From contig OZ241889.1 of NCBI GenBank assembly GCA_965203355.1, forward strand, positions 352,001 to 416,000: a stretch of DNA of 64,000 nt, read 5' to 3'. Under the pieces are notes generated by a model. It was not told the origin of the DNA and searched no databases. It saw nothing but the letters and a program-made list of their open reading frames with translations. A program made the translations under genes and the position numbers. Every line of letters starts with the position of its first letter. Position 1 is the stretch's first letter. Below, one piece after another: positions 1 through 64,000 of this stretch. The DNA is from Candidatus Latescibacterota bacterium. GTDB lineage: Bacteria > Latescibacterota > UBA2968 > UBA8231.

Positions 1-50
1 AGGCGGTCCTTGGGTCGCCTTGCTGACGCGGTACTAGCGGGCGAGCAACA

Positions 51-989
51 ATGGACCTCAGCGACCGCGTCTTCTTCGGCCAGACCGATCTTCAGGTCTC
101 GCGCCTGTGTCAAGGAACCGCCTTCCGCCACCTGCCCCGCGCCGACAGCCCCCAGTCCTTAGCCGTACTCCACCACTGCTTGGACCAAGGCGTCAACTTC
201 TTCGACACCGCGCAGGCCTACGGCTGGGGCGGGGCCGAGGAGGTGCTGGGGCGGGCGATCGCGGGTCGCCGCGACCAGGTCGTCATCTGCACCAAGGTTC
301 CCGCGTCGCTGGCCCCTACAAGCGACGGCGATCCCGGAGCGCGCGTCCGCTATACTCGCGCCCATCTCACCCACCGCCTCGAAGAAAGTCTCGGCCGCCT
401 GCGCACCGACCGCGTCGACCTCTACCTTTTACACCACCGCGACGAAAACACGCCGCTGGAGGCCATCGCCGAGGTCATGGAGGACTTGGTAAAGGCGGGC
501 AAAACTCGCTACTGGGGCGTCTCCAACCATGGCACCGCCGAGGTCGAAGCCTTTCTCGACCTCGCCCCCATGGCTGGAGTCGAGGACTACTACAATATCG
601 CCGGCAGCCACTGCGACGAAGCGGGACGCTCGCGGGTGGAAATCTACGAAGAAGAGATGCTGCCCCTGCTGCGGCGCACTAACCTAGGCTGCCTAGCCTT
701 CAGCCCGATGGACACCGGCCTGCTAGCTCGTCCCAACGATCCCGCCCTCGCCGCGTTAGTCGCCGCCCTCGACCAAGTCGCCGCTGACTTGGGCACCTCC
801 CGCGCCGCCGTCTGCGTCGCCTGGGTTCTGCATCAGGGCATTACCTGCGTACTCGCTGGCGCCGAAAGCACCGCGCATGTCAATGCCAATCTCCAAGGCA
901 CCGGCCTCCAACTTCCCGCGGACGCCCTCGCCGCCCTCGACCAAGCGCGTCGTACCTACCGCGCCAGCCAACAGGAGCAACGCCCGTGA
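51..989 (+). CDS. Aldo/keto reductase
   Basis: AKR motifs GVNFFDTAQAYG, VVICTK, SLGRLRTDRVDLYLLH, GKTRYWGVSN. Confidence 0.9.
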   Translation: MDLSDRVFFGQTDLQVSRLCQGTAFRHLPRADSPQSLAVLHHCLDQGVNFFDTAQAYGWGGAEEVLGRAIAGRRDQVVICTKVPASLAPTSDGDPGARVRYTRAHLTHRLEESLGRLRTDRVDLYLLHHRDENTPLEAIAEVMEDLVKAGKTRYWGVSNHGTAEVEAFLDLAPMAGVEDYYNIAGSHCDEAGRSRVEIYEEEMLPLLRRTNLGCLAFSPMDTGLLARPNDPALAALVAALDQVAADLGTSRAAVCVAWVLHQGITCVLAGAESTAHVNANLQGTGLQLPADALAALDQARRTYRASQQEQRP

Positions 990-1867
990 ACATCGTCGAT
1001 GCCCATGTCCACGTCTGGTCCTCCGACTTCAATCGGTATCCGCTGGCCCCCGGCTTTGCGCCCGGCGATCTGTGGCTACCCTCTTTTACGCCTGACGACC
1101 ACTTTGCCTACAGCCGCCGGGTCGGCAAGGTCCGCCTCAACCTAGTGCAAATGACCTGGTACGGCCTCGACCACCGCTACATCCTCGACCTCATCGCCTC
1201 TGACCCCGAGACCTACACAGGCACCGGCATCGTCCCCGGAGTCTCCGACGTATCGCTGGCCGATCCGGGCAAGACCATGCTCGCCTTGGCCGAGGGCGGC
1301 ATTCGCGCCTTCCGCGTACGCGGCGGCAAGACCGGGCGTCCGACCGCGTTTGGCCGCTCGGACCGCTGGCTCGACTATCCCGGCTACGAATCCATGTTCC
1401 GCGCCGGGGCCGAGCACAACCTAGCCCTCAGCTTCCTCATGGGACTTGCAGACCTGCCCGGCTTGGTCCGTCTCTGCCGCCGCTTTCCCGCAACCCCGGT
1501 GATCCTCGACCATGTCTGCGGAGTGCGCATCCGCGACGGCGTCTGGCCCGCAAGCGATATCCGCACCCTCTGCACCATGGCCCGCTACCCGCGCGTCATG
1601 GTCAAGCTCGGCCCGTTCCAAGCCCTCGGCAACGGCGAGGCCCCGCACCTCGACCTCTTGCCCCTCATCGAGCGCATCGTCGATGCCTTTGGCCCCGAAC
1701 GCATCATGTGGGAGAGCGACAGCGGTGGCCCCATCCGCATGAAAAATCCCGTCGATGACTTTGCCGCGGCAATCGCTCTAATCCGCGACCACGCTGATTT
1801 CCTCAGCCAGCGCGACAAGGAATACATCTTAGGCAAGACAGCCGAGGACTTCTTCTTTAACCGCTAG
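986..1867 (+). CDS. Amidohydrolase family protein (Amidohydro_2, lactonase-like)
   Basis: IVDAHVHVW metal-binding motif, ILDH, FGPERIMWESD; GTG start overlaps the upstream stop. Confidence 0.85.
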   Translation: MNIVDAHVHVWSSDFNRYPLAPGFAPGDLWLPSFTPDDHFAYSRRVGKVRLNLVQMTWYGLDHRYILDLIASDPETYTGTGIVPGVSDVSLADPGKTMLALAEGGIRAFRVRGGKTGRPTAFGRSDRWLDYPGYESMFRAGAEHNLALSFLMGLADLPGLVRLCRRFPATPVILDHVCGVRIRDGVWPASDIRTLCTMARYPRVMVKLGPFQALGNGEAPHLDLLPLIERIVDAFGPERIMWESDSGGPIRMKNPVDDFAAAIALIRDHADFLSQRDKEYILGKTAEDFFFNR

Positions 1868-1945
1868 CGATCAGCCGCGTTCCGCTTGATGCGCCCTCCC
1901 CCATTCCGTACACTCCCGCGCAACCTTCCCAAAGGAGTCTCCATC

Positions 1946-2752
1946 GTGAAAATCGGCCTCTACGCCTCCATGTTCGGCAAAGACGATCCACCCACGCTGC
2001 AAAGCATCGAAAGCTACATCGACCACGCCTACGACCTCCGTCTCGACTTAATCGACTTCCGCCGCGACCGCGGCTTTAGCTCCGAAAACGCCGACTACCT
2101 CATCAAGACCAAACTCTCCTGCATCGAAAAAGGACTTTCCATCGGCTACTTAGCTTCCGGTGGACACTTCGTCGGCAGCGACGAAGTGCTGCGTGCCAAG
2201 GTCGCCACTGCCAAGGCCGACATGGCCATCGCGCTGATGTTGGGCGCGCCCATGATCCGCCTGTTCTGCGGCCAGCCCCTCACCGACCCAACGGAGCGCG
2301 CCCGCGAAATCCTCTGTTTCCAAGAAGTCGCCGACTACGGCCTCGAAATAGGCATCGCCATCGGCCTGCAAAACCACCCCTCCACCGGCGACGATATCCG
2401 GCGCATCATCGAGGAGACCGCCCGCCCCAACTTTAGCTTCCTGCTCGACACCGGCCAGTGGTGCGGTTCGCCAGCCCGCAACCGAGGCATTCCCGACCCA
2501 GACCACGACATCTACGCCTACATGCGGCAGACCGCCCATCTGGCCACCCACGTCCGCGCCAAGTTCTACAAGATCGACAGCGGCAAGGAAGCGTGGATCG
2601 ACTACGAGCGCATCGTCCCGATCCTCGCCGAGGCCGGATACAACGGGCCGCTCTCCGTCGTCTTTGAGGGCCAAGACATCAACGATTGCAACGACAAGGA
2701 AGTCATCCGCTTGGCGGCTGCACAACTGCGGGATTTGGCCGCCCGGCTCTAA
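1946..2752 (+). CDS. Sugar phosphate isomerase/epimerase (xylose isomerase-like TIM barrel)
   Basis: GAPMIRLF, IGLQNH, LLDTG, IDYERI...GYNGPLSVVFEG; GTG at 1946 follows AAAGGAG. Confidence 0.8.
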   Translation: MKIGLYASMFGKDDPPTLQSIESYIDHAYDLRLDLIDFRRDRGFSSENADYLIKTKLSCIEKGLSIGYLASGGHFVGSDEVLRAKVATAKADMAIALMLGAPMIRLFCGQPLTDPTERAREILCFQEVADYGLEIGIAIGLQNHPSTGDDIRRIIEETARPNFSFLLDTGQWCGSPARNRGIPDPDHDIYAYMRQTAHLATHVRAKFYKIDSGKEAWIDYERIVPILAEAGYNGPLSVVFEGQDINDCNDKEVIRLAAAQLRDLAARL

Positions 2753-2763
2753 CGGGGATGGTT

Positions 2764-2898
2764 TCGGATCAGAAAGCGTCGTTCAGCGCGACGCTGGGCT
2801 TACCCGTCCGCACTCCCGCTTGCAGGAGCCGTCCCACTCCTTGCCTTAAGACCGGGAGCGGCCTACTCTTCTTGGGTATCGGCCAAAGGTCGACCCGA
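2764..2898 (-). ncRNA. Candidate structured non-coding RNA, family unknown
   Basis: Five stems (four nested plus a side hairpin) in an intergenic region; two A-C mismatches on + become G-U pairs on -. Confidence 0.4.
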
Positions 2899-3009
2899 TG
2901 TTTTCTTTGTTGGAACCGCCCCCGTTCTACTGCAAATCCGTCCAATAATTCTTCCTAAGCAGGGTACGCGGCCGCAACGCCCATCTTTCACGCGGAGAAA
3001 TCTCATGCA

Positions 3010-3290
3010 GATAGACGCCTTCTCAGGGAAAAGGCCACCCAAGAAGACGTACCGTGCAAACGGCTTCCGGCCTCATCTGCAAAGAACTGAAGGCTGGCCC
3101 CGGGGTCTCGCCCAAAACCACCGACCGGGTCAAAGTCCACTACCACGGCTCGCTGATTGACGGCACCGTCTTCGACAACTCGGTAGAGCACGGCGAGCCT
3201 AGCACCTTCACCCGCGACCAAGTGATCAAAGGCTGAACTGAGGAACTGCAAATGATGAAAGTGGGCGGCCAAAATGGAAACTACATGTTG
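3010..3290 (+). pseudogene. FKBP-type peptidyl-prolyl isomerase (FklB/FkpA-like) remnant
   Basis: QTASGL...DRVKVHYHGSLIDGTVFD...QVIKG, then TGA at 3234-3236 where the conserved Trp is expected, then TEELQMMKVGG and a frameshifted WKLHV. Confidence 0.8.
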
Positions 3291-3919
3291 CCCGACTGTT
3301 GGTGTCGTGTAGTTAGGGCTGAGGTCCGTTCCCAAACTTGTGCAGCTAATGGCACGAGATTGCTTCCAGGGGCATCAAGGGCAATTCCCTGCGACAGAGA
3401 CCGGATACTAAGATAGATTGTCTGGCGACCTCGATGGTATAGACGCTGAAACAACAATAAGCATAGTTTACACACTACATACAGCATTAGAATCGGAGCA
3501 CCTGTTGCGATGTGCCAGAATACCGATAGCATCATACGTTGATGAATATCCTTAACGAACCCCTTATATTCTTCGTTTTGCAAGGTCGCCAATTGCTCGT
3601 CCAAACCATCGGAAAAAGGTCGCTTTTCTCGCGGGTATTTCTTTAACCCCCAATAGGCTGCCAGCACTCCCCAAATACTCACCCGGTGCCCATGACGCAA
3701 TAATCCATTGAGAATTTGTCGCATCATCACATATGAGGGAGTATCTAAGGGAACGCCTATACTGTAGGTCTTTATGAAAAGCGAATCTCGCAACACAAAA
3801 AGCTTGTGGCGTAGTAGATCAATCCGAAATTTTCGGTATCCCCAAAAGTAGACTATCCATCCAATCAATACATAAATCACCAGCCTGATACCGGCGATCG
3901 CTTCCATTTCGGTTGTCAT
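3281..3919 (-). CDS. Hypothetical membrane protein
   Basis: 212-aa ORF with hydrophobic segments, lower GC than the flanks, 4-nt overlap with the upstream gene. Confidence 0.7.
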   Translation of the reverse strand: MTTEMEAIAGIRLVIYVLIGWIVYFWGYRKFRIDLLRHKLFVLRDSLFIKTYSIGVPLDTPSYVMMRQILNGLLRHGHRVSIWGVLAAYWGLKKYPREKRPFSDGLDEQLATLQNEEYKGFVKDIHQRMMLSVFWHIATGAPILMLYVVCKLCLLLFQRLYHRGRQTIYLSIRSLSQGIALDAPGSNLVPLAAQVWERTSALTTRHQQSGNM

Positions 3920-4332
3920 GGCTCGTCCTCCGGGTGTGTGTCGCCTGCTTCCGTCAGGTCACTAGATGTGCGGTTAGGATCTATGTGCTTTTCAAGTTTC
4001 TTTATATATGTTTCTATATCCTGTGTCTTCTTTTTTCGTAGTTTGCGCTCTCTTATGGCCCAAAAAGTTGTACCGCCTGTGATCAAGTATAAAACGCCCC
4101 TGTCAAGTTCCAAGTCGGTAATAGCTTTGAGAACAATATCTGCATCAGTAGTTTTGCCGGCTAGGCTATCTACTATCAAATATAAGAAATAGAAACATGC
4201 AACTATACCTCCCCACCGTATCAGTCCATTAAAAATCCCCCCAATAGTGTCCCACTTTTTTCCATACTTGGCCCATTCAAGTCGAGACCTTTCTGAAATA
4301 CCTTCACCTTTGCGCCGCCGTCCTTTCGCCAT
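3916..4332 (-). CDS. Hypothetical membrane protein (two TM segments, coiled-coil C-terminus)
   Basis: 138-aa ORF, AGGAG RBS upstream, C-terminal DPNRTSSDLTEAGDTHPED. Confidence 0.75.
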   Translation of the reverse strand: MAKGRRRKGEGISERSRLEWAKYGKKWDTIGGIFNGLIRWGGIVACFYFLYLIVDSLAGKTTDADIVLKAITDLELDRGVLYLITGGTTFWAIRERKLRKKKTQDIETYIKKLEKHIDPNRTSSDLTEAGDTHPEDEP

Positions 4333-4605
4333 ATCTGCTCCTAAATTAAATATACAATACAGACATGTTATTAATACGTAATATGTTGAACCCTATCAAC
4401 TCTAGGACGCTGCCTTGCAGGTACTCAAGCTCCCGACCAATCCCTCGTGGGCGTAGTGCCAAGCCTCCAAGTGACTGAGGGGGGCACTGCATTTCGGCCT
4501 GTTTGGCGGCAATTCCTCGTCGAGCTGCCCGGCTTGGTGCAGGAGACTTTTCCACCACAGACGCGGTAACTGGACCACGCCTAGCGGCCCTTGCCAGTGC
4601 TCCTT

Positions 4606-5460
4606 TCAGGTGGCTGCCAACTCAAACAGCGGTGCGTTCTCCTCGGCGCGAACTCGCAAGCCCTCCACTTCGGCGGCTGTGAGCGGCGCGAGGCGGTCGG
4701 CCATGTCCAAGGCCATTTCAAAGAGAGATGCCTCGCCGGGCGGCAGGGCGGCTGTGATGGGCTGCGATAGGGCGAAACGCAGAGCTAGCTCGGCTAGTGC
4801 CGGCTCGTCAATGGGATCGTACCAGCATTTGGCGTAGCGTTTGGGTGTTCCTTGGGGCAGGCGCGAGCGGGCCATGGCTTTGAGGGCTAGGCAGGCCGCA
4901 CCGCGCTCCTGTGCCTTGGCCACGACTTGGGGGCCGAAGCCGGCTTGGAAGTAATTGACCCAGTTGATGGGGAAGAGCACCGAGTCAAAGGGAAAATAGT
5001 CCAGCAGTTCCAGGGCGATTTCAGCCGAATGGGCTGAAAAACCTATGTAGCGCACCAAGCCTTGATCGCGGGCTTCCACAAACGCCGACAAGGCGCCGTC
5101 GGGGGCCGTGGCCGCGGCAAAATCCTCATCCGTGGTCATGGCGTGCAATTGGTACAAGTCGAAGTGATCGGTGCGCAGGGCCTTGAGCGATTGGCGCAAC
5201 TCAGCGGCGGCTCCAGCCCGGGTGCGCTAGGTGGTCTTGCAGGCCAAGAATACCTCGCTGCGATGCGGCTCCAAGGCTGGTCCCAGACGCTCTTCGGCGT
5301 TGCCGTAGCTCGGGGCCACGTCAAAGTAATTGACGCCGCGCTCAACGGCTCGTCCCACCAAGCGGTCGGCCTCAGCCGCTTCCACTTGGCTGACGACGAT
5401 GCCGCCGAAACCGATTACAGAAAGGTGTTCACCCGTGGTACCGTAGGGACGTCGCTGCAT
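4606..5460 (-). pseudogene. Aldo/keto reductase interrupted by one in-frame TAG
   Basis: ORFs 5227-5460 and 4606-5199 share a frame; reads FLACKTT*RTRAGAAAELRQSLKALRTDHFDLYQLH with TAG at 5227-5229. Confidence 0.8.
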
Positions 5461-5580
5461 GGATATTCTCCTATTTTTAGTGAGACAAATGCGTTGTTGT
5501 CGGCAACCTACTCAAACCCCGTTGCGCCGCCCTTGTTTTCTTCGGCGAACAGGGTTTCGTCGAGAAGGATGCGAATGGGC

Positions 5581-5823
5581 TTATTGTGGGGGACTCTGTT
5601 GAAAGCGAGTGCGAGCATTGGGAAGCGTAATGCCAACAAGACGGCTATCGCGATAATGGTAGATACTCCCGTCATCTTCCATCACACTGTCGTTGGCGCA
5701 CTGAGGCTTTGCAAAGCTGAGATACAATACATCAGCCCCTTCATCATAGTCACTCCAAACTTGTGAATAAGGCAAGCGCAATAGCTCGGAAACAAACGTC
5801 AGGTTAATGCTGGATGTATCCAT
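5581..5823 (-). CDS. DUF2283-like protein (putative antitoxin)
   Basis: YDEGADVLYLSF...D..LVGIT signature. Confidence 0.8.
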   Translation of the reverse strand: MDTSSINLTFVSELLRLPYSQVWSDYDEGADVLYLSFAKPQCANDSVMEDDGSIYHYRDSRLVGITLPNARTRFQQSPPQ

Positions 5824-6146
5824 ATCGCATTCCTCCTGCGAGTAATTTTATCCGGCCTCGACGTTAAAAATGCCGTAATGATGAACCCATCTTCTTCATC
5901 GCAATATATGGCGACACAGGTCTTTTCAGTAATGTTGGTCGCATCATAATATCGCAATGCAATTGTCGCCCCCAAATCTCCGGCGACCAAGCGATCCGGG
6001 GCTGCAACTGTTTCGAGCACCTTTTCCTGATTTCCGGCCATGTAATCGTGCGACTCTGTGATGTGAATCCATTGCTTATGGGTCAATCGTATAGTATGCC
6101 GATCAATAGAAGGTACGGTTGATAAGATAACATTTCCAGGTATCAT
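5799..6146 (-). CDS. DUF4258/BECR (RelE-like) RNase-fold putative toxin
   Basis: IRLTHKQWIHITESH...GFIITAF; overlaps the DUF2283 gene. Confidence 0.7.
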   Translation of the reverse strand: MIPGNVILSTVPSIDRHTIRLTHKQWIHITESHDYMAGNQEKVLETVAAPDRLVAGDLGATIALRYYDATNITEKTCVAIYCDEEDGFIITAFLTSRPDKITRRRNAIWIHPALT

Positions 6147-6402
6147 AGAATCAGGTCAGGCTTTTGGGGCAAATATACCGTTCACTCAAATAGGTACCCC
6201 AATTGATATTCTGGGTGTACTAGCACTGGACCAAGTCTCTTCTGGAATAAAGCGAGGCTACCTGTGTCGAAAGAGAATTGGAACTGTTGATGAAGATCTG
6301 GACCGACGTCCAATAGACACTCGAATATGACGCACTATGCAAGTAACGTCTACGTTCTATAACAGGTTGAAGACAACTCGAAAGCGATTTACCAGCCGGT
6401 AT

Positions 6403-6795
6403 TCATTCACTCATTAAAGCATCGAAGCGTTCGAGAAGTACTCCATAGTCCTTCACCCATGAGGAGATCAAATCGGTCGTCTTGGTTGGCAACGCCAGTT
6501 GTCTCGCAAGGTCGGCGAGATATTGCTGTTCTTCAGAGCTTGTATGCTGATCCGCTAGTGCCAAAACGAGAGCATCACGATAAACCAAGATCCGTGTGGC
6601 CCATGGCAGTTCCGACAAGTCGTCGGGACACTCCGGAAGGTTGTCAAGATCGATGCCAAAATGTGCGGCCTGTTGCTCAAGGATTTCCTGCTCGGCGGGG
6701 TGAAGTCCATCTGAATGAGCTATCTTTGAGAGGGTCGCGATGTACAACTCAGGCGAAAAACCATCGAGAGGATTCTGTAGAGAATTCATATTCAC
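6403..6795 (-). CDS. TerB-like protein
   Basis: Two TerB half-motifs: KIAHSDG-LHPAEQEIL and LALADQHTSSEEQQYLADLARQL. Confidence 0.75.
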   Translation of the reverse strand: MNMNSLQNPLDGFSPELYIATLSKIAHSDGLHPAEQEILEQQAAHFGIDLDNLPECPDDLSELPWATRILVYRDALVLALADQHTSSEEQQYLADLARQLALPTKTTDLISSWVKDYGVLLERFDALMSE

Positions 6796-8252
6796 TCCAT
6801 CATAAAGGCGTCGAGTTCGTCGGTTTTACGAATTATATGCCTGTCGGGTACGCCAACGATCTCCGCGAACTGGATGCTAGCTTCCAGCCTCAGATCGGTA
6901 TTTACAGTGTTATCGAAAGCGACCTTCGCTAGACGCTCCAAGCTTCCGAAGTAAGCATCCAACTTTTTGATAAAGGCACGGAATTCTTCATCAAGCTGTT
7001 CAATAGCTCTTTTCTCGTAGGTAGCAAGTCGTGCAATCAGCTTCGATTCTGCCATCCCAAGTCCGTTCTTGATAGCTGAAGCGACAATTTTCCCTGCAAG
7101 ACTGCCGACAAAAGCACCCAACATGGGGATTGGAATTAGTACTTGGCCGGCCATAGCGGCCAAGCCAACGATCGCGGCGTCCGCTGCGATGACGTGCGAC
7201 AACTCCACGAATTGCTCGCCATCAATCTTGCCAGAGTGGTACTGCCTCAGAAGATCCCCGACACCCATCAAGCTGCTGACAAGAGCACCGGCAAATGGAG
7301 CAGCCAGATCGGTCGAGTTAGTCAAGGCATACAATGCACTGCCAGCAACGGCCCCACCACCAGCACCTTTTGTTGCGGCAACACCAACGTCCTTCCAGTC
7401 CTGAGTTGAAAACTCTCCTTTGAAGGGGTTCTTGCCATCTCGATACTTGACCCATATCGCCTGTCCAAAACGGACTCCGCTACCGGCTGCAGCACCTATA
7501 GCTGCTGCACTTCCAAGCCCCGATAGTGATGGACCGTGTTCGGTTATCGCTTCCTGCTTCAGTTCATCATTCTTTTGAGCCAACCTATTTTCGCGATCAT
7601 CAAGCGTGTCATGGACACGCCCCTGTTGAACCTCAGCGTAAGTGCCTTCTCCCGGCTGAATGAGTTCGTCTAGGGACCTACCTGTCTTCTGTTGGAGGTC
7701 ATTAAGTTTACCCGAGATCGCGTTCGCGCTCTTTTCGGAAAGTCCATCAATCTGACCTGTCTGGCGCAACTGCTCTATTTGCTGATATTGATCGCGAGGA
7801 ATGTGGTAATGACCGCCGCCACTTGCAAAATCTTGATACTTCGTCTCATGGAGAGAAACTCCTTCCAAGGTATTACGAAGACCGTTATAATACTTGGACT
7901 GAATATCCACGCCCATCTCGCGATAATCGACAGGATCAAGGCGTCCGACTCCAGAAAATGTAGCCGTCGGCGTACGACCGTACAGTGCATCTATCGCACG
8001 GCGGACTCCCACATGAACCTGTTCTGCAATCTCGCCATGCTTGGTGGCCGGATTGCCAAGGATATTTTCTGGAGATCCCACAAAATCACGGACGCGCGAC
8101 ATCTCTCGCCACGCGTCCAAGAAATTCCTATCCTGAGTCTGTATTACTTCGGCGAGCCTGTTGGCTCGGTCCGCCGCATCAAGGGATGCCCATGTAGCTG
8201 CGACCTGCGCGGCTACATGCGGTCCCGTATGGTTTGTGTCAGGCTGATTCAA
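6792..8252 (-). CDS. Hypothetical protein: possible REase-fold N-terminus plus Gly/Ala-rich hydrophobic helices
   Basis: 486-aa ORF; HGEIAE...PVD...DIQSK; hydrophobic GSAAAIGAAAGSG and VLIPIPMLGAFVGSLAG; 4-nt overlaps on both sides. Confidence 0.7.
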   Translation of the reverse strand: MNQPDTNHTGPHVAAQVAATWASLDAADRANRLAEVIQTQDRNFLDAWREMSRVRDFVGSPENILGNPATKHGEIAEQVHVGVRRAIDALYGRTPTATFSGVGRLDPVDYREMGVDIQSKYYNGLRNTLEGVSLHETKYQDFASGGGHYHIPRDQYQQIEQLRQTGQIDGLSEKSANAISGKLNDLQQKTGRSLDELIQPGEGTYAEVQQGRVHDTLDDRENRLAQKNDELKQEAITEHGPSLSGLGSAAAIGAAAGSGVRFGQAIWVKYRDGKNPFKGEFSTQDWKDVGVAATKGAGGGAVAGSALYALTNSTDLAAPFAGALVSSLMGVGDLLRQYHSGKIDGEQFVELSHVIAADAAIVGLAAMAGQVLIPIPMLGAFVGSLAGKIVASAIKNGLGMAESKLIARLATYEKRAIEQLDEEFRAFIKKLDAYFGSLERLAKVAFDNTVNTDLRLEASIQFAEIVGVPDRHIIRKTDELDAFMME

Positions 8253-9100
8253 AGTGCGACCTCAGCTTGGAGTAGTTGGCTAAGCGAGCGAATGTGATTA
8301 ATGAGAGCCGCAAGTCTTTCTTTTTGTTCTAAGTTGAACTGCCGATAGTTTTTCGGAGCATGGTTTGTAAGCCAATCGAGGCCAGCCAAGCACCCCTCTG
8401 AGTGCTCTTTTGTACGTTGTCCAAGCCCCTTAATCTCTCGATTAGCCGTCTCTAGGGAGCGAACTTTTGCTTCGACCTTGACACGCTCCTGTGATGCCTT
8501 CTCGGCGATCTCCTTGTTGCGCTTGTTAAGGTAGATTGCTGATCCTCCAATAGCGAGACCACCAATTGTCCATCCTACAGGACCTGTAAGGACCAGAAGA
8601 ACTTTTCCAGCAGCCATGCCACCACCTCCGGCAGCAACAGCTCCACCTCCGAGCCAAGCGAGAGCAGCATTCGTGGCTGCAGCACCGGATAGAGCGGATA
8701 TCGCTGTTCCAGTTGATGCTGTACCAAAGGTAGTCGCCACCGCCATAGCCGCGGTTGGACCTAGCGCAGCAACTCCTACACCCACGGCCCCTCCAGTTGC
8801 GCCCGTAGCCTTACCTATCTTAGTGGACTCTGTGGCTTCCGTCTTGAGACGTTGCACGGTCCTATCGAAGCGATTCGCTTCAACGCGGTACTGGGCAACC
8901 GACTTGTCGAACTCCTTGGGCGAGTTCGCAAGCAGGTTCACGTAATCTTCGACTCGTTCGATCACCTCACCAGCCGTCCGTTGCCGTTGCTTGAATAGCC
9001 GTACGCTCGCACGCTCGACACTCTTGCGAATAGACTCATATCTGTTGACTACCTTATCAAGCTTCTCAATTTCCTCGCGGCGCACAGACGAATTGAACAT
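8249..9100 (-). CDS. Hypothetical protein: coiled coil - Gly/Ala hydrophobic hairpin - coiled coil
   Basis: ATG at 9100 after an AAAGGAGA RBS; GTASTGTAISALSGAAATNAALAWLGGG segment. Confidence 0.75.
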   Translation of the reverse strand: MFNSSVRREEIEKLDKVVNRYESIRKSVERASVRLFKQRQRTAGEVIERVEDYVNLLANSPKEFDKSVAQYRVEANRFDRTVQRLKTEATESTKIGKATGATGGAVGVGVAALGPTAAMAVATTFGTASTGTAISALSGAAATNAALAWLGGGAVAAGGGGMAAGKVLLVLTGPVGWTIGGLAIGGSAIYLNKRNKEIAEKASQERVKVEAKVRSLETANREIKGLGQRTKEHSEGCLAGLDWLTNHAPKNYRQFNLEQKERLAALINHIRSLSQLLQAEVAL

Positions 9101-9167
9101 TCTCAATCTCCTTTGATTCGGAATCTTACTAAAACCTCGCCCCGCCGTCAAACGATTCCAACGCGCA

Positions 9168-9851
9168 CTAAAAATGAAGCGTGAGTCTCGTCCCCACATT
9201 CTTGGGAGAAACGACCGGATCGACACCAAGCGTAGTTCGGCTGCCGCCAAGCTCAATCAGATGTCCGTAAGAAGAGTGTTGATTTTGCCGATTGATTGTG
9301 TCAGCAGATTTTCCTGCATCGTACATGGCACCTAGCCAACTACCGAAAAAAATAATAAGCCCGGGACCAATTTTCCAATCGTCATCATCAGGATCAACTT
9401 TGGTTTCGGTTATATAACCGAAGTTGTTTGTGTATTCATAATAATTATCCTCAAAACCACTTCTCGCCAGTGCAATACCCAAGATAATTGCGCCGAACAG
9501 AGTCACGCCTTTACGGTACTGCCCATTGTAGAATTGTCCGCTTCCTGGAAGGAAAAGCGACAGACCCATAGCGATATTAGGGTCTTTCTTTTGAACCCCA
9601 ATCTCCCCTCGTCTCCCCATCACAGGTTCCCGGGACATCTTAGCAATCTCGTCCATCGCATAGACGAACACATTCCCATCGCGCGTCTGTATCTTCAGCG
9701 ATTCGCCGACAATCTCCTCAATGATAACTCCGCGAATAAGTCCACCGTTTTTCAAGTGAATGACATCTTCCATTTGCTGCATTTGCTGGGCGAACGCGGG
9801 CGAGGTCATAACAAAAACCGTCAGGCATGTGAAACAAATAAAACGCGGCAT
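9168..9851 (-). CDS. Exported hypothetical protein with a TM2/DUF5683-like motif
   Basis: Signal peptide (AFA-QQ), DVIHLKNGGLIRGVII domain, KKDPNIAMGLSLFLPGSGQFYNGQ. Confidence 0.75.
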   Translation of the reverse strand: MPRFICFTCLTVFVMTSPAFAQQMQQMEDVIHLKNGGLIRGVIIEEIVGESLKIQTRDGNVFVYAMDEIAKMSREPVMGRRGEIGVQKKDPNIAMGLSLFLPGSGQFYNGQYRKGVTLFGAIILGIALARSGFEDNYYEYTNNFGYITETKVDPDDDDWKIGPGLIIFFGSWLGAMYDAGKSADTINRQNQHSSYGHLIELGGSRTTLGVDPVVSPKNVGTRLTLHF

Positions 9852-9891
9852 GTTTTCTCCTATTTGGTCGCGGCAACGTTTTTCGCCAAGA
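9829..9891. repeat. 63-bp direct repeat, copy 1 (5' UTR, RBS and first codons of the 9851 gene)
   Basis: Matches 10442-10504 at 60/63 positions by eye. Confidence 0.9.
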
Positions 9892-9952
9892 ATCCTCTAC
9901 CGTGCCGGTCAGTATCTTCTGCTAGTCGGTACCCGTTGCGCGGACTTTCTAC

Positions 9953-10144
9953 CTATAAATACTGATCGGCAAAGGATCGAGGCGTGAGCACTTTGAGCCG
10001 CTTATAGCCGGGGTACTCAGTGAGAATTTCGGGCGTCACGACGATTTGGACACTGCCGCGCCTCCAAGCATTGAGGATCTGATGCGGTGGACCAGTAAAG
10101 AATACGCCTGATATAAAGACATTCGTGTCCACGACGATCTTCAT
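9953..10144 (-). pseudogene. PIN-domain toxin with an internal in-frame deletion
   Basis: N-terminal MKIVVDTNVFISG...EILTEY joined directly to C-terminal VLTPRSF; central acidic motifs absent; 63 aa. Confidence 0.75.
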
Positions 10145-10404
10145 TTTGCCGCTCGGACCCGGGAAACAGCGGCGGTAACATCTGATCGTTTCATTCCAGC
10201 TTGCTTAGCTTGGCGACGTGCTTTGGCAATCATGCGGTCGAAATCGCGCATGGAGGGAGTCTGGATGGTCTTGAGAATGATGACATCGTCTTCGCCCATG
10301 ACAATGAACCGGGTACCCGACTCCAATCCGAGCTGTTGGCGCAGGGACTCGGGAATGACGACTTGCCCTTTGGAGGACATGCGGGTAGTGGCGACTGATT
10401 CCAT
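10141..10404 (-). CDS. AbrB/MazE/SpoVT family antitoxin
   Basis: TTRMSSKGQVVIPESLRQQLGL; AGGAGG RBS; overlaps the PIN gene start. Confidence 0.9.
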   Translation of the reverse strand: MESVATTRMSSKGQVVIPESLRQQLGLESGTRFIVMGEDDVIILKTIQTPSMRDFDRMIAKARRQAKQAGMKRSDVTAAVSRVRAAK

Positions 10405-10441
10405 AAAGCCTCCTTTTATAATAAACTGGTAAAAAATAAAG

Positions 10442-10504
10442 GTGAAACCAATAAAACGCGGCATGTTTTCTCTTATTTGGTCGCGGCAAAGTTTTTCGCC
10501 AAGA
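10442..10504. repeat. 63-bp direct repeat, copy 2
   Basis: Matches 9829-9891. Confidence 0.9.
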
Positions 10505-10646
10505 TTGGATTATGCGGTTTGTCGGAGACAATACATATTGCACGACAGGCCCTTTGTCAACGAAACGGGCGGCACTTGGTTGACCCAACGCTAACTATGA
10601 CGCTCATTACGGGGCAGACGCACACAGCCTACTAAAGGAGCGATCC

Positions 10647-12404
10647 ATGAGCCATCTAAATCCTCGCGCCATCGCCATTCACACTCCGATGCCACCGCCC
10701 GTTTGGGCACTGATGGAGTGGGAACTGATTCGAGCGCAAACGAGGGGATGCACGGAATTTTTCGCCAAGTACTTCGACGAGCGGGGCTATTTGGAGTGCA
10801 TCCCGCGCTGGGGCGGCAACGACGGGCCGGACGACGCTATCGAGAATCTAGTCCACTGGCCGGTGCTCTATGTGCTGGGTGGTGGCCCCCATCTGTACGA
10901 TATGTGCCAGTTGGCTTGGGAGGGGCATCTCAAGCAGTACACCGAGGCTAAGACCACGGAAGTGCCCTTTGCTCGGGACGGTATGTACTATCGCGAATTT
11001 CCAGTGATGTTCGACTGGGTGCATAACGGAGAAGGGCTGACGACGTTCAACCTGCACGGATTGATGAATCCACGCGAGCGAGCCTTTGAGCAGCGGGTGC
11101 GGCGCTACGCCGGATTTTACATGGGCGACGACCCACAAGCGCCCAACTACGATCCCGCACGCAAAATCATCAAGAGCCTGTTCAACGGCAGCCGCGGGCC
11201 CCTGCTGCGCCAGGCCACAGCACTCGACTGGGCCGGCGATCCACTCGACGAGGTGCAGGAACGCTTCATTCCCCTGCACGGAGAGCGCAACTTCGAGGAG
11301 ATGCTGGCTCATTTCAAAGACTACACCGACATCGTCGGCGACCATCCCCAAAACATGGTGGCGACGGCCTTGGGGCTGAACGCGTACGCGCTGACGGGCG
11401 AAGACCAGTACAAGAACTGGGTGCTCGAATACGTCGAAGCCTGGCGGCAGCGCACCCTCGCCAACGACGGGATCATCCCGACCAATATCGGACTCGATGG
11501 GACCATCGGCGGCGAGTGCGACGGCAAGTGGTACGGGGGGTGTTACGGCTGGGCCTTTACCGTCGAAGTGCCCCAGACCGGAGCAAGGGCCAGCCGCAAC
11601 ACGCACGGGCTGGGGATTTCGGGTTTTGGCAACGCGCTGTTGCTGTCGGGCGAGCAGAAATTCGTCGATGTGTGGCGGCAGATGATCGACACAATCAACG
11701 CCAACGGCAAAGAAGTCAACGGGCAAATGATGTACCCGCATATGCACGGAGACGCCGGCTGGTACGAGTTCCGGCCAGCAAAGTACGCGCACGGAGCACA
11801 AGAGGTGTACTACTGGTCGATGGACCGGGCCGACCTGAATCGGCTGAACGCCGACAGCGGCTGGTTCGGCTTTTTGGATGGACGCGACTCCACCTACCCA
11901 GAAGCGGCACTACAGGCCGACTTTGCCCGCCTCCGCACGCAAATGGAAAAGGTGCGCCGCGACCCGACAACGCCGGACACCCGGCTGTCGGACAATCCCA
12001 ATCCATTCAACCCGGCCATTCCGGGCGGACTGACTCAACTCATGTTAGGCGGGCTGACGCCGCGCCACGGCTCGCCGCTGCACTGCCGAGTGCGCTACTT
12101 CGATCCACAGGCTGGGCGCGCCGGGATGCCCGAGGGCGTGGGGGCGTTGGTGGAGCGACTAGGCGCGGACTTCATGACCCTAACGCTGGTAAATACAGAC
12201 CCAGTGGCCGGGCGCGAAGTAATCGCACAAGGCGGAGCCTATGCCGAGCACCAGTTTACGAGTGTGCGCGTGGGGGGAAAGGAAACCGCGATAGATGATT
12301 CGGCTTTTGCCGTGGAGCTAGCGCCGGGAGCCGGGGCGACGTTGGAGATCGGAATGCAGCGCTATGCCAATAGGCCGACGTTTGCGTTCCCGTGGGATCG
12401 GTAA
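10647..12404 (+). CDS. Hypothetical protein, Trp/Tyr/Asp-rich, possible alpha/alpha-toroid enzyme
   Basis: 585-aa ORF with AAAGGAG RBS; no family confidently recognised. Confidence 0.75.
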   Translation: MSHLNPRAIAIHTPMPPPVWALMEWELIRAQTRGCTEFFAKYFDERGYLECIPRWGGNDGPDDAIENLVHWPVLYVLGGGPHLYDMCQLAWEGHLKQYTEAKTTEVPFARDGMYYREFPVMFDWVHNGEGLTTFNLHGLMNPRERAFEQRVRRYAGFYMGDDPQAPNYDPARKIIKSLFNGSRGPLLRQATALDWAGDPLDEVQERFIPLHGERNFEEMLAHFKDYTDIVGDHPQNMVATALGLNAYALTGEDQYKNWVLEYVEAWRQRTLANDGIIPTNIGLDGTIGGECDGKWYGGCYGWAFTVEVPQTGARASRNTHGLGISGFGNALLLSGEQKFVDVWRQMIDTINANGKEVNGQMMYPHMHGDAGWYEFRPAKYAHGAQEVYYWSMDRADLNRLNADSGWFGFLDGRDSTYPEAALQADFARLRTQMEKVRRDPTTPDTRLSDNPNPFNPAIPGGLTQLMLGGLTPRHGSPLHCRVRYFDPQAGRAGMPEGVGALVERLGADFMTLTLVNTDPVAGREVIAQGGAYAEHQFTSVRVGGKETAIDDSAFAVELAPGAGATLEIGMQRYANRPTFAFPWDR

Positions 12405-12514
12405 CAGCCTCGGGAGCGATTCTCTCAACAGGAAAGGCCAGCGAAAATGGGGGTGTTTCGCGCACGAGCACTCGACGACAATCCCTATCAGGGCGCAGGT
12501 CGGCTACGACCGTT

Positions 12515-14242
12515 CTATCGTGCGCGTTCGACCTGCACCCCAATGATGTCTAGGTCGTGGTATTTCTGGTGCCGCACCGCAGAGGCGTAGTGCCGCAACA
12601 GACGAAACGAGACCTCGCTTTCGTCTATTATCTCGGGCTGTTCGCTCAGATACGCCAGGCGGTCTTCGAGATTTTCCCCGGCGGCAGTCGCCAAAAACTC
12701 CAGTTCCACCGTTCCTTCGGCGGGCCGGGCGGTGAGGATCAAATGCCGCCTGTCGCTTGCATCGTCTTCTGCTTGTTGCGTCAGAATCGCCAAAGTCTCT
12801 TCCCCGGCGGCGCGGAGCCGCTTAGTCGCCGGACCGTCCCAGCCGACGCGCACGGCAAATTCGCCGAGGAACTCGTCGATCTTGGGCAGCGAGGCCGCGG
12901 CTAACTCGACCTCCAGACGTCGGCGGCGCGGAGCCGTCAGCTCCATGAATGCAGTCAGCACAATCGCCGTAAGACAACCAGCGGTCATGCCGTTGCCGAG
13001 CAAGGTGCCCCACGTCCCGCCCAGCATATCGGCGAAGATCACCTGATTCTGAAAGCCTACGCCAAGCCAAAACGACAGCCCCACCACCGCGGCCTTGCGG
13101 TGATCGAGGCCACTCTCGACGACCAACTTCATGCCCTGAACGAAAAGCAGACCGATTAGCAAGGTTACATAGGCCGCCCCCACGGGATTGGGAATGGCGA
13201 TCAGGAGAGCCGTCACCTTGGGCGATAAGGACAGCACCGCAAAGATGCCCCCCACATACACCCCAACGCGCCGTGCGGCAACGCCGGTGAGTTCAGCGAG
13301 CGATATACTGGTTGAGTAGGTCGTATTGGGGGGCGTCCCAATCAAACCCGACAACAGGTTGCCCATTCCATCGGCATTGAGAGCGCCTTGGACCAGGCGA
13401 AAATCAGTTGCTCGGGGCTGACGCCGCGAGACCCGTTGGATGGCAACGCCGTCGCCAATGGTTTCAATCGCGCCCACCAGAGTAACGAGCACAAACGCCG
13501 GCAGCAAGGCCCAGAATTCTGCACTGAACGTCAGGTCCAATCCCGGCCACGTGCCGTCGGGAAAACCGATCCAAGGGGCTGCGATTACGGGCTGCATGTC
13601 GTACAGTCCGAAGAGAGCAGCCACCACACAGCCCACCACGATGCCGATGAGTGGTGCCCACAGTCGCCAAGTCACGGGAGCGCGCAAAGCCAACACCACG
13701 AGGACCACGAGCGTCGCCCCAGCCGCAGTCGGGGCCGCCGCAGGCGGCGTGCCGTCGGGCACATCCGTGAGCAAGCCGAAAACGATGGGCATGACCGTGA
13801 CGGCGATCAACATAATCACCGTGCCGGCGACAGTCGGTGTGAGAATCCGGCGCAACAGCGAAAGCCGCGCAGCTAAGGCAAATTGGAACAGCGACGCAAC
13901 GACGATCAAGCTCGCCATCAGAGAGGGACCGCCCTTCACCAGTGCCGTGATGCAGACCGCAATGAAGGCACCGGAGGTGCCCATGATGAGCACGTGCCCG
14001 GCCCCGATTCGCCCGACCCGGACCGCTTGCAGAATCGTGCTCACGCCACTGATTAGCAGCGCCGCGAAGGCAATCCAATTTAGATAGCTCTCCGGCTGGT
14101 TGGCCGCCCGGCCAATAATAATCGCGCTGAGCACCACCGGCGCGATGATGACCACCGCAGCCTGAAAGCCGACTCCAGCGGCGACAGAATGGGGGGGGCG
14201 CTCGTCCGGCTCGTAGCGGACGTTTTCATTTGCTTGTGCCAT
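12515..14242 (-). CDS. NCS2 (xanthine/uracil permease) family transporter with a C-terminal cytoplasmic extension
   Basis: GFQ in TM1, LVGAIETIGD, GALNADG, PNTTYSTS NAT-like signature; ~135-aa soluble tail. Confidence 0.85.
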   Translation of the reverse strand: MAQANENVRYEPDERPPHSVAAGVGFQAAVVIIAPVVLSAIIIGRAANQPESYLNWIAFAALLISGVSTILQAVRVGRIGAGHVLIMGTSGAFIAVCITALVKGGPSLMASLIVVASLFQFALAARLSLLRRILTPTVAGTVIMLIAVTVMPIVFGLLTDVPDGTPPAAAPTAAGATLVVLVVLALRAPVTWRLWAPLIGIVVGCVVAALFGLYDMQPVIAAPWIGFPDGTWPGLDLTFSAEFWALLPAFVLVTLVGAIETIGDGVAIQRVSRRQPRATDFRLVQGALNADGMGNLLSGLIGTPPNTTYSTSISLAELTGVAARRVGVYVGGIFAVLSLSPKVTALLIAIPNPVGAAYVTLLIGLLFVQGMKLVVESGLDHRKAAVVGLSFWLGVGFQNQVIFADMLGGTWGTLLGNGMTAGCLTAIVLTAFMELTAPRRRRLEVELAAASLPKIDEFLGEFAVRVGWDGPATKRLRAAGEETLAILTQQAEDDASDRRHLILTARPAEGTVELEFLATAAGENLEDRLAYLSEQPEIIDESEVSFRLLRHYASAVRHQKYHDLDIIGVQVERAR

Positions 14243-14324
14243 GACTCACTCTTTCAATCAGGTTGCACTACAAAATCCGCGAAATCTACATCGTTGCTTG
14301 GGGAAATATGCGACGATTGGCCAA

Positions 14325-14504
14325 CTAGTGCAAAAATCGACGCGACGCGCTTTCTGAAACGTCGTCGCCCGACAGCCAGCGCTTTTCTAGCTTGAGTTCT
14401 GCCAAATAATCCAGAATCATGCCGCCGAGGCTAGGGTTTTGCTCCACTAGCTCCGTAAGCTCTTCCGGGGTCACATCCCATCTGTCGAGAATCGTTTCGG
14501 GCAT
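14325..14504 (-). pseudogene. Fragment resembling the N-terminus of a restriction endonuclease
   Basis: ILDRWDVTPEELTELVEQNPSLGGMILDYLAELKL followed by an early stop; family recalled from memory only. Confidence 0.4.
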
Positions 14505-14604
14505 ATTATCGCCTCTCAAGCCTTCTATATAATGAATTTGCGGGCCTCAATGGCTCGGCCCTGTAGGTCGGCCAGTGCTGGGTCAAAGCGGTGTTTTTTC
14601 TCGC

Positions 14605-15939
14605 TCAATATCCCAATTCCCGCTCCATTTCTCCAACCACATCCGCGATCACCTGTGCGACTTCCTCGACTTGCTCTTCGCTGATGGTAAAGGGCGGGCT
14701 GATGGCAATGTGATCGCCGCTGACGCCGTCGATCAAGCCGGGCGATCCGGGCATGATGAGCACACCTTTGGCAAAGGCGCGGTTGACGATCGCGGCCGCC
14801 ACGCCCTGCGTGGGATCAAAGGGCGTACCGGTCGCCTTGTCCTTGACAAACTCGACGCCGGTAAGCAGGCCCTTGCCGCGCACCGCGCTGACTAGGGGCG
14901 AGTCCATTAAGGGCTGCATCTTCTCCAGCATCAGGTCGCCCATCTGCGCACAGCGAGAAACCAAATCGTGGTCTTGGATGTAGTTCTGCACGGCCAAGGC
15001 AATGGCGCAAGAGAGTGGATTGCCGCCGTACGTGTGGCCGTGAACGTAGTGGTTTTGCTTTTTGTAGATCCCGTCGTAGATCGCGTCGCGGACCAAGGTG
15101 GCAGCAATAGGCGTGTACCCACTGCTGAGGCCCTTGCCAGTAGCCATGATGTCTGGGATGGCGTCCCAGTGCTCAATCCCGAAGTTGAGTCCCGTGCGTC
15201 CGTAGCCCGTGACCACTTCGTCGATGATCATCAAGACGCTGTAGCGGTCGCAGATCGCGCGGATGGTGGGGAAGTAGTCGGGCGGTGGCATCAGGCCGCA
15301 GCAAGAAGTGCCCGAGATCGGCTCGGCAATAAAGGCGGAGATGTACTCGCTGCCCTCTTGTTTGATGACCCGTTCCAGATCTTCGGCGCAGGCCAGCGTA
15401 CAGGCGGGCCGGTCTTGGCAGTACGGGCAGTTCGCCGGGCGGGGAAAGGCGATGTGCGGGAAGTCGAGCAAATAAGGCACGTAGTCCTCGCGCCAAGTGG
15501 AGCGACCCGACATGGAAAGCGCGCCAATGGTATTGCCGTGCCAGCTCTGCCAGCGGGTGATGACTTTGTACTTCTTCGGGTTGCCGGTCTCGACGTGGTA
15601 CTTGCGGGCGATCTTGAGCGCGGACTCCGTGGCTTCGGACCCGCCGGAGACGAAGAAGACGCGGTTGAGGTCGCCCGGGGCTAGGGCGGCGATTTTGTCG
15701 GCGAGGTCGATTTGCGGCTGGGTGAGGAAGCGGGCATAGGTAAAGCAAACCTTGTTCGACTGCTCCCGCATGACGTCAGCTATCTCTGGGACGCCGTGGC
15801 CGATGGAAATCACGTGGACGCCAGCGCAGGCATCGAGGTATGCCCGGCCATCTTCGGCGTAAAGGTAGCAGTCTTTGCCGTGGGAAATCTGCGGCCAGTG
15901 GTCGGTAATGACGCGGTGGAAAATGCGGTCCGTGGTCAT
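14605..15939 (-). CDS. Class III PLP-dependent aminotransferase
   Basis: YLDACAG, SGGSEATE, SWHGNT, FIAEP, IIDEVVTGYGRTG, DIMATGKGLSSGY, HGHTYGGNP. Confidence 0.93.
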   Translation of the reverse strand: MTTDRIFHRVITDHWPQISHGKDCYLYAEDGRAYLDACAGVHVISIGHGVPEIADVMREQSNKVCFTYARFLTQPQIDLADKIAALAPGDLNRVFFVSGGSEATESALKIARKYHVETGNPKKYKVITRWQSWHGNTIGALSMSGRSTWREDYVPYLLDFPHIAFPRPANCPYCQDRPACTLACAEDLERVIKQEGSEYISAFIAEPISGTSCCGLMPPPDYFPTIRAICDRYSVLMIIDEVVTGYGRTGLNFGIEHWDAIPDIMATGKGLSSGYTPIAATLVRDAIYDGIYKKQNHYVHGHTYGGNPLSCAIALAVQNYIQDHDLVSRCAQMGDLMLEKMQPLMDSPLVSAVRGKGLLTGVEFVKDKATGTPFDPTQGVAAAIVNRAFAKGVLIMPGSPGLIDGVSGDHIAISPPFTISEEQVEEVAQVIADVVGEMERELGY

Positions 15940-16104
15940 GGATTTGGTCCTTTGGCGGTGGTGGGGACAAGGGCCTGAAGATACGCAGGCCCAAGCGGCC
16001 AGCATAGGGCGCGCCCGGTTTTAGCGGCTGTTCGAGGTGCAACCCGCTCAATATCTCGATATGTTTCCCTTTACCGCTGCAAACGTCAGTGAGATAACAA
16101 ACAG

Positions 16105-18270
16105 GTGAGTTTGCAAAAAAAATGTAGGCGAGTCCTAGCAGCAACGCTGCTATCGGCAGGGACGGCACAAGCGGCGACCCTGAGCGGCTTTGTCTCCGCT
16201 GCCGACAACGGCGAAGCCCTGACCCGCGCCCTGGTCGCAGTCGAAGGATTTCAACTCGGGGCGGTCAGCAACAACAGCGGCTACTACGCGGTCAAACAAG
16301 TACCGGCTGGCACACACGTGATAAGCGCGTCGCACTTAGGCTACCAGACCCGGTGGGACACGCTGCACTTTAGGGCCGATGAGGCCGTGCGGCTCGACGT
16401 GGCCCTGGTGCCCGAGCCAACGGACCTAAGCGCGCCGATTTCGGTGGAGGCCGAGCGCATTCGCCTCCGCGTCAGGCCCGTACAGCAGCTACCCGCCCTC
16501 GGCGAGGCCGACCTCTTGCGCAGCTTGCAGTTACTGCCGGGCATCCAAGCGGTTGCGGACATCAGCAGCGGCTTGTACGTGCGCGGCGGAGACCCCAGCC
16601 AGACGGCCATCCTCCTCAACCAAACTCCGCTGTACAATCCCTCCCACCTGTTCGGCCTCTTCTCAACCTTTAACCCAGACGCCATCAAGGAGGTCGATCT
16701 GTACAAGGGAGCCTACCCCGCTCCGTACGGCCGCACGCTCGGCGCGGTGCTCAACGTGAGCAACCGCGAGGGCAACCGCAAGCGGACGAGCGGGCGCGGC
16801 GGCGTGAGCCTGATTTCAGGCCGTTTGCTCACCGAGGGGCCCGTCGGCCAAGGCTCGTGGATGTTAGCCGGTCGCCGCACCTACTTGGACGGTGTGTTTA
16901 GCGCCCTCCGCGCCCGCGGGGAGGACATCCCCTTGAACTATTACTTCTACGACTTCAACGGCGGCATTAATCAGCGGTGGGGCGAAGACGCCTACGCCGC
17001 AAGCGCGTACCGGGGCCATGACGACCTGCGAATTGAGCTAGAAGACGACGAAGAGTCTTTCGTCGATATGCGCTGGGGCAACCGCGCACTGATGGCGCAC
17101 TGGACGCGCGCGTTCTCACCGGCCCTGTTCGGTCACTTCATGGCCGCGCGCTCAGAATATGAAAGCATCGTCGCGCTCGGTTTCCTCGACGCGCCCGTCC
17201 GCATCGCCAACAGCATCCGCGACCTTTCGCTCAAAGGCCACTTGGATTACTTCGCCAACCGCCATCACGCGCTCTCTTTGGGCTTGTTGGCCACTCTGTT
17301 CGAGTTTCACTTCGCCCGGTCTTTCAACGAGCGGACCCAGCTCGACCTGCGCCAAGAGCCGATGCTGTTGGAAGGCTACGTGCAGGATGAATGGCAGGTC
17401 GGACCGGCCACACAGGTGCAGTTGGGCGGACGGGGAACGTACTTCAGCGCAGGAAATCGCTGGCACTTCACGCCGCGGCTCGCCCTAAGCCAAGCGTTGA
17501 GCGACAAAATCCGCGTCCAAGCGGCCGGCGGGGTATATCGCCAACACCTGCAACTGATCACCACCGAAGCCTTCAGCGGCGGCGATTTCTGGGTGCCGCT
17601 CGACGGCACCGTCGAGCCGGGGCGCTCCTATCAGGCCGTCACCAGCCTCGAGTGGACCCCTGCGCCGCGCTACCAGGTTTCCGTGGCGGCCTATTACACG
17701 GACCTCGCCAACCTCGTGACCGTGGATACCGCACTGCCAGACGACAACGAGGAAACGCATTCGGAAGCGGTATTCAAAAGCGGCGGCACGGGCTGGGCCA
17801 GCGGGATCGAGGTTTTTTTGCAGCAACGCACGGGCGCACTCACCGGGTGGATCGGCTACGCGCTCGCTTGGACGCGGCGCACCTTCCCCGAACTCAACGG
17901 GGGCCAACCCTTTCCCCCCAAGCACGACCGCCGCCACGACTTGTCTTTTATTGCTTCCTACGAGGTGGGCGCATGGCAACTCGGCGCGACCTTGGCGTAC
18001 GCCAGCGGTCAGGCATTTACGCCGCCCTCGGAATCACCCGCCCAGCGCAACAGCGCCCGCCTACAGCCCTATCACCGCCTGGATATCAGTGCCCGCCGAT
18101 CGCTCAGGCTGCGAGGAACCGACAGCGAGTTTTACGTGCAGATATTCAATGTGTATAGCCGCCGCAACGAGTGGTTTTTGCAGCTTGATTCGGTCCATCC
18201 CGAAGTCGATCCGCGCCAGATCAAACAATTGCCCATAGTCCCTACGCTGGGCTTTAACTTCTCTTTTTAA
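16105..18270 (+). CDS. TonB-dependent receptor with N-terminal carboxypeptidase-like domain (paralog 1)
   Basis: [26 protein letters not shown], plug and barrel, C-terminal FNFSF. Confidence 0.88.
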   Translation: MSLQKKCRRVLAATLLSAGTAQAATLSGFVSAADNGEALTRALVAVEGFQLGAVSNNSGYYAVKQVPAGTHVISASHLGYQTRWDTLHFRADEAVRLDVALVPEPTDLSAPISVEAERIRLRVRPVQQLPALGEADLLRSLQLLPGIQAVADISSGLYVRGGDPSQTAILLNQTPLYNPSHLFGLFSTFNPDAIKEVDLYKGAYPAPYGRTLGAVLNVSNREGNRKRTSGRGGVSLISGRLLTEGPVGQGSWMLAGRRTYLDGVFSALRARGEDIPLNYYFYDFNGGINQRWGEDAYAASAYRGHDDLRIELEDDEESFVDMRWGNRALMAHWTRAFSPALFGHFMAARSEYESIVALGFLDAPVRIANSIRDLSLKGHLDYFANRHHALSLGLLATLFEFHFARSFNERTQLDLRQEPMLLEGYVQDEWQVGPATQVQLGGRGTYFSAGNRWHFTPRLALSQALSDKIRVQAAGGVYRQHLQLITTEAFSGGDFWVPLDGTVEPGRSYQAVTSLEWTPAPRYQVSVAAYYTDLANLVTVDTALPDDNEETHSEAVFKSGGTGWASGIEVFLQQRTGALTGWIGYALAWTRRTFPELNGGQPFPPKHDRRHDLSFIASYEVGAWQLGATLAYASGQAFTPPSESPAQRNSARLQPYHRLDISARRSLRLRGTDSEFYVQIFNVYSRRNEWFLQLDSVHPEVDPRQIKQLPIVPTLGFNFSF

Positions 18271-18321
18271 CAGCGAAATCCAAAGTCGGCGCGTCTGCCA
18301 TCCCACTGCACTGAAAGCTCT

Positions 18322-18396
18322 TGTCTAAGTATTGTCTAAATTATGTCTAAAAAATTAGAAGATATTATTGACAAATAATAGACAGATTATCATTAT
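18322..18396 (+). promoter_or_regulatory. Sigma70-type promoter overlapped by 11-bp-phased TnnACA repeats (CarH/LitR-type operator)
   Basis: TGTCTA at 18322, 18333 and 18344; TTGACA at 18368 and TAGACA at 18379; TTGACA-17 nt-CATTAT. Confidence 0.7.
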
Positions 18397-18448
18397 CTAT
18401 GATAACGGACGCCAAAGTGGCTCCAAATTACAATAAGGAGGAAATCGC

Positions 18449-18988
18449 ATGAAGATCACCCGCATTGCCACGCTCATGGCGCTAGCACTTTCGTCTTGGG
18501 GAGGCCCAGCTCAAGCGCAAGATGAGGACATCGTCGATGTCGCCATCGGGGCTGGTGCTTTTAACACGCTGGTCGCCGCGGTTCAGGCCGCCGAGCTCGT
18601 CGATGCGCTCAAGGGCGAAGGCCCTTTCACCGTCTTCGCCCCTACTGACGAAGCATTCGCCGCTTTGCCAGAGGGCACCGTCGAGTCGCTGCTGCTGCCC
18701 GAGAATAGGGAACAGCTAACCTCGATCCTGCTTTATCACGTCGTCGCAGGTTCGGTCTTGGCCGCCGACGTAGTGGAGTTGGATTCGGCTACTACCCTCA
18801 ATGGTGCTTCAATCAATATCAGCGTCGGCGACAGCGGCGTGATGATCAACAACGCCAATGTCGTCCAAGCGGACGTGGCCGCCAGTAATGGCGTAATCCA
18901 CATCATTGATGCGGTGCTCCTGCCGCCTCCACCTGCCACCGCGGTCGAAAGCAGCTCGTGGGGGATGGTCAAGCAGCAGGCGCACTAA
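18449..18988 (+). CDS. Secreted fasciclin (FAS1) domain protein
   Basis: FNTLVAAV...[13 protein letters not shown]...ILLYHVV...[15 protein letters not shown]; AAGGAGG RBS. Confidence 0.95.
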
Positions 18989-19064
18989 ATCAGTCAACTC
19001 GGGTTTTGGAACTTAGAGTTGGCGGACAAGATCCATGATGATAGGATAGATTGGATCGTTGAAC

Positions 19065-19099
19065 GGGTCGCCGGGGCTCAGCCTGAGCCCCGGCGACCC
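19065..19099. terminator. Perfect 16-bp GC-rich hairpin (terminator or REP-like)
   Basis: gggtcgccggggctca-gcc-tgagccccggcgaccc downstream of fasciclin; no clear U-tract. Confidence 0.5.
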
Positions 19100-19276
19100 A
19101 ACGTATACCGAATCAATTCGGATTAAGCGTCCCTAAACCCCGTCCCTGTGTTAAAAAAACGTCTCTCGCCCTATGAAAAACGCTTCGTGCGAAGGCACTC
19201 GACGGCCCTTGATGCCATCGTTCTATTGTGTTAATGTAGTTCACCCCGACGATGGCGAAAATGAAAGGAAAAATAA

Positions 19277-22174
19277 ATGATATTATCTCGATTGTTTTTC
19301 GTCGCTTGCGTTTTTATGGCAAGCTCCACTTCGGCCTTTGCCCAACTCACCATTAAAGGCGAGGTTACGGACGAGCGAGGCGAGCCCCTGCCCAATGTCA
19401 CTATTATTGCCGCTGCCTACCCTCTTGGCACGATCACCGATGCCCAAGGCAAGTTCGCGCTCTTTCTGCCACAACCAGCAGCGGAAACCGAGATTGAAGC
19501 GTGGTTTGTTGGCTACAAAACCTCCAGACAAACCATTCGCCAAAACAGCGGCCTTGTGGAAGTTGCCTTTCAACTCAGCATAGATGCCCTGCAATTCGAT
19601 GAAATCGTCGTCACTGGGCTTTCCGCGGCAGCCAGCAAAAAACAGCTCGGCAATGCCATTTCCACCCTGACCGTTAGCCAACTGGAATCCACCGGTGCCA
19701 CATCTCTCGACAAAGCCTTGACCGGCAAGTTAGCCGGCGCACTCATTCAACAAAATTCGGGCAATCCAGCCGGCGGCGTAACCATCCGCTTGCGTGGAAC
19801 CAGCACCGTCTTGGGTAGTGCCGATCCGCTCTATGTGGTGGATGGCGTCATTGTGAACAACGATTCCCCCGAACTGATCCTCCTCGGCGGCGGGGCGCAA
19901 AACCGCCTCGTCGATCTCAATCCAAACGACATAGAACGCATTGAAATAGTAAAAGGTGCCGCGGCAGCCGCTCTGTACGGATCGCGTGCTAACAATGGTG
20001 TTGTGCAAATATTTACAAAGCGCGGCGTTTTGGGCAAGCCTCGCATCAACTACACCGGTCGTCTTTCAACTTCAACAGTACGCAAAACACTGCCGGTAAA
20101 CCGAGCAGAATTTGACAATGAAGGCAACAGGGTACAACGATTCGATCATCAGGATTTTATCTTTAGAAACGCCACGGGAGTGGAACACTATGCCTCGGTT
20201 TCTGGCGGATCTGAAGACACCCGTTATTTTGCTTCTGCATCCCATCTCGGCAATCAAGGCGTGGTCCAAAACACATTATTTCGCCGGAGCAGCATCCGAA
20301 CGCGCATTGACCAAGATTTGTCGCACTGGGCCACCTTATCTGTGGGTGGAAACTTCGCTTTCAGCAATAGCAACGACATCCCCAATGGTGGGCTAAATTC
20401 GAACTACGGCGCACTGACGGGTTTTATTTTCGGCCCCAACACCTACGATCCCACACCGGATCCCGAGACCGGTATTTATCCTAACGATGGCACGCTCGCC
20501 AATCCCCTAGAAGTCATTGATCGATACGATTTCACGCAGGAAGTCACGCGCTATATCGGCAGCGCAGCACTATACTTAAAGCCGCTAGCGGGATTGGGCA
20601 TCGACTATACGCTGGGTTTGGATACCTACGACCAAACGGCCATCGCATTTATCCCAATCGGCACGTCTGCGCCGGGTCTGGCAAATGGCCAGTCTCGAAA
20701 ATCCAAATTCGATTTCTTGCAACTCAACAACGACATCAATCTCAGTTACGAGCAGCACCTGCGCCCCGAGGTGCAATCGACCACGCGGATCGGCGGAACC
20801 GTGCAATACGAAAGAGGAGCAAGATTCGGTGCAGAAGGCAAAAACCTGAGTCCCGCCTCCCAAATCATCCAGAGCGGTTCGACCGTTAGTGCAAGCGAGT
20901 GGAGAAGCAAAAAGGCCATTTATGGCGCATTCGTCCAGCAGACTTTTGGCATCGCCGATCGCCTTTTTGTCACAGGAGCTATCCGCACGGACGCCTCTTC
21001 GGTATACGACGAAAACAACCGCTGGCAAACCTATCCCAAAGCGAGCGCATCCTATCTCATTTCAGATGAGGGTTTCTGGCAAGACAGCGCACTCAAAAAT
21101 ACGTTTCCAGACTTCAAATTGCGAGCTTCCGTAGGCACTTCGGGCGGTCAAACGGCGATTGGTCCCTATACTCGCCTGACCAATTACAACGTATCCTCGT
21201 ATGATGGTAACGCCGGTCTGGTGCCCAGCACACAACTTGGTGGGACGGTCAAGCCCGAAAGACAGCGGGAAATTGAAATAGGAAGCGATTTTAGTCTCTT
21301 GTCCAATCGCTTGGGCGTAGAGCTGACCTACTACGATCAACACGTTCGAGACTTGTTGCTCTTCCGCTCGTTGTCCCCCTCTACAGGTTATTCGGGAGCC
21401 TTGCAAAATGTCGGCACCTTGGACAATGTCGGATGGGAGCTTCTCGTGCGTGCGGTGCCGCTTGCACGCCCCACCCTCCGCTGGGAATCAACCTTCACCT
21501 ATTCGACCAACAAAAACGAAGTCAATGGCATTGAGGACGATCGATTGCCCATCTCGAATTCGTTTGGCCAAGTCTTTGCCATCAACGGCGAGCCACTCGG
21601 GGTTTTCTACAGCACGGCTTTTGCACGCGATACCCAAGGCAATATAGCACTCGATGAAAACGATCTCCCCATTCAGGCGGCTGAGCGCAAAATCATTGGG
21701 GATCCCAACCCGGACTTTACCGCTTCGTGGATCAATCAAATCGACTTGGGGAAAAACTGGTCGTTTCGCATGCAAGCGGATGCGGTCATCGGCGGCGATG
21801 TATTTAATTTTACCAGACGCTTGGCCGCCTTGCCCGCGTTTGGCGTTTTAACGGATTACGAACGCGAATTAGAAGGCGAACTCCCCGCTGGCTATAATGC
21901 GAAAGTCTTCCGAATTTTTGAACACTGGATCGAGGATGGATCCTTTGTAAAATTGCGTGAACTGTCCGCATCATATCGCTGGCAACCCCACTTTTTGGGA
22001 GAGAGTAGCATTCAACTGAGCCTGATTGGCCGCAACTTGTTTTCCCTAGACGATTACAGCGGTTACGACCCGGAGATCAACATCGGCGGGCAGCGCACCG
22101 TAGTGCGCGGATTTGATTTTGTAGAAGTGCCTATCCCGCGCAGCATTGCATTTCAGATAAACTTGAACTACTAA
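19277..22174 (+). CDS. susC: SusC/RagA family TonB-linked outer membrane protein
   Basis: EIVVTG, DPLYVVDGV, DLNPNDIERIEIVKGAAAAALYGSRANNGVVQIFTKRG, IEDGSFVKLRE, YSGYDPE. Confidence 0.93.
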   Translation: MILSRLFFVACVFMASSTSAFAQLTIKGEVTDERGEPLPNVTIIAAAYPLGTITDAQGKFALFLPQPAAETEIEAWFVGYKTSRQTIRQNSGLVEVAFQLSIDALQFDEIVVTGLSAAASKKQLGNAISTLTVSQLESTGATSLDKALTGKLAGALIQQNSGNPAGGVTIRLRGTSTVLGSADPLYVVDGVIVNNDSPELILLGGGAQNRLVDLNPNDIERIEIVKGAAAAALYGSRANNGVVQIFTKRGVLGKPRINYTGRLSTSTVRKTLPVNRAEFDNEGNRVQRFDHQDFIFRNATGVEHYASVSGGSEDTRYFASASHLGNQGVVQNTLFRRSSIRTRIDQDLSHWATLSVGGNFAFSNSNDIPNGGLNSNYGALTGFIFGPNTYDPTPDPETGIYPNDGTLANPLEVIDRYDFTQEVTRYIGSAALYLKPLAGLGIDYTLGLDTYDQTAIAFIPIGTSAPGLANGQSRKSKFDFLQLNNDINLSYEQHLRPEVQSTTRIGGTVQYERGARFGAEGKNLSPASQIIQSGSTVSASEWRSKKAIYGAFVQQTFGIADRLFVTGAIRTDASSVYDENNRWQTYPKASASYLISDEGFWQDSALKNTFPDFKLRASVGTSGGQTAIGPYTRLTNYNVSSYDGNAGLVPSTQLGGTVKPERQREIEIGSDFSLLSNRLGVELTYYDQHVRDLLLFRSLSPSTGYSGALQNVGTLDNVGWELLVRAVPLARPTLRWESTFTYSTNKNEVNGIEDDRLPISNSFGQVFAINGEPLGVFYSTAFARDTQGNIALDENDLPIQAAERKIIGDPNPDFTASWINQIDLGKNWSFRMQADAVIGGDVFNFTRRLAALPAFGVLTDYERELEGELPAGYNAKVFRIFEHWIEDGSFVKLRELSASYRWQPHFLGESSIQLSLIGRNLFSLDDYSGYDPEINIGGQRTVVRGFDFVEVPIPRSIAFQINLNY

Positions 22175-22187
22175 GCGGAGAAATAAC

Positions 22188-23486
22188 ATGAAATCGAATC
22201 GCCTGTACACAATCTCGGCATGTCTGCTCTTTTTGGCCCAAGGTTGCGATTTGAACATATCAAATCCAAACCAAGCGTCGGAAGATCGCGTCTTGAGCAC
22301 TAGCGATGGCATCATCGCCCTCGCCATTGGTATGCAACGAGATTACGCGAGTCAAAATGTCGATGCCTATCTGCGCCATACCGCCATTACAAGCCGCGAA
22401 CTTGCCGCAAACACGACATTTGCCAATCTCCTCGAATTAGAGGATGGCAGCACTGTGTCTGGCGCGAATGGCGCTGTCGGCGCGATCTGGTCCCGTTCCT
22501 ATCGCATCATCGGCATCGCCAACAACTTGATCGAAAACGCGGCCAATGTACCACTTGCTGAAGGTACGCGCAGCGGCCTTATTGCACTGGCACACCTTTA
22601 CAAAGCGATGTGTTTGGGATTTATCGCGCAGGCTTTTGAAAGTGCCCCCATAGATGTACAGGTCGATGGGCAAGCCCCTTTTGTATCGCGCCAAGAGCTT
22701 TTTGCCGCCGCGATCGAGTTGTTGGACGACGCACGCCAAACCATCGACACCACGCCGCCCTCCGCTCAGTTCAACTCAGATATTTTGGGCAGCGGATTCG
22801 ATCTCTCAAATACGATTCACGCTTATCGGGCGCGCTATAACCTGTTCGCGGGCAATTATCAAGCGGCAATTGAAGCGGCCAATGCCGTTGATCCCTTGGC
22901 AACTTCAGTCTATATGTACGACGCCAGAAGCCAAAATCCCATTTACGCCCAAGTTTTTGTTGAAGATGATTACGCCCCGAGAGACCTTTTCGGCACCCAA
23001 CTCACAGACAGCGACGATGGGCGACTTGCATTTTATCTCGTACCAGATGAAAGCACTAGCACCAATGGCTTTCCTATTGAAATGTTGGCCGGCTTTTGGA
23101 ACGAAGCTACATCGTCCATACCAGCCTATTTGCCCAGCGAAATGGTCTTGACGCGAGCAGAAGCCAATGCAATGCTGGGCGATATCGAAAATGCAATCGC
23201 AGAAATAGACGCTATTCGCACAAAAACACCCGAGCAAGATCCCTATGGCATTGGAGCATCGCTACCGCCCTATAACGGCCCACAAACCCTTGAGGACGTT
23301 CTAGAAGAAATCTTTCGGCAACGCCGAGCGGAATTGTTCCTCAATGGCACGGGATGGGAGGACAGCCGCCGCCTCGGGCAACCCGGCCCTTCATCCGACT
23401 CCTTTGAGCGAAATCGCAACTTTTATCCATACCCGGATCAAGAGATCCTAAACAACCCCAACATACCGCTCGATCCGACAAATTAG
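22188..23486 (+). CDS. susD: SusD/RagB family lipoprotein
   Basis: Lipobox LAQGC, EMVLTRAEA, EIFRQRRAELFLNG..W.D.RR; 13 nt downstream of susC. Confidence 0.9.
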   Translation: MKSNRLYTISACLLFLAQGCDLNISNPNQASEDRVLSTSDGIIALAIGMQRDYASQNVDAYLRHTAITSRELAANTTFANLLELEDGSTVSGANGAVGAIWSRSYRIIGIANNLIENAANVPLAEGTRSGLIALAHLYKAMCLGFIAQAFESAPIDVQVDGQAPFVSRQELFAAAIELLDDARQTIDTTPPSAQFNSDILGSGFDLSNTIHAYRARYNLFAGNYQAAIEAANAVDPLATSVYMYDARSQNPIYAQVFVEDDYAPRDLFGTQLTDSDDGRLAFYLVPDESTSTNGFPIEMLAGFWNEATSSIPAYLPSEMVLTRAEANAMLGDIENAIAEIDAIRTKTPEQDPYGIGASLPPYNGPQTLEDVLEEIFRQRRAELFLNGTGWEDSRRLGQPGPSSDSFERNRNFYPYPDQEILNNPNIPLDPTN

Positions 23487-23507
23487 GATCAGCAGAAAGG
23501 ATTTATC

Positions 23508-25895
23508 ATGCGTAGTCTATTCGTCTTAATCGGAGCCTCGTTGCTTTTTGCTTGTGGGGATCGCCAGCCGGAAGCACCGCTGGCACCGGCCGGTAAAGTT
23601 ACCGACAAATCCCTCGCCTCTGAGCGGGAAGTGTTGATCGACTTCTACAAAGCTACGGGCGGCGACAACTGGAAGAATCGCGCCGGCTGGCTCAGCGACG
23701 ATGAGCTAAAATACTGGCATGGCGTGATCACCGATGCCCAAGGCCGCGTCATTTGGTTACGCCTCAGCTCCAACGGGTTGACCGGGGAGATCGGGGAGAT
23801 CCCAAAAGTATTAGTCAAACTCAAAGAACTGAGAGAGCTATACCTCGTCGGCAACGAGTTGACCGGGGAGATTCCAAAAGAATTAGCCCAACTCGAAAAC
23901 CTGCAACTTCTAGGCCTCGGCGACGGGTTGACGGGGGAGATTCCAAAAGAATTAGCCCAACTCAAAAAACTGAGAGAGCTATACCTCGGCGGCAACAGGT
24001 TGACCGGGGAGATTCCAAAAGAATTAGCCCAACTCGACAGCCTGAGACAGCTAGACCTCAGGGGCAACGAGTTGACGGGAGAGATTCCAAAAGAATTAAC
24101 CCAACTCAAATACCTGAGATCACTAAATCTCGGCGGCAACGGGTTGACCGGGGAGATCCCAAAAGAATTAGGCCAACTCGACAGCCTGGAAAGCCTATGG
24201 CTCTACAGCAACTGGTTGACGGGAGAAATTCCAAAAGAATTAACCCAACTCAAAAAACTGACAAGCCTATACCTCAGAGTCAACCCGTTGACGGGGTGTA
24301 TCCCGGATGCTTTGCGAGAGGTAAAGTTCAATGATTTAGACATACTCAAGCTGGCCTACTGTTCGGCTGCTACCGATACCGATGAGCCTGATACCAATAC
24401 CTCGGATCGGGACGCGCTGATCGCGTTCTATAACGCTACGGGCGGCGACAACTGGAAGAAGCGCACCGGCTGGCTCAGCGACGCTCCGCTGGACCAATGG
24501 TATGGCGTATACACCGAAAACCGAAGTGACCGCGTCATTTTCTTAGCCTTCGGCGACAACGGGTTGACCGGGTCGAGACCCGAAGCATTCGCCGCATTAG
24601 CCCAACTCGAAAACCTGCAAACTCTAAGACTCGTCGCCAACAACGGGTTGACCGGGGCGATCCCAGAAGCATTCGGACAACTCGACAGCCTGAAAGAACT
24701 AACCCTCATCGCCAACGGGTTGACCGGGGAGATACCCGAAGTATTAGCACAACTCGAAAACCTCGAACAACTATCCCTCTTCGCCAACGGGTTGACCGGG
24801 GAGATACCCGAAGCGTTAGCACAACTCGAAAACCTGCAATATCTATCCCTCATGGGCAACGGGTTGACCGGGGAGATACCTGAAGCATTAGCCCAACTCG
24901 AAAACCTGAGATTCCTATACCTCGCCAGCAACCAGTTGACCGGGGAGATACCTGAAGCATTAGCCCAACTCGAAAACCTCGAACAACTATGGCTCTTTGA
25001 CAACGAGTTGACCGGGGAGATCCCCGAAGCATTAGCCCAACTCGAAAACCTGAGAAACCTAAGCCTCGGCGGCAACGAGTTGACCGGGGAGATACCTGAA
25101 GCATTAGCCCAACTCGACAGCCTGAGAGAGCTAAGCCTCGGCGACAACGAGTTGACCGGGGCGATCCCAAAAGAATTAGCCCAACTCGAAAACCTCGAAC
25201 AACTATCCCTCTCCCGCAACCAGTTGACCGGGGCGATTCCAAAAGAATTAGCCCAACTCGAAAACCTCGAACAACTATACCTCATCGACAATGAGTTGAC
25301 GGGGTGTATCCCGGTTGCTTTGCAAGCGGTACAATACAGTGATTTAGACAGACTCGGGTTGGACTACTGTTCGGCTGATACCGATACCGATGAACCTGTT
25401 ACCACCCAGCCTGAGCCTGTTACCACCGAGCCGGTTACCACCGATCCTGTTACCGATGAGCCGGTTGTCGATGAGCCTGTTACCACCGACCCTGTTGTCG
25501 ATGACTCGGATCGGGACGCGCTGATCGCGTTCTATAAAGCTACGGGCGGCGATGGCTGGAAGAAGCGCGGCGGCTGGAACAGCGACGCTCCGCTGAACCA
25601 ATGGCATGGCGTAACCACCGACGACCAAGGCCGCGTCACGGGCTTAAACCTCGTCAAAAACAGGTTGACGGGAGAAATTCCCGAAGCCCTGGGAGAACTG
25701 GCAAACTTGCAAATCCTAAAACTGACCGCCAACCAGTTGACCGGCAAGATTCCCGAAGCCCTGGGGAAACTCGAGAAACTGCAAATCCTAAAACTCAGAA
25801 AAAATCAGTTGACCGGGTGTATCCCGGCTGTTTTGCAAGCGCAAGCGATACCGAACCATGATTTAGACAGACTCGGGCTGGCCTTCTGCGAGTAA
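23508..25895 (+). CDS. Leucine-rich repeat lipoprotein 1 (plant-type 24-aa LRR, three capped modules)
   Basis: Lipobox LFAC; repeats LxxLxLxxNxLTGEIPxxLAQL; about 8+11+3 repeats; N-cap ALIAFYxATGGDNW and Cys C-cap. Confidence 0.93.
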   Translation: MRSLFVLIGASLLFACGDRQPEAPLAPAGKVTDKSLASEREVLIDFYKATGGDNWKNRAGWLSDDELKYWHGVITDAQGRVIWLRLSSNGLTGEIGEIPKVLVKLKELRELYLVGNELTGEIPKELAQLENLQLLGLGDGLTGEIPKELAQLKKLRELYLGGNRLTGEIPKELAQLDSLRQLDLRGNELTGEIPKELTQLKYLRSLNLGGNGLTGEIPKELGQLDSLESLWLYSNWLTGEIPKELTQLKKLTSLYLRVNPLTGCIPDALREVKFNDLDILKLAYCSAATDTDEPDTNTSDRDALIAFYNATGGDNWKKRTGWLSDAPLDQWYGVYTENRSDRVIFLAFGDNGLTGSRPEAFAALAQLENLQTLRLVANNGLTGAIPEAFGQLDSLKELTLIANGLTGEIPEVLAQLENLEQLSLFANGLTGEIPEALAQLENLQYLSLMGNGLTGEIPEALAQLENLRFLYLASNQLTGEIPEALAQLENLEQLWLFDNELTGEIPEALAQLENLRNLSLGGNELTGEIPEALAQLDSLRELSLGDNELTGAIPKELAQLENLEQLSLSRNQLTGAIPKELAQLENLEQLYLIDNELTGCIPVALQAVQYSDLDRLGLDYCSADTDTDEPVTTQPEPVTTEPVTTDPVTDEPVVDEPVTTDPVVDDSDRDALIAFYKATGGDGWKKRGGWNSDAPLNQWHGVTTDDQGRVTGLNLVKNRLTGEIPEALGELANLQILKLTANQLTGKIPEALGKLEKLQILKLRKNQLTGCIPAVLQAQAIPNHDLDRLGLAFCE
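25385..25505 (+). repeat. Degenerate ~15-nt tandem repeat encoding a (D/E)PVTT/DEPVV linker
   Basis: gagcctgttaccacc-type units; protein DEPVTTQPEPVTTEPVTTDPVTDEPVVDEPVTTDPVVDD. Confidence 0.8.
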
Positions 25896-26046
25896 TCGCC
25901 CCGCACGTCGGTAGTGGTGCGTTTTGCAGTCTCAAAAGGGAATAAGGTCCTTGGATAAGCCCATGTTCAACGCACTCGTCTTACATACGCGGTGGCCGTC
26001 GCAAACCTCGACGAAAGCCGCCATACAACCTCGGAAAGGATTTGCC

Positions 26047-28287
26047 ATGCGTAGTCTATTCGTCCTGCTCGGAGCCTCGTTGCTTTTTGCTTGTGGCGAT
26101 CGTCAGCCGGAAAGCCCCGCTTCGTCCCCGCTGGCTCCGTTGGCACCGGCCGGTAAAGTTACCGACAATTCCTCTGAGCGGGAAGTGTTGATCGCGTTCT
26201 ACAAAGCTACGGGCGGCGACAACTGGAAGAATCGCACCGGCTGGCTCAGTGACGCCCCGCTGAACCAATGGGATGGCGTGACCACCGACGCCCGAGGCCG
26301 CGTCATTACCTTACGCCTCTACGACAACGGGTTGACCGGAGAGATACCCGAAGCATTAGCCCAACTCGAAAACCTGAGAAGCCTATACCTCAATAACAAC
26401 GGGTTGACCGGGAAGATACCCGAAACATTAGCCCAACTCAAAAACCTGAGAAACCTATGGCTCTTTGACAACGGGTTGACCGGGAAGATACCCGAAGCAT
26501 TAGCCCAACTCGAAAACCTGAGAAGCCTATACCTCAATAACAACGGGTTGACCGGGAAGATACCCGAAACATTAGCCCAACTCGAAAACCTGGAACAGCT
26601 AGACCTCGGCAACAACGAGTTGACCGGGGCGATACCCGAAACATTAGCCCAACTCGAAAACCTGAAAATCCTAACCCTCTCCCGCAACGGGTTGACCGGG
26701 GCGATCCCCGAAACATTAGCCCAACTCAAAAACCTGAGATGGCTACACCTCGTCGGCAACGGGTTGACCGGGAAGATCCCCGAAGCCTTGGGAAAACTCG
26801 AAAACCTGGAACAGCTAGACCTCAGATTCAACGGGTTGACCGGGAAGATCCCCGAAGCCTTGGGAAAACTCGAAAACCTGGAACACCTACTTCTCCGCGA
26901 CAACCAGTTGACCGGGGAAATTCCCAAAGCATTAGGAAAACTTGAAAACCTGAGAGCTCTAGCACTCTCCGACAACCAGTTGACGGGGTGCATCCCGGCC
27001 GCTTTGCGAGCGATAGAGATGTTCTGGGATGATTTGGACCGACTAGGGCTAGACGACTGTGTGGCTGATACCGATGAGCCTGTTACCGATACCTCGGATC
27101 GGGACGCGCTGATCGCGTTCTATGAAGCTACGGGCGGCGACAACTGGAAGAATCGCACCGGCTGGAATAGCGATGCTCCGCTGAATCAATGGCATGGCGT
27201 GACCACCGACGACCAAGGCCGCGTCACGGGCTTGAACCTCGGCAACAACGGGTTGACGGGAGAGATACCCGAAGCATTAGCCCAACTCGAAAACCTGAGC
27301 GCTCTATCCCTCTTCGACAACAGGTTGACCGGGGCAATTCCCGAAGCATTAGCCCAACTCGAAAATCTGACAGAGCTATACCTCTTCGGCAACGAGTTGA
27401 CCGGGGCGATTCCCAGAGAATTAGCCCAACTCGAAAACCTGAGATGGCTATACATCGGCAGAAACGGGTTGACGGGAGAAATTCCCAAAGAATTAGCCCA
27501 ACTCAAAAACTTGGAACTCCTAGACCTCAACCACAGCGGGTTGACGGGGAACATTCCCAAAGAATTAGCCCAACTCGAAAACCTGAGAGATCTAGACCTC
27601 AACCACAACGGGTTGACGGGGAACATTCCCGCCGCATTAGCCCAACTCGAAAACCTGACATACCTAAACCTCTCCAACAACGGGTTGACGGGAGAGATAC
27701 CCGAAGCATTAGCCCAACTCGAAAACCTGACAGAGCTATACCTCAGAGACAACCCGTTGACGGGGTGTATCCCGGCTTCTTTGCAAGCGATACGGCACCA
27801 TGATTTAGGCAGACTCGGGCTGGACGACTGTTCGGCTGGTACCGATGATTCTGACACCGATGACTCTGATATCACCGATGAGCCGGTTATCGATACCTCG
27901 GATAGGGACGCGCTGATCGCGTTCTATCAGGCTACGGGCGGCGATGGCTGGAAGAAGCGCGGCGGCTGGAACAGCGACGCTCCGCTGAACCAATGGCATG
28001 GCGTAACCACCGACGACCAAGGCCGCGTCACGGGCTTAAACCTCGTCAAAAACAGGTTGACGGGAGAAATTCCCGAAGCCCTGGGAGAACTGGCAAACTT
28101 GCAAATCCTAAAACTGACCGCCAACCAGTTGACCGGCAAGATTCCCGAAGCCCTGGGGAAACTCGAGAAACTGCAAATCCTAAAACTCAGAAAAAATCAG
28201 TTGACCGGGTGCATCCCGGCTGTTTTGCAAGCGCAAGCGATACCGAACCATGATTTAGACAGACTCGGGCTGGCCTTCTGCGAGTAA
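26047..28287 (+). CDS. Leucine-rich repeat lipoprotein 2 (paralog)
   Basis: ATG at 26047 after GAAAGGA; signal peptide nearly identical to LRR1; about 10+8+3 repeats. Confidence 0.93.
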   Translation: MRSLFVLLGASLLFACGDRQPESPASSPLAPLAPAGKVTDNSSEREVLIAFYKATGGDNWKNRTGWLSDAPLNQWDGVTTDARGRVITLRLYDNGLTGEIPEALAQLENLRSLYLNNNGLTGKIPETLAQLKNLRNLWLFDNGLTGKIPEALAQLENLRSLYLNNNGLTGKIPETLAQLENLEQLDLGNNELTGAIPETLAQLENLKILTLSRNGLTGAIPETLAQLKNLRWLHLVGNGLTGKIPEALGKLENLEQLDLRFNGLTGKIPEALGKLENLEHLLLRDNQLTGEIPKALGKLENLRALALSDNQLTGCIPAALRAIEMFWDDLDRLGLDDCVADTDEPVTDTSDRDALIAFYEATGGDNWKNRTGWNSDAPLNQWHGVTTDDQGRVTGLNLGNNGLTGEIPEALAQLENLSALSLFDNRLTGAIPEALAQLENLTELYLFGNELTGAIPRELAQLENLRWLYIGRNGLTGEIPKELAQLKNLELLDLNHSGLTGNIPKELAQLENLRDLDLNHNGLTGNIPAALAQLENLTYLNLSNNGLTGEIPEALAQLENLTELYLRDNPLTGCIPASLQAIRHHDLGRLGLDDCSAGTDDSDTDDSDITDEPVIDTSDRDALIAFYQATGGDGWKKRGGWNSDAPLNQWHGVTTDDQGRVTGLNLVKNRLTGEIPEALGELANLQILKLTANQLTGKIPEALGKLEKLQILKLRKNQLTGCIPAVLQAQAIPNHDLDRLGLAFCE

Positions 28288-28301
28288 TCGCCCTGTGCGG
28301 C

Positions 28302-28391
28302 GGTAGTGGTGCGTTTTGAAATCTCCAATTGTCGCGGTGCGTTTTCGGTGCCGGGGCGCCCCTTTCAACCGGATCAAAACGCACCACTACC
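28302..28391. repeat. GTAG-type REP/REPIN-like inverted repeat
   Basis: ggtagtggtgcgttttga (28302-28319) and tcaaaacgcaccactacc (28374-28391), perfect 18 bp; lone left arm at 25910-25926. Confidence 0.75.
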
Positions 28392-28432
28392 TAGCTTTTG
28401 GGAGGGAACAACGGGACTTACATTAAACATGT

Positions 28433-29332
28433 ATGGAATTGACGTTGGGATGTCCCATAAATGTAGCCGTGCAGCGGACCGGGCTTTCGGCCCACGTCAT
28501 CCGCGTCTGGGAAAAGCGCTATCAAGCGGTGGTGCCCGCACGGTCGGAGACCAATAGACGGCTTTATTCGGACGCGGACATCGCACGCCTACAAGTGTTG
28601 CAGCGGGCGGTTCAGGTCGGACATAACATTGGCCGCATCGCTCATCTTCCCACGCCCCAGTTGGAGCAGCTGGTCCGTCCTGATGGAGTGAGTGAGGAAA
28701 AAGACCCTGGGGAATTTCTCGAACAAGCCTTAGTCGCAGTACAAAGGTTAGACGCGATCTCGCTCGAAAATCAGCTCGTCCGCGCCTCCATCGCGTTGAG
28801 CCAACCGTGCCTGATCGAAGAAGTGGTGCAGCCGCTTATGGAGTGCGTCGGCCAGAGGTGGCAGGCGGGCACCTTGCGAATAGCCGACGAACACATGGCC
28901 TCGGCCGTGGTGCGCAGCTTTATCGGCAACCTACGCGCCAGTTTCCAAATATCGGCGACCGCTCCCCATGTCATTGCGACCACGCCCGCCGGGCAGTTGC
29001 ACGAGATAGGGGCCTTGCTCGCGACAGTCGTGGCCACGTCAGAAGGCTGGAATTCGACGTTTCTGGGGGCCAACCTACCAGCCGAGGAAATCGCCGGAGC
29101 CGCCGTGCAAAAGGATGCCAAGGCTGTCTTGCTCAGCATCATCTATCCGGGCGACGATCCCCATCTGGGCGGCGAGTTGCTCAAATTGCGCCGGCTGCTG
29201 GGCGACGACATGGCCCTGCTCGTTGGCGGCCGGGCCGCCTGGCATTACCAGCGTTTTCTCAGCCAAGCTAGGGCCGTTAGCCTAGCAAACCTGAGTGACT
29301 TGCGCGATTCCCTGAATTCTTTGCGCCCGTAG
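28433..29332 (+). CDS. CarH/LitR-like MerR-family regulator with cobalamin-binding domain
   Basis: MerR HTH (IRVWEKRY..V.P.RSETNRRLYS), W-x9-EH (WQAGTLRIADEH), QLHEIG B12-binding motif. Confidence 0.9.
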   Translation: MELTLGCPINVAVQRTGLSAHVIRVWEKRYQAVVPARSETNRRLYSDADIARLQVLQRAVQVGHNIGRIAHLPTPQLEQLVRPDGVSEEKDPGEFLEQALVAVQRLDAISLENQLVRASIALSQPCLIEEVVQPLMECVGQRWQAGTLRIADEHMASAVVRSFIGNLRASFQISATAPHVIATTPAGQLHEIGALLATVVATSEGWNSTFLGANLPAEEIAGAAVQKDAKAVLLSIIYPGDDPHLGGELLKLRRLLGDDMALLVGGRAAWHYQRFLSQARAVSLANLSDLRDSLNSLRP

Positions 29333-29396
29333 GGGCAAGACGCGGACTGGGGTGGATTCTCATACGAGGGTAAAACAAGTGACAGCTAGGAATCAA

Positions 29397-30350
29397 ATGG
29401 AACATACAAACGCACCGCCGCTCAAAGGCTGGCGGCTGGCTTTTCTGCGCTGGTTTAAGGGCGATGAGGCCGTTGTCGCCGCGGTCGCCGAAGGCGAGCA
29501 GCAAGTCGATTGGGTCCGCATGGTGCCTTTTGCGGCACTGCACTTGAGTTGTCTCGGGGTTTTGTGGGTGGGTTGGAGTCCCGTGGCCGTGGGCGTGGCG
29601 GTTGTGGCCTACTGGGTGCGGATGTTCGCCATAACCGGGTTTTACCACCGCTACTTTTCGCACCGCACGTTCAAGACCTCGCGGGCCGGGCAGTTCCTCT
29701 TTGCCGTGCTGGGCAATACAGCCGTGCAGCGCGGGCCGTTGTGGTGGGCCGGGCACCACCGCCACCACCATCGCCACTCCGATGTGGCCAGCGACGTGCA
29801 TTCGCCCAAAGAGCACGGGTTTTGGTGGAGCCACGTACTGTGGATCACCTCGCGGTCGAATTTTCCCACCCGTCTGTACAATGTGCGCGACTTGGCCCGT
29901 TTTCCCGAACTGCGCTTGCTCGACCGCTTTGACATCGTCGTGCCCATTTTGCTAGCAGTGGCGATGTACGCCTTAGGGGAGTATTGTGGCAGCCGCTTCC
30001 CGGCGTCGGGCACCAGCGGCTGGCAGATGCTCGTCTGGGGGTTCTCCATTTCCACCATCGTCCTGTTCCACGGCACCTGCACCATCAATTCGCTCTCCCA
30101 TCTCTTTGGTCGCCGCCGCTTTGCCACCCAAGACCACAGCCGCAATAACATCTGGCTGGCACTCATCACTATGGGCGAAGGCTGGCACAACAATCACCAC
30201 TATTACCCGGGGGCAGCGCGGCAGGGTTTTTACTGGTGGGAGCTCGACCCAACCTATTACCTGCTCAAAGTGCTGTCGTGGATCGGTCTGGTGCGCGATC
30301 TTCGGCCCGTGCCCAAGCGAGTTTACGACCGGGCGATCCGCAGGCCATGA
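29397..30350 (+). CDS. Acyl-CoA (Delta9-like) fatty acid desaturase
   Basis: His boxes HRYFSH, HRHHH and GEGWHNNHH. Confidence 0.93.
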   Translation: MEHTNAPPLKGWRLAFLRWFKGDEAVVAAVAEGEQQVDWVRMVPFAALHLSCLGVLWVGWSPVAVGVAVVAYWVRMFAITGFYHRYFSHRTFKTSRAGQFLFAVLGNTAVQRGPLWWAGHHRHHHRHSDVASDVHSPKEHGFWWSHVLWITSRSNFPTRLYNVRDLARFPELRLLDRFDIVVPILLAVAMYALGEYCGSRFPASGTSGWQMLVWGFSISTIVLFHGTCTINSLSHLFGRRRFATQDHSRNNIWLALITMGEGWHNNHHYYPGAARQGFYWWELDPTYYLLKVLSWIGLVRDLRPVPKRVYDRAIRRP

Positions 30351-31609
30351 AGCCGGGGCCGGGGCGGCGCATCGCCGTAGTGGGGGGAGGTATCTCCGGC
30401 TTGGTCGCGGCCTATCTGCTGCACTCCGATCACCACCTCACGCTGTTTGAAGCCAACGATTACATCGGCGGCCATACCCGTACCTTAGAAGTCGAGCAGG
30501 AAGGGCGCTCCTATGCGGTGGATACCGGCTTTATCGTCTTCAACGAACCCAACTACCCGCAGTTCAATCGCCTGTTGCAGCATTTGGGCGTGGCTTCCCA
30601 GCCAACTCAAATGGGGTTCAGCGTCAAATGCGACCGCACGGGTCTGGAATACGCCAGCACACCGCTGAGCAGTCTGCTGGCCCAGCGGCGCAATGCGCTG
30701 CGGCCGTCGTTCTACCGCATGTTGGCCGATATCTTGCGCTTCAACCGCGAGGCACCCGAGTTATTGCGCGATCCCAATGACGCTACTACCCTCGGCGATT
30801 ATCTGGCCGACAACGGCTACTCCCAGGCTTTTGTCCAACACCATATCATCCCCTTGGGGTCGGCCCTGTGGTCGGCCTTGCCCGACCGCATGTGCGAGTT
30901 TCCAGCGCACTACTTCGTCCAGTTTTTCGCCAACCACGCTTTTTTGCAAGTGCGCGGACGAACGCCTTGGCGCGTCATCAAAGGAGGCTCGCAGCGCTAC
31001 GTCGAGGCGCTGATCCGCCCCTTTAGAGAGCGCATCCGCGTCAATTGTCCCGTGGCTTCGGTGCGGCGTTTGCGCCAAGGAGTGGAAGTGCGGCCTCGGG
31101 CCGGAGAACCCGAACACTTCGACGAAGTCATCTTGGCCGTACACAGCGACCAGGCACTGCGGCTATTGGCCGATCCGGCCCCAGTCGAGCGCCGAGTGCT
31201 CGGAGCCATGCCGTATCAAGCCAACGATGTCGTCCTCCACACCGACGCATCCGTGTTGCCCAAGCGCCGCCGCGCCTGGGCTAGCTGGAATTACTACATC
31301 CCGCCCGACAGGGGATGCCCCGCCACCGTCACGTACAATATGAACATCCTCCAAAGCATGGAGAGCCACCAACCCTTCTGCGTCAGCCTCAACCGCACCA
31401 ACGACATTGATCCAGAGCAGCGCATCGCCCGCATGACCTATCACCACCCAGTCTATTCGCCGGCCTCAGTCGCCGCGCAAAAGCAGCGGTCTCGCATCGA
31501 CGGGGTCGATCGCGTCCACTACTGCGGCGCCTATTGGGGCTTTGGTTTTCACGAGGACGGGGTAGCCAGTGCCTTGGAAGTAACGCGGCGCTTTGGCAAG
31601 ACCCTATGA
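30347..31609 (+). CDS. FAD-dependent oxidoreductase (UfaD-like)
   Basis: IAVVGGGISGL, GGHT, VDTGFIVFN..NYP, AWASWNY, GAYWGFGFHEDG; ATGA overlap. Confidence 0.88.
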   Translation: MKPGPGRRIAVVGGGISGLVAAYLLHSDHHLTLFEANDYIGGHTRTLEVEQEGRSYAVDTGFIVFNEPNYPQFNRLLQHLGVASQPTQMGFSVKCDRTGLEYASTPLSSLLAQRRNALRPSFYRMLADILRFNREAPELLRDPNDATTLGDYLADNGYSQAFVQHHIIPLGSALWSALPDRMCEFPAHYFVQFFANHAFLQVRGRTPWRVIKGGSQRYVEALIRPFRERIRVNCPVASVRRLRQGVEVRPRAGEPEHFDEVILAVHSDQALRLLADPAPVERRVLGAMPYQANDVVLHTDASVLPKRRRAWASWNYYIPPDRGCPATVTYNMNILQSMESHQPFCVSLNRTNDIDPEQRIARMTYHHPVYSPASVAAQKQRSRIDGVDRVHYCGAYWGFGFHEDGVASALEVTRRFGKTL

Positions 31610-32409
31610 GCCGCCATAGCTGCATATACGAAGGGCGGGTGCGGCATCGCCGCTTTGCTCCAGTAGCTCACGTTTTTGAGTACCGGCTCTTTATGATGTA
31701 CCTCGATTTAGCCGAATTGCCCCGCTTGTTCGACGGGCGTTGGCTGTGGTCGGCGCAGCGGCCCAACGTGGCCTATTTCCGCCGCGCCGATCACTTGGGC
31801 GCGCCGCAGCATCCCCTAGCGGATTGCGTCCGGCAATTAGTCAAAGACGAGAGCGGACACTATCCCAACGGGCCGGTCCGCTTGCTAACGCACCTGCGCT
31901 ACGGCGGGTACGGCTTCAATCCGGTCAGCTTTTACTACTGCTTCGACCGCGATGACCGGCGCGTCGAGACGGTGGTCGGCGAGGTAAATAACACGCCTTG
32001 GGGCGAGCAACATTGCTATGTCCTGCACCACGGGATCGACCGCGGCCGCGGAGCGCACAAGCGCTACCAATTCTCCAAGGCGTTCCACGTTTCGCCCTTC
32101 ATGGCCATGCAGCAGGACTACACTTGGCACTTTACGACGCCGCGCCGCACCCTATCAGTACACATGGACAACTGGCAGGACGGCCACCACTTATTCGACG
32201 CGACCCTAATGCTGCAACGGCGAGAAATAAGCGCGGCCGCACTGGCGCGGGTCTTGGTGCAGTATCCGTTGATAACGACAAAAGTCATGGCCGCCATTCA
32301 CTGGCAGGCCCTAAAACTGTGGCTCAAGCGCTGTCCGTTCTACCCGCATCCCAAGTCGTTGACAAAGGAAAAAGACTATGTCGCAACTGGCTCTCTACCC
32401 CGCCGTTAA
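31606..32409 (+). CDS. DUF1365 family protein (UfaO-like)
   Basis: YEGRVRHRR, FNPVSFYYC, EVNNTPWGE, KAFHVSPF, IHWQALKLW. Confidence 0.92.
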   Translation: MSRHSCIYEGRVRHRRFAPVAHVFEYRLFMMYLDLAELPRLFDGRWLWSAQRPNVAYFRRADHLGAPQHPLADCVRQLVKDESGHYPNGPVRLLTHLRYGGYGFNPVSFYYCFDRDDRRVETVVGEVNNTPWGEQHCYVLHHGIDRGRGAHKRYQFSKAFHVSPFMAMQQDYTWHFTTPRRTLSVHMDNWQDGHHLFDATLMLQRREISAAALARVLVQYPLITTKVMAAIHWQALKLWLKRCPFYPHPKSLTKEKDYVATGSLPRR

Positions 32410-33664
32410 AAAACGGCCGCTCGGTCTCGGCGGTTGGCTGGATCGCTGGGCGCGGCGCTTGGTGTTGAGGCAATTGCAGCACTTGCAGCGCGGGGCGATT
32501 TGCCTAGTCGAAGGCGAACAGCGCCGCACCTTTGGGCCGGGCGAAGCCGGTCCCCAAGTGGTTTTGCAGGTCCACCACCCGCGCTTTTTCCGCGCCTTAG
32601 CCCTCCGGGGCACGATTGGCGCGGCCGAAGCCTACATGCAGGGGTGGTGGAGTTGCGACGATCTGCCGGCCATGTGCCGCTTGGCCGTGGCCAATATGGA
32701 GTGGATGCAGCAGCGCGAGCAAGGCTGGGCGCGGTTGGCCGCACCGGCGCGCGTGTTGGCGCATGCCCTCAAGCGCAACACGCTCCCAGGTAGCCGGCGC
32801 AACATCGCCGCGCACTACGATTTGAGCAATGACTTTTTCCGCCTCTTCCTCGACGACAATATGATGTATTCGAGTGCCGTATTTCCGCGCCCGGACAGTA
32901 CGCTGGAAGAAGCCGCGCGCTACAAGGTGGACCGCATCTGCAAAAAGCTAGCCCTCGCGCCCGAGGATCATCTATTGGAAATCGGCACCGGATGGGGCGG
33001 CTTCGCCCTGCACGCGGCCCGCGAGTACGGTTGCCGGGTTACCACGGCAACCATTTCGCAGCAACAGTGCGAACTGGCGCGTCAACGAGTGCAGGCGGCT
33101 GGGTTGGCTGGTCGGGTGGAAGTGGTGTTGGCCGACTACCGCGATCTACAGGGACAGTACGACAAACTGGTCTCCATAGAGATGATCGAAGCCGTGGGAC
33201 ATCACTACTTCGACACTTATTTCGGCTGTTGCGCCCGCCTGCTCAAACCCGAAGGGTTGATGCTGTTGCAGGCCATCGTCATTGGCGATTGGGCCTACGA
33301 GCGGGCGCGTCGCTCGGTCGATTTCATCAAGGCATACATCTTTCCGGGCAGTTGCATTCCGTCGGTGGCCGCCATCAGTCGTTCGCTAGCGGCGGCCACG
33401 GATATGCGCTTGGTGCATCTGGAGGATATTGGCCCCCACTACGCGCGCACCTTGCGCGCTTGGCGAACGCGTTTTTGGGACGCAGAAGAGCAAGTGCGTC
33501 AACTAGGCTTTACCGAGGAATTCACTCGCATGTGGGACTTTTACTTTTCCTACTGCATCGGCGGCTTTGAAGAGCGCTATATATCCGATGTGCAAATGCT
33601 CTTGGCTCGGCCAGCCAACCGGCGCACGGCGCAGTTGCCCGAGATTGGGCACGGCGAGGTTTAG
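32378..33664 (+). CDS. Cyclopropane-fatty-acid synthase family SAM methyltransferase (UfaM/CfaS-like)
   Basis: NIAAHYDLSNDFF, LLEIGTGWG, SIEMIEAVG, FIKAYIFPG. Confidence 0.92.
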   Translation: MSQLALYPAVKKRPLGLGGWLDRWARRLVLRQLQHLQRGAICLVEGEQRRTFGPGEAGPQVVLQVHHPRFFRALALRGTIGAAEAYMQGWWSCDDLPAMCRLAVANMEWMQQREQGWARLAAPARVLAHALKRNTLPGSRRNIAAHYDLSNDFFRLFLDDNMMYSSAVFPRPDSTLEEAARYKVDRICKKLALAPEDHLLEIGTGWGGFALHAAREYGCRVTTATISQQQCELARQRVQAAGLAGRVEVVLADYRDLQGQYDKLVSIEMIEAVGHHYFDTYFGCCARLLKPEGLMLLQAIVIGDWAYERARRSVDFIKAYIFPGSCIPSVAAISRSLAAATDMRLVHLEDIGPHYARTLRAWRTRFWDAEEQVRQLGFTEEFTRMWDFYFSYCIGGFEERYISDVQMLLARPANRRTAQLPEIGHGEV

Positions 33665-33668
33665 GCCC

Positions 33669-34454
33669 GTGTTGAGCGTGTTGGTCTATAGTTTGCCGAT
33701 GGCCATGGTGGGTATGGCGGCGCTGTATTGGCTACAGCGGCGCCGGGGCGACGCGGGCGTCGTTGACCTGGGCTGGGCTGGGGGCATTGGGCTGGTAGCC
33801 ATGGCCGTAGCCTATAGTGGCGATGGCTGGGAAGCGCGGCGGCTGTTGCTCGGCCTGATGGGCGCGGTGTGGTCCTTCCGCCTGACCGCTTATCTGATGA
33901 TCAGAGCCGAGGAAGAGGACGGCCGCTATCAAATGCTGCGTGCCCAATGGGGCGCCAAAGCCCAACGGTACTTTTTCTATTTGTTCCAAGCGCAGGCTTT
34001 GCTGGTGGTTTTATTTGGCCTGCCTTTTGTCGCCGTGGCGGCCAAAACTCACGTGGGGTGGACCGCTTGGGATGTCGCCGGTGTGTTGGTGTGGACGGTG
34101 GCCGTGGTCGGCGAATGGGTAGCCGACCGCCAGTTGGCCACCTTCCGCAGCCAATCGGCCAACCACGGGCGCGTCTGCGACCGCGGCCTGTGGCGTTATT
34201 CGCGCCATCCCAACTACTTTTTTGAGTGGATTCACTGGTGGGCCTACGTGGTCATGGCGGTCGGGTCGGCGCACGGGTGGTTGGCTTGGGTTGGGCCGGT
34301 GCTGATGTTGTTTCTGCTGTACCGCGTGACGGGCATTCCCTACACTGAAAAGCGGGCACTGGCCAGCCGCGGCGAGGACTACCGCCGCTATCAGCGCACC
34401 ACCAGTGCCTTTGTTCCGTGGTTTCCCCGCCGAGAAAATTTTGGACGCGATTGA
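33669..34454 (+). CDS. DUF1295 family membrane protein (steroid 5-alpha-reductase-like)
   Basis: [41 protein letters not shown]. Confidence 0.9.
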
Positions 34455-35487
34455 TTGGGCCGAGCGGGGCCTGTTGCCCGATGCGCTCATCCGCTGGGGC
34501 ATCCGCCGCTTCAATCGCGAGCGTTTGCGACAAGAGCGAGGGGCCGACTGCGAGGCCGAGCAGGCGGCCAAATGCCGCTTCATCGCCGCCATGGATCAAG
34601 CGCCCATCGCCCTGCATACGCAGAGCGCCAACGAGCAGCACTACGAGCTGCCGCCCGAGTTTTTCCAACTGGTCTTGGGCCGCCATCTCAAGTACAGCGG
34701 CTGTTATTTCCCGGCGCAGACAGACAGCCTAGACCAAGCCGAAGCGGCCATGCTGGAACTGACCTGTCAGCGCGCCGACCTACAAGACGGCCAAGACGTG
34801 CTGGAATTGGGTTGCGGCTGGGGGTCGCTGACCTTGTGGATGGCGCAACATTATCCCGGCAGCCGCATAACCGCGGTGTCCAATTCAACCTTGCAGCGCA
34901 ACTTTATCGAAGAGCGCTGCAACGCCCTAGGGATAGACAACGTCGCGGTGATCACCGAGGATATGAACGAGTTCGCGGCACCGGGACGCTACGACCGGGT
35001 GGTATCGGTGGAGATGTTCGAGCACATGCGCAATTACCGTGCGCTCATGCGGCGCATCGCTAGCTGGCTCAAACCGGCTGGCTTGCTATTCATCCATATC
35101 TTCGTCCACCGCCTCTACGCATACACCTTTGCCGCCGAGTGCAAAAACGACTGGATGGGGTGTTATTTTTTTACCGGCGGCATCATGCCCTCTGACGATT
35201 TGCTGCACTACTTCCAAGACGATTTAGTCCTAGAGGCGCAATGGCGGGTCAATGGCCGGCATTACGCTCGCACGGCCGAGCATTGGCTGGCCAATCTCGA
35301 CGCGCGGCGCTCGGAGGTCCTCGCCATTTTGGAGCGCCAGTACGGCGCGGCCCAAAAGCAGCGCTGGTTGCAACGCTGGCGTATGTTCTTTATGGCCTGC
35401 GCCGAATTGTGGGGCTACAACGACGGGCAGGAGTGGTGGGTGTCGCACTATCGCTTTAAGCAGAGAGAGACGAATGTCAGCATTTAG
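34441..35487 (+). CDS. CFA/coclaurine N-methyltransferase-like SAM methyltransferase
   Basis: [45 protein letters not shown]. Confidence 0.9.
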
Positions 35488-37726
35488 ACGGAGATGGACT
35501 TGGATGGCGGCTATCTTGGTGGCCGGGCCCGGGGTGGCCCAGCCCCCGGGAGCCACTTTGAGCGGCTTTGTGACCGACGCCGACAACGGCGAAGCGATGC
35601 TCTTGGCGGTTGTCGTGGTGGAGGGTTTTCAACTCGGCGCGACCAGCAACAACAGCGGCTACTACGCCATCAAGCAAGTACCGCCGGGCACACACGTTGT
35701 GAGCACATCGCACATCGGCTACCAAACCCGCTGGGACACGCTGAGTTTTGGCCCCGGCGAGGTCGTGCGGCTCGACGTGGCGTTGGCGGCCACGCCGGTG
35801 GACATTGCCGAGATCGTGGTGGAGACCGAAGGCCGCGAAGAACTGGAGCGAGCCACCCAGAGCAGTTTTATCGCTCTACAGGTCGAGCCATTGCAGCAAA
35901 TGCCGGCCATTGGCGAGGCCGATCTCCTCCGCAGTTTACAGCTATTGCCGGGCATCCAGTCGGCGTCGGATGTCAGCAGCGGCCTGTACGTGCGCGGCGG
36001 TGGCCCCGATCAAACGGCCATCCTCCTCGACCACATCCCCTTGTACAACCCCTCGCACCTGTTTGGCTTCTTCTCGACCTTCAACCCAGACGCCATCAAG
36101 GACGTCCAGCTTTACAAAGGGGCCTACCCAGCCCCGTACGGCCGCACGCTCGGGGCGGTGCTCGACGTGAGCAACCGCGAGGGCAATCGGCAGCGCTTCA
36201 GCAGCCGGGGCGGCATCAGCCTGATCGCGAGCCGCTTGCTGGCCGAAGGGCCAGTCGGCCAAGGCTCGTGGATGATGGCCGGCCGCCGCACCTATCTAGA
36301 ACCTGTGCTCAGCGCCGTCCGCTCTTTCGATGTAGACATCCCCTTGAACTATTACTTCTACGACTTCAACGGCAAGGTCAACCAGCGCTGGGGCGACGAC
36401 ACCTTTACCGTGAGCACGTATTGGGGCCAAGACGACCTGCGGGTGGACGCCGAGGATGAGGATGAGTCTTTCGCCGATCTGCGCTGGGGGAACCGCGCCC
36501 TGACCGCGCGGTGGACGCGGGTGTTTTCGCCGACCCTGTTTGGGCACTTCATGGCCGCTGGATCGTCGTACGAAAACATCCTCTCGTTTAGTTTCTTCGA
36601 CACGCCGTTTGGCGTTACCAACAGCATCCGCGATTGGTCGCTCAAGGGCGACGTGGATTACTTCGCCAACCGCAACCACACGCTCACCCTCGGCTTTCTG
36701 GCCACCCTGTTCGAGTTCGATTATTCCCAATCCTTCAACCAAGAAGAACAGTCCTTGTACCAGAAGTCGGTGTTGGCCTCGGCCTACGTCCAAGACGAAT
36801 GGCAGGCCGGGCCCACCACGCGGCTGCGGCTCGGGGGACGCGGCACCTACTTCAGCGTTGGGGATCGGCTACACTTCGCGCCGAGGCTGTCCCTCAGCCG
36901 CGCCCTCAGCGAAAACATCCGCGTCAAGGCCGCTGCCGGGATGTATCGCCAGTACCTGCAACTGATCACCACCGAAGCCTTCAGCGGCGGCGATTTCTGG
37001 GTGCCGCTCGACGACAGCGTCGAGCCGGGCCGCTCGTATCAAGGGGTGGTAGGTACCGAGTGGAATCCGTCGCGGCGCTACCAACTCTCGGTGGAAGCCT
37101 ACTACACCGACTTGGCCAATCTGGTGGTGCTGGACAATGCGGTGGCCGTCGATAGCGAAAGCACGCGCTCGGATGACATATTCAAAAGCGGGGGCAGCGG
37201 CTGGGCCAGCGGCGTCGAGGTCTTTTTGCAGCGGCGCACTGGAGCACTCACCGGCTGGATAGGCTATACGTTGGGCTGGACGCGGCGCACCTTCCCCGAA
37301 CTAAACAGAGGACGCGCCTTCCCCCCCAAGTACGACCGCCGCCACGATTTATCTTTTGTGGTCTCGTACGACTTGGGGAAATGGCGCCTTGGTTCAAATC
37401 TCGTGTACGCCACCGGACAAGCCTTTACCCCGGCCGCGGCCCGCTATTCGCTGCGCGAGCCAACCACTGGGGAATTGGCAGACTACGTGCTAGCAGCTGA
37501 GCGCAACAGCGCCCGCCTGCTGCCCTACCACCGCCTCGACGCCAGTGCCAGCCGCAAGTTTGGGTTGTGGGGTCTCGATGTCGAGTTCTACGTACAAATT
37601 TTCAATCTCTACAGCCGGCGCAACGAGTGGTTCGTGCAGTTCAACACCAACAATCCCGAGACCAAGCCGGAGGTAATCAAGCAATTGCCCATCGTACCGA
37701 CGCTGGGTTTCAATTTTTCGTTTTAA
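35474..37726 (+). CDS. TonB-dependent receptor (paralog 2)
   Basis: ATG at 35474; same architecture as 16105-18270; C-terminal FNFSF. Confidence 0.9.
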
Positions 37727-37736
37727 GGAGGAAATC

Positions 37737-38654
37737 GTGCGTTGCGTTTTTATCGTCCTATGTCTGACGGCCTGCGCTGCCGAGCGCCAGCCAGGCGAAC
37801 TCTTCGGCTCAGTAGCCGAAGACAGCGCGTTGGTGGTGGACGGGATTCTGCTAGTGGATAAGCCCCTGCCCGAATTGTTCGTGCGGCGCACCTTGCCTCC
37901 CGGCCAATTCTACAGTCGGGAGGCGACCGGGGTGCTCGACGCCCAAGTGCGCGTCTTTCAAGGGGACCAGACCTTCGAGTACACATCCGACCTCGCGGCA
38001 CCCGGCCGCTATCTGCCCCCATCAGAGGCCCCGCAAGTGGAACCCCAGACCGAGTACCGGCTAGCAGTAAAAGTCGCGGAAAAGACAGTCCGGGCGAGCA
38101 CGACCACGCCAGCGCGAATGCGGGTGCGGCAGGCGGTTTTATTGGACGAAGACACTCAAGAAGTCGCGCGGACGCTCAAGTCATTTGCCGAGGTGGGGGA
38201 CGCGGTGTACACGGCACCGGAAAATCAGCTTACCCATCTGGAGGGTCTGCTCGAAATCCACTTGGAAAAGGCGGGCGAAGCGTACCAAGCGGCACTCTTC
38301 GCCTTGGCCGAGGACGCGCAACTGCTCGACGAGGATTTCCCCGATATATACGACCGGAACCCGGAAGACTTGCGATCCAACCAATCGCCGCCCTTCGCCG
38401 CCAGCGACGGAATCGTGCGCTGGCCGTGGTTCGCCGTGGTTTATACCGGGCGTTCTCTGATGAAGGTGTACGCAATAGACCACAACTGGTTCGAGTACGC
38501 CCGCTCTAGCCCCGACCAGCAGGAACAGGGCGGCTTTGGGGGGATGATTGGCGAAAATTTCGAGCGGCCCTTTTTTCAGGTAGAGGGCGGCATCGGGCTA
38601 TTTGCGTCGGCGTCGGTGGATTCGGTGGGATTTGTCGTCCTGCCGCGCCCGTGA
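37737..38654 (+). CDS. DUF4249-like lipoprotein, partner of the TonB receptor
   Basis: Lipobox LTAC; C-terminal VEGGIGLFASASVD; AAGGAGG RBS. Confidence 0.75.
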   Translation: MRCVFIVLCLTACAAERQPGELFGSVAEDSALVVDGILLVDKPLPELFVRRTLPPGQFYSREATGVLDAQVRVFQGDQTFEYTSDLAAPGRYLPPSEAPQVEPQTEYRLAVKVAEKTVRASTTTPARMRVRQAVLLDEDTQEVARTLKSFAEVGDAVYTAPENQLTHLEGLLEIHLEKAGEAYQAALFALAEDAQLLDEDFPDIYDRNPEDLRSNQSPPFAASDGIVRWPWFAVVYTGRSLMKVYAIDHNWFEYARSSPDQQEQGGFGGMIGENFERPFFQVEGGIGLFASASVDSVGFVVLPRP

Positions 38655-38682
38655 CCGAAAATCCCGCCAACGCGCCTGCGCT

Positions 38683-39186
38683 CTAGTTCTCGCCCTGCGG
38701 CTTCCTGCTTGCCAGATCTCGATCCATCAGAAAGAGGCCGTCGCGGCTTTCGCTGATCAGCTCCATGTCGCTGACGATATTGCGGACGATGGCCTCCTCC
38801 TCCACCTGCTCGTTGACGAACCACTGCATAAAGGTGTGCGTGGCGTGGTCGCCCTCGGCCAGGGCCTCATTTACTACCGCGTAGATTCGCTTGCTCAAAG
38901 CCCGCTCGCCTTCCAGCGCGGACTTGAAGGCGTCCAACGGCGAGTCCCACTCGCTGTGTGGTGCAGCTATGGCCTGCAAGCGCACGCGACCATCGCGGTC
39001 GTTGATGAAGGCGTAGATCCTTTCCGCGTGCATCAGCTCTTCTTGGTACTGGATCTTCATCCAATGGGCAAAGCCATGAAGCTCGAGGTCCTCGAAATAA
39101 GCCGCCAGCGACAGGTACGTATAGGCCGAGGAAAACTCGCAATTGAGTTGGTCGTTGAGTGCCTGTTGCAATTTTTCACTGAGCAT
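38683..39186 (-). CDS. ftnA: Non-heme ferritin
   Basis: LNDQLNCE.SSAYTY, EELMHA, FMQWFVNEQVEEE. Confidence 0.93.
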   Translation of the reverse strand: MLSEKLQQALNDQLNCEFSSAYTYLSLAAYFEDLELHGFAHWMKIQYQEELMHAERIYAFINDRDGRVRLQAIAAPHSEWDSPLDAFKSALEGERALSKRIYAVVNEALAEGDHATHTFMQWFVNEQVEEEAIVRNIVSDMELISESRDGLFLMDRDLASRKPQGEN

Positions 39187-39200
39187 CTTTTTCTCCTTTA

Positions 39201-41549
39201 TTATCGGTTTTCAGTCGCCTGTTTGAGCACTCGGCTGCGCTCGTACAACTCGGCTAAATCCATCTCTCTGAGGAACACCAAGCCCCGCGTGGCGCGAATC
39301 AGGGGGCTGGGGTGTTCTTGAAACCACTCGCGGCCGAGGCACGTTTTGATTTTTTGGTACTGCTCCACCTGCACTCGGCGCGCCAGCTCGGAGAACGGGC
39401 CGTCGTGTTCGTAGCTGGGGAACGAAGCGTCGCGCTGCGAAATAAAATTGCTCATAAACGCGCTCTGCATGACCGAGAGCATGTTGAGCGAGACCGGCAC
39501 AAAAATGTTGGCCTCGCTGGGATCGAAGCGATACCACACATTGCGATAGCCCCACACCTTGACCGGCGCGTCTTTGCGCTGCTGCTCGTAGCGGCGCAGA
39601 GCCTCGGTGACGGCCTGCAACACCTTGTAGTGGGTGTCCGGGCCGCTGGCCTCCGGGTCCAGTGCCACGCTGACCACATCGGGCGCGACTTCTTCAAGGA
39701 GCGCGAGCACGGGCAACACGTCGCCTTCTACCGTTGGATCCTCGGTAAAAAGGTCGCCCGTGTAAAACCCAAGGCGCAAGTGCTTGACGCTGGTGCAGTC
39801 CCATCCGAGATAACCCCACGTGCATTCGGCCTCCCATTCCCTACACAAGCCCTTGAGGGTCTGCACGTGCGGCGCGTCCTTTTGCCCGGGATAGCGGCTG
39901 GCAAAATAGGCCGCCAACTCGGCGAGCCGCGCCTCAATGCCCTCGCGGTCCTCGACGCCATACAGCGCGACGAGGTTCCGCAAAAAGCGCCGCGCCATCC
40001 CCTCATCGCACATCTGTGCATCATCGGCAGCCACTCCGTCGAGATACAGCCAAACATCGCGGTTGCGGCCGTGTTCATAGCTCGGCGCAAAGTAGTCTTC
40101 GTCGAGTAGGGCCGCGCACTCGTCCCGAGGCAAGAAGCACCGCAGCCGCTCAATGTGGTCCTCGATGAATCGGTTCGTCACCGCCGTGAAGCCGCCGGTG
40201 AAGCAGACGAAGTAATGCACATTCGTGGCGTCGCGCACGTGGCGGACGATATAGGGCAGATAGCCCAGCATCAGGTCGTCGTGGTGCGGCTCGGTGTGGA
40301 GGAAGCGCGTGGCGGCAAGGGTTTGGCAACCTCGCTCAATTTTGCCGATCAAGCGGTCGCGCACCCTGTGCGTCAGGGTCTCAACCGATTCGGTGCGCCG
40401 CTGCAAAAGCACCGCGCCCAGCTCGTCCTGCGCCAGTTCGGCCTCGGTCAAATCGACGACCTGCTTGCCCAATTTGCTGGCGATTTCGACGACGATCTTT
40501 TCCACCGCTTCGCTGTCGATGGCCTGTTGCTGCTGCAAGAGCACTCGCTGCCGCACCCGCAGCAACTGGGCGGCGCCGCGCGTGATGTAAAATCGCGCCC
40601 CGGGCAAGCGATGCAGAGCCGAGCCCGGATAGCGCACGTCAGCCGCTTCCTCAATGGCGGCGGCGACAATGCCCGCCTTGGCTTCGCCCGCGGCGATAAT
40701 TATGGCGCAGGCATCGGGACGGGCCGCGATGGTGCCGAGGCCGATGGTAATGACCAACCGCTTGCGCGCCACCTCCATGCCGCCTAAATCGGCGGCCGCA
40801 GCCGCTTGCGTCTCGTAGTTGACCTCGGTCAGCCGCGTCGTCGAGAAGTGGTCTGAGCCGCGCACGTTGAAGCCAATGTGCCCGTCTGGGCCAATACCGC
40901 CCAAAAAGAAGCCAATGCCGCCCAAGGCGCGAATTCGCTCCTCGTATTCCAAGCACCACTGGTCGATCCTTTGCAGCGCGTCTTGCTGCACTTGCTCCAA
41001 CTGGGTGCACGCAGGCCGGTAGCGCAGCGACAAGTCAACCGCGCCATCGGGCCACACATCGGCGAGGGTCTGGCCGGGCGGCAGGCCGATCTCAGCGCAG
41101 TTGATCAGCAGTGCTTTGGCCGGGTCGAGCCCAAAGCCGCCGATGTAGAAGCGATTCACATAGCTATAGAAGCTGTTGTCTTGCTGGGGGTCCATTGGAT
41201 AGAACTCGTCGATCTGCACAAAGTGCAGCCCGCGCAGGTCCGGTTTGCGCGCTGGATCAACGCCAGCTTCTGCGAGCGTGCGCTGGACCTCGGCTTCGTC
41301 CCAATGCCGCACCAGCCGCTCGACCCAGCGGATGAAGTACTGGGGCGTTTTGCCCGTCGGCAGCGAGATCGCGCCTTCGGGATGCTCCTGCACCCATTCG
41401 ATGAAGCGCATCGCCGCCAGCTTGCCCAGCCCCGGGAAGTTCTCCACCACAATGGTTGTGATCTTTTCGGTCGGCGGATAGAGCGCGTCAAAGGGCGAGG
41501 CCGCTACGACGCGGTGTTCGACCGAGGTAAGGTCGTTGGTATGTGCCAT
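39201..41549 (-). CDS. nagB: Glucosamine-6-phosphate deaminase fused to a PIG-L-like domain
   Basis: ISLPTGKTP, QIDEFY, LGGIGPDGHIGFN; C-terminal EPHHDD and DPEASGPDTH. Confidence 0.85.
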   Translation of the reverse strand: MAHTNDLTSVEHRVVAASPFDALYPPTEKITTIVVENFPGLGKLAAMRFIEWVQEHPEGAISLPTGKTPQYFIRWVERLVRHWDEAEVQRTLAEAGVDPARKPDLRGLHFVQIDEFYPMDPQQDNSFYSYVNRFYIGGFGLDPAKALLINCAEIGLPPGQTLADVWPDGAVDLSLRYRPACTQLEQVQQDALQRIDQWCLEYEERIRALGGIGFFLGGIGPDGHIGFNVRGSDHFSTTRLTEVNYETQAAAAADLGGMEVARKRLVITIGLGTIAARPDACAIIIAAGEAKAGIVAAAIEEAADVRYPGSALHRLPGARFYITRGAAQLLRVRQRVLLQQQQAIDSEAVEKIVVEIASKLGKQVVDLTEAELAQDELGAVLLQRRTESVETLTHRVRDRLIGKIERGCQTLAATRFLHTEPHHDDLMLGYLPYIVRHVRDATNVHYFVCFTGGFTAVTNRFIEDHIERLRCFLPRDECAALLDEDYFAPSYEHGRNRDVWLYLDGVAADDAQMCDEGMARRFLRNLVALYGVEDREGIEARLAELAAYFASRYPGQKDAPHVQTLKGLCREWEAECTWGYLGWDCTSVKHLRLGFYTGDLFTEDPTVEGDVLPVLALLEEVAPDVVSVALDPEASGPDTHYKVLQAVTEALRRYEQQRKDAPVKVWGYRNVWYRFDPSEANIFVPVSLNMLSVMQSAFMSNFISQRDASFPSYEHDGPFSELARRVQVEQYQKIKTCLGREWFQEHPSPLIRATRGLVFLREMDLAELYERSRVLKQATENR

Positions 41550-41609
41550 CGCTTAGCTCCTCTCTCGGATGACCCGTACAGTGAAAATAAGAAAACAGGC
41601 CACCCGTGC

Positions 41610-41955
41610 CGTAGGTGGGGCTAGGTTTGAACGATTTGACCAAGCTCGGCGATTGGACCCGCACCAAGTACATGCCGCTGGCAACTTGAGCACCCCCGTC
41701 CGAGATTCCGTCCCAAGTAACCGAGTAGAACCCAGGCTTGGCATCCTTTTCAGAGAGCAGGCGTCGGACGAACTGGCCGGTGATGGAATAAATAGCCACC
41801 TCAACCCGTCCTGGTTCGTTCAGGTGATAGCGCAGACTCACCGACGAGTTGAATGGGTTGGGATAGGCCCCTTCAGCCGCCTCGACGGCCGCTGGCGGTG
41901 CTGGCGGCGTCGACGAGGGGCAATCGGGATCTTCTTTGAGCTTGAAAGAGGGCAT
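41610..41955 (-). pseudogene. Orphan FlgD-Ig/T9SS-like C-terminal domain remnant
   Basis: AYPNPFNSSVSLRY...VEVAIYSITGQFVRRL...SVTWDG..DGG.QVASGMYLVR, with no N-terminal body or signal peptide. Confidence 0.7.
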
Positions 41956-41973
41956 TCCATGTGGACGCTTACG

Positions 41974-43065
41974 TTAAGAAACTCTTAGCATTTCTCGATT
42001 GTGTCCGTATTTTTTAAGTAACCTTTTAGAATATTCGATAGCACTTTCTTTGGAAGCATGACACTCAATATAGAGATCATTTTTTAGCTTTCTCGGAACG
42101 AAGAAATCTTTACCTGATGGATGTTTAGGTTTGCGATCAATTAACACTCGTTTGTCGCCTCGGCTTACATCAACAGGACAGTCTGACGGTTTCAGTTCTC
42201 CTTTGTCAATAAGCCAGTTAGCAGTATTTACCAATATTTCAAAAACATATCTCAATTCATAATGCACATCACCAATCTGCATCCTGCCCTTAGTTTGGTT
42301 TCCGGTCTTGGCGTTAGATTGTTTTGTCGATAACGGATCTATTTCTTGCTGTTCAGGGGAGAGTATCCACTTTTCCTGATGTGAGTGAATAAACTGCGGA
42401 ATTTTCTCAACGTCAACCTCCTCTAACCGGAAGCCACAAATGTCCTCGGTCGTTTCTTTTAGTAGCTCTACCAGTAATGAATCGCAATCGCAGTCCTTAA
42501 TGATTCTATTCCACGCTTTGGACAGGTTTTCTCTGAAAGCCTTCTCCTTTTGGCATCTCTCCAGAATGGACTCGGCGTGTTGGACCGCTTTTCCAGATCC
42601 AACATTCTCCCGAGAAAGCAAACGATCAAATATATCAACTATATCAACGACATCCTTTTCTTGCTTCAAAATGTCCAGGTTGTAAAGTCTGAGATCATTC
42701 CAATCACAATCTTTCGTGGTGACAAGGTAGAACCACCACGAAATCCCATTGGTTAAAACAGCTAAAGCAACGCCTGCGTGAAAGGAATAATCGAGGAGTT
42801 GTTCCTGATGCCTGTATAAGTTTTCCCCCGGTTTTTTAGCTTCAATGAAAACTTTGTTCTCACCATTGACCTGTAAGGCGTAATCAACTCTTCGTTCTCC
42901 AACACCATACTCTTGCTTGATCTCGTCACCGTAAACATCCCAACCCAGCAGACCCAAGATACGTTGAATGATCCTGCGTTTGGCATCTTCTTCATTTAAT
43001 AAGGTAAAAATACTGGAATCTTTTTTAATTTCTCTTAGACAATCTTCCAACGTTGATGCTGGCAT
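41974..43065 (-). CDS. HsdR_N-type PD-(D/E)xK nuclease with an accessory C-terminal domain
   Basis: NEEDAK...LLGWD...EY..GERRVDYAL...FIEAKK...QLLDY...AVLTNG..W; low GC. Confidence 0.85.
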   Translation of the reverse strand: MPASTLEDCLREIKKDSSIFTLLNEEDAKRRIIQRILGLLGWDVYGDEIKQEYGVGERRVDYALQVNGENKVFIEAKKPGENLYRHQEQLLDYSFHAGVALAVLTNGISWWFYLVTTKDCDWNDLRLYNLDILKQEKDVVDIVDIFDRLLSRENVGSGKAVQHAESILERCQKEKAFRENLSKAWNRIIKDCDCDSLLVELLKETTEDICGFRLEEVDVEKIPQFIHSHQEKWILSPEQQEIDPLSTKQSNAKTGNQTKGRMQIGDVHYELRYVFEILVNTANWLIDKGELKPSDCPVDVSRGDKRVLIDRKPKHPSGKDFFVPRKLKNDLYIECHASKESAIEYSKRLLKKYGHNREMLRVS

Positions 43066-43118
43066 AATTCTCTCCCCTGTCATATTACAAATCCTTCCAG
43101 TCTAAGGCGGTCATCGCA

Positions 43119-44156
43119 TCACGGAGCCGGTAGGTGGTATCCATCCTTGCCGACTGTTATCTTGGCCAAAATGCCGCGGTTTTCCGGCGGTGCGCCCCCG
43201 CCATAAGTGACGTAGAGCGTCTTGCTCGCCACGCCGCGGCCAAACGCCACATTGGTCGGGACTTCAGGCGTGGGGATATAGGCCAATTCCTCGCCATTGG
43301 GCGCATACACCACAATGCCCGGGCGCGTCACATCCCGCACCGCCACGTACAGATTGCCCTCGACATCCGCGACTAGACCGTCCGGCCCGTCTTCGGGATA
43401 GTAATTGACGAGCACCTCGCGGAATGTGGCCGTACCATCGGGATGCAGATCGTACGCCAACAACGCCATCCGCCCCTTGTGCGCTGGCGTACCTTCCAAA
43501 CGGAAAATCCCCGTGTTGCCGTTGTCGTTGCTCACCACGTAGAGCGACTGCTGGTCCGGGGACACGCAGACGCCATTGGGCTTGCCAGCGTCGGTAATGA
43601 TCCGCTCAATGGTGCCGTCCGGGTCAATGCGATAGACTGCCATCACCGGCTGATCGAGCGGCTCGTGGCCGAGGTAGCGGGGGTCACTGAAATAGATGCG
43701 GCCCTTTTCGTCGATGGAAATATCGTTAGGCGCGTTAAAGGGGCGACCCTCGTACAACCCGGCGATGATCTCGGCCTTGCCGGTTGTAAGGTCGGTGCGC
43801 GTCACGCGCTGCCCCCCAAAATCCGCTCCTTCAGCCGCGATCAGCCGACCCACCGCGTCGAACTTGAGGCCGTTGGACATGCCGCTGGGCGAGCGAAAAA
43901 TCGCGGTCTGGCCGGTTTTGGGATCGTAACGCCAAATGTGCCCGGCCTGCATCCCCGATTCCATGGAAAAGGTAATGTCGCTGAAGTAAACCGAGCCATC
44001 AAAGGCCACGGCCGGCCCCTCGGAAAAGAACGCGCCATCAAAAAGCACTTCGAGCTTGGCACCTAGAGGTACAATCGACCGATCGCCCGTTGGCTCTTGG
44101 GCAAGGGCCGTGCTGGCCACCAAGGCCAGCGCGATGGTGGCGAGACGTTGCATCAT
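43119..44156 (-). CDS. SMP-30/gluconolactonase family protein, exported
   Basis: FSEGP, SNGL, FNAPND, PNGV, GPDGL, PTNVAFG; signal peptide. Confidence 0.92.
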   Translation of the reverse strand: MMQRLATIALALVASTALAQEPTGDRSIVPLGAKLEVLFDGAFFSEGPAVAFDGSVYFSDITFSMESGMQAGHIWRYDPKTGQTAIFRSPSGMSNGLKFDAVGRLIAAEGADFGGQRVTRTDLTTGKAEIIAGLYEGRPFNAPNDISIDEKGRIYFSDPRYLGHEPLDQPVMAVYRIDPDGTIERIITDAGKPNGVCVSPDQQSLYVVSNDNGNTGIFRLEGTPAHKGRMALLAYDLHPDGTATFREVLVNYYPEDGPDGLVADVEGNLYVAVRDVTRPGIVVYAPNGEELAYIPTPEVPTNVAFGRGVASKTLYVTYGGGAPPENRGILAKITVGKDGYHLPAP

Positions 44157-44181
44157 GGTATCGCTCCTTGGAATGTGGGAG

Positions 44182-45708
44182 TCAGGAAAACACCGCATCG
44201 TACAGCCGCCGGACGCCTTGGCAATGCGCCGCTAAGACGGCCTCCAGCGGCTCGTCTAGGGCCATCAGTTCGGTTAGGATTTGGCGGGCTTCCTCCTCTT
44301 CGGGCACCGCGTACACCGGCTGAGCCTCGTGAATTTGCAGCAAGTTCTCTAGCTGCCGCAAAAAGCGGTAGGCCTCCTTTAGGGTCTGGGCGTCCGCGGC
44401 AGCGAGCAATTCGGCCCGCCGCAGGTGCTCAATCGCCGCCAAAGTATTGTGGGAGCGGATTTGGGGCTGAGTGTGGCCGTTGAGTAGTTGCAGGCACTGG
44501 ACGATGAACTCAATGTCGCGGATGCCCCCAGGCTGGAGCTTGATGTTGTTGTCGCCGGCCCTGCTCGCTATCTCGGCCTCGATGCGCTGCTTGACGCGGG
44601 CAATCTCTCGACGCGGGCTTACTGGGAAATGGTCTGGAAAGACAAAAGGGACCAACATCTGACGAAAGCGCTGCCACACTTGGGTTGAGCCAGCGACGCG
44701 GCGGGCCTTAATCAGCATCTGGCGCTCCCACAACTCGCCTCGTTCTTCGTAGTAGCTCAAGTAGCCGGCCAAGGGGCGCACTAAGGCTCCATCCATTCCG
44801 TCGGGCCGCAACCGCATGTCGACGCGATAAAAAAATCCCTCCGCCGTCATCGCGGTCAACAACTGGATCAGCCGCTCGCCCAAGCGCCGAAAAAACTGGC
44901 CGTTATCGACTGAATAGCCACCGCACGGCGCGCACGTTTGGCCTTCTTCATCATAGATGAACAACAAATCGACATCCGAGCTGTAGTTGAGCTCTTGGCC
45001 GCCGTACTTGCCCAAGCCCACCACGCAGAACTTAGCCGGCCGGCCGCACTCGTCCAGCGGTCGGCCCCAGCGCGGCAGCAGCTCTTCCCAAGCCCACTTT
45101 AGGGCCTGATCGACTATCCCGTCGGCCAAGTCGGCCAATTCGCGGCCGACCTGCCGCACGTCTTTCATGCCCAGCACTTGGGCCGTGCCCAACCGCAGCA
45201 ACTCGCGCCGCTGGAATCGGTACAAATCCGTTAGGGGATCGTCGCTATCCGTCGCTTCGACTAGCGCACGGCGCAGGGCGGAGAGGGGCAGGGACTGGCT
45301 CAGGTGGGGCGTCTCTACCAGCAGCCAATAGAGGTACGCCGGGTCGCGCACCAGTACGTCGGTCAAAAAGCCGCTATAGCCCAAAATTTGCGCCAACTGC
45401 TGCCCCAAGACCGGGGTGTCGTTGGTCCGGTGATGCAGCGTCGTAATCCCACCCGCTCGGTGCAAGAACCGCTCCAACCGCCGCAGCGCTTGGTCGGGCT
45501 GGACGGCTTGGCTCACGGCTGCCAGCAGCGACACCGGCGGATCTAGGGCATAGGCTGGCCCCGCCAAATCGACCAACAGGTCCAGTCGCCGCAGGGCCTC
45601 GTAGGGCTGATCAAAGCCCAACTGCGCTAGGGTATGGCACGCCGGCCCGCTCGCCTCTTCAAAGACTCGATGCGCTAGACGCTGGCTCTCTTGGAACGCC
45701 GGCATCAA
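44182..45708 (-). CDS. GlnE-like adenylyltransferase with a single nucleotidyltransferase unit
   Basis: GLGKYGGQELNYSSDVDL, VDMRLRPDG, WERQMLIKAR, NIKLQPGGIRDIEF; only 508 aa. Confidence 0.85.
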   Translation of the reverse strand: MMPAFQESQRLAHRVFEEASGPACHTLAQLGFDQPYEALRRLDLLVDLAGPAYALDPPVSLLAAVSQAVQPDQALRRLERFLHRAGGITTLHHRTNDTPVLGQQLAQILGYSGFLTDVLVRDPAYLYWLLVETPHLSQSLPLSALRRALVEATDSDDPLTDLYRFQRRELLRLGTAQVLGMKDVRQVGRELADLADGIVDQALKWAWEELLPRWGRPLDECGRPAKFCVVGLGKYGGQELNYSSDVDLLFIYDEEGQTCAPCGGYSVDNGQFFRRLGERLIQLLTAMTAEGFFYRVDMRLRPDGMDGALVRPLAGYLSYYEERGELWERQMLIKARRVAGSTQVWQRFRQMLVPFVFPDHFPVSPRREIARVKQRIEAEIASRAGDNNIKLQPGGIRDIEFIVQCLQLLNGHTQPQIRSHNTLAAIEHLRRAELLAAADAQTLKEAYRFLRQLENLLQIHEAQPVYAVPEEEEARQILTELMALDEPLEAVLAAHCQGVRRLYDAVFS

Positions 45709-46918
45709 TCGCCTCCTTTAATACGCACGCGCTGGGTGGCCACGGATCCAGACAAGCGGCCGTCGGCCGCGGCCCAGTCGGTCGCCAGCGGAACGCATCA
45801 TACGACTGGTACTTCACGTCCAGCCACGGCGTCTCCAGCCGCTTGTACCCCTCGTAGCGCGACGTCAGCGCCGCTTCGAGAATGCCGCTGGTCAGCAAGG
45901 TGCGCTCGACCGGGTACTGGGCTGCGCCGCTCAGGAACATCTCTTCGACGTTGAGCGACAGATAGCTAAAATGCGCGTAGGCCCCTTCCTCCCCGCCGTG
46001 CCCTTGGGTGTGGAACTCACAGGCCTGTACCTCGCCGCCGACGCGCGCCGCGTACGCCAAATCCCGGACATAGCCGTTGAGCATGAGCACGGCACCCCGC
46101 AATCCGTCGCGGTACTCCACCGCAAAAAGCGCTGGATTTTGGCAGTGCTGCTCCACCGTCCCCGCGGGCTTGTCGGCAATAGTCGCGCAAGCGGCCTCGG
46201 CGAGTGCCCGCGACCACAAGCCCTCGTCGGCCGCACGCCACACAGCCTCCCCCTCCAAACAGGTCACCGCCGCCACGCCCGTCTCGCCGCCACGCCGCCG
46301 CTCGACCATGCACTGGAGCACTTCGAGGGTGTGGAACCCATAGATATCCAGCCCGGAAAACCCAATTGCTACGGCCTCTTCCACCGGGGTCTCCAACTCG
46401 TGTTCAACCCAAGGCTGTCGCCAACACACCGGCAGCGAAGACCCACCCATAAACGCCGCTCCCACCGCCTGCGCCCGTTGGTACATCCACAGCGCATCGG
46501 TCCAGCTATAGGACAAGTGCTTGTCGTTGAACACCGGCACCCCCCGCTTCGACGTCGCCATCACCCCGCAGATTTGCTCCATGAAGTAACGGCGCGGATA
46601 AAGCTGCTGCTCCTTTTCGTTCCAAGCGTAGTCCCCGTGCTCGCCAATGGACAGCACCCCATCCACCGCTAGCGCGCGCCCCCCCAGACACAGTGCCGCT
46701 GAGATGCTGTTAAAAATCGGCACTCCGTGCTCTTGGGCCATCGCCCGTCCCATGTCGTTTTCGGGAAACTGGTCAATGTACATCGACGCAATCTCGACCC
46801 TCGGCGCACACAAGCCCTCGTCCGTGGGAAAGCCCTTGAGGAACTTGGAGACGATCACGTCGGCGTGCGACCTGGGGCGGTATTCGGTGAGGATCGCCGC
46901 GATTTTCTTTTTGCTCAT
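45659..46918 (-). CDS. Hypothetical protein (Gfo/Idh/MocA-like oxidoreductase fold possible)
   Basis: SHADVI, AVDGVL.IGEHGDY, PVFNDKHL, YGFHTLE.LQCMVERRRGGETG. Confidence 0.7.
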   Translation of the reverse strand: MSKKKIAAILTEYRPRSHADVIVSKFLKGFPTDEGLCAPRVEIASMYIDQFPENDMGRAMAQEHGVPIFNSISAALCLGGRALAVDGVLSIGEHGDYAWNEKEQQLYPRRYFMEQICGVMATSKRGVPVFNDKHLSYSWTDALWMYQRAQAVGAAFMGGSSLPVCWRQPWVEHELETPVEEAVAIGFSGLDIYGFHTLEVLQCMVERRRGGETGVAAVTCLEGEAVWRAADEGLWSRALAEAACATIADKPAGTVEQHCQNPALFAVEYRDGLRGAVLMLNGYVRDLAYAARVGGEVQACEFHTQGHGGEEGAYAHFSYLSLNVEEMFLSGAAQYPVERTLLTSGILEAALTSRYEGYKRLETPWLDVKYQSYDAFRWRPTGPRPTAACLDPWPPSACVLKEAIDAGVPREPASSASSL

Positions 46919-46928
46919 CTGTATCCCA

Positions 46929-47891
46929 CTACTTGATCGCTGCCAACGCAGCAAACAACGCCTTGATGTACCCTATCGAGTACGCCAGCCCCCGCGTCAG
47001 TGCCCCCGCGTCCCCTTCTAGCGCCGGTATGTGGTCCGGGTTGATGCACCCGTCGAAACCCACCCGATCCAGCTCCAGCAGAATTTTGGCCATGTTCATG
47101 TCGCCGTCGTCGAGCAAGGTCTCCTCAAACCCACCGGCCGTGGCCAAGCTCCCGCGTACATTGCGCAAATGCACCATGAAAATCCGGCCCTTGCGCCCGT
47201 AGTTGTGTACCTCGTCGAGCACTAAGGGCAAGCCCCCGGCCTCGGCGCGGGTGCCGCAACAGTAGAGGTACCCAACTTGGCGGCTGGGGAAGGCGTCAAT
47301 GACCTTGTGAAAGCCCAAACCGCCCAGCGGCGTATCCGGCAGCGGCGAGTCCGAAGGATGGATTGCCAGCTTGATGTCGCGGTCTTCGGCAATGGGCACC
47401 AAGCGCTCGTACACCGTGCAAAAGCGCGCCCACCAAGCGTCGAGCTGTTCTGGCGAAGGGGGGCCTTCGTCGCTCTCGACCAAGCCTCGGCTTTCGGCCC
47501 GATAGTGATAGCCGCCGCGCCGTGGCGAGTTCCAGCGCCGGAGCATCCAAGGAAACACATCGCCGTGAAATTGCTGCCGCGCAATGGGAGCACCAGCCTC
47601 GGCAAACACCTCCAAGGCCGCAGCCGCGTTCTCTAGCTCCTTTTCGCAGCCGTCCTCCCCCGATATGAACTTTGCGGTTATATCCGGTAGGGTCACGCGG
47701 TTGAAGTCCAGCCCCCAAGAGCGGATTTTTTTTCTTATTTTTATTACGGCGTCCAAGTCGGGATAGCCCTGCTCTTTGACCCCAGGGAAGTAATCGCCCG
47801 CGCCAAAGTCCAAACAATCGACCCCGAGTTGGGTGACGTAGCGCAGATACGATTCCGACAAATCGCCGTGCCAAACGGATATTTTGAACAT
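46929..47891 (-). CDS. uxuA: Mannonate dehydratase family protein
   Basis: LVPIAE...IKLAIHPSD.P, IFMVHLRNV, F.E...DDGD..M, PDH.P, AYSIGYIKAL. Confidence 0.82.
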   Translation of the reverse strand: MFKISVWHGDLSESYLRYVTQLGVDCLDFGAGDYFPGVKEQGYPDLDAVIKIRKKIRSWGLDFNRVTLPDITAKFISGEDGCEKELENAAAALEVFAEAGAPIARQQFHGDVFPWMLRRWNSPRRGGYHYRAESRGLVESDEGPPSPEQLDAWWARFCTVYERLVPIAEDRDIKLAIHPSDSPLPDTPLGGLGFHKVIDAFPSRQVGYLYCCGTRAEAGGLPLVLDEVHNYGRKGRIFMVHLRNVRGSLATAGGFEETLLDDGDMNMAKILLELDRVGFDGCINPDHIPALEGDAGALTRGLAYSIGYIKALFAALAAIK

Positions 47892-47977
47892 CGCTTGCCC
47901 TCCTTTTGCCGGGCACAAAATAGCCAAGTCCCCTCAAGCCAACAAGCAGTGCCGCTCTTGCCATAGGACGACAAAAC

Positions 47978-48388
47978 ATGCCAGCACAGCCTGCCGACTT
48001 CACGCTCACCTTAGACGTCCGCGACTACGAATGCGACTTACAGGGTATTGTCAACAACGCGATCTACCAACACTACCTCGAACACGCCCGCCACCAATAC
48101 TTGCAAAGCCTCGGCCTCAGCTTTGCCCGCTTCCACGAGCAGGGCCACGACTTGGTCCTCACGCGCGCAGAAATCGACTATAAGACCCCCCTCCGCAGCG
48201 GCGACCGCTTCACGGTCGAGTTGCGCTTGGAGCGGGAGAGCCGCCTGCGCTTTTGCTTTGTCCAAGATGTTTTCAGAGAAGCCGATGGCGCACACGTGCT
48301 GCACGGCCGCCTCATCGGCACCAGCCTCAACCGCGACGGGCAGCGCGGTTTTCCGCCTGAGATAGAGGAGCTATTGGCGGGTCGGTAA
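47978..48388 (+). CDS. Acyl-CoA thioesterase (4HBT/YbgC-like)
   Basis: VRDYECDLQGIVNNAIYQHYLEHAR. Confidence 0.92.
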   Translation: MPAQPADFTLTLDVRDYECDLQGIVNNAIYQHYLEHARHQYLQSLGLSFARFHEQGHDLVLTRAEIDYKTPLRSGDRFTVELRLERESRLRFCFVQDVFREADGAHVLHGRLIGTSLNRDGQRGFPPEIEELLAGR

Positions 48389-48620
48389 CGCGGCAATTCC
48401 AATCTCGCTTCTCCCAGCGCTTTAAGACGCCTTTCTGCTACTTTTGCGCGAGAAAGGGTATAAGGGTGCTACTTCCCAGACTTCTCACTCCTGTATCCTT
48501 TCCGCTACACTCCAGCCCCTCATAGCCCCTCCTCCCCCCTGAGCCACAGCCTTGGCATGAATATTGCAGCGTAGGCATTGCCCTCACCACTCTGAACCCG
48601 CGAATGCCTACTGGAGCGCC

Positions 48621-49532
48621 ATGGCCGAATTCGACACCATCGCCAAACACCTCATCCACACCTATCCCCGAGACTTCGCCCGCTTCGCCCTCCAACAAGA
48701 CGACCTCGAAGTCCTCGACATCCTCGACACCGAACAACCCACCGTCGAGACCCACCGCACCGACAGCCTCATCCGCGTGCGCAGCCAAGGCCAAGAGGCC
48801 CTCATCCATCACGAATTTCAAACCACCGACAGCAACTCCCCCATGCCGCAGCGCATGGCCGGTTACATCGGCCGCGGCATCGAGCAGCACGGCCTACCCC
48901 TCTATTCCAACGTCATCTACCTACGGCCCAACGCCGGCCGACGCGATCCGGGGTATTATCTCCAAGCGCAGCATGGCTACCGCGTGCTGGTCCAATACAA
49001 GGTGATTCGGCTGAGCCAACTGGACGGCCAACGCATACTCGACCGCGGTCTGATGGGCTTGCTGCCGTTTGCGCCGTTGATGCAACCGCCGACGGGGGTG
49101 GATGCCGAGGCGTGGTTGCGTCAGTGTATCCACCGGGCGCAACAGGCCCCTCTCGACGAGCCGGTCAAAGCCAATTACTTGGCCGATCTTGCGATTTTGA
49201 GCGGGTTGGTGTATAACTTAGAAACGATTATGACCATCATTTCGGAGGCGACCATGTACGAATCGTCGGTAGTGCAGTATTTCACGGAAAAGGCACTTGA
49301 GCAAGGCATCGAACAAGGCATTGAACAAGGCATTGAACAAGGCATTGAGCAAGGCATTCGCGAAAGCATCCAAGCAGTGTTGGAACTGCGCTTTCAGCCC
49401 GAGGCCGTGCGCGGCTTGGTCGCCCGCTTAGGGGCCATCGACGAGGTGCCGCGACTCAAACAGTTGCACCGAGCGGCCCTACAGGTGACCAGCCTCGAAG
49501 CCTTTAGGTCCCTGCTAGACAAAGCTCAATAG
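48621..49532 (+). CDS. Rpn/YhgA-like PD-(D/E)xK nuclease (putative transposase family)
   Basis: FDTIAKHL, RTDSL, IHHEFQT, MPQRMAGY, C-terminal EQGI repeats. Confidence 0.82.
   Translation: MAEFDTIAKHLIHTYPRDFARFALQQDDLEVLDILDTEQPTVETHRTDSLIRVRSQGQEALIHHEFQTTDSNSPMPQRMAGYIGRGIEQHGLPLYSNVIYLRPNAGRRDPGYYLQAQHGYRVLVQYKVIRLSQLDGQRILDRGLMGLLPFAPLMQPPTGVDAEAWLRQCIHRAQQAPLDEPVKANYLADLAILSGLVYNLETIMTIISEATMYESSVVQYFTEKALEQGIEQGIEQGIEQGIEQGIRESIQAVLELRFQPEAVRGLVARLGAIDEVPRLKQLHRAALQVTSLEAFRSLLDKAQ
49299..49358 (+). repeat. 12-nt tandem repeat x5 encoding (EQGI)5
   Basis: gagcaaggcatc/gaacaaggcatt units. Confidence 0.9.
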
Positions 49533-49567
49533 AGGCACGGCGTAACGCCTGTCACTCATTTAGCTTC

Positions 49568-51688
49568 CTACTTGATCGCCAACCCCACTTCTCGCAGGTA
49601 TCCCTCACACTCGGCCAGCGACTCGCCAACCAGCAGCACGGTAGCAAAAGAACGGGCCTGCGCCGGATCCGTCGTAAAAAGCACCCCGCCGCTCAACTGC
49701 TTGCCATCGGGCATCAACTCGACCGGATGAGCGGCTTCCAGCGCAGCCGCACATTCAGCTAAGCCAGCGAATCCTGCCGCTGTTACCTCGCGACGGCTGA
49801 TCACCAGCCACAAGGCCGTGCGCGCCGAATTAACTGCCTGTTGCAACTTGAGCGCCACTCGCCCCATCGTCGTGCGCGGATTGACCTCCACAATTGGCTT
49901 TAGCCGCAGACGGTCGCGGTCGCGGTACACTATGGCATCCACGCCGACCGGCCCCTGATAACCAGCCGCACGCAGCGGCTCGGCGAGCCATTTGGCGAGT
50001 TGCTCGCCCAACTTCGGCAAGCGGCGGGCATCGCGGCCATCGCCGTAGAGAAATCGCTTCACTTCCCCGTCGAGGCCAGCGATAAGCGAGCCCACGAACG
50101 AGCCGCGATACTGTCCGCGTCCAGCCGTGAGAAACCGCGTCCAGCCAGCCACCGTTACCGCCCCCTCGGCACCCACGTCAAAATGCAGCGACAGATCCAC
50201 CGCCTTGTCGAGCCACGGCTCTACTACGACTCGGCCTTGCCGCCGCAAAATGTTCTCCAACCGACCGCACTGCTCCGCCCGCAGTGGTCCCCCACGGCAA
50301 TGGATTTGCCCGCGCCCCGCAGAGCCGTACATGGCCTTAATGACCACCGCGTCAAAACCCGCCTCCGCCAAGCGCTCCATCTCCGCCACGACTTGTTCTG
50401 TCTTTGTACAAGCCGTGCCAACCACATCCATCCCGCAGAAATAGTCCGCCCCCTGCGCCGCGAGAAATTCACCCAACCGCGCCGCGCTCCACGACTTGGC
50501 GTAAAGCGACCGAATCGCCGCGCTCCAGCAAAGCCCTTCCCCACCGCGAGGCAAGCCCGCGACCAACGGCGCAAACAACTCGGCACTGTCGGGGCTCCAA
50601 CCCCAGGGCCTGAGCGCGTTGACCTTGCGCTCGGCAAGCGCCGCTAGCCCATCGGTGCTGCACTCGACAAATTCCGGTATCGCAAAGCCCAATCCCTGCA
50701 TCCGCCGCAGAAAGGCCGACGAAGGCTTTTCCCCGAGAAGCACCACATCATCGCGGACGCACAGCAGCATGGGCAGTGTTTGGAAGTCGGCCTCCAACTC
50801 GGTCACCCGCGGCGATGGCGTAAGACCCGGCCGTCCCCAAGCCACTTGCTCCTCGCAGTTGGCATTGAACCAGTACACCGCCGGGCAGCGTCCTCGCGAC
50901 TGCGAGAACAACTCCAATGCGTCGATATAATCCGCAGCGAGGCCAGCTTTCAGTCGACCCGCGCGATTAAAGCCAATGCCCTTGGCCCGCGCCGGCCCCA
51001 GCGGAAAGCGCAGGGCCTGACGATAGGCGTCCCATTCGCTCAGCCCGGCTTCCTGCCATCGCCGAAACCACGTCAATCCGTGTTTGACGTGGCCGATTTC
51101 GTCGCGGTATATCCGCTCTAGAATCGCCGCAGTCTGCGGGTCGTCCAATCGCCGATAGACCTCGGCGTAGTGCCGTGCGTAATCGAGATTGGCTTGTTCG
51201 AGGGTCAGGCTCAAGCCCGTTACAAAATCCATTGGGGTCTCCATCGGCCCGATGGCTTGCCAAAAAAAATCGCCGACCGGGATCTCGCCGAATCGCACCC
51301 CAATCTCCTGCATCCGCTGCCGATAGAGCCGCACGTGTTCTTGCTCGTCTTTAAGCGTCTGCACCAAGCCGCGGCGAAACTTCTCCGGGGCCTGCGGAAA
51401 CTTGAGCAGGGCCAAGGCCATCAGCTCCAAGGCAAGCAACTCGTGATTGGCGAAAAAGTGCAAGACCAGCCCGCGCTCTTTTTCGCTGTGAAAGTGGCGC
51501 ACGTCGCGGAAACGGAGCTTTTCCCGGTGGTGCCACTCGTCCAGCCCCAAGCCGGACGGACGGCCCGGCGCACTAGGGGTCGCAATCCCCGCACCGGGCG
51601 CGCGGTCCTCGTAGCGATCGAGGACGACCAGTTTGTCTTCCCAGCGCGTTCCAAAAAGCACTTGCTCGGCGAATTGGCGAATTTCCAT
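49568..51688 (-). CDS. DUF455 ferritin-like di-iron domain fused to an ATP-grasp domain
   Basis: FANHELLALE, DEQEH, LEQANLD, DEIGH; C-terminal VIKAMYGSAGRG, VVEPW, GPVGVD, VEVNPR. Confidence 0.8.
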   Translation of the reverse strand: MEIRQFAEQVLFGTRWEDKLVVLDRYEDRAPGAGIATPSAPGRPSGLGLDEWHHREKLRFRDVRHFHSEKERGLVLHFFANHELLALELMALALLKFPQAPEKFRRGLVQTLKDEQEHVRLYRQRMQEIGVRFGEIPVGDFFWQAIGPMETPMDFVTGLSLTLEQANLDYARHYAEVYRRLDDPQTAAILERIYRDEIGHVKHGLTWFRRWQEAGLSEWDAYRQALRFPLGPARAKGIGFNRAGRLKAGLAADYIDALELFSQSRGRCPAVYWFNANCEEQVAWGRPGLTPSPRVTELEADFQTLPMLLCVRDDVVLLGEKPSSAFLRRMQGLGFAIPEFVECSTDGLAALAERKVNALRPWGWSPDSAELFAPLVAGLPRGGEGLCWSAAIRSLYAKSWSAARLGEFLAAQGADYFCGMDVVGTACTKTEQVVAEMERLAEAGFDAVVIKAMYGSAGRGQIHCRGGPLRAEQCGRLENILRRQGRVVVEPWLDKAVDLSLHFDVGAEGAVTVAGWTRFLTAGRGQYRGSFVGSLIAGLDGEVKRFLYGDGRDARRLPKLGEQLAKWLAEPLRAAGYQGPVGVDAIVYRDRDRLRLKPIVEVNPRTTMGRVALKLQQAVNSARTALWLVISRREVTAAGFAGLAECAAALEAAHPVELMPDGKQLSGGVLFTTDPAQARSFATVLLVGESLAECEGYLREVGLAIK

Positions 51689-51726
51689 AGATCCAATATA
51701 ACGAACTGACGGTATCCACTCCCCTG

Positions 51727-51786
51727 CGCTTCGCTCAGCACGACAGATACTGCCGCGTTCCCTTCTTGTCATACTGAGCCTAAGCG
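51727..51786. repeat. Imperfect REP-like inverted repeat (TGTCA..CTGAGC type)
   Basis: cgcttcgctcagcacgaca ... tgtcatactgagcctaagcg. Confidence 0.55.
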
Positions 51787-51888
51787 GAACATCTCAACCC
51801 AAACCCATCCGTTCATTATCCTCGTCTTGACACTCGCCCCAACTCGCCGTATCTATCCCACCTCACCGCTTCCAAAAGGAGTTTTCCC

Positions 51889-53139
51889 ATGCAGGTCCAA
51901 TCCGTCGAAATCATCCACTTAGACGTTCCGTTTACCGACCACACCAATCAGCACATGCAGTACTGGCTACCGCATTGGCGCATCGTCCAACTCTGTAAAA
52001 TCACCCTCGCCGACGGCACCATCGGCTGGGGCGAGACCATTCCCAACTACACGTGGGCTAAAGTCCCGGAAGACATCGAAGACCGCATCGTCGGCCGCGC
52101 GGTCGGTGACTTGCTGTGGCAGGATGCGCTGGGGGCTGGGGTCCAACAGGCACTTTTCGACGCAGTGGGCAAGGTCTTGGGTTGCCCGGCCTACCGCCTG
52201 TTGGGCACCAAGGTCCGCACGTGGTGCCCGCTGTCGTGGTGGGCGATCGACATGCCAGCCGCAGACTGGGCGCGCCAATGTGCCGACGCGGTCGCGCAGG
52301 GCTATACCACCGCCAAGCTCAAGGCGCGGACTTGGTTCGATCTACACGCCGGCATCCAAGCCATCGTCGAGGCCGTCCCGCCGCAGTTCAAGCTCGACTT
52401 GGACTTCAACGGCACGCTCGCCAACGCCGCCAGTGCGGTCGAGTTTTTATCGACCTTGGAGCAATACCCACAGGTGGCCATGATTGAGACGCCGATCCCC
52501 CAATCCGATGTAGCCGGCAACGCCCAAATCCGCAACCACATCCACCGCCCGCTCGCCATGCACTACGGCTCGCCGCCGATCCTCACCACCCTGCAAGAAG
52601 ACGTCGCCGACGGCTTTGTCGTCTGCGCTGGGGCCCACGGCGTCGCCCAGCAATCCGCCGTCGCCGACGTGGCCAATAAGCCCTTCTGGCTCCAACTCGT
52701 CGGCACGGGCATTACCACTACGTGGGCGGCTCACTTGGGCGCGGTCTGTCCCCAGAGCAAGTGGCCGGCCATTACCTGCATGAACATCTGGGAGAGCCAA
52801 CTGTTGGCCGATCCCATTCAACTGCGCGGCGGTTACTACCGAGTCCCAGAACGACCCGGCCTCGGCATTGAGATGGACCGCCAAGCCATAGAGCAATATC
52901 GGGTGGATTACAGTTGGGTCGATCCGCCCCGCCACGTCTATCGCTACGCCCGCGCCAATGGCGAAGTCGCCTACTACGGCTGCTCCAAGCAGGCCCTCCA
53001 CAACGCGTACCCCCGCGACGCCATGCCCGTCTGCGAAAGCGGCTCCGAATGCCTCCCGGTCGAAGACGACGGCAGCCGCGAGTTCGCCCAGATTTACCAA
53101 GCCGTGCAGGATGGAGAGACGTTGAGAAGGGTAGAGTAG
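51889..53139 (+). CDS. Mandelate racemase/muconate lactonizing enzyme (enolase superfamily)
   Basis: GWGE, ALFDAVGK.LG.P.Y.LLG, KLK, LDFN, IETP, VPERPGLGIE. Confidence 0.9.
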   Translation: MQVQSVEIIHLDVPFTDHTNQHMQYWLPHWRIVQLCKITLADGTIGWGETIPNYTWAKVPEDIEDRIVGRAVGDLLWQDALGAGVQQALFDAVGKVLGCPAYRLLGTKVRTWCPLSWWAIDMPAADWARQCADAVAQGYTTAKLKARTWFDLHAGIQAIVEAVPPQFKLDLDFNGTLANAASAVEFLSTLEQYPQVAMIETPIPQSDVAGNAQIRNHIHRPLAMHYGSPPILTTLQEDVADGFVVCAGAHGVAQQSAVADVANKPFWLQLVGTGITTTWAAHLGAVCPQSKWPAITCMNIWESQLLADPIQLRGGYYRVPERPGLGIEMDRQAIEQYRVDYSWVDPPRHVYRYARANGEVAYYGCSKQALHNAYPRDAMPVCESGSECLPVEDDGSREFAQIYQAVQDGETLRRVE

Positions 53140-53168
53140 GCCAAGGCCGCGCCGCGTGGCTTCCGTTG

Positions 53169-54092
53169 CTACGCATCGGTGGCGCCGCCCAGCGCACTGG
53201 CTATGGCCTCGCGCACCCCTCGAAGCCGAATATGCGGGAACGTTTGCCGAGCGGCGTTGTCGCGGACGACCGTCGGGTGGCGAATGCTGTCGATCAGCTT
53301 CCGCCCAACTCGGGCGTACAGGGGCGTCACCAGACCGAGCCAGAGGCTAGAAAGACGCGGCGTCAGCAATGGCACGGGAATCATCAGCCGCCTAAGCCGA
53401 CGCTGCCGCGCGTATTCTCGCATCAGGTCGCCATAAGAAACCAAATCAGGACCGCCGATTTCAAAAATCGCCTGCGTGTCGGTCTTGAGGTCGAGTGCGG
53501 CCGAGAGATATTGCAGCAGATCGTCAATCGCTATCGGCTGGGCCGTGACGTTTACCCAACGCGGCGTGATCATCACCGGGATCCGCTCCACTAGCGCACG
53601 AATCATTTCAAACGACAGACTGCCAGAACCAATGACAATCGAGGCGCGAAACTCGACGATCTGCACCCCCGATGCCCGCAAGACGCCGGCAACTTCCTGT
53701 CGGCTTCTAAGATGCGGGGACAGCCCGCCACCCGTTTCGCCGAGACCGCCGAGATAGATGATCCGCCCGACGCCGGCGCACCGCGCCTCTTGGCCAAAGT
53801 TGTGCGCGGCCCGGCGATCCTGTTCCTCGAAATCGCCCTTTGAACCCATGGAGTGGACCAGGTAGTAGGCCGTCTCGACGCCGTCCATGGTCCCTTTGAG
53901 GCTTTCCTGGTCGAGGACGTTACCGCTGATCACCTCGGTCGTTGGCGCAACGCAAAATTGGAGTGCCTCGGGACGCCGAGTTATACAGCGCACCCGATGT
54001 CCCTCGTTTTGCAACACGCGCAACAGCCGCCCGCCGATGTAGCCGGTCGCGCCCGTCAAGAGAATGGGCGAAGTCGTCGTCGATGTAGGCAT
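53169..54092 (-). CDS. Atypical SDR / NAD(P)-binding protein, YbjT-like, lacking the C-terminal DUF2867 part
   Basis: LLTGATGYIGGRL, AYYLVHSM, IIYLGGLG, LSPHLRSR, IGSGSLSFE, QPIAI.D. Confidence 0.88.
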   Translation of the reverse strand: MPTSTTTSPILLTGATGYIGGRLLRVLQNEGHRVRCITRRPEALQFCVAPTTEVISGNVLDQESLKGTMDGVETAYYLVHSMGSKGDFEEQDRRAAHNFGQEARCAGVGRIIYLGGLGETGGGLSPHLRSRQEVAGVLRASGVQIVEFRASIVIGSGSLSFEMIRALVERIPVMITPRWVNVTAQPIAIDDLLQYLSAALDLKTDTQAIFEIGGPDLVSYGDLMREYARQRRLRRLMIPVPLLTPRLSSLWLGLVTPLYARVGRKLIDSIRHPTVVRDNAARQTFPHIRLRGVREAIASALGGATDA

Positions 54093-54259
54093 TGGTTCCC
54101 ATTTCGCGCATTGGACTGTGCGTCGTCATCTTTCACAACAACTTGACGACAACACTTTTCATTCATCGCGGCGGGCCAAGTCTCGGCCGTTTCTCGCCCA
54201 GCCTGTAGCTGACAATCGCCCCGCCCGCTAGCCAGCACCCGACCGACGACCGCTATTCA

Positions 54260-55135
54260 TCAATCTAGGTACTTTCCGTAAAGCGCACGAAGCCGCTCCT
54301 TCGCCTCTGGAGGAATCACCGCCGGGTCGGTGATGATGGCGTTTTCGGCCGCGCGCAAACAAGAACAAGTGGATTTGCACGGCAGGCGCGTGGCAACCTC
54401 GGCGACGATCTGCACAGCCAAGGCACTGTTGGCCCGTAGCACCGCTAGCACGCGCTCGATGCTCACGTCTTCTTCCTCCTCGTGCCAGCAGTCGTAGTCC
54501 GTGCCCATCGCCAGCAGCGCGTAACACATTTCTGCCTCGCGCGCCAGCTTGGCCTCGGGCAGAGCGGTCATGCCGATCACAGCCGCGCCCACGGCGTTGC
54601 GGTAGAAATGCGACTCAGCGCGCGTGGAAAAGGCCGGCCCCTCCATGCAGAGGTACGTGCCGCGCGCGTGGACGTTGGCATCCGCCGCCTGAGCCGCAGC
54701 AATGACCACGCCCCGCAACTCCTCGCAGAACGGATCGGCAAACATCACATGGCCGGCGATCCCGTCGCCGAAAAACGTCGCTGGGCGTTGCCCGCGGGTG
54801 CGATCGAAAATCTGGTCGGGTACGATCAGATCCCCAGGCCGGATCGCTTCCTGCATGATGCCGCAGGCGCTGATGGCCAAAACGTGGTTCACCCCTAACT
54901 GCTTGAATGCGTGGATATTGGCACGCGAGGGTACTTCGCTCGGCAGCAGCCGATGTCCCCGGCCATGGCGCGGCAGGAAAAGCACGGTGCGCCCGCCAAT
55001 GCGCGCCTCGACGACAGCGTCCGAGGGGGCGCCAAAAGGCGTGTCCAACCAGTGCTCGGCAACCGTTTCAACCCCTTCTATGTGGTACAACCCGGACCCG
55101 CCAATGACGCCCAACATTGCGGCTTGACTCATCAT
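54260..55135 (-). CDS. mtnP: S-methyl-5'-thioadenosine phosphorylase
   Basis: GVIGGSG, TPFGAPS, FLPRHG, EGPAFSTRAES, IGMT..PEAKLAREAE, TDYDCW. Confidence 0.93.
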   Translation of the reverse strand: MMSQAAMLGVIGGSGLYHIEGVETVAEHWLDTPFGAPSDAVVEARIGGRTVLFLPRHGRGHRLLPSEVPSRANIHAFKQLGVNHVLAISACGIMQEAIRPGDLIVPDQIFDRTRGQRPATFFGDGIAGHVMFADPFCEELRGVVIAAAQAADANVHARGTYLCMEGPAFSTRAESHFYRNAVGAAVIGMTALPEAKLAREAEMCYALLAMGTDYDCWHEEEEDVSIERVLAVLRANSALAVQIVAEVATRLPCKSTCSCLRAAENAIITDPAVIPPEAKERLRALYGKYLD

Positions 55136-55185
55136 CGTCTCCTGTGCGAATGCAAGTGCCCGATAGCACCCCTATATTATACGAC

Positions 55186-57546
55186 ATGCCCCCGCGCCTA
55201 CTCAAAACCTCAGTGCGCGAACTCGTCGGCTTCGTGCTGCGCTCTGGCGATCTGGTTTCCGGTGGCTTTGCTCGCCCCGACCGCCTAGTGGAAGGTACGC
55301 GCGGCCACCAGCAGATCCAGCGCACCCGCCCGGCCGACTATCAGGCGGAAGTCCCTATCTCGTATCTCGTCGAGACCGACGAAATCGCCCTCGAAATAAG
55401 CGGTCGTCTAGACGGCCTGCTCATCGCAGAAGACGCCGTGCTCGTCGAGGAAATAAAAACCACCGAGGCCGACCTCGACGCGGTCCCTGAAAACCCGGCG
55501 CATTGGGCACAGGCCAAGCTCTACGCCTTTATGGTCGCCGAGCAAAGCGGCCTCGACGCCATCGACGTCCAGCTAACCTATCTTCAGTTAGATACCTACG
55601 AGCACCGCGCGGACCGTCGCACCTTTGCGTCCGACGAACTGGCGGCGTTTTGCGCCGACCTCATCGAGCGTTACCTGCACTGGGCGCGCATTTACCAACA
55701 GTGGTGCGCCGAGCGCGATTCTGCGCTGGCGGAGTTCAAATTTCCCTTCGCCGAGTTCCGGCCCGGCCAGCGCGACCTAGCCGCGGCCACCTATCGCACT
55801 ATCGACGGCCGCGGTCGAGCTTTTGCCCAAGCACCCACCGGCATCGGCAAAACCATCTCGACCTTGTTCCCAGCCGCCAAGGCGCTCGGCTTGGGCCATG
55901 CTGAAAAAATCTTCTACCTTACGGCCAAAACTAGCGGACGCCGGGTCGCCGAAAAGGCCATTGACGACCTGCGCGGGGGCGGCGCACAGCTCAAGAGCCT
56001 GACGCTAACGGCACGCGACAAGATCTGCTTCAAACCCAACGGCGGCAGCACCTGCGACCCCGATCAATGCGAGTTCGCACGCGGCTATTACGACCGCATC
56101 AACGACGCACTCGAAGACATCTTCACGCGCGACGCCTTCACCCGACCCCTCATCGAGGAATGCGCCCAAAAGCACGCCGTCTGCCCCTTTGAACTCTCGC
56201 TCGACCTCGCGCCGTGGTGCGACGTCATCATCTGCGATTACAACTACGTCTTCGATCCACGCGCCTTCCTCAAGCGCTTTTTCCAAGACGCCAAGGGGCA
56301 ATACGCTTTCTTGATTGACGAGGCGCACAATCTCGTCGATCGGGCGCGCGAGATGTTTTCGGCCAGCTTGTGCAAGTCCGAGATCGCCGGGCTCAAGCGC
56401 TTAGTCGGCAAGACGCATCCCGACTTGGGCAAACAGCTCGACGCCCTCAATCGCTACCTTGCCAAGCTCGGCAAGAAGGTTGAGCAGGAAGGCGATAGCG
56501 CGTGTTGGGTCAGCCCACAATTGCCAACGGATCTGATGGCCCGGGTCCACCACGTTCTCCGCGCCGCCGAGAAAGTCCTAGAGCAGGGTGCGGCCTGGCC
56601 CTTTTGGGACGAATTGATCGAATGCTACTTTCGGGTGTTGGGCTTTGAGCGCATCGGCGAGCTTTTCGACGATCACTACACCACGTACACCGAAAAACAG
56701 GGGCGGGATATTTGCTTCCGGCTCTTCTGCCTCGACCCAGCGCACAATATCCGCCAAGCCCTAGAACGCGGCTGTGCGGCCGTATTTTTCTCGGCTACGC
56801 TCTCGCCGCTGCCGTACTTCCGCGACCTGCTCGGCGGCGAGGAGGGGGATACCTTGCTGAGCCTTGGTTCGCCCTTCCCGCCCGAACACCTGCGCCTGCT
56901 GCTGGCCGACCACATTGAGACGACGTACAAAAAGCGCGGCCAAAGCTACGACGACATCGCCGAGTCCATCGCCGCCCTCGTCAGCCAGCGCTTAGGCAAT
57001 TACCTCGCCTTTTTTCCTTCGTACAAATACATGGAGGAGGTGGCGACGCGCTTTGCCGCGGCGCACCCGGGCATCGACCTGCTCGTCCAAGAAAGCGGCA
57101 TGTCCGACCGCCAACGCGAGGCGTTTCTGGCCGCCTTCGACGCCGAACGGCACACCGTGGGTTTCGCAGTGATGGGCGGCGTCTTCAGCGAGGGCATCGA
57201 TTTAGTCGGCGAGCGGCTGGTCGGGGCCGTGGTCGTCGGCGTTGGGCTGCCGCAGTTGTGCTTGGAGCGCGATCTGATCCGCCGCTATTTCGACGAGCGC
57301 GAGATTCCCGGCTTCGCGTACGCCTACGTTTATCCGGGCATGAACCGCGTGTTGCAAGCCGCTGGCCGCGTCATCCGCACCGCGAGCGACCGCGGGGCGA
57401 TTCTCCTCGTCGATCGCCGCTTTGCCCAAAGCCGCTACCGCCAGCTTTTCCCCTCCTCCTGGCACCCAGTGCGTTCCGTCCGCAATCCAGCCCACATCGC
57501 CCAATCGCTGGCCGAATTTTGGCAACATGACCCCGCGCACACTTAG
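55186..57546 (+). CDS. XPD/DinG-family Fe-S helicase with N-terminal PD-(D/E)xK (Cas4-like) nuclease domain
   Basis: EGTRGH, SGRLDG..VEEIKT; QAPTGIGKT, four Cys, IDEAHNL, SATL, QAAGRVIR. Confidence 0.9.
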   Translation: MPPRLLKTSVRELVGFVLRSGDLVSGGFARPDRLVEGTRGHQQIQRTRPADYQAEVPISYLVETDEIALEISGRLDGLLIAEDAVLVEEIKTTEADLDAVPENPAHWAQAKLYAFMVAEQSGLDAIDVQLTYLQLDTYEHRADRRTFASDELAAFCADLIERYLHWARIYQQWCAERDSALAEFKFPFAEFRPGQRDLAAATYRTIDGRGRAFAQAPTGIGKTISTLFPAAKALGLGHAEKIFYLTAKTSGRRVAEKAIDDLRGGGAQLKSLTLTARDKICFKPNGGSTCDPDQCEFARGYYDRINDALEDIFTRDAFTRPLIEECAQKHAVCPFELSLDLAPWCDVIICDYNYVFDPRAFLKRFFQDAKGQYAFLIDEAHNLVDRAREMFSASLCKSEIAGLKRLVGKTHPDLGKQLDALNRYLAKLGKKVEQEGDSACWVSPQLPTDLMARVHHVLRAAEKVLEQGAAWPFWDELIECYFRVLGFERIGELFDDHYTTYTEKQGRDICFRLFCLDPAHNIRQALERGCAAVFFSATLSPLPYFRDLLGGEEGDTLLSLGSPFPPEHLRLLLADHIETTYKKRGQSYDDIAESIAALVSQRLGNYLAFFPSYKYMEEVATRFAAAHPGIDLLVQESGMSDRQREAFLAAFDAERHTVGFAVMGGVFSEGIDLVGERLVGAVVVGVGLPQLCLERDLIRRYFDEREIPGFAYAYVYPGMNRVLQAAGRVIRTASDRGAILLVDRRFAQSRYRQLFPSSWHPVRSVRNPAHIAQSLAEFWQHDPAHT

Positions 57547-58276
57547 CATCGCCCTGCTTTTGCTCTGCCCCGCGCTAGCCGCGGCCCAAAGCGTGTTCGC
57601 CGCCGCCAGCCTGAGTTCTGCGCTCACCGAGCTAACCGCTCACTACGAAGGGATGCACCTGTCCGTTGCCAGCTCTTCGACCTTGGCCAAACAAATTGCC
57701 GCCGGTGCGCCAGCCGACATTTACCTTTCCGCCAATGCCGAGTGGATGGACTATCTCCAAGTGCGCCAGCACATCGAGCAGGACACCCGCGTCGATCTCC
57801 TCGGCAACGCCCTCGTGGTTATCGCACCTGCGAAGGAGCCTTTCGCCATCCGCTGGGCCAGGGACTTCGACTTTGCCGGTGCTTTCGCTGGCCGCTTGGC
57901 CCTCGGCGACCCGGATCACGTCCCGGCCGGCCAGTACGCCCGCCAAGCCCTAGCGAGATTGGGCTGGTGGCCGATGCTCAAAAGCCGCATCGCACCCGCG
58001 CCCGACGTCCGCGCCGCCCTGGTGTACGTCGAGCGCGGAGAGTGCGCCGCTGGGCTGGTGTACGCCACCGACGCCACCCAAAGCGACCGCGTAACAACCT
58101 TAGCCACCGTACCGGACTCACTACACCATCCCATCGTCTATCCAGCCGCCATCGTCAAGGGCCGCGCCAGTGCGCCAACCCGCCGCCTGCTGGCGTTTTT
58201 TGGCTCGGATACGGCCGCCGATATTTTCCGCAAACACGGCTTCAGCTTTTTGGGCAACCAACGTGTTCAGCGCTGA
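57527..58276 (+). CDS. modA: Molybdate ABC transporter substrate-binding protein
   Basis: VFAAASL, SSSTLAKQI..GAPAD, HVPAGQY, DVR, VYATD. Confidence 0.93.
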   Translation: MTPRTLSIALLLLCPALAAAQSVFAAASLSSALTELTAHYEGMHLSVASSSTLAKQIAAGAPADIYLSANAEWMDYLQVRQHIEQDTRVDLLGNALVVIAPAKEPFAIRWARDFDFAGAFAGRLALGDPDHVPAGQYARQALARLGWWPMLKSRIAPAPDVRAALVYVERGECAAGLVYATDATQSDRVTTLATVPDSLHHPIVYPAAIVKGRASAPTRRLLAFFGSDTAADIFRKHGFSFLGNQRVQR

Positions 58277-58937
58277 GGAAGTGCAAGTCCTGTTGCTCTC
58301 GCTGCGCGTGGCTTTTTGCTGCGTGTTGCTGAGCCTGTTGCCGGCCGTGTTGCTGGGCTGGCTGCTAGCCCGGCGGGAGTTTCCGCTCAAGATCGCACTC
58401 GACGGCCTCTGCCACTTGCCGCTGGTCCTGCCGCCGGTGGTCACGGGTTATCTGCTCCTGTTGCTCTTTGGTCGCCGCGGTCTCTTCGGCCCGGTGCTCG
58501 CCGCGCTCGACCTCCAGTTGGCCTTCGACTGGAAGGGCGCGGTGCTGGCCTCGGCCGTGGTCGGCTTTCCCCTGATGTTGCGCTCGGTGCGCCTCGGCAT
58601 TGAGAGCGTGGACCCGCGCCTAGAGCGGGTCGCCCGCACCCTTGGGGCGGGTCCGCTGCGGGCCTTTCTGACCGTGACCTTGCGCCTCGCCGCGCCCGGT
58701 CTGCTGGTCGGCTCGCTGCTGAGCTTTGCCCGCTCCTTGGGCGAATTCGGCGCGACCATCACCTTTGCCGCCAACATCGCCGGGCAGACCCGCACCATTC
58801 CCTCGGCCATTTACACGCACCTCAACCAACCGGACGGAGAAAGCCGCGTCGTCGGGCTAATCGCGATCTCGGTCGCCCTCTCGCTGCTGGCCCTCGTGGC
58901 CAGCGAGTGGTCGGCCCGTCGCCTGCGCTCGAGTTAG
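58263..58937 (+). CDS. modB: Molybdate ABC transporter permease
   Basis: LPLVLPPVVTGY, FARSLGEFGAT. Confidence 0.93.
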   Translation: MFSAEEVQVLLLSLRVAFCCVLLSLLPAVLLGWLLARREFPLKIALDGLCHLPLVLPPVVTGYLLLLLFGRRGLFGPVLAALDLQLAFDWKGAVLASAVVGFPLMLRSVRLGIESVDPRLERVARTLGAGPLRAFLTVTLRLAAPGLLVGSLLSFARSLGEFGATITFAANIAGQTRTIPSAIYTHLNQPDGESRVVGLIAISVALSLLALVASEWSARRLRSS

Positions 58938-58939
58938 CC

Positions 58940-60034
58940 ATGCTCGGCCTCCGCGCACAACGCCAGCTAGGCCCCTTCACCCTCGACGTCGATATCGAGT
59001 GTACCCACGCTGTCACCGCTATCTACGGGCCGTCGGGCGCGGGCAAGACTTCGCTGCTCAACGTGGTCGCCGGGCTAGTGCGGCCGGAAGTCGGCGAGGT
59101 ATCCTTGGACGGCCAAACCCTCTTTTCCTCGGCTCAGCGCATCGACGTGCCGCCCGAGCACCGCCGCATTGGTTGCGTATTTCAAGACGACTTGCTCTTT
59201 CCGCATCTGAGCACGGAGGAAAACCTGTGCTACGGTCGCGATCTGCTGCCAGCGGCAGCGCGGCGCTTTGCCTTGGATCAGATCGTCGATTTGCTCGAAA
59301 TCGGCCCCCTGCTCAAGCGCCGACCGAGGCACCTGTCCGGCGGCGAGCGCCAGCGCGTCGCCTTGGGCCGCGCCCTGCTTGCTTCCCCGCGCCTCCTGCT
59401 GATGGACGAGCCATTGGCCTCGCTCGATCAGGGCCTCAAAAACCGCATCATCCCCTACTTGTGCCACGTGCGCGACGCCCTCCAGATCCCCATTCTCTAC
59501 GTCAGCCACTCGGTCGCCGAAATCCTCGAACTCACCAGCCAAGTCGTCGTTCTCGACCGCGGCCAAGTCGTAGCGCACGGCGACTTTTTCGCCATCGCCA
59601 CCCAGCCCCAAGTCCTACCGCTGGTCGAAGAGCACGGCTTTGAAAACGTCCTCGACGTGGAAATCGCGGCGAGCGACGCCGAGCGGGGCGTCTGCCAAGT
59701 CCTGTGCCACGGTCAGCCGCTCAAAATTCCCTACTGCGAGCAACCCGTCGGCAGCCGTCTCTTCATTGGCATCCGCGCCGACGACATCGTCCTCGCTCGT
59801 CAGCGGCCCACCGGGCTGAGCGTGCGCAATGCGTTGCAGGGGACCATCAGCGCAATGGCCGATGTGAGGGGGAAACAGCTCATCTACGTGGATGTCGGGC
59901 GGCGGCTGGCCGCCAAGACGACTCCAGAAGCCATTGAGGAAATGCAACTCAGCGTCGGCGACCCCATCTACTGCCTCGTCAAAACCCATTCCATCCGCTT
60001 GGGACCGCAGTTGGCCCGGCTGGAAAAGCGTTGA
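58940..60034 (+). CDS. modC: Molybdate ABC transporter ATP-binding protein
   Basis: GPSGAGKT, LSGGERQR, LLMDEP, C-terminal TOBE/Mop domain. Confidence 0.93.
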   Translation: MLGLRAQRQLGPFTLDVDIECTHAVTAIYGPSGAGKTSLLNVVAGLVRPEVGEVSLDGQTLFSSAQRIDVPPEHRRIGCVFQDDLLFPHLSTEENLCYGRDLLPAAARRFALDQIVDLLEIGPLLKRRPRHLSGGERQRVALGRALLASPRLLLMDEPLASLDQGLKNRIIPYLCHVRDALQIPILYVSHSVAEILELTSQVVVLDRGQVVAHGDFFAIATQPQVLPLVEEHGFENVLDVEIAASDAERGVCQVLCHGQPLKIPYCEQPVGSRLFIGIRADDIVLARQRPTGLSVRNALQGTISAMADVRGKQLIYVDVGRRLAAKTTPEAIEEMQLSVGDPIYCLVKTHSIRLGPQLARLEKR

Positions 60035-60060
60035 CACAGCAAATATCCGCCTTTTATACT
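60031..60060 (+). promoter_or_regulatory. Sigma70-type promoter
   Basis: TTGACA (60031-60036), 18 nt, TATACT (60055-60060) upstream of 60116. Confidence 0.65.
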
Positions 60061-60115
60061 CTTTACAAATGAGTACAAACGGGTATCTAAGCACTTCCAA
60101 CCTAAGAGACTCGCC

Positions 60116-60796
60116 ATGAATGTCATCACGGTTGCCCGTCAGCTCGGCAGCTTTGGCGACTGGATCGCCGAGCAGTTGGCTGCCAAACTGGACTACGAAT
60201 TTATCGACCGCCGCCTCGTCGAGGAGATCGCCAGCATCACCGATACTTCGGTCGAAGAGGTTGAGCGCTACGACGAAAAGGGCGAGGGCCGGCTCAGGTT
60301 CTTTCTCAAGAAATTGCTCGTGCCCGAAGTCGCCCCGGGGACTTTTCCCTTATCGGCGGGCGCGTACGCGCCCGAGTTTGGGCTTGAATTTCCCCACATG
60401 CGCGAACACGATGTCAACGAAGCAACGTATCTCGACCGCGGCACGTACCAACTACTCATCACGACCCTCGTGCAAGATTTCGGCCAAAGCGGCCGGGTCG
60501 TCATCGTCGGCCGGGCCAGCCAAGTCATCCTCGCCGATCACCCCAATGCCTGTCACGTCAAAGTCATCGCCCCGCTCGAAACGCGGATCGAGCGATTGAT
60601 GCAGGCCCGCGATACGGACCGAGCGCAAGCGCGAACGCTCATCGAGCAACACGACCAATGGCGACAGAGCTATCTACACAACTACCACCGAGCCGACTGG
60701 AACGATCCGCTGCTCTACGATCTGACGATCAACACCGGCAAAATAGGCCAGACCGCCGCTGTTGATCTGCTCGCCAATTTCTCAGCCGAATCTTAG
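60116..60796 (+). CDS. Cytidylate kinase-like family protein
   Basis: VITVARQLGS.G, VVIVGRA, DPLLYDLTINT. Confidence 0.88.
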   Translation: MNVITVARQLGSFGDWIAEQLAAKLDYEFIDRRLVEEIASITDTSVEEVERYDEKGEGRLRFFLKKLLVPEVAPGTFPLSAGAYAPEFGLEFPHMREHDVNEATYLDRGTYQLLITTLVQDFGQSGRVVIVGRASQVILADHPNACHVKVIAPLETRIERLMQARDTDRAQARTLIEQHDQWRQSYLHNYHRADWNDPLLYDLTINTGKIGQTAAVDLLANFSAES

Positions 60797-61084
60797 AAGT
60801 CTTTTTAAGATTATTCTTATTGTTTTTTGAACCCCAAAAAAGCCTAGTAGTAATGGAGTCTCGCCCTCGGAAAACGCCCGATCGAGGAACCGCTCGACCG
60901 CCCGTTGAAGGAGTCCGACGAGAATTCTAAAAACGCTTCTGAGAAGCCTTTTTAAAATTATTCTTATTGTTTTTTGAACCCGCCAAAAAGCCGCTCGGAA
61001 AACGCCCGATCCAAGGACCTCTCGACGGCCCGTTGAAGGAGTCCGACGAGAATCTTAAAAACGCTTCTGAGAAGCCTTTTTAAA
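60795..61084. repeat. Intergenic tandem duplication (~147 and ~128 bp units plus a partial third)
   Basis: Units 60810-60956 and 60957-61084 share attattcttattgttttttgaacc...cgttgaaggagtccgacgagaat...aaaaacgcttctgagaagcctttttaaa. Confidence 0.9.
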
Positions 61085-61108
61085 GCACCGACCGCCGCGT
61101 TTGCAGCC

Positions 61109-62602
61109 TCAAAGATCGAACGATCGCGGCACCGCCTGCGCTCGTGCCCCGTGTAAAAACGCGTCGTCCGGCCGCGGCCAACGCATCGCGTACTGCCGGC
61201 TGCGCTGGCGGCGGTAGCCGGCATTGTAGTACGTGCTCGCGGCGAGCCAGCGCAGCAAACGGGCCGTAAGCTCGTTTTGCCGTTCCCGATGCTCGGGTCG
61301 GCCCCAGAGGTTCCACAACTCGTGCGGGTCCTGCTCCAAATCGTATAGCTCGCCCTGATCTTGGCCGATGTAATAGACCATTTTGTGCCGCTGGCCGCGC
61401 ATCATCACCTGATAGTTGTCCTCGCAGAACACCCACTCGCGCGGCACGCAGTCCGCGGCCCCTTCCAAGTATGGCCGCAGCGAACGTCCCTCTAGGTAGC
61501 TAGGCACCTCCACGCCAGCCGCTTCTAGCATCGTCGGCCCCAAATCCATCAGCGAGACCAAGTCGCCGATCTCGCCGCCTTTTTGCGTGCGACGGCTGTC
61601 GCGCACAATCAGCGGCACGTGTACTATCGGATCGTACATCAGCCACTTATACGCCAGCCCGTGATCGCCCAACAGCTCGCCGTGATCGGAGCAAAAGAGA
61701 AGCAAGCTATGGTCCAAGAAGCCACGCGCCTGTAGCGCGTCGAGCACTTCGCCGAGCTTCTCATCCACCGTGGTGATCTTAGCGTAGTAGTGCCGTCGCA
61801 TGTGGGCGATGTCTTCTTCGCTGGGCGAGTACATGTCGATCGCAGACTCGTGCTCGGTCTCAGCGTGCGTCTTTCTCTGCGCCGCGTGCTGGGGCGGCTT
61901 GTCGGCTAACTCGCCCTCGCGCATCGCGCACGGCGGCATTGGACGCCCCGCGTACTGCTCCAGATGCCTCGGCAGCGGGTCCCATGGCTCGTGCGGACCG
62001 GTAAAACCCACCTGCAAGAAAAACGGCTGTTGGCCCTTGTAATCGCGGATCCAGGTAAGGGCCGAGTCGCCGATAAAAACGTCCGAGTGAAAGCGCTCCT
62101 CCAAGTGCCAAGGGACGCCTTGATATTTTTGTAGCCAATCGGGATCGGTCTTGTTGCGGTCGTTGGGCCGCGCCAAGCCGTGAATCCGCAGATAGCGGCC
62201 CCAATCGTCGTCGGCCCCGCCCATGTCGAGGTTCTTGCTGGTGGGATTCTCCACCACGACCCGTTCGTGAAAGCCCCCAGCTACATCGCGCGGAGCAAAG
62301 TGCATCTTGCCAATGTTGACGCAGTGATACCCCGCGTCGTTGAGGTCTTGCACCCAATTGCGGTGATTGGCCCAGTGGTCGAAGCTGTACACGCCGGTAT
62401 TGTGCGGATACATGCCCGTGAAGATCGCCGCCCGCGAGGCAATGCAGGTCGCGCCCGGGCAAAACGCATTGCGGAACGAAAGCCCCTCTGCGGCCAAGCG
62501 GTCCATCGCCGGCGTAATCGCGTAGTCGTAGCCCCAAGCACCGATTGTGTCGAAGCGCTGTTGATCGGTCATAATGAGAATGATGTTGGGTCGTTTTAGC
62601 AT
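61109..62602 (-). CDS. Sulfatase (S1, choline-sulfatase-like)
   Basis: PNIILIMTDQQR, CIASRAAIFTG, GKMH, GPHEP, SDHG, ELYDL..DP.E. Confidence 0.92.
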   Translation of the reverse strand: MLKRPNIILIMTDQQRFDTIGAWGYDYAITPAMDRLAAEGLSFRNAFCPGATCIASRAAIFTGMYPHNTGVYSFDHWANHRNWVQDLNDAGYHCVNIGKMHFAPRDVAGGFHERVVVENPTSKNLDMGGADDDWGRYLRIHGLARPNDRNKTDPDWLQKYQGVPWHLEERFHSDVFIGDSALTWIRDYKGQQPFFLQVGFTGPHEPWDPLPRHLEQYAGRPMPPCAMREGELADKPPQHAAQRKTHAETEHESAIDMYSPSEEDIAHMRRHYYAKITTVDEKLGEVLDALQARGFLDHSLLLFCSDHGELLGDHGLAYKWLMYDPIVHVPLIVRDSRRTQKGGEIGDLVSLMDLGPTMLEAAGVEVPSYLEGRSLRPYLEGAADCVPREWVFCEDNYQVMMRGQRHKMVYYIGQDQGELYDLEQDPHELWNLWGRPEHRERQNELTARLLRWLAASTYYNAGYRRQRSRQYAMRWPRPDDAFLHGARAQAVPRSFDL

Positions 62603-62624
62603 GGTACTTTCTCCTTAGATCGTT

Positions 62625-64000
62625 TTAGCATGACGCTTCTTCCAAGCCGGCTTCCGCAAGGGCCTCCAGTAGCGACGGCACGCCAAAAAACACCAAACTC
62701 AACGCGGTCGGGTGCATGGCCACCGCGCCGCGGTAATCCGGGCGGTCGCTCCAGTCCTGTTGGTCCATCAATTCAGCCAGCACCACGCGCCCCACCTCCA
62801 GATAGCCCTTTTCTCCGGTCAGTCGCCAAGCGTACGCCAGCGAGCCGCAGAGCACACCGTGATAGCTTTGCGCCCGGGCAAACTCGTCGTCGAAGACGCC
62901 TTTGCCGCCGCAAAACCAATCGACGGCCCGCACGAAAACCTCGGCCACATCCGCGCGCCCGGTCATCCGGTGCAGCCGCTCTAGCCCGACCAGCAAATAG
63001 TGCGTCTGATAGCCTTTTTGCTCCTCGTAGGGCAATACCCGTTTTAATGCAGTAAAGCTCCCCTGCAACGCGAGAAATTCTTCGTCGCTAAACCGAGCCG
63101 CCGCGCCCATTTCCACCGCCAGAGTGGTGCCCTCGGTCGCCATGCCGTACGGTCCCTGGTCGGGCAGCTTGGCCTCCGTGGATACTTGGAAGCGCTTGTG
63201 CCAACTGCCGTCCTCGTTTTGGCCGCGCACCACCGCGTCGTACACCTCTTCGGCGCGGCGCATAAAGCGCGCTTCGCCGGTCAGCTCGTACAGGTAAAGC
63301 AATCCCCGCAGCGCGTTGGCAATGGAGCGCAAACTGAAGCTGTAGCGCGGGTTTTCGCTCCAGCGGTAGCGCAGGAAAAATTCGCCGGCCTCGCGCAAGA
63401 CCTCCCGCGCCCGCTCGTCGCCGCTCAAGTAGTAGTAATCCACCCAGTTGTCGATAAAGGTGTGCGAAGCGCACGGCTCGTCGCCAAAGTGGTCCATGCT
63501 GTGGCGGAAACAGCCGCCGACCATGTACGGCCGAAACGGGTGATAGTGGCAAGTATCTACGTCCAGCGAATGCCGCGTCATGGCCTCGCCGAGCGCGTAG
63601 TAACGCCCCGCGCCCGTGCGCAAGTACTGCAACCACACCGCGTGGCGCGGATCCCATTCGCTGTTGCACCAACCCCAGCGGCCCTTGAAACGCCAGCCTC
63701 CCTCGCGCTCTTCCCACGTGGCCATCACGTCGCCCCAATCGAAAAAACCCTTCCAGCGATAGCGCTCGATGTGCCCTTCCATCCAGGCGACAAAGCCCGT
63801 CAACATGCGGTCCGAGCGCGGGAACTCCGCGCCCGTTGCCAAGCCGCCGACCGCCCCACTCTGCACCACCCAACCCGGCGCGACACTCACTTGGGGCGGG
63901 TGCAAAAGCCCCGGCAATCGCTCGGCAGCCGAGTGGCCTGCGCGAAAAAAATCGACGAAAAACTCGCTGCTCTTCGCCGTGCCCGTACCGTCGGCATAGA
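62625..64000 (-). CDS. Partial hypothetical protein, alpha/alpha-toroid (PcRGLX/YetA-like lyase possible); start probably lies beyond the window
   Basis: GFFDWGD, WCNSEWD, QYLRTG, H..DVD, DYYYLSGD, LYELTG repeats. Confidence 0.65.
   Translation of the reverse strand, partial: YADGTGTAKSSEFFVDFFRAGHSAAERLPGLLHPPQVSVAPGWVVQSGAVGGLATGAEFPRSDRMLTGFVAWMEGHIERYRWKGFFDWGDVMATWEEREGGWRFKGRWGWCNSEWDPRHAVWLQYLRTGAGRYYALGEAMTRHSLDVDTCHYHPFRPYMVGGCFRHSMDHFGDEPCASHTFIDNWVDYYYLSGDERAREVLREAGEFFLRYRWSENPRYSFSLRSIANALRGLLYLYELTGEARFMRRAEEVYDAVVRGQNEDGSWHKRFQVSTEAKLPDQGPYGMATEGTTLAVEMGAAARFSDEEFLALQGSFTALKRVLPYEEQKGYQTHYLLVGLERLHRMTGRADVAEVFVRAVDWFCGGKGVFDDEFARAQSYHGVLCGSLAYAWRLTGEKGYLEVGRVVLAELMDQQDWSDRPDYRGAVAMHPTALSLVFFGVPSLLEALAEAGLEEASC

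Follow-up and report, generated by a model that had tools for sequence, protein, structure and literature searches.

A PDC-M09-type membrane-protein cassette with an added TerB gene as a candidate defence module in a Latescibacterota genome

TerB proteins have been proposed to switch between the cytoplasm and the membrane, and according to the published descriptions, Bunzi, Shango and Dionysus are validated systems that contain TerB. Bunzi and Shango are described as containing a TerB-domain protein with a proposed role in membrane surveillance (10.1101/2022.05.11.491447). Dionysus of P. aeruginosa (DinA, DinB, DinC) is described as a set of three proteins, of which one is TerB-like, one is an alpha-pore-former that carries four TM helices, and the third, larger one has a TM domain; all three genes are required, a complex of the two membrane proteins has been predicted, and the reported occurrence is restricted to Gamma- and Betaproteobacteria (10.1101/2025.09.30.679545). 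According to the same account, the system is directed against the early vesicle of jumbo phages, while the host is not killed and its membrane is not permeabilised (10.1101/2025.09.30.679545). PDC-M09 was listed by Payne et al. (2024) as an untested "guilt-by-embedding" candidate, the PDC candidates being reported as embedded in BREX, DISARM, type I RM and Hma loci (10.1101/2024.01.29.577857). No experiment on PDC-M09 was found in the papers searched, and the PDC-M09 of S. thermophilus is reported to sit outside the defined defence islands.

In the window, i.e. the whole 64,000-nt stretch of Latescibacterota DNA that was analysed, three genes named A, B and C form a real and intact operon on the minus strand. 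Its features, with the gene coordinates taken from the ORF list, are:

9123..9151, minus strand: promoter-like site upstream of A, TTGACG, 17-nt spacer, TAAGAT, a match to the consensus alone
9108..9114, minus strand: AAAGGAG, ribosome-binding site of gene A, 7 nt before the ATG, read from the sequence
8249..9100, minus strand: gene A, 283 aa, PDC-M09A family, predicted four-helix bundle whose centre is a glycine-rich hydrophobic segment
8531..8818, minus strand: residues 95-190 of A, Gly/Ala/Thr-rich hydrophobic core, the best-conserved part of A
8249-8252, minus strand: overlap of A stop and B start, TTGA, 4 nt, B start TTG, read from the sequence
6792..8252, minus strand: gene B, 486 aa, PDC-M09B family by PADLOC profile match
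7623..8075, minus strand: residues 60-210 of B, YeeR_C-type domain with a PD-(D/E)xK-like core, invariant H72, G73, E77, D109, Q118, K120 and H135
7062..7526, minus strand: residues 243-397 of B, four membrane-type helices rich in Gly/Ala, then one amphipathic helix among the features, invariant P374, P376 and G379
6795..7055, minus strand: residues 400-486 of B, C-terminal helical domain, model helices 401-418, 422-445, 448-465 and 477-485
6792-6795, minus strand: overlap of B stop and C start, GTGA, 4 nt, C start GTG, read from the sequence
6403..6795, minus strand: gene C, 130 aa, stand-alone member of the TerB family, acidic, in which the D-G/x...E repeat occurs twice (D29 G30 E35; D82...E89)

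The coordinates and the junction sequences confirm the coupling of the three genes by 4-nt overlaps, and the lower GC content that had been ascribed to the module is likewise seen, because GC amounts to 0.47-0.55 across positions 5500-10000 against 0.60-0.66 to both sides, which defines a low-GC island. The start of gene A is supported to be the ATG at 9098-9100 rather than that of a longer TTG ORF reaching 9256, since the aligned A homologues begin with M-F/L-N and the AAAGGAG motif is found 7 nt upstream. The promoter-like site is weak, because two such sites were found in the region while 2.9 were expected from shuffles. The placement of the module between two TA-type pairs stands in part: small TA-type pairs occur on both sides, namely, downstream, a DUF2283 gene (5581-5823) and its partner of 115 aa and, upstream, a MazE/AbrB-type antitoxin gene (10141-10464) and a PIN gene (9953-10144); however, the DUF2283 partner is without a Pfam match, the PIN gene is shortened to 63 aa, and a DUF5683 lipoprotein gene (9168-9851) separates the upstream pair from gene A. 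A tRNA scan of window positions 1-20000 found none, therefore no tRNA integration site is seen there. Besides the small TA-type pairs, the island carries decayed genes.

Judged by profile matches, A and B are full-length members of the PADLOC candidate PDC-M09. Gene A matched PDC-M09A at 2.7e-112 (residues 1-281 on profile positions 1-280 of 282) and a second PDC-M09A model at 4.7e-87, and gene B matched PDC-M09B at 8e-161 (residues 12-485 on positions 8-479 of 480) and two more PDC-M09B models at 1e-92 and 2.6e-90. The two proteins match over their full length and their genes are adjacent on one strand, which is how the catalogue defines membership. The PDC-M09 models that matched are those of A and B only; the TerB gene is an extra here, as in 42 of 80 related loci, and by these matches the operon is a PDC-M09 variant with TerB added as third gene. 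The original prediction of a candidate defence module with membrane proteins is thereby upheld at the candidate level, while its suggestion that the module might be undescribed has to be given up. Its other suggestion, a Bunzi-like variant, fails as well, because the PADLOC-DB models of Bunzi (BnzA/BnzB) and Shango (SngA, SngB, SngC) gave no match to A, B or C at E <= 0.1. The TerB protein of Bunzi is described with TM helices and a lipid-binding domain (10.1101/2022.05.11.491447), whereas gene C is small, acidic and free of a clear hydrophobic helix, and Shango combines TerB with ATPase and helicase genes, whereas Pfam found neither domain in A, B or C. The catalogue comprises 145 untested candidates, and for one of them, PDC-M09, a testable anatomy is now available.

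Gene B contains the string HGEIAE...PVD...IQSK and, after it, the glycine-rich hydrophobic helices (residues 243-397), both as originally predicted. In the structural model of B (mc796ca3e8a70; mean pLDDT 87.9, pTM 0.74), the motif lies in a core with pLDDT values of 95-98 that comprises helix 72-90 (E77), strand 110-112 (D109), strand 115-119 (Q118, K120), helix 125-138 and strand 148-151; the predicted alpha-beta-beta-beta-alpha-beta order is that of the PD-(D/E)xK topology, of which QxK is an accepted site variant. The residues H72, G73, E77, D109, Q118 and K120, and with them the E...D...QxK pattern, are invariant in 81 aligned B homologues down to 26% identity. Foldseek of the B model against the PDB returned nothing at E <= 0.001. 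Residues 53-161 of B align to residues 391-496 of E. coli YeeR (hhalign probability 75.7, E 2.4e-5), an inner membrane protein of the CP4-44 prophage. The positions HG..E, D, Q.K and P.DQY are common to both proteins, the remainder of YeeR is unrelated to B, and an A-like region was looked for in YeeR and not found. The Pfam family YeeR_C (PF27347) is precomputed on 3 of 120 B homologues, among the matches listed, and is also found on the ESM Atlas clusters nearest to B (score 0.93). When PF27347 was excluded, a further ESM Atlas search yielded no usable match, and none of the papers searched mentions this family. The N-terminal region of B is predicted to be a cytoplasmic YeeR_C-type, PD-(D/E)xK-like domain whose candidate catalytic site, H72, E77, D109, Q118 and K120, is common to the orphan E. 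coli gene yeeR. The helices that follow show Kyte-Doolittle maxima of 1.0-1.9; they are only moderately hydrophobic, hence their membrane insertion is a prediction.

Gene A agrees with the earlier description as helices around a long Gly/Ala-rich hydrophobic stretch, since the helices of its model (m41e4e3e49304; residues 4-56, 62-99, 187-247 and 257-278) flank a centre at about residues 95-190. The mean pLDDT of this model is 59.9 and falls below 50 across residues 92-192, i.e., the glycine-rich core is poorly modelled. The core reaches Kyte-Doolittle maxima of 1.64-1.72, and its mean top-residue frequency is 0.84-0.92 at residues 121-180 versus 0.47-0.69 in the flanking helices. No family scored above its cut-off for A or B in Pfam, NCBIfam and PHROGs, Foldseek of the A model against the PDB gave nothing at E <= 0.001, and profile searches of the operon proteins against PDB sequences gave nothing below E 0.001, the best of these matches (E 0.002-0.2) being helical or membrane-insertion parts of unrelated proteins. 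The ClyA, Hbl, Nhe and MakA toxins resemble A in their long helical bundle with a mid-chain hydrophobic segment; the matches are weak. With the low-confidence A model, Foldseek gave E 0.19, probability 0.84 and TM 0.38 for the ClyA pore and E 0.19-0.54 with TM 0.38-0.40 for ClyA-family toxins, for which profile E values were 0.08-0.5, with MakA at a weak 0.08. The 50 best rows that VIA-align gave for A are generic helical bundles, and ClyA is not one of them. That A shares its origin with the C-terminal half of B was considered and rejected (hhalign probability 1%).

Gene C was originally predicted to be a stand-alone TerB, and this assignment holds: it matches Pfam TerB (PF05099) at 3.4e-5 with 24.5 bits versus a cut-off of 24.4, and 18 of its 25 homologues match TerB, the best at 2.9e-7, while 19 of the 25 match DUF533. 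Moreover, D29 G30 E35 and D82...E89 are invariant among the C homologues. The protein is acidic (22 D+E versus 7 K+R) and without a strong hydrophobic segment, a single window reaching a Kyte-Doolittle value of 1.16. Its best solved relative is the TerB-like protein 2ou3, at only E 0.21, and in PADLOC it matched PDC-S48 at 5e-4 and no PDC-M09 model. By its profile matches, gene C is a divergent TerB. A barstar-like immunity protein was rejected for C; the Barstar match (3.1e-4) is under the cut-off and occurs for 3 of 25 homologues versus 18 for TerB.

We lean towards the explanation that the operon encodes one membrane-embedded machine. Its most likely role is defence against phages or mobile elements, as a PDC-M09-type system with a TerB-type accessory. 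The glycine-rich helices of A and B would bring the two proteins together in the cytoplasmic membrane, and the enzyme-like domain of B would point into the cytoplasm. Upon infection, the complex might act at a membrane by opening it, by cutting membrane-held nucleic acid via E77, D109, Q118 and K120 of B, or by both, and C might report the membrane or ion state or restrain the complex until a trigger arrives. If the enzyme domain is active, the system would represent a rare nuclease-type effector that is built into the membrane. Alternatively, A and B could form nothing but a pore or channel that depolarises the cell in a classical abortive infection, with the YeeR_C domain as a sensor or ligand domain that lost or never had catalysis and C as gatekeeper. 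The weak likeness of A to ClyA and MakA would fit such an effector, as would the glycine-rich core of A, which is the most conserved feature of the system, and the glutamine (Q118) that occupies the second acidic position of the motif in all 81 sequences. Furthermore, the B-like protein L099 has only the membrane part in common with B (probability 94.5), so that the N-terminal domain looks exchangeable. However, H72, E77, D109 and K120 do not vary even among homologues of 26% identity and are found again in YeeR and in a permuted cassette (see below), which is the pattern expected of an active site; ClyA is outside the best VIA-align rows for A, and Dionysus, as described, did not permeabilise the host membrane. 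A pore without enzyme is rather doubtful in our opinion, and for the membrane-embedded machine that we favour abortive infection may be one option among several. Non-suicidal action appears as likely as abortive infection, because Dionysus, the nearest tested analogue, spares its host.

Related loci were collected with a close 18-row B alignment, and 80 were counted. A adjoins B in 78 of them, across many phyla and on one strand, and A appears as an obligate partner with an unusually conserved glycine-rich core. Natural A-B fusion proteins (P0244 with 876 aa and P0333 with 758 aa) are evidence of physical coupling. In the 42 loci with the arrangement A-B-C, gene C follows B at -4 to +74 nt. 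Two deep clades, split at 100% SH-aLRT, appear in a quick maximum-likelihood tree that comprises 74 B sequences; all 40 rows with C fall into one of these clades, which spans at least six phyla. In distant permuted cassettes (TerB-A'-B'), the TerB gene is situated before A', and in one such cassette the enzyme-like site of B is kept (hhalign probability 99, E 2.8e-18). TerB seems to have joined the pair repeatedly, after B in one large clade and before A' in the permuted cassettes.

The genomic surroundings of these loci bear on the question whether the cassette serves immunity at all. Three genes on each side were scanned for PADLOC matches at E <= 1e-5, where one HMM match counts rather than a complete system and the figures are raw counts rather than an enrichment over random loci. 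By this measure, each of the 13 loci sampled from the clade without C has a match among its six neighbours, including type IIG RM, DpdF, MkoA, ZorA, LeoA, PDC-M27 and WYL regulators. Of the 12 loci sampled in the window's clade, only 3 have one. Neighbours that match defence models are thus the rule in the sampled loci without C and the exception in the window's own clade. In the latter, transposases or integrases adjoin 5 of 10 loci examined, the other neighbours being metabolic, and Gemmatimonadota and Latescibacterota records share 87-90% identity over the cassette. B homologues are also present on 61 PLSDB plasmids, 30 of them conjugative. These findings, together with the small TA-type pairs and decayed genes of the window's island and the first description of TerB in tellurite and stress cassettes, as given in the literature, would suit a module by which mobile elements stabilise themselves (addiction-type) or compete, or else a Ter-type membrane-stress module. 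We regard this as unlikely, because the 13 loci without C adjoin restriction, Dpd, Mokosh, Zorya, dynamin or other candidate defence genes, WYL regulators are located directly upstream in the three sampled enterobacterial loci, and PDC-M09 was, by its published description, chosen for copies embedded inside known defence systems (10.1101/2024.01.29.577857). If the cassette protects against nothing, the "guilt-by-embedding" call for PDC-M09 would be wrong, which would still be informative.

Eleos is another membrane-directed system to which the A-B pair, likewise membrane-directed, shows some relation: A resembles the C-terminal stalk/paddle part of the PADLOC LeoBC model (6.8e-8, residues 21-279 on profile positions 366-566 of 601), and A-B pairs adjoin dynamin-family genes in three places. 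On the Lactococcus plasmid pSD96_06 such genes flank the pair, in locus L072 a LeoBC-like gene of 728 aa is directly upstream of A, and in L050 a LeoA-like gene is nearby; in addition, 5 of 81 B homologues weakly match DUF3482 (best E 2.9e-4). Eleos is reported to need GTP-binding motifs in both of its proteins (10.1101/2022.05.11.491447), while A, B and C are without a GTPase domain. It is very unlikely that A and B, without a GTPase of their own, descend from or are partners of the paddle/stalk part of bacterial dynamins and help a dynamin from another genomic locus to repair or remodel membranes, since the window's cassette and most loci lack a dynamin or GTPase gene (dynamin-like matches in 2 of 25 sampled loci and one plasmid) and hhalign aligned A with the adjacent dynamin-like proteins over only 33 hydrophobic residues (probability 25) or not at all, so that the LeoBC match may reflect composition rather than ancestry.

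Going by its description, the closest validated look-alike in composition is Dionysus. In both cases three genes include a stand-alone TerB-like protein (10.1101/2025.09.30.679545), and as for an alpha-pore-former of four TM helices, four Gly-rich helices are present in B, while the likeness of A to ClyA is not significant. The TerB gene is second in Dionysus and last in A-B-C (10.1101/2025.09.30.679545). For DinA, a MAEBL-like character and an important H326 are described, and the available description mentions no nuclease-like domain (10.1101/2025.09.30.679545); the libraries used here returned no MAEBL model. The A profile matched in 9 of 301 genomes of one order and in 5 of 400 genomes of one class, and no identifiable Dionysus was seen in these searches. 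The added gene C ties PDC-M09 to the small group of TerB-containing membrane-directed defences, namely Bunzi, Shango and Dionysus. As a tentative and rather improbable extension, PDC-M09, the permuted TerB-A'-B' cassettes and possibly Dionysus might form one widespread superfamily of membrane-embedded immune machines, in which a YeeR_C enzyme of PD-(D/E)xK type is held at the inner membrane face by a Tim17-like four-helix domain beside a glycine-zipper partner. The enzyme would attack phage nucleic acid that crosses a membrane or is enclosed by one, for example at the entry site or in the early vesicle of jumbo phages, and TerB would sense the membrane state. If true, this would explain the function of yeeR, too. 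Finally, the SngC (Shango) model matched a helicase-type protein in the scan of neighbouring loci, and in E. coli ET729 an A-B pair is located inside an integrase / CbtA-YeeU / IS island.

Judged from sequence, the pair formed by genes A and B of the window belongs to PDC-M09, a candidate anti-phage system of PADLOC, with which it agrees in every feature that could be tested. Over their full lengths, A matches the model PDC-M09A (2.7e-112) and B the model PDC-M09B (8e-161) of PADLOC-DB, while neither protein matched a family above cut-off in Pfam, NCBIfam or PHROGs. The PDC set is described by Payne et al. as 145 untested candidates, drawn from genes that lie within BREX, DISARM, type I RM or Hma loci (bioRxiv 10.1101/2024.01.29.577857); among the papers searched, supplementary tables apart, PDC-M09 is named in one, a S. 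thermophilus preprint that places it outside defined defence islands, without a test. Hence, the A-B pair is already catalogued and is not possibly undescribed, as the original prediction had suggested. New are the TerB-bearing three-gene form of PDC-M09, its occurrence across Gemmatimonadota, Latescibacterota, Acidobacteriota, Chloroflexota, Pseudomonadota and some Cyanobacteriota, as well as a link between B and yeeR, A-B fusions and permuted TerB cassettes. The operon and its surroundings in the window are arranged as follows.

8249-9100, minus strand: gene A, 283 aa (longest ORF form 8249-9256)
8249-8252, minus strand: A/B junction TTGA, stop of A overlapping start of B by 4 nt
6792-8252, minus strand: gene B, as in the ORF list
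6792-6795, minus strand: B/C junction GTGA, stop of B overlapping start of C by 4 nt
6403-6795, minus strand: gene C, as in the ORF list
Upstream of the operon: MazE/AbrB antitoxin gene and PIN gene truncated to 63 aa
Between that pair and A: DUF5683 lipoprotein gene
Downstream of the operon: DUF2283 gene and 115-aa partner without family

The shorter form of A was chosen because its homologues start at M-F/L-N in the A3 alignment and AAAGGAG lies 7 nt ahead of the ATG at 9098-9100. The ORF list, the junction sequences and these starts thus bear out the predicted three coupled genes with an A of 283 aa, and the lower GC content was also recovered (0.47-0.55 over 5500-10000 versus 0.60-0.66 on either side). 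The claimed position between two toxin-antitoxin pairs holds only roughly: the downstream partner has no family, the PIN gene is truncated and the lipoprotein gene intervenes. Gene decay is also seen elsewhere in the island, with a 60-aa FKBP fragment (3054-3236) and an aldo/keto reductase split into pieces of 77 and 197 aa (4606-5460), besides the PIN toxin cut to 63 aa next to its intact antitoxin (9953-10144). The tRNA scan detected no tRNA gene in 1-20000 of the window.

The third gene, C, is by its sequence a divergent TerB, in agreement with the predicted stand-alone TerB. It passes the Pfam TerB cut-off narrowly (24.5 versus 24.4 bits), its homologues match TerB in 18 and DUF533 in 19 of 25 cases, and it carries invariant paired D-G...E repeats. 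Among solved structures, a TerB-like protein ranks best (E 0.21), and the sole PADLOC match is a weak one to PDC-S48 (5e-4). A reading of C as Barstar was rejected, since only 3 of the 25 homologues match Barstar versus 18 for TerB.

A locus scan with B, using one genome per species, returned 234 relatives. Among the best 80 loci, A adjoins B in 78; one of the other two starts at B and one lacks A. Natural fusions of A and B exist as well (P0244, 876 aa; P0333, 758 aa) and predict a 1:1 contact between the two proteins. In the same best 80 of 234, C lies 3' of B at a distance of -4 to +74 nt in 42 loci; in 40 of these, 100 aa or more are covered. A quick maximum-likelihood tree of B, built from 74 of 81 sequences after seven with fewer than 400 aligned residues had been dropped, splits into two clades at 100% SH-aLRT. 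C is found in none of the 24 rows of clade 1 and in 40 of the 50 rows of clade 2, where the apparent absences in L005 and L062 reflect contigs ending at or shortly past B; at least five state changes are needed to explain its distribution. The B of the window groups with records from Gemmatimonadota and Latescibacterota (87-89% identity), and in three of these records (L001, L002, L009) the downstream 115-aa/DUF2283 pair is present as well; therefore, a block has moved between phyla. No other conserved neighbour was common to more than eight of the 80 loci, and the most widespread of the remaining clusters were ORF shadows lying antisense to A and C.

TerB is linked to A-B-type pairs more than once. 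It also occurs in distant cassettes of other genomes, in which TerB comes first, followed by an A-like protein (A', 350-503 aa) and a B-like protein (B', 476-541 aa).

L102:5294-8689: distant cassette, TerB (131 aa), A' (503 aa), B' (479 aa)
L098:4943-8017: distant cassette, TerB (205 aa), A' (368 aa), B' (541 aa)
L101:5769-7662: distant cassette, TerB (157 aa), A' (374 aa)
L099:4503-6942: distant relative with B'

The B' of L102 retains E...D...QxK (hhalign versus B, probability 99, E 2.8e-18), and that of L099 resembles B in the membrane part only. In the genome G002, the canonical cassette occurs alongside two permuted ones. In a Paracoccaceae locus, another, larger TerB-domain protein (274 aa, 1.5e-6; L026:8422-9246, minus strand) is encoded two genes downstream of A-B-C.

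The search with B gave 621 representative relatives (E <= 0.001). In an alignment of 81 of them (26-83% identity), G66, H72, G73, E77, D109, Q118, K120, H135, P374, P376 and G379 are invariant. The AlphaFold model (pLDDT 87.9, pTM 0.74) starts with a long helix (12-58) and an alpha/beta domain at about 60-210 (helix 72-90, strands 110-112 and 115-119, helix 125-138, strand 148-151), followed by a connecting helix, four Gly/Ala-rich helices (243-372), an amphipathic helix (378-397) and a helical C-terminal domain. In this model, E77, D109 and Q118-x-K120 sit exactly at the positions of the catalytic residues of the PD-(D/E)xK core and form a candidate catalytic site. The proposed nuclease-type motif was confirmed in its invariance and topology, Foldseek against PDB gave nothing at E <= 0.001 for the B model, and B is regarded as a putative nuclease. 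By sequence, the alpha/beta domain appears to belong to a known, uncharacterised family (YeeR_C, PF27347), whose precomputed annotation is present on 3 of 120 listed B homologues and on the closest ESM Atlas clusters (score 0.93). Residues 53-161 of B align with 391-496 of YeeR from E. coli K-12 (hhalign, probability 75.7, E 2.4e-5), retaining the HG..E, D, Q.K and P.DQY positions. In one relative of B (P0344, 1410 aa), about 1000 residues of near-identical repeats, with units containing 'PGDGLAHN' and 'ADKNMDHLIAQMD', separate the N-terminal enzyme-like piece from the membrane part.

A belongs to a much larger family than B does, with at least 7787 of 8000 scored candidates at E <= 0.001. Its model is poor (pLDDT 59.9 overall, below 50 for residues 92-192), with four long helices being clear. 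The Gly/Ala/Thr-rich centre is the most conserved part (top-residue frequency 0.84-0.92 for 121-180 versus 0.47-0.69 elsewhere), and this sequence conservation exceeds the need of a plain membrane anchor. Likeness to ClyA-type toxins was not significant in Foldseek, used with the low-confidence model, or in profile searches, and generic four-helix bundles ranked first in VIA-align. A variant in which the complex forms a pore only and the enzyme-like domain of B serves as sensor could draw on the conserved centre of A; given the invariant site of B, we consider it unlikely.

The genomic surroundings were sampled in 25 of the 80 loci by taking three genes on each side of the cassette, a total of 145 proteins (PADLOC E <= 1e-5), and counting raw single-model matches and not complete systems. 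On this measure, 13 of 13 sampled loci of the clade without C have at least one match, but only 3 of 12 in the clade of the window (LmuB-like, PDC-S11, HTH control protein). The models matched in the former include type IIG RM (3.8e-269), DpdF (1e-254), MkoA-like, ZorA, LeoA/LeoBC-like, PDC-M27B/C, PDC-S70, PDC-S03 and PDC-S04/SoFic, as well as WYL regulators, whose genes immediately precede A in three enterobacterial loci. In the clade of the window, transposases or integrases were found in 5 of 10 loci examined, the rest having metabolic genes. B homologues are carried by 61 plasmids (46 of Klebsiella, 5 of Lactococcus, 4 of Leptolyngbya) and by one phage-labelled contig; the A-B pair is present in 8 of 5426 E. 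coli genomes, in strain ET729 inside an integrase / CbtA-YeeU / IS island. A non-immune function, i.e. a role in mobile elements or stress, would suit these mobile surroundings; with the defence genes beside the clade without C, it seems quite improbable. An accessory role to dynamins might be read from a Lactococcus lactis plasmid (pSD96_06; L105, 2585-10241), where a dynamin-family gene lies on each side of A-B, plus a DUF262 gene, and from the match of A to the LeoBC model (6.8e-8), but is very improbable, as hhalign of A with dynamin-like proteins encoded beside A-B pairs gave a 33-residue hydrophobic stretch only, or nothing.

Among side observations, dynamin-family or LeoA/LeoBC-like genes stand beside A-B in three unrelated places (L105:2585-10241, L072:1677-3863, L050:383-2026). 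The WYL-domain regulator (302 aa, 4250-5158) lies 4 nt upstream of A in L055, L057 and L060 (Enterobacter, Yersinia, Serratia), the PDC-M27B/C genes adjoin in L055 and L057, and an 839-aa protein downstream of B (L055:7498-10017) weakly matches PDC-M09B over the enzyme-like part.

It is established here that A and B are PDC-M09 members and are coupled, that B has a conserved site and A a conserved core, and that the TerB gene is specific to one clade. A and B might assemble in the cytoplasmic membrane, with the enzyme-like domain of B probably facing the cytoplasm; B lacks a signal peptide, and the number of its membrane helices is even. During infection, the complex would act at the membrane by opening it, cutting nucleic acid there, or both, and C could sense the membrane or ion state or restrain the complex. 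We lean slightly towards this reading of A-B-C as a whole, a membrane-acting defence. By the PADLOC models, A-B-C is no member of Bunzi, Shango or Eleos: no Bunzi or Shango model matched at E <= 0.1, and the Eleos model LeoBC matched A in part only; hence the suggested Bunzi-like variant was dropped. The closest tested system by composition, compared by its published description, is Dionysus. Its preprint reports a TM protein, a TerB-like protein and an alpha-pore-former containing four TM helices, which halt jumbo phages in the early vesicle stage while the host does not lyse (bioRxiv 10.1101/2025.09.30.679545). A dynamin-like system is reported to act likewise on jumbo phages (10.1101/2022.05.11.491447), and TerB proteins have been proposed as amphitropic membrane-surveillance modules (bioRxiv 10.1101/2025.09.30.679545; 10.1101/2022.05.11.491447). 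By analogy with these three cases, a membrane-directed, possibly non-suicidal mode is plausible.

Elsewhere in the window, two genes coupled by a 4-nt overlap (3281-4332, minus strand; 138 aa at 3916-4332, 212 aa at 3281-3919) occupy the part of the island where GC is lowest (0.45). Each matches a PHROG family without known function (phrog_27816, 3.3e-11; phrog_13156, 1.4e-14), and the 212-aa protein also gives a weak PADLOC 1TM-TIR match (0.006); the two may represent another small, phage-derived membrane module. A 585-aa ORF of native GC (10647-12404, plus strand) has no Pfam family at E <= 0.001, and two tandem genes for large leucine-rich-repeat proteins of 795 and 787 aa (23508-28287, plus strand) follow a TonB-dependent receptor / SusD-like pair.
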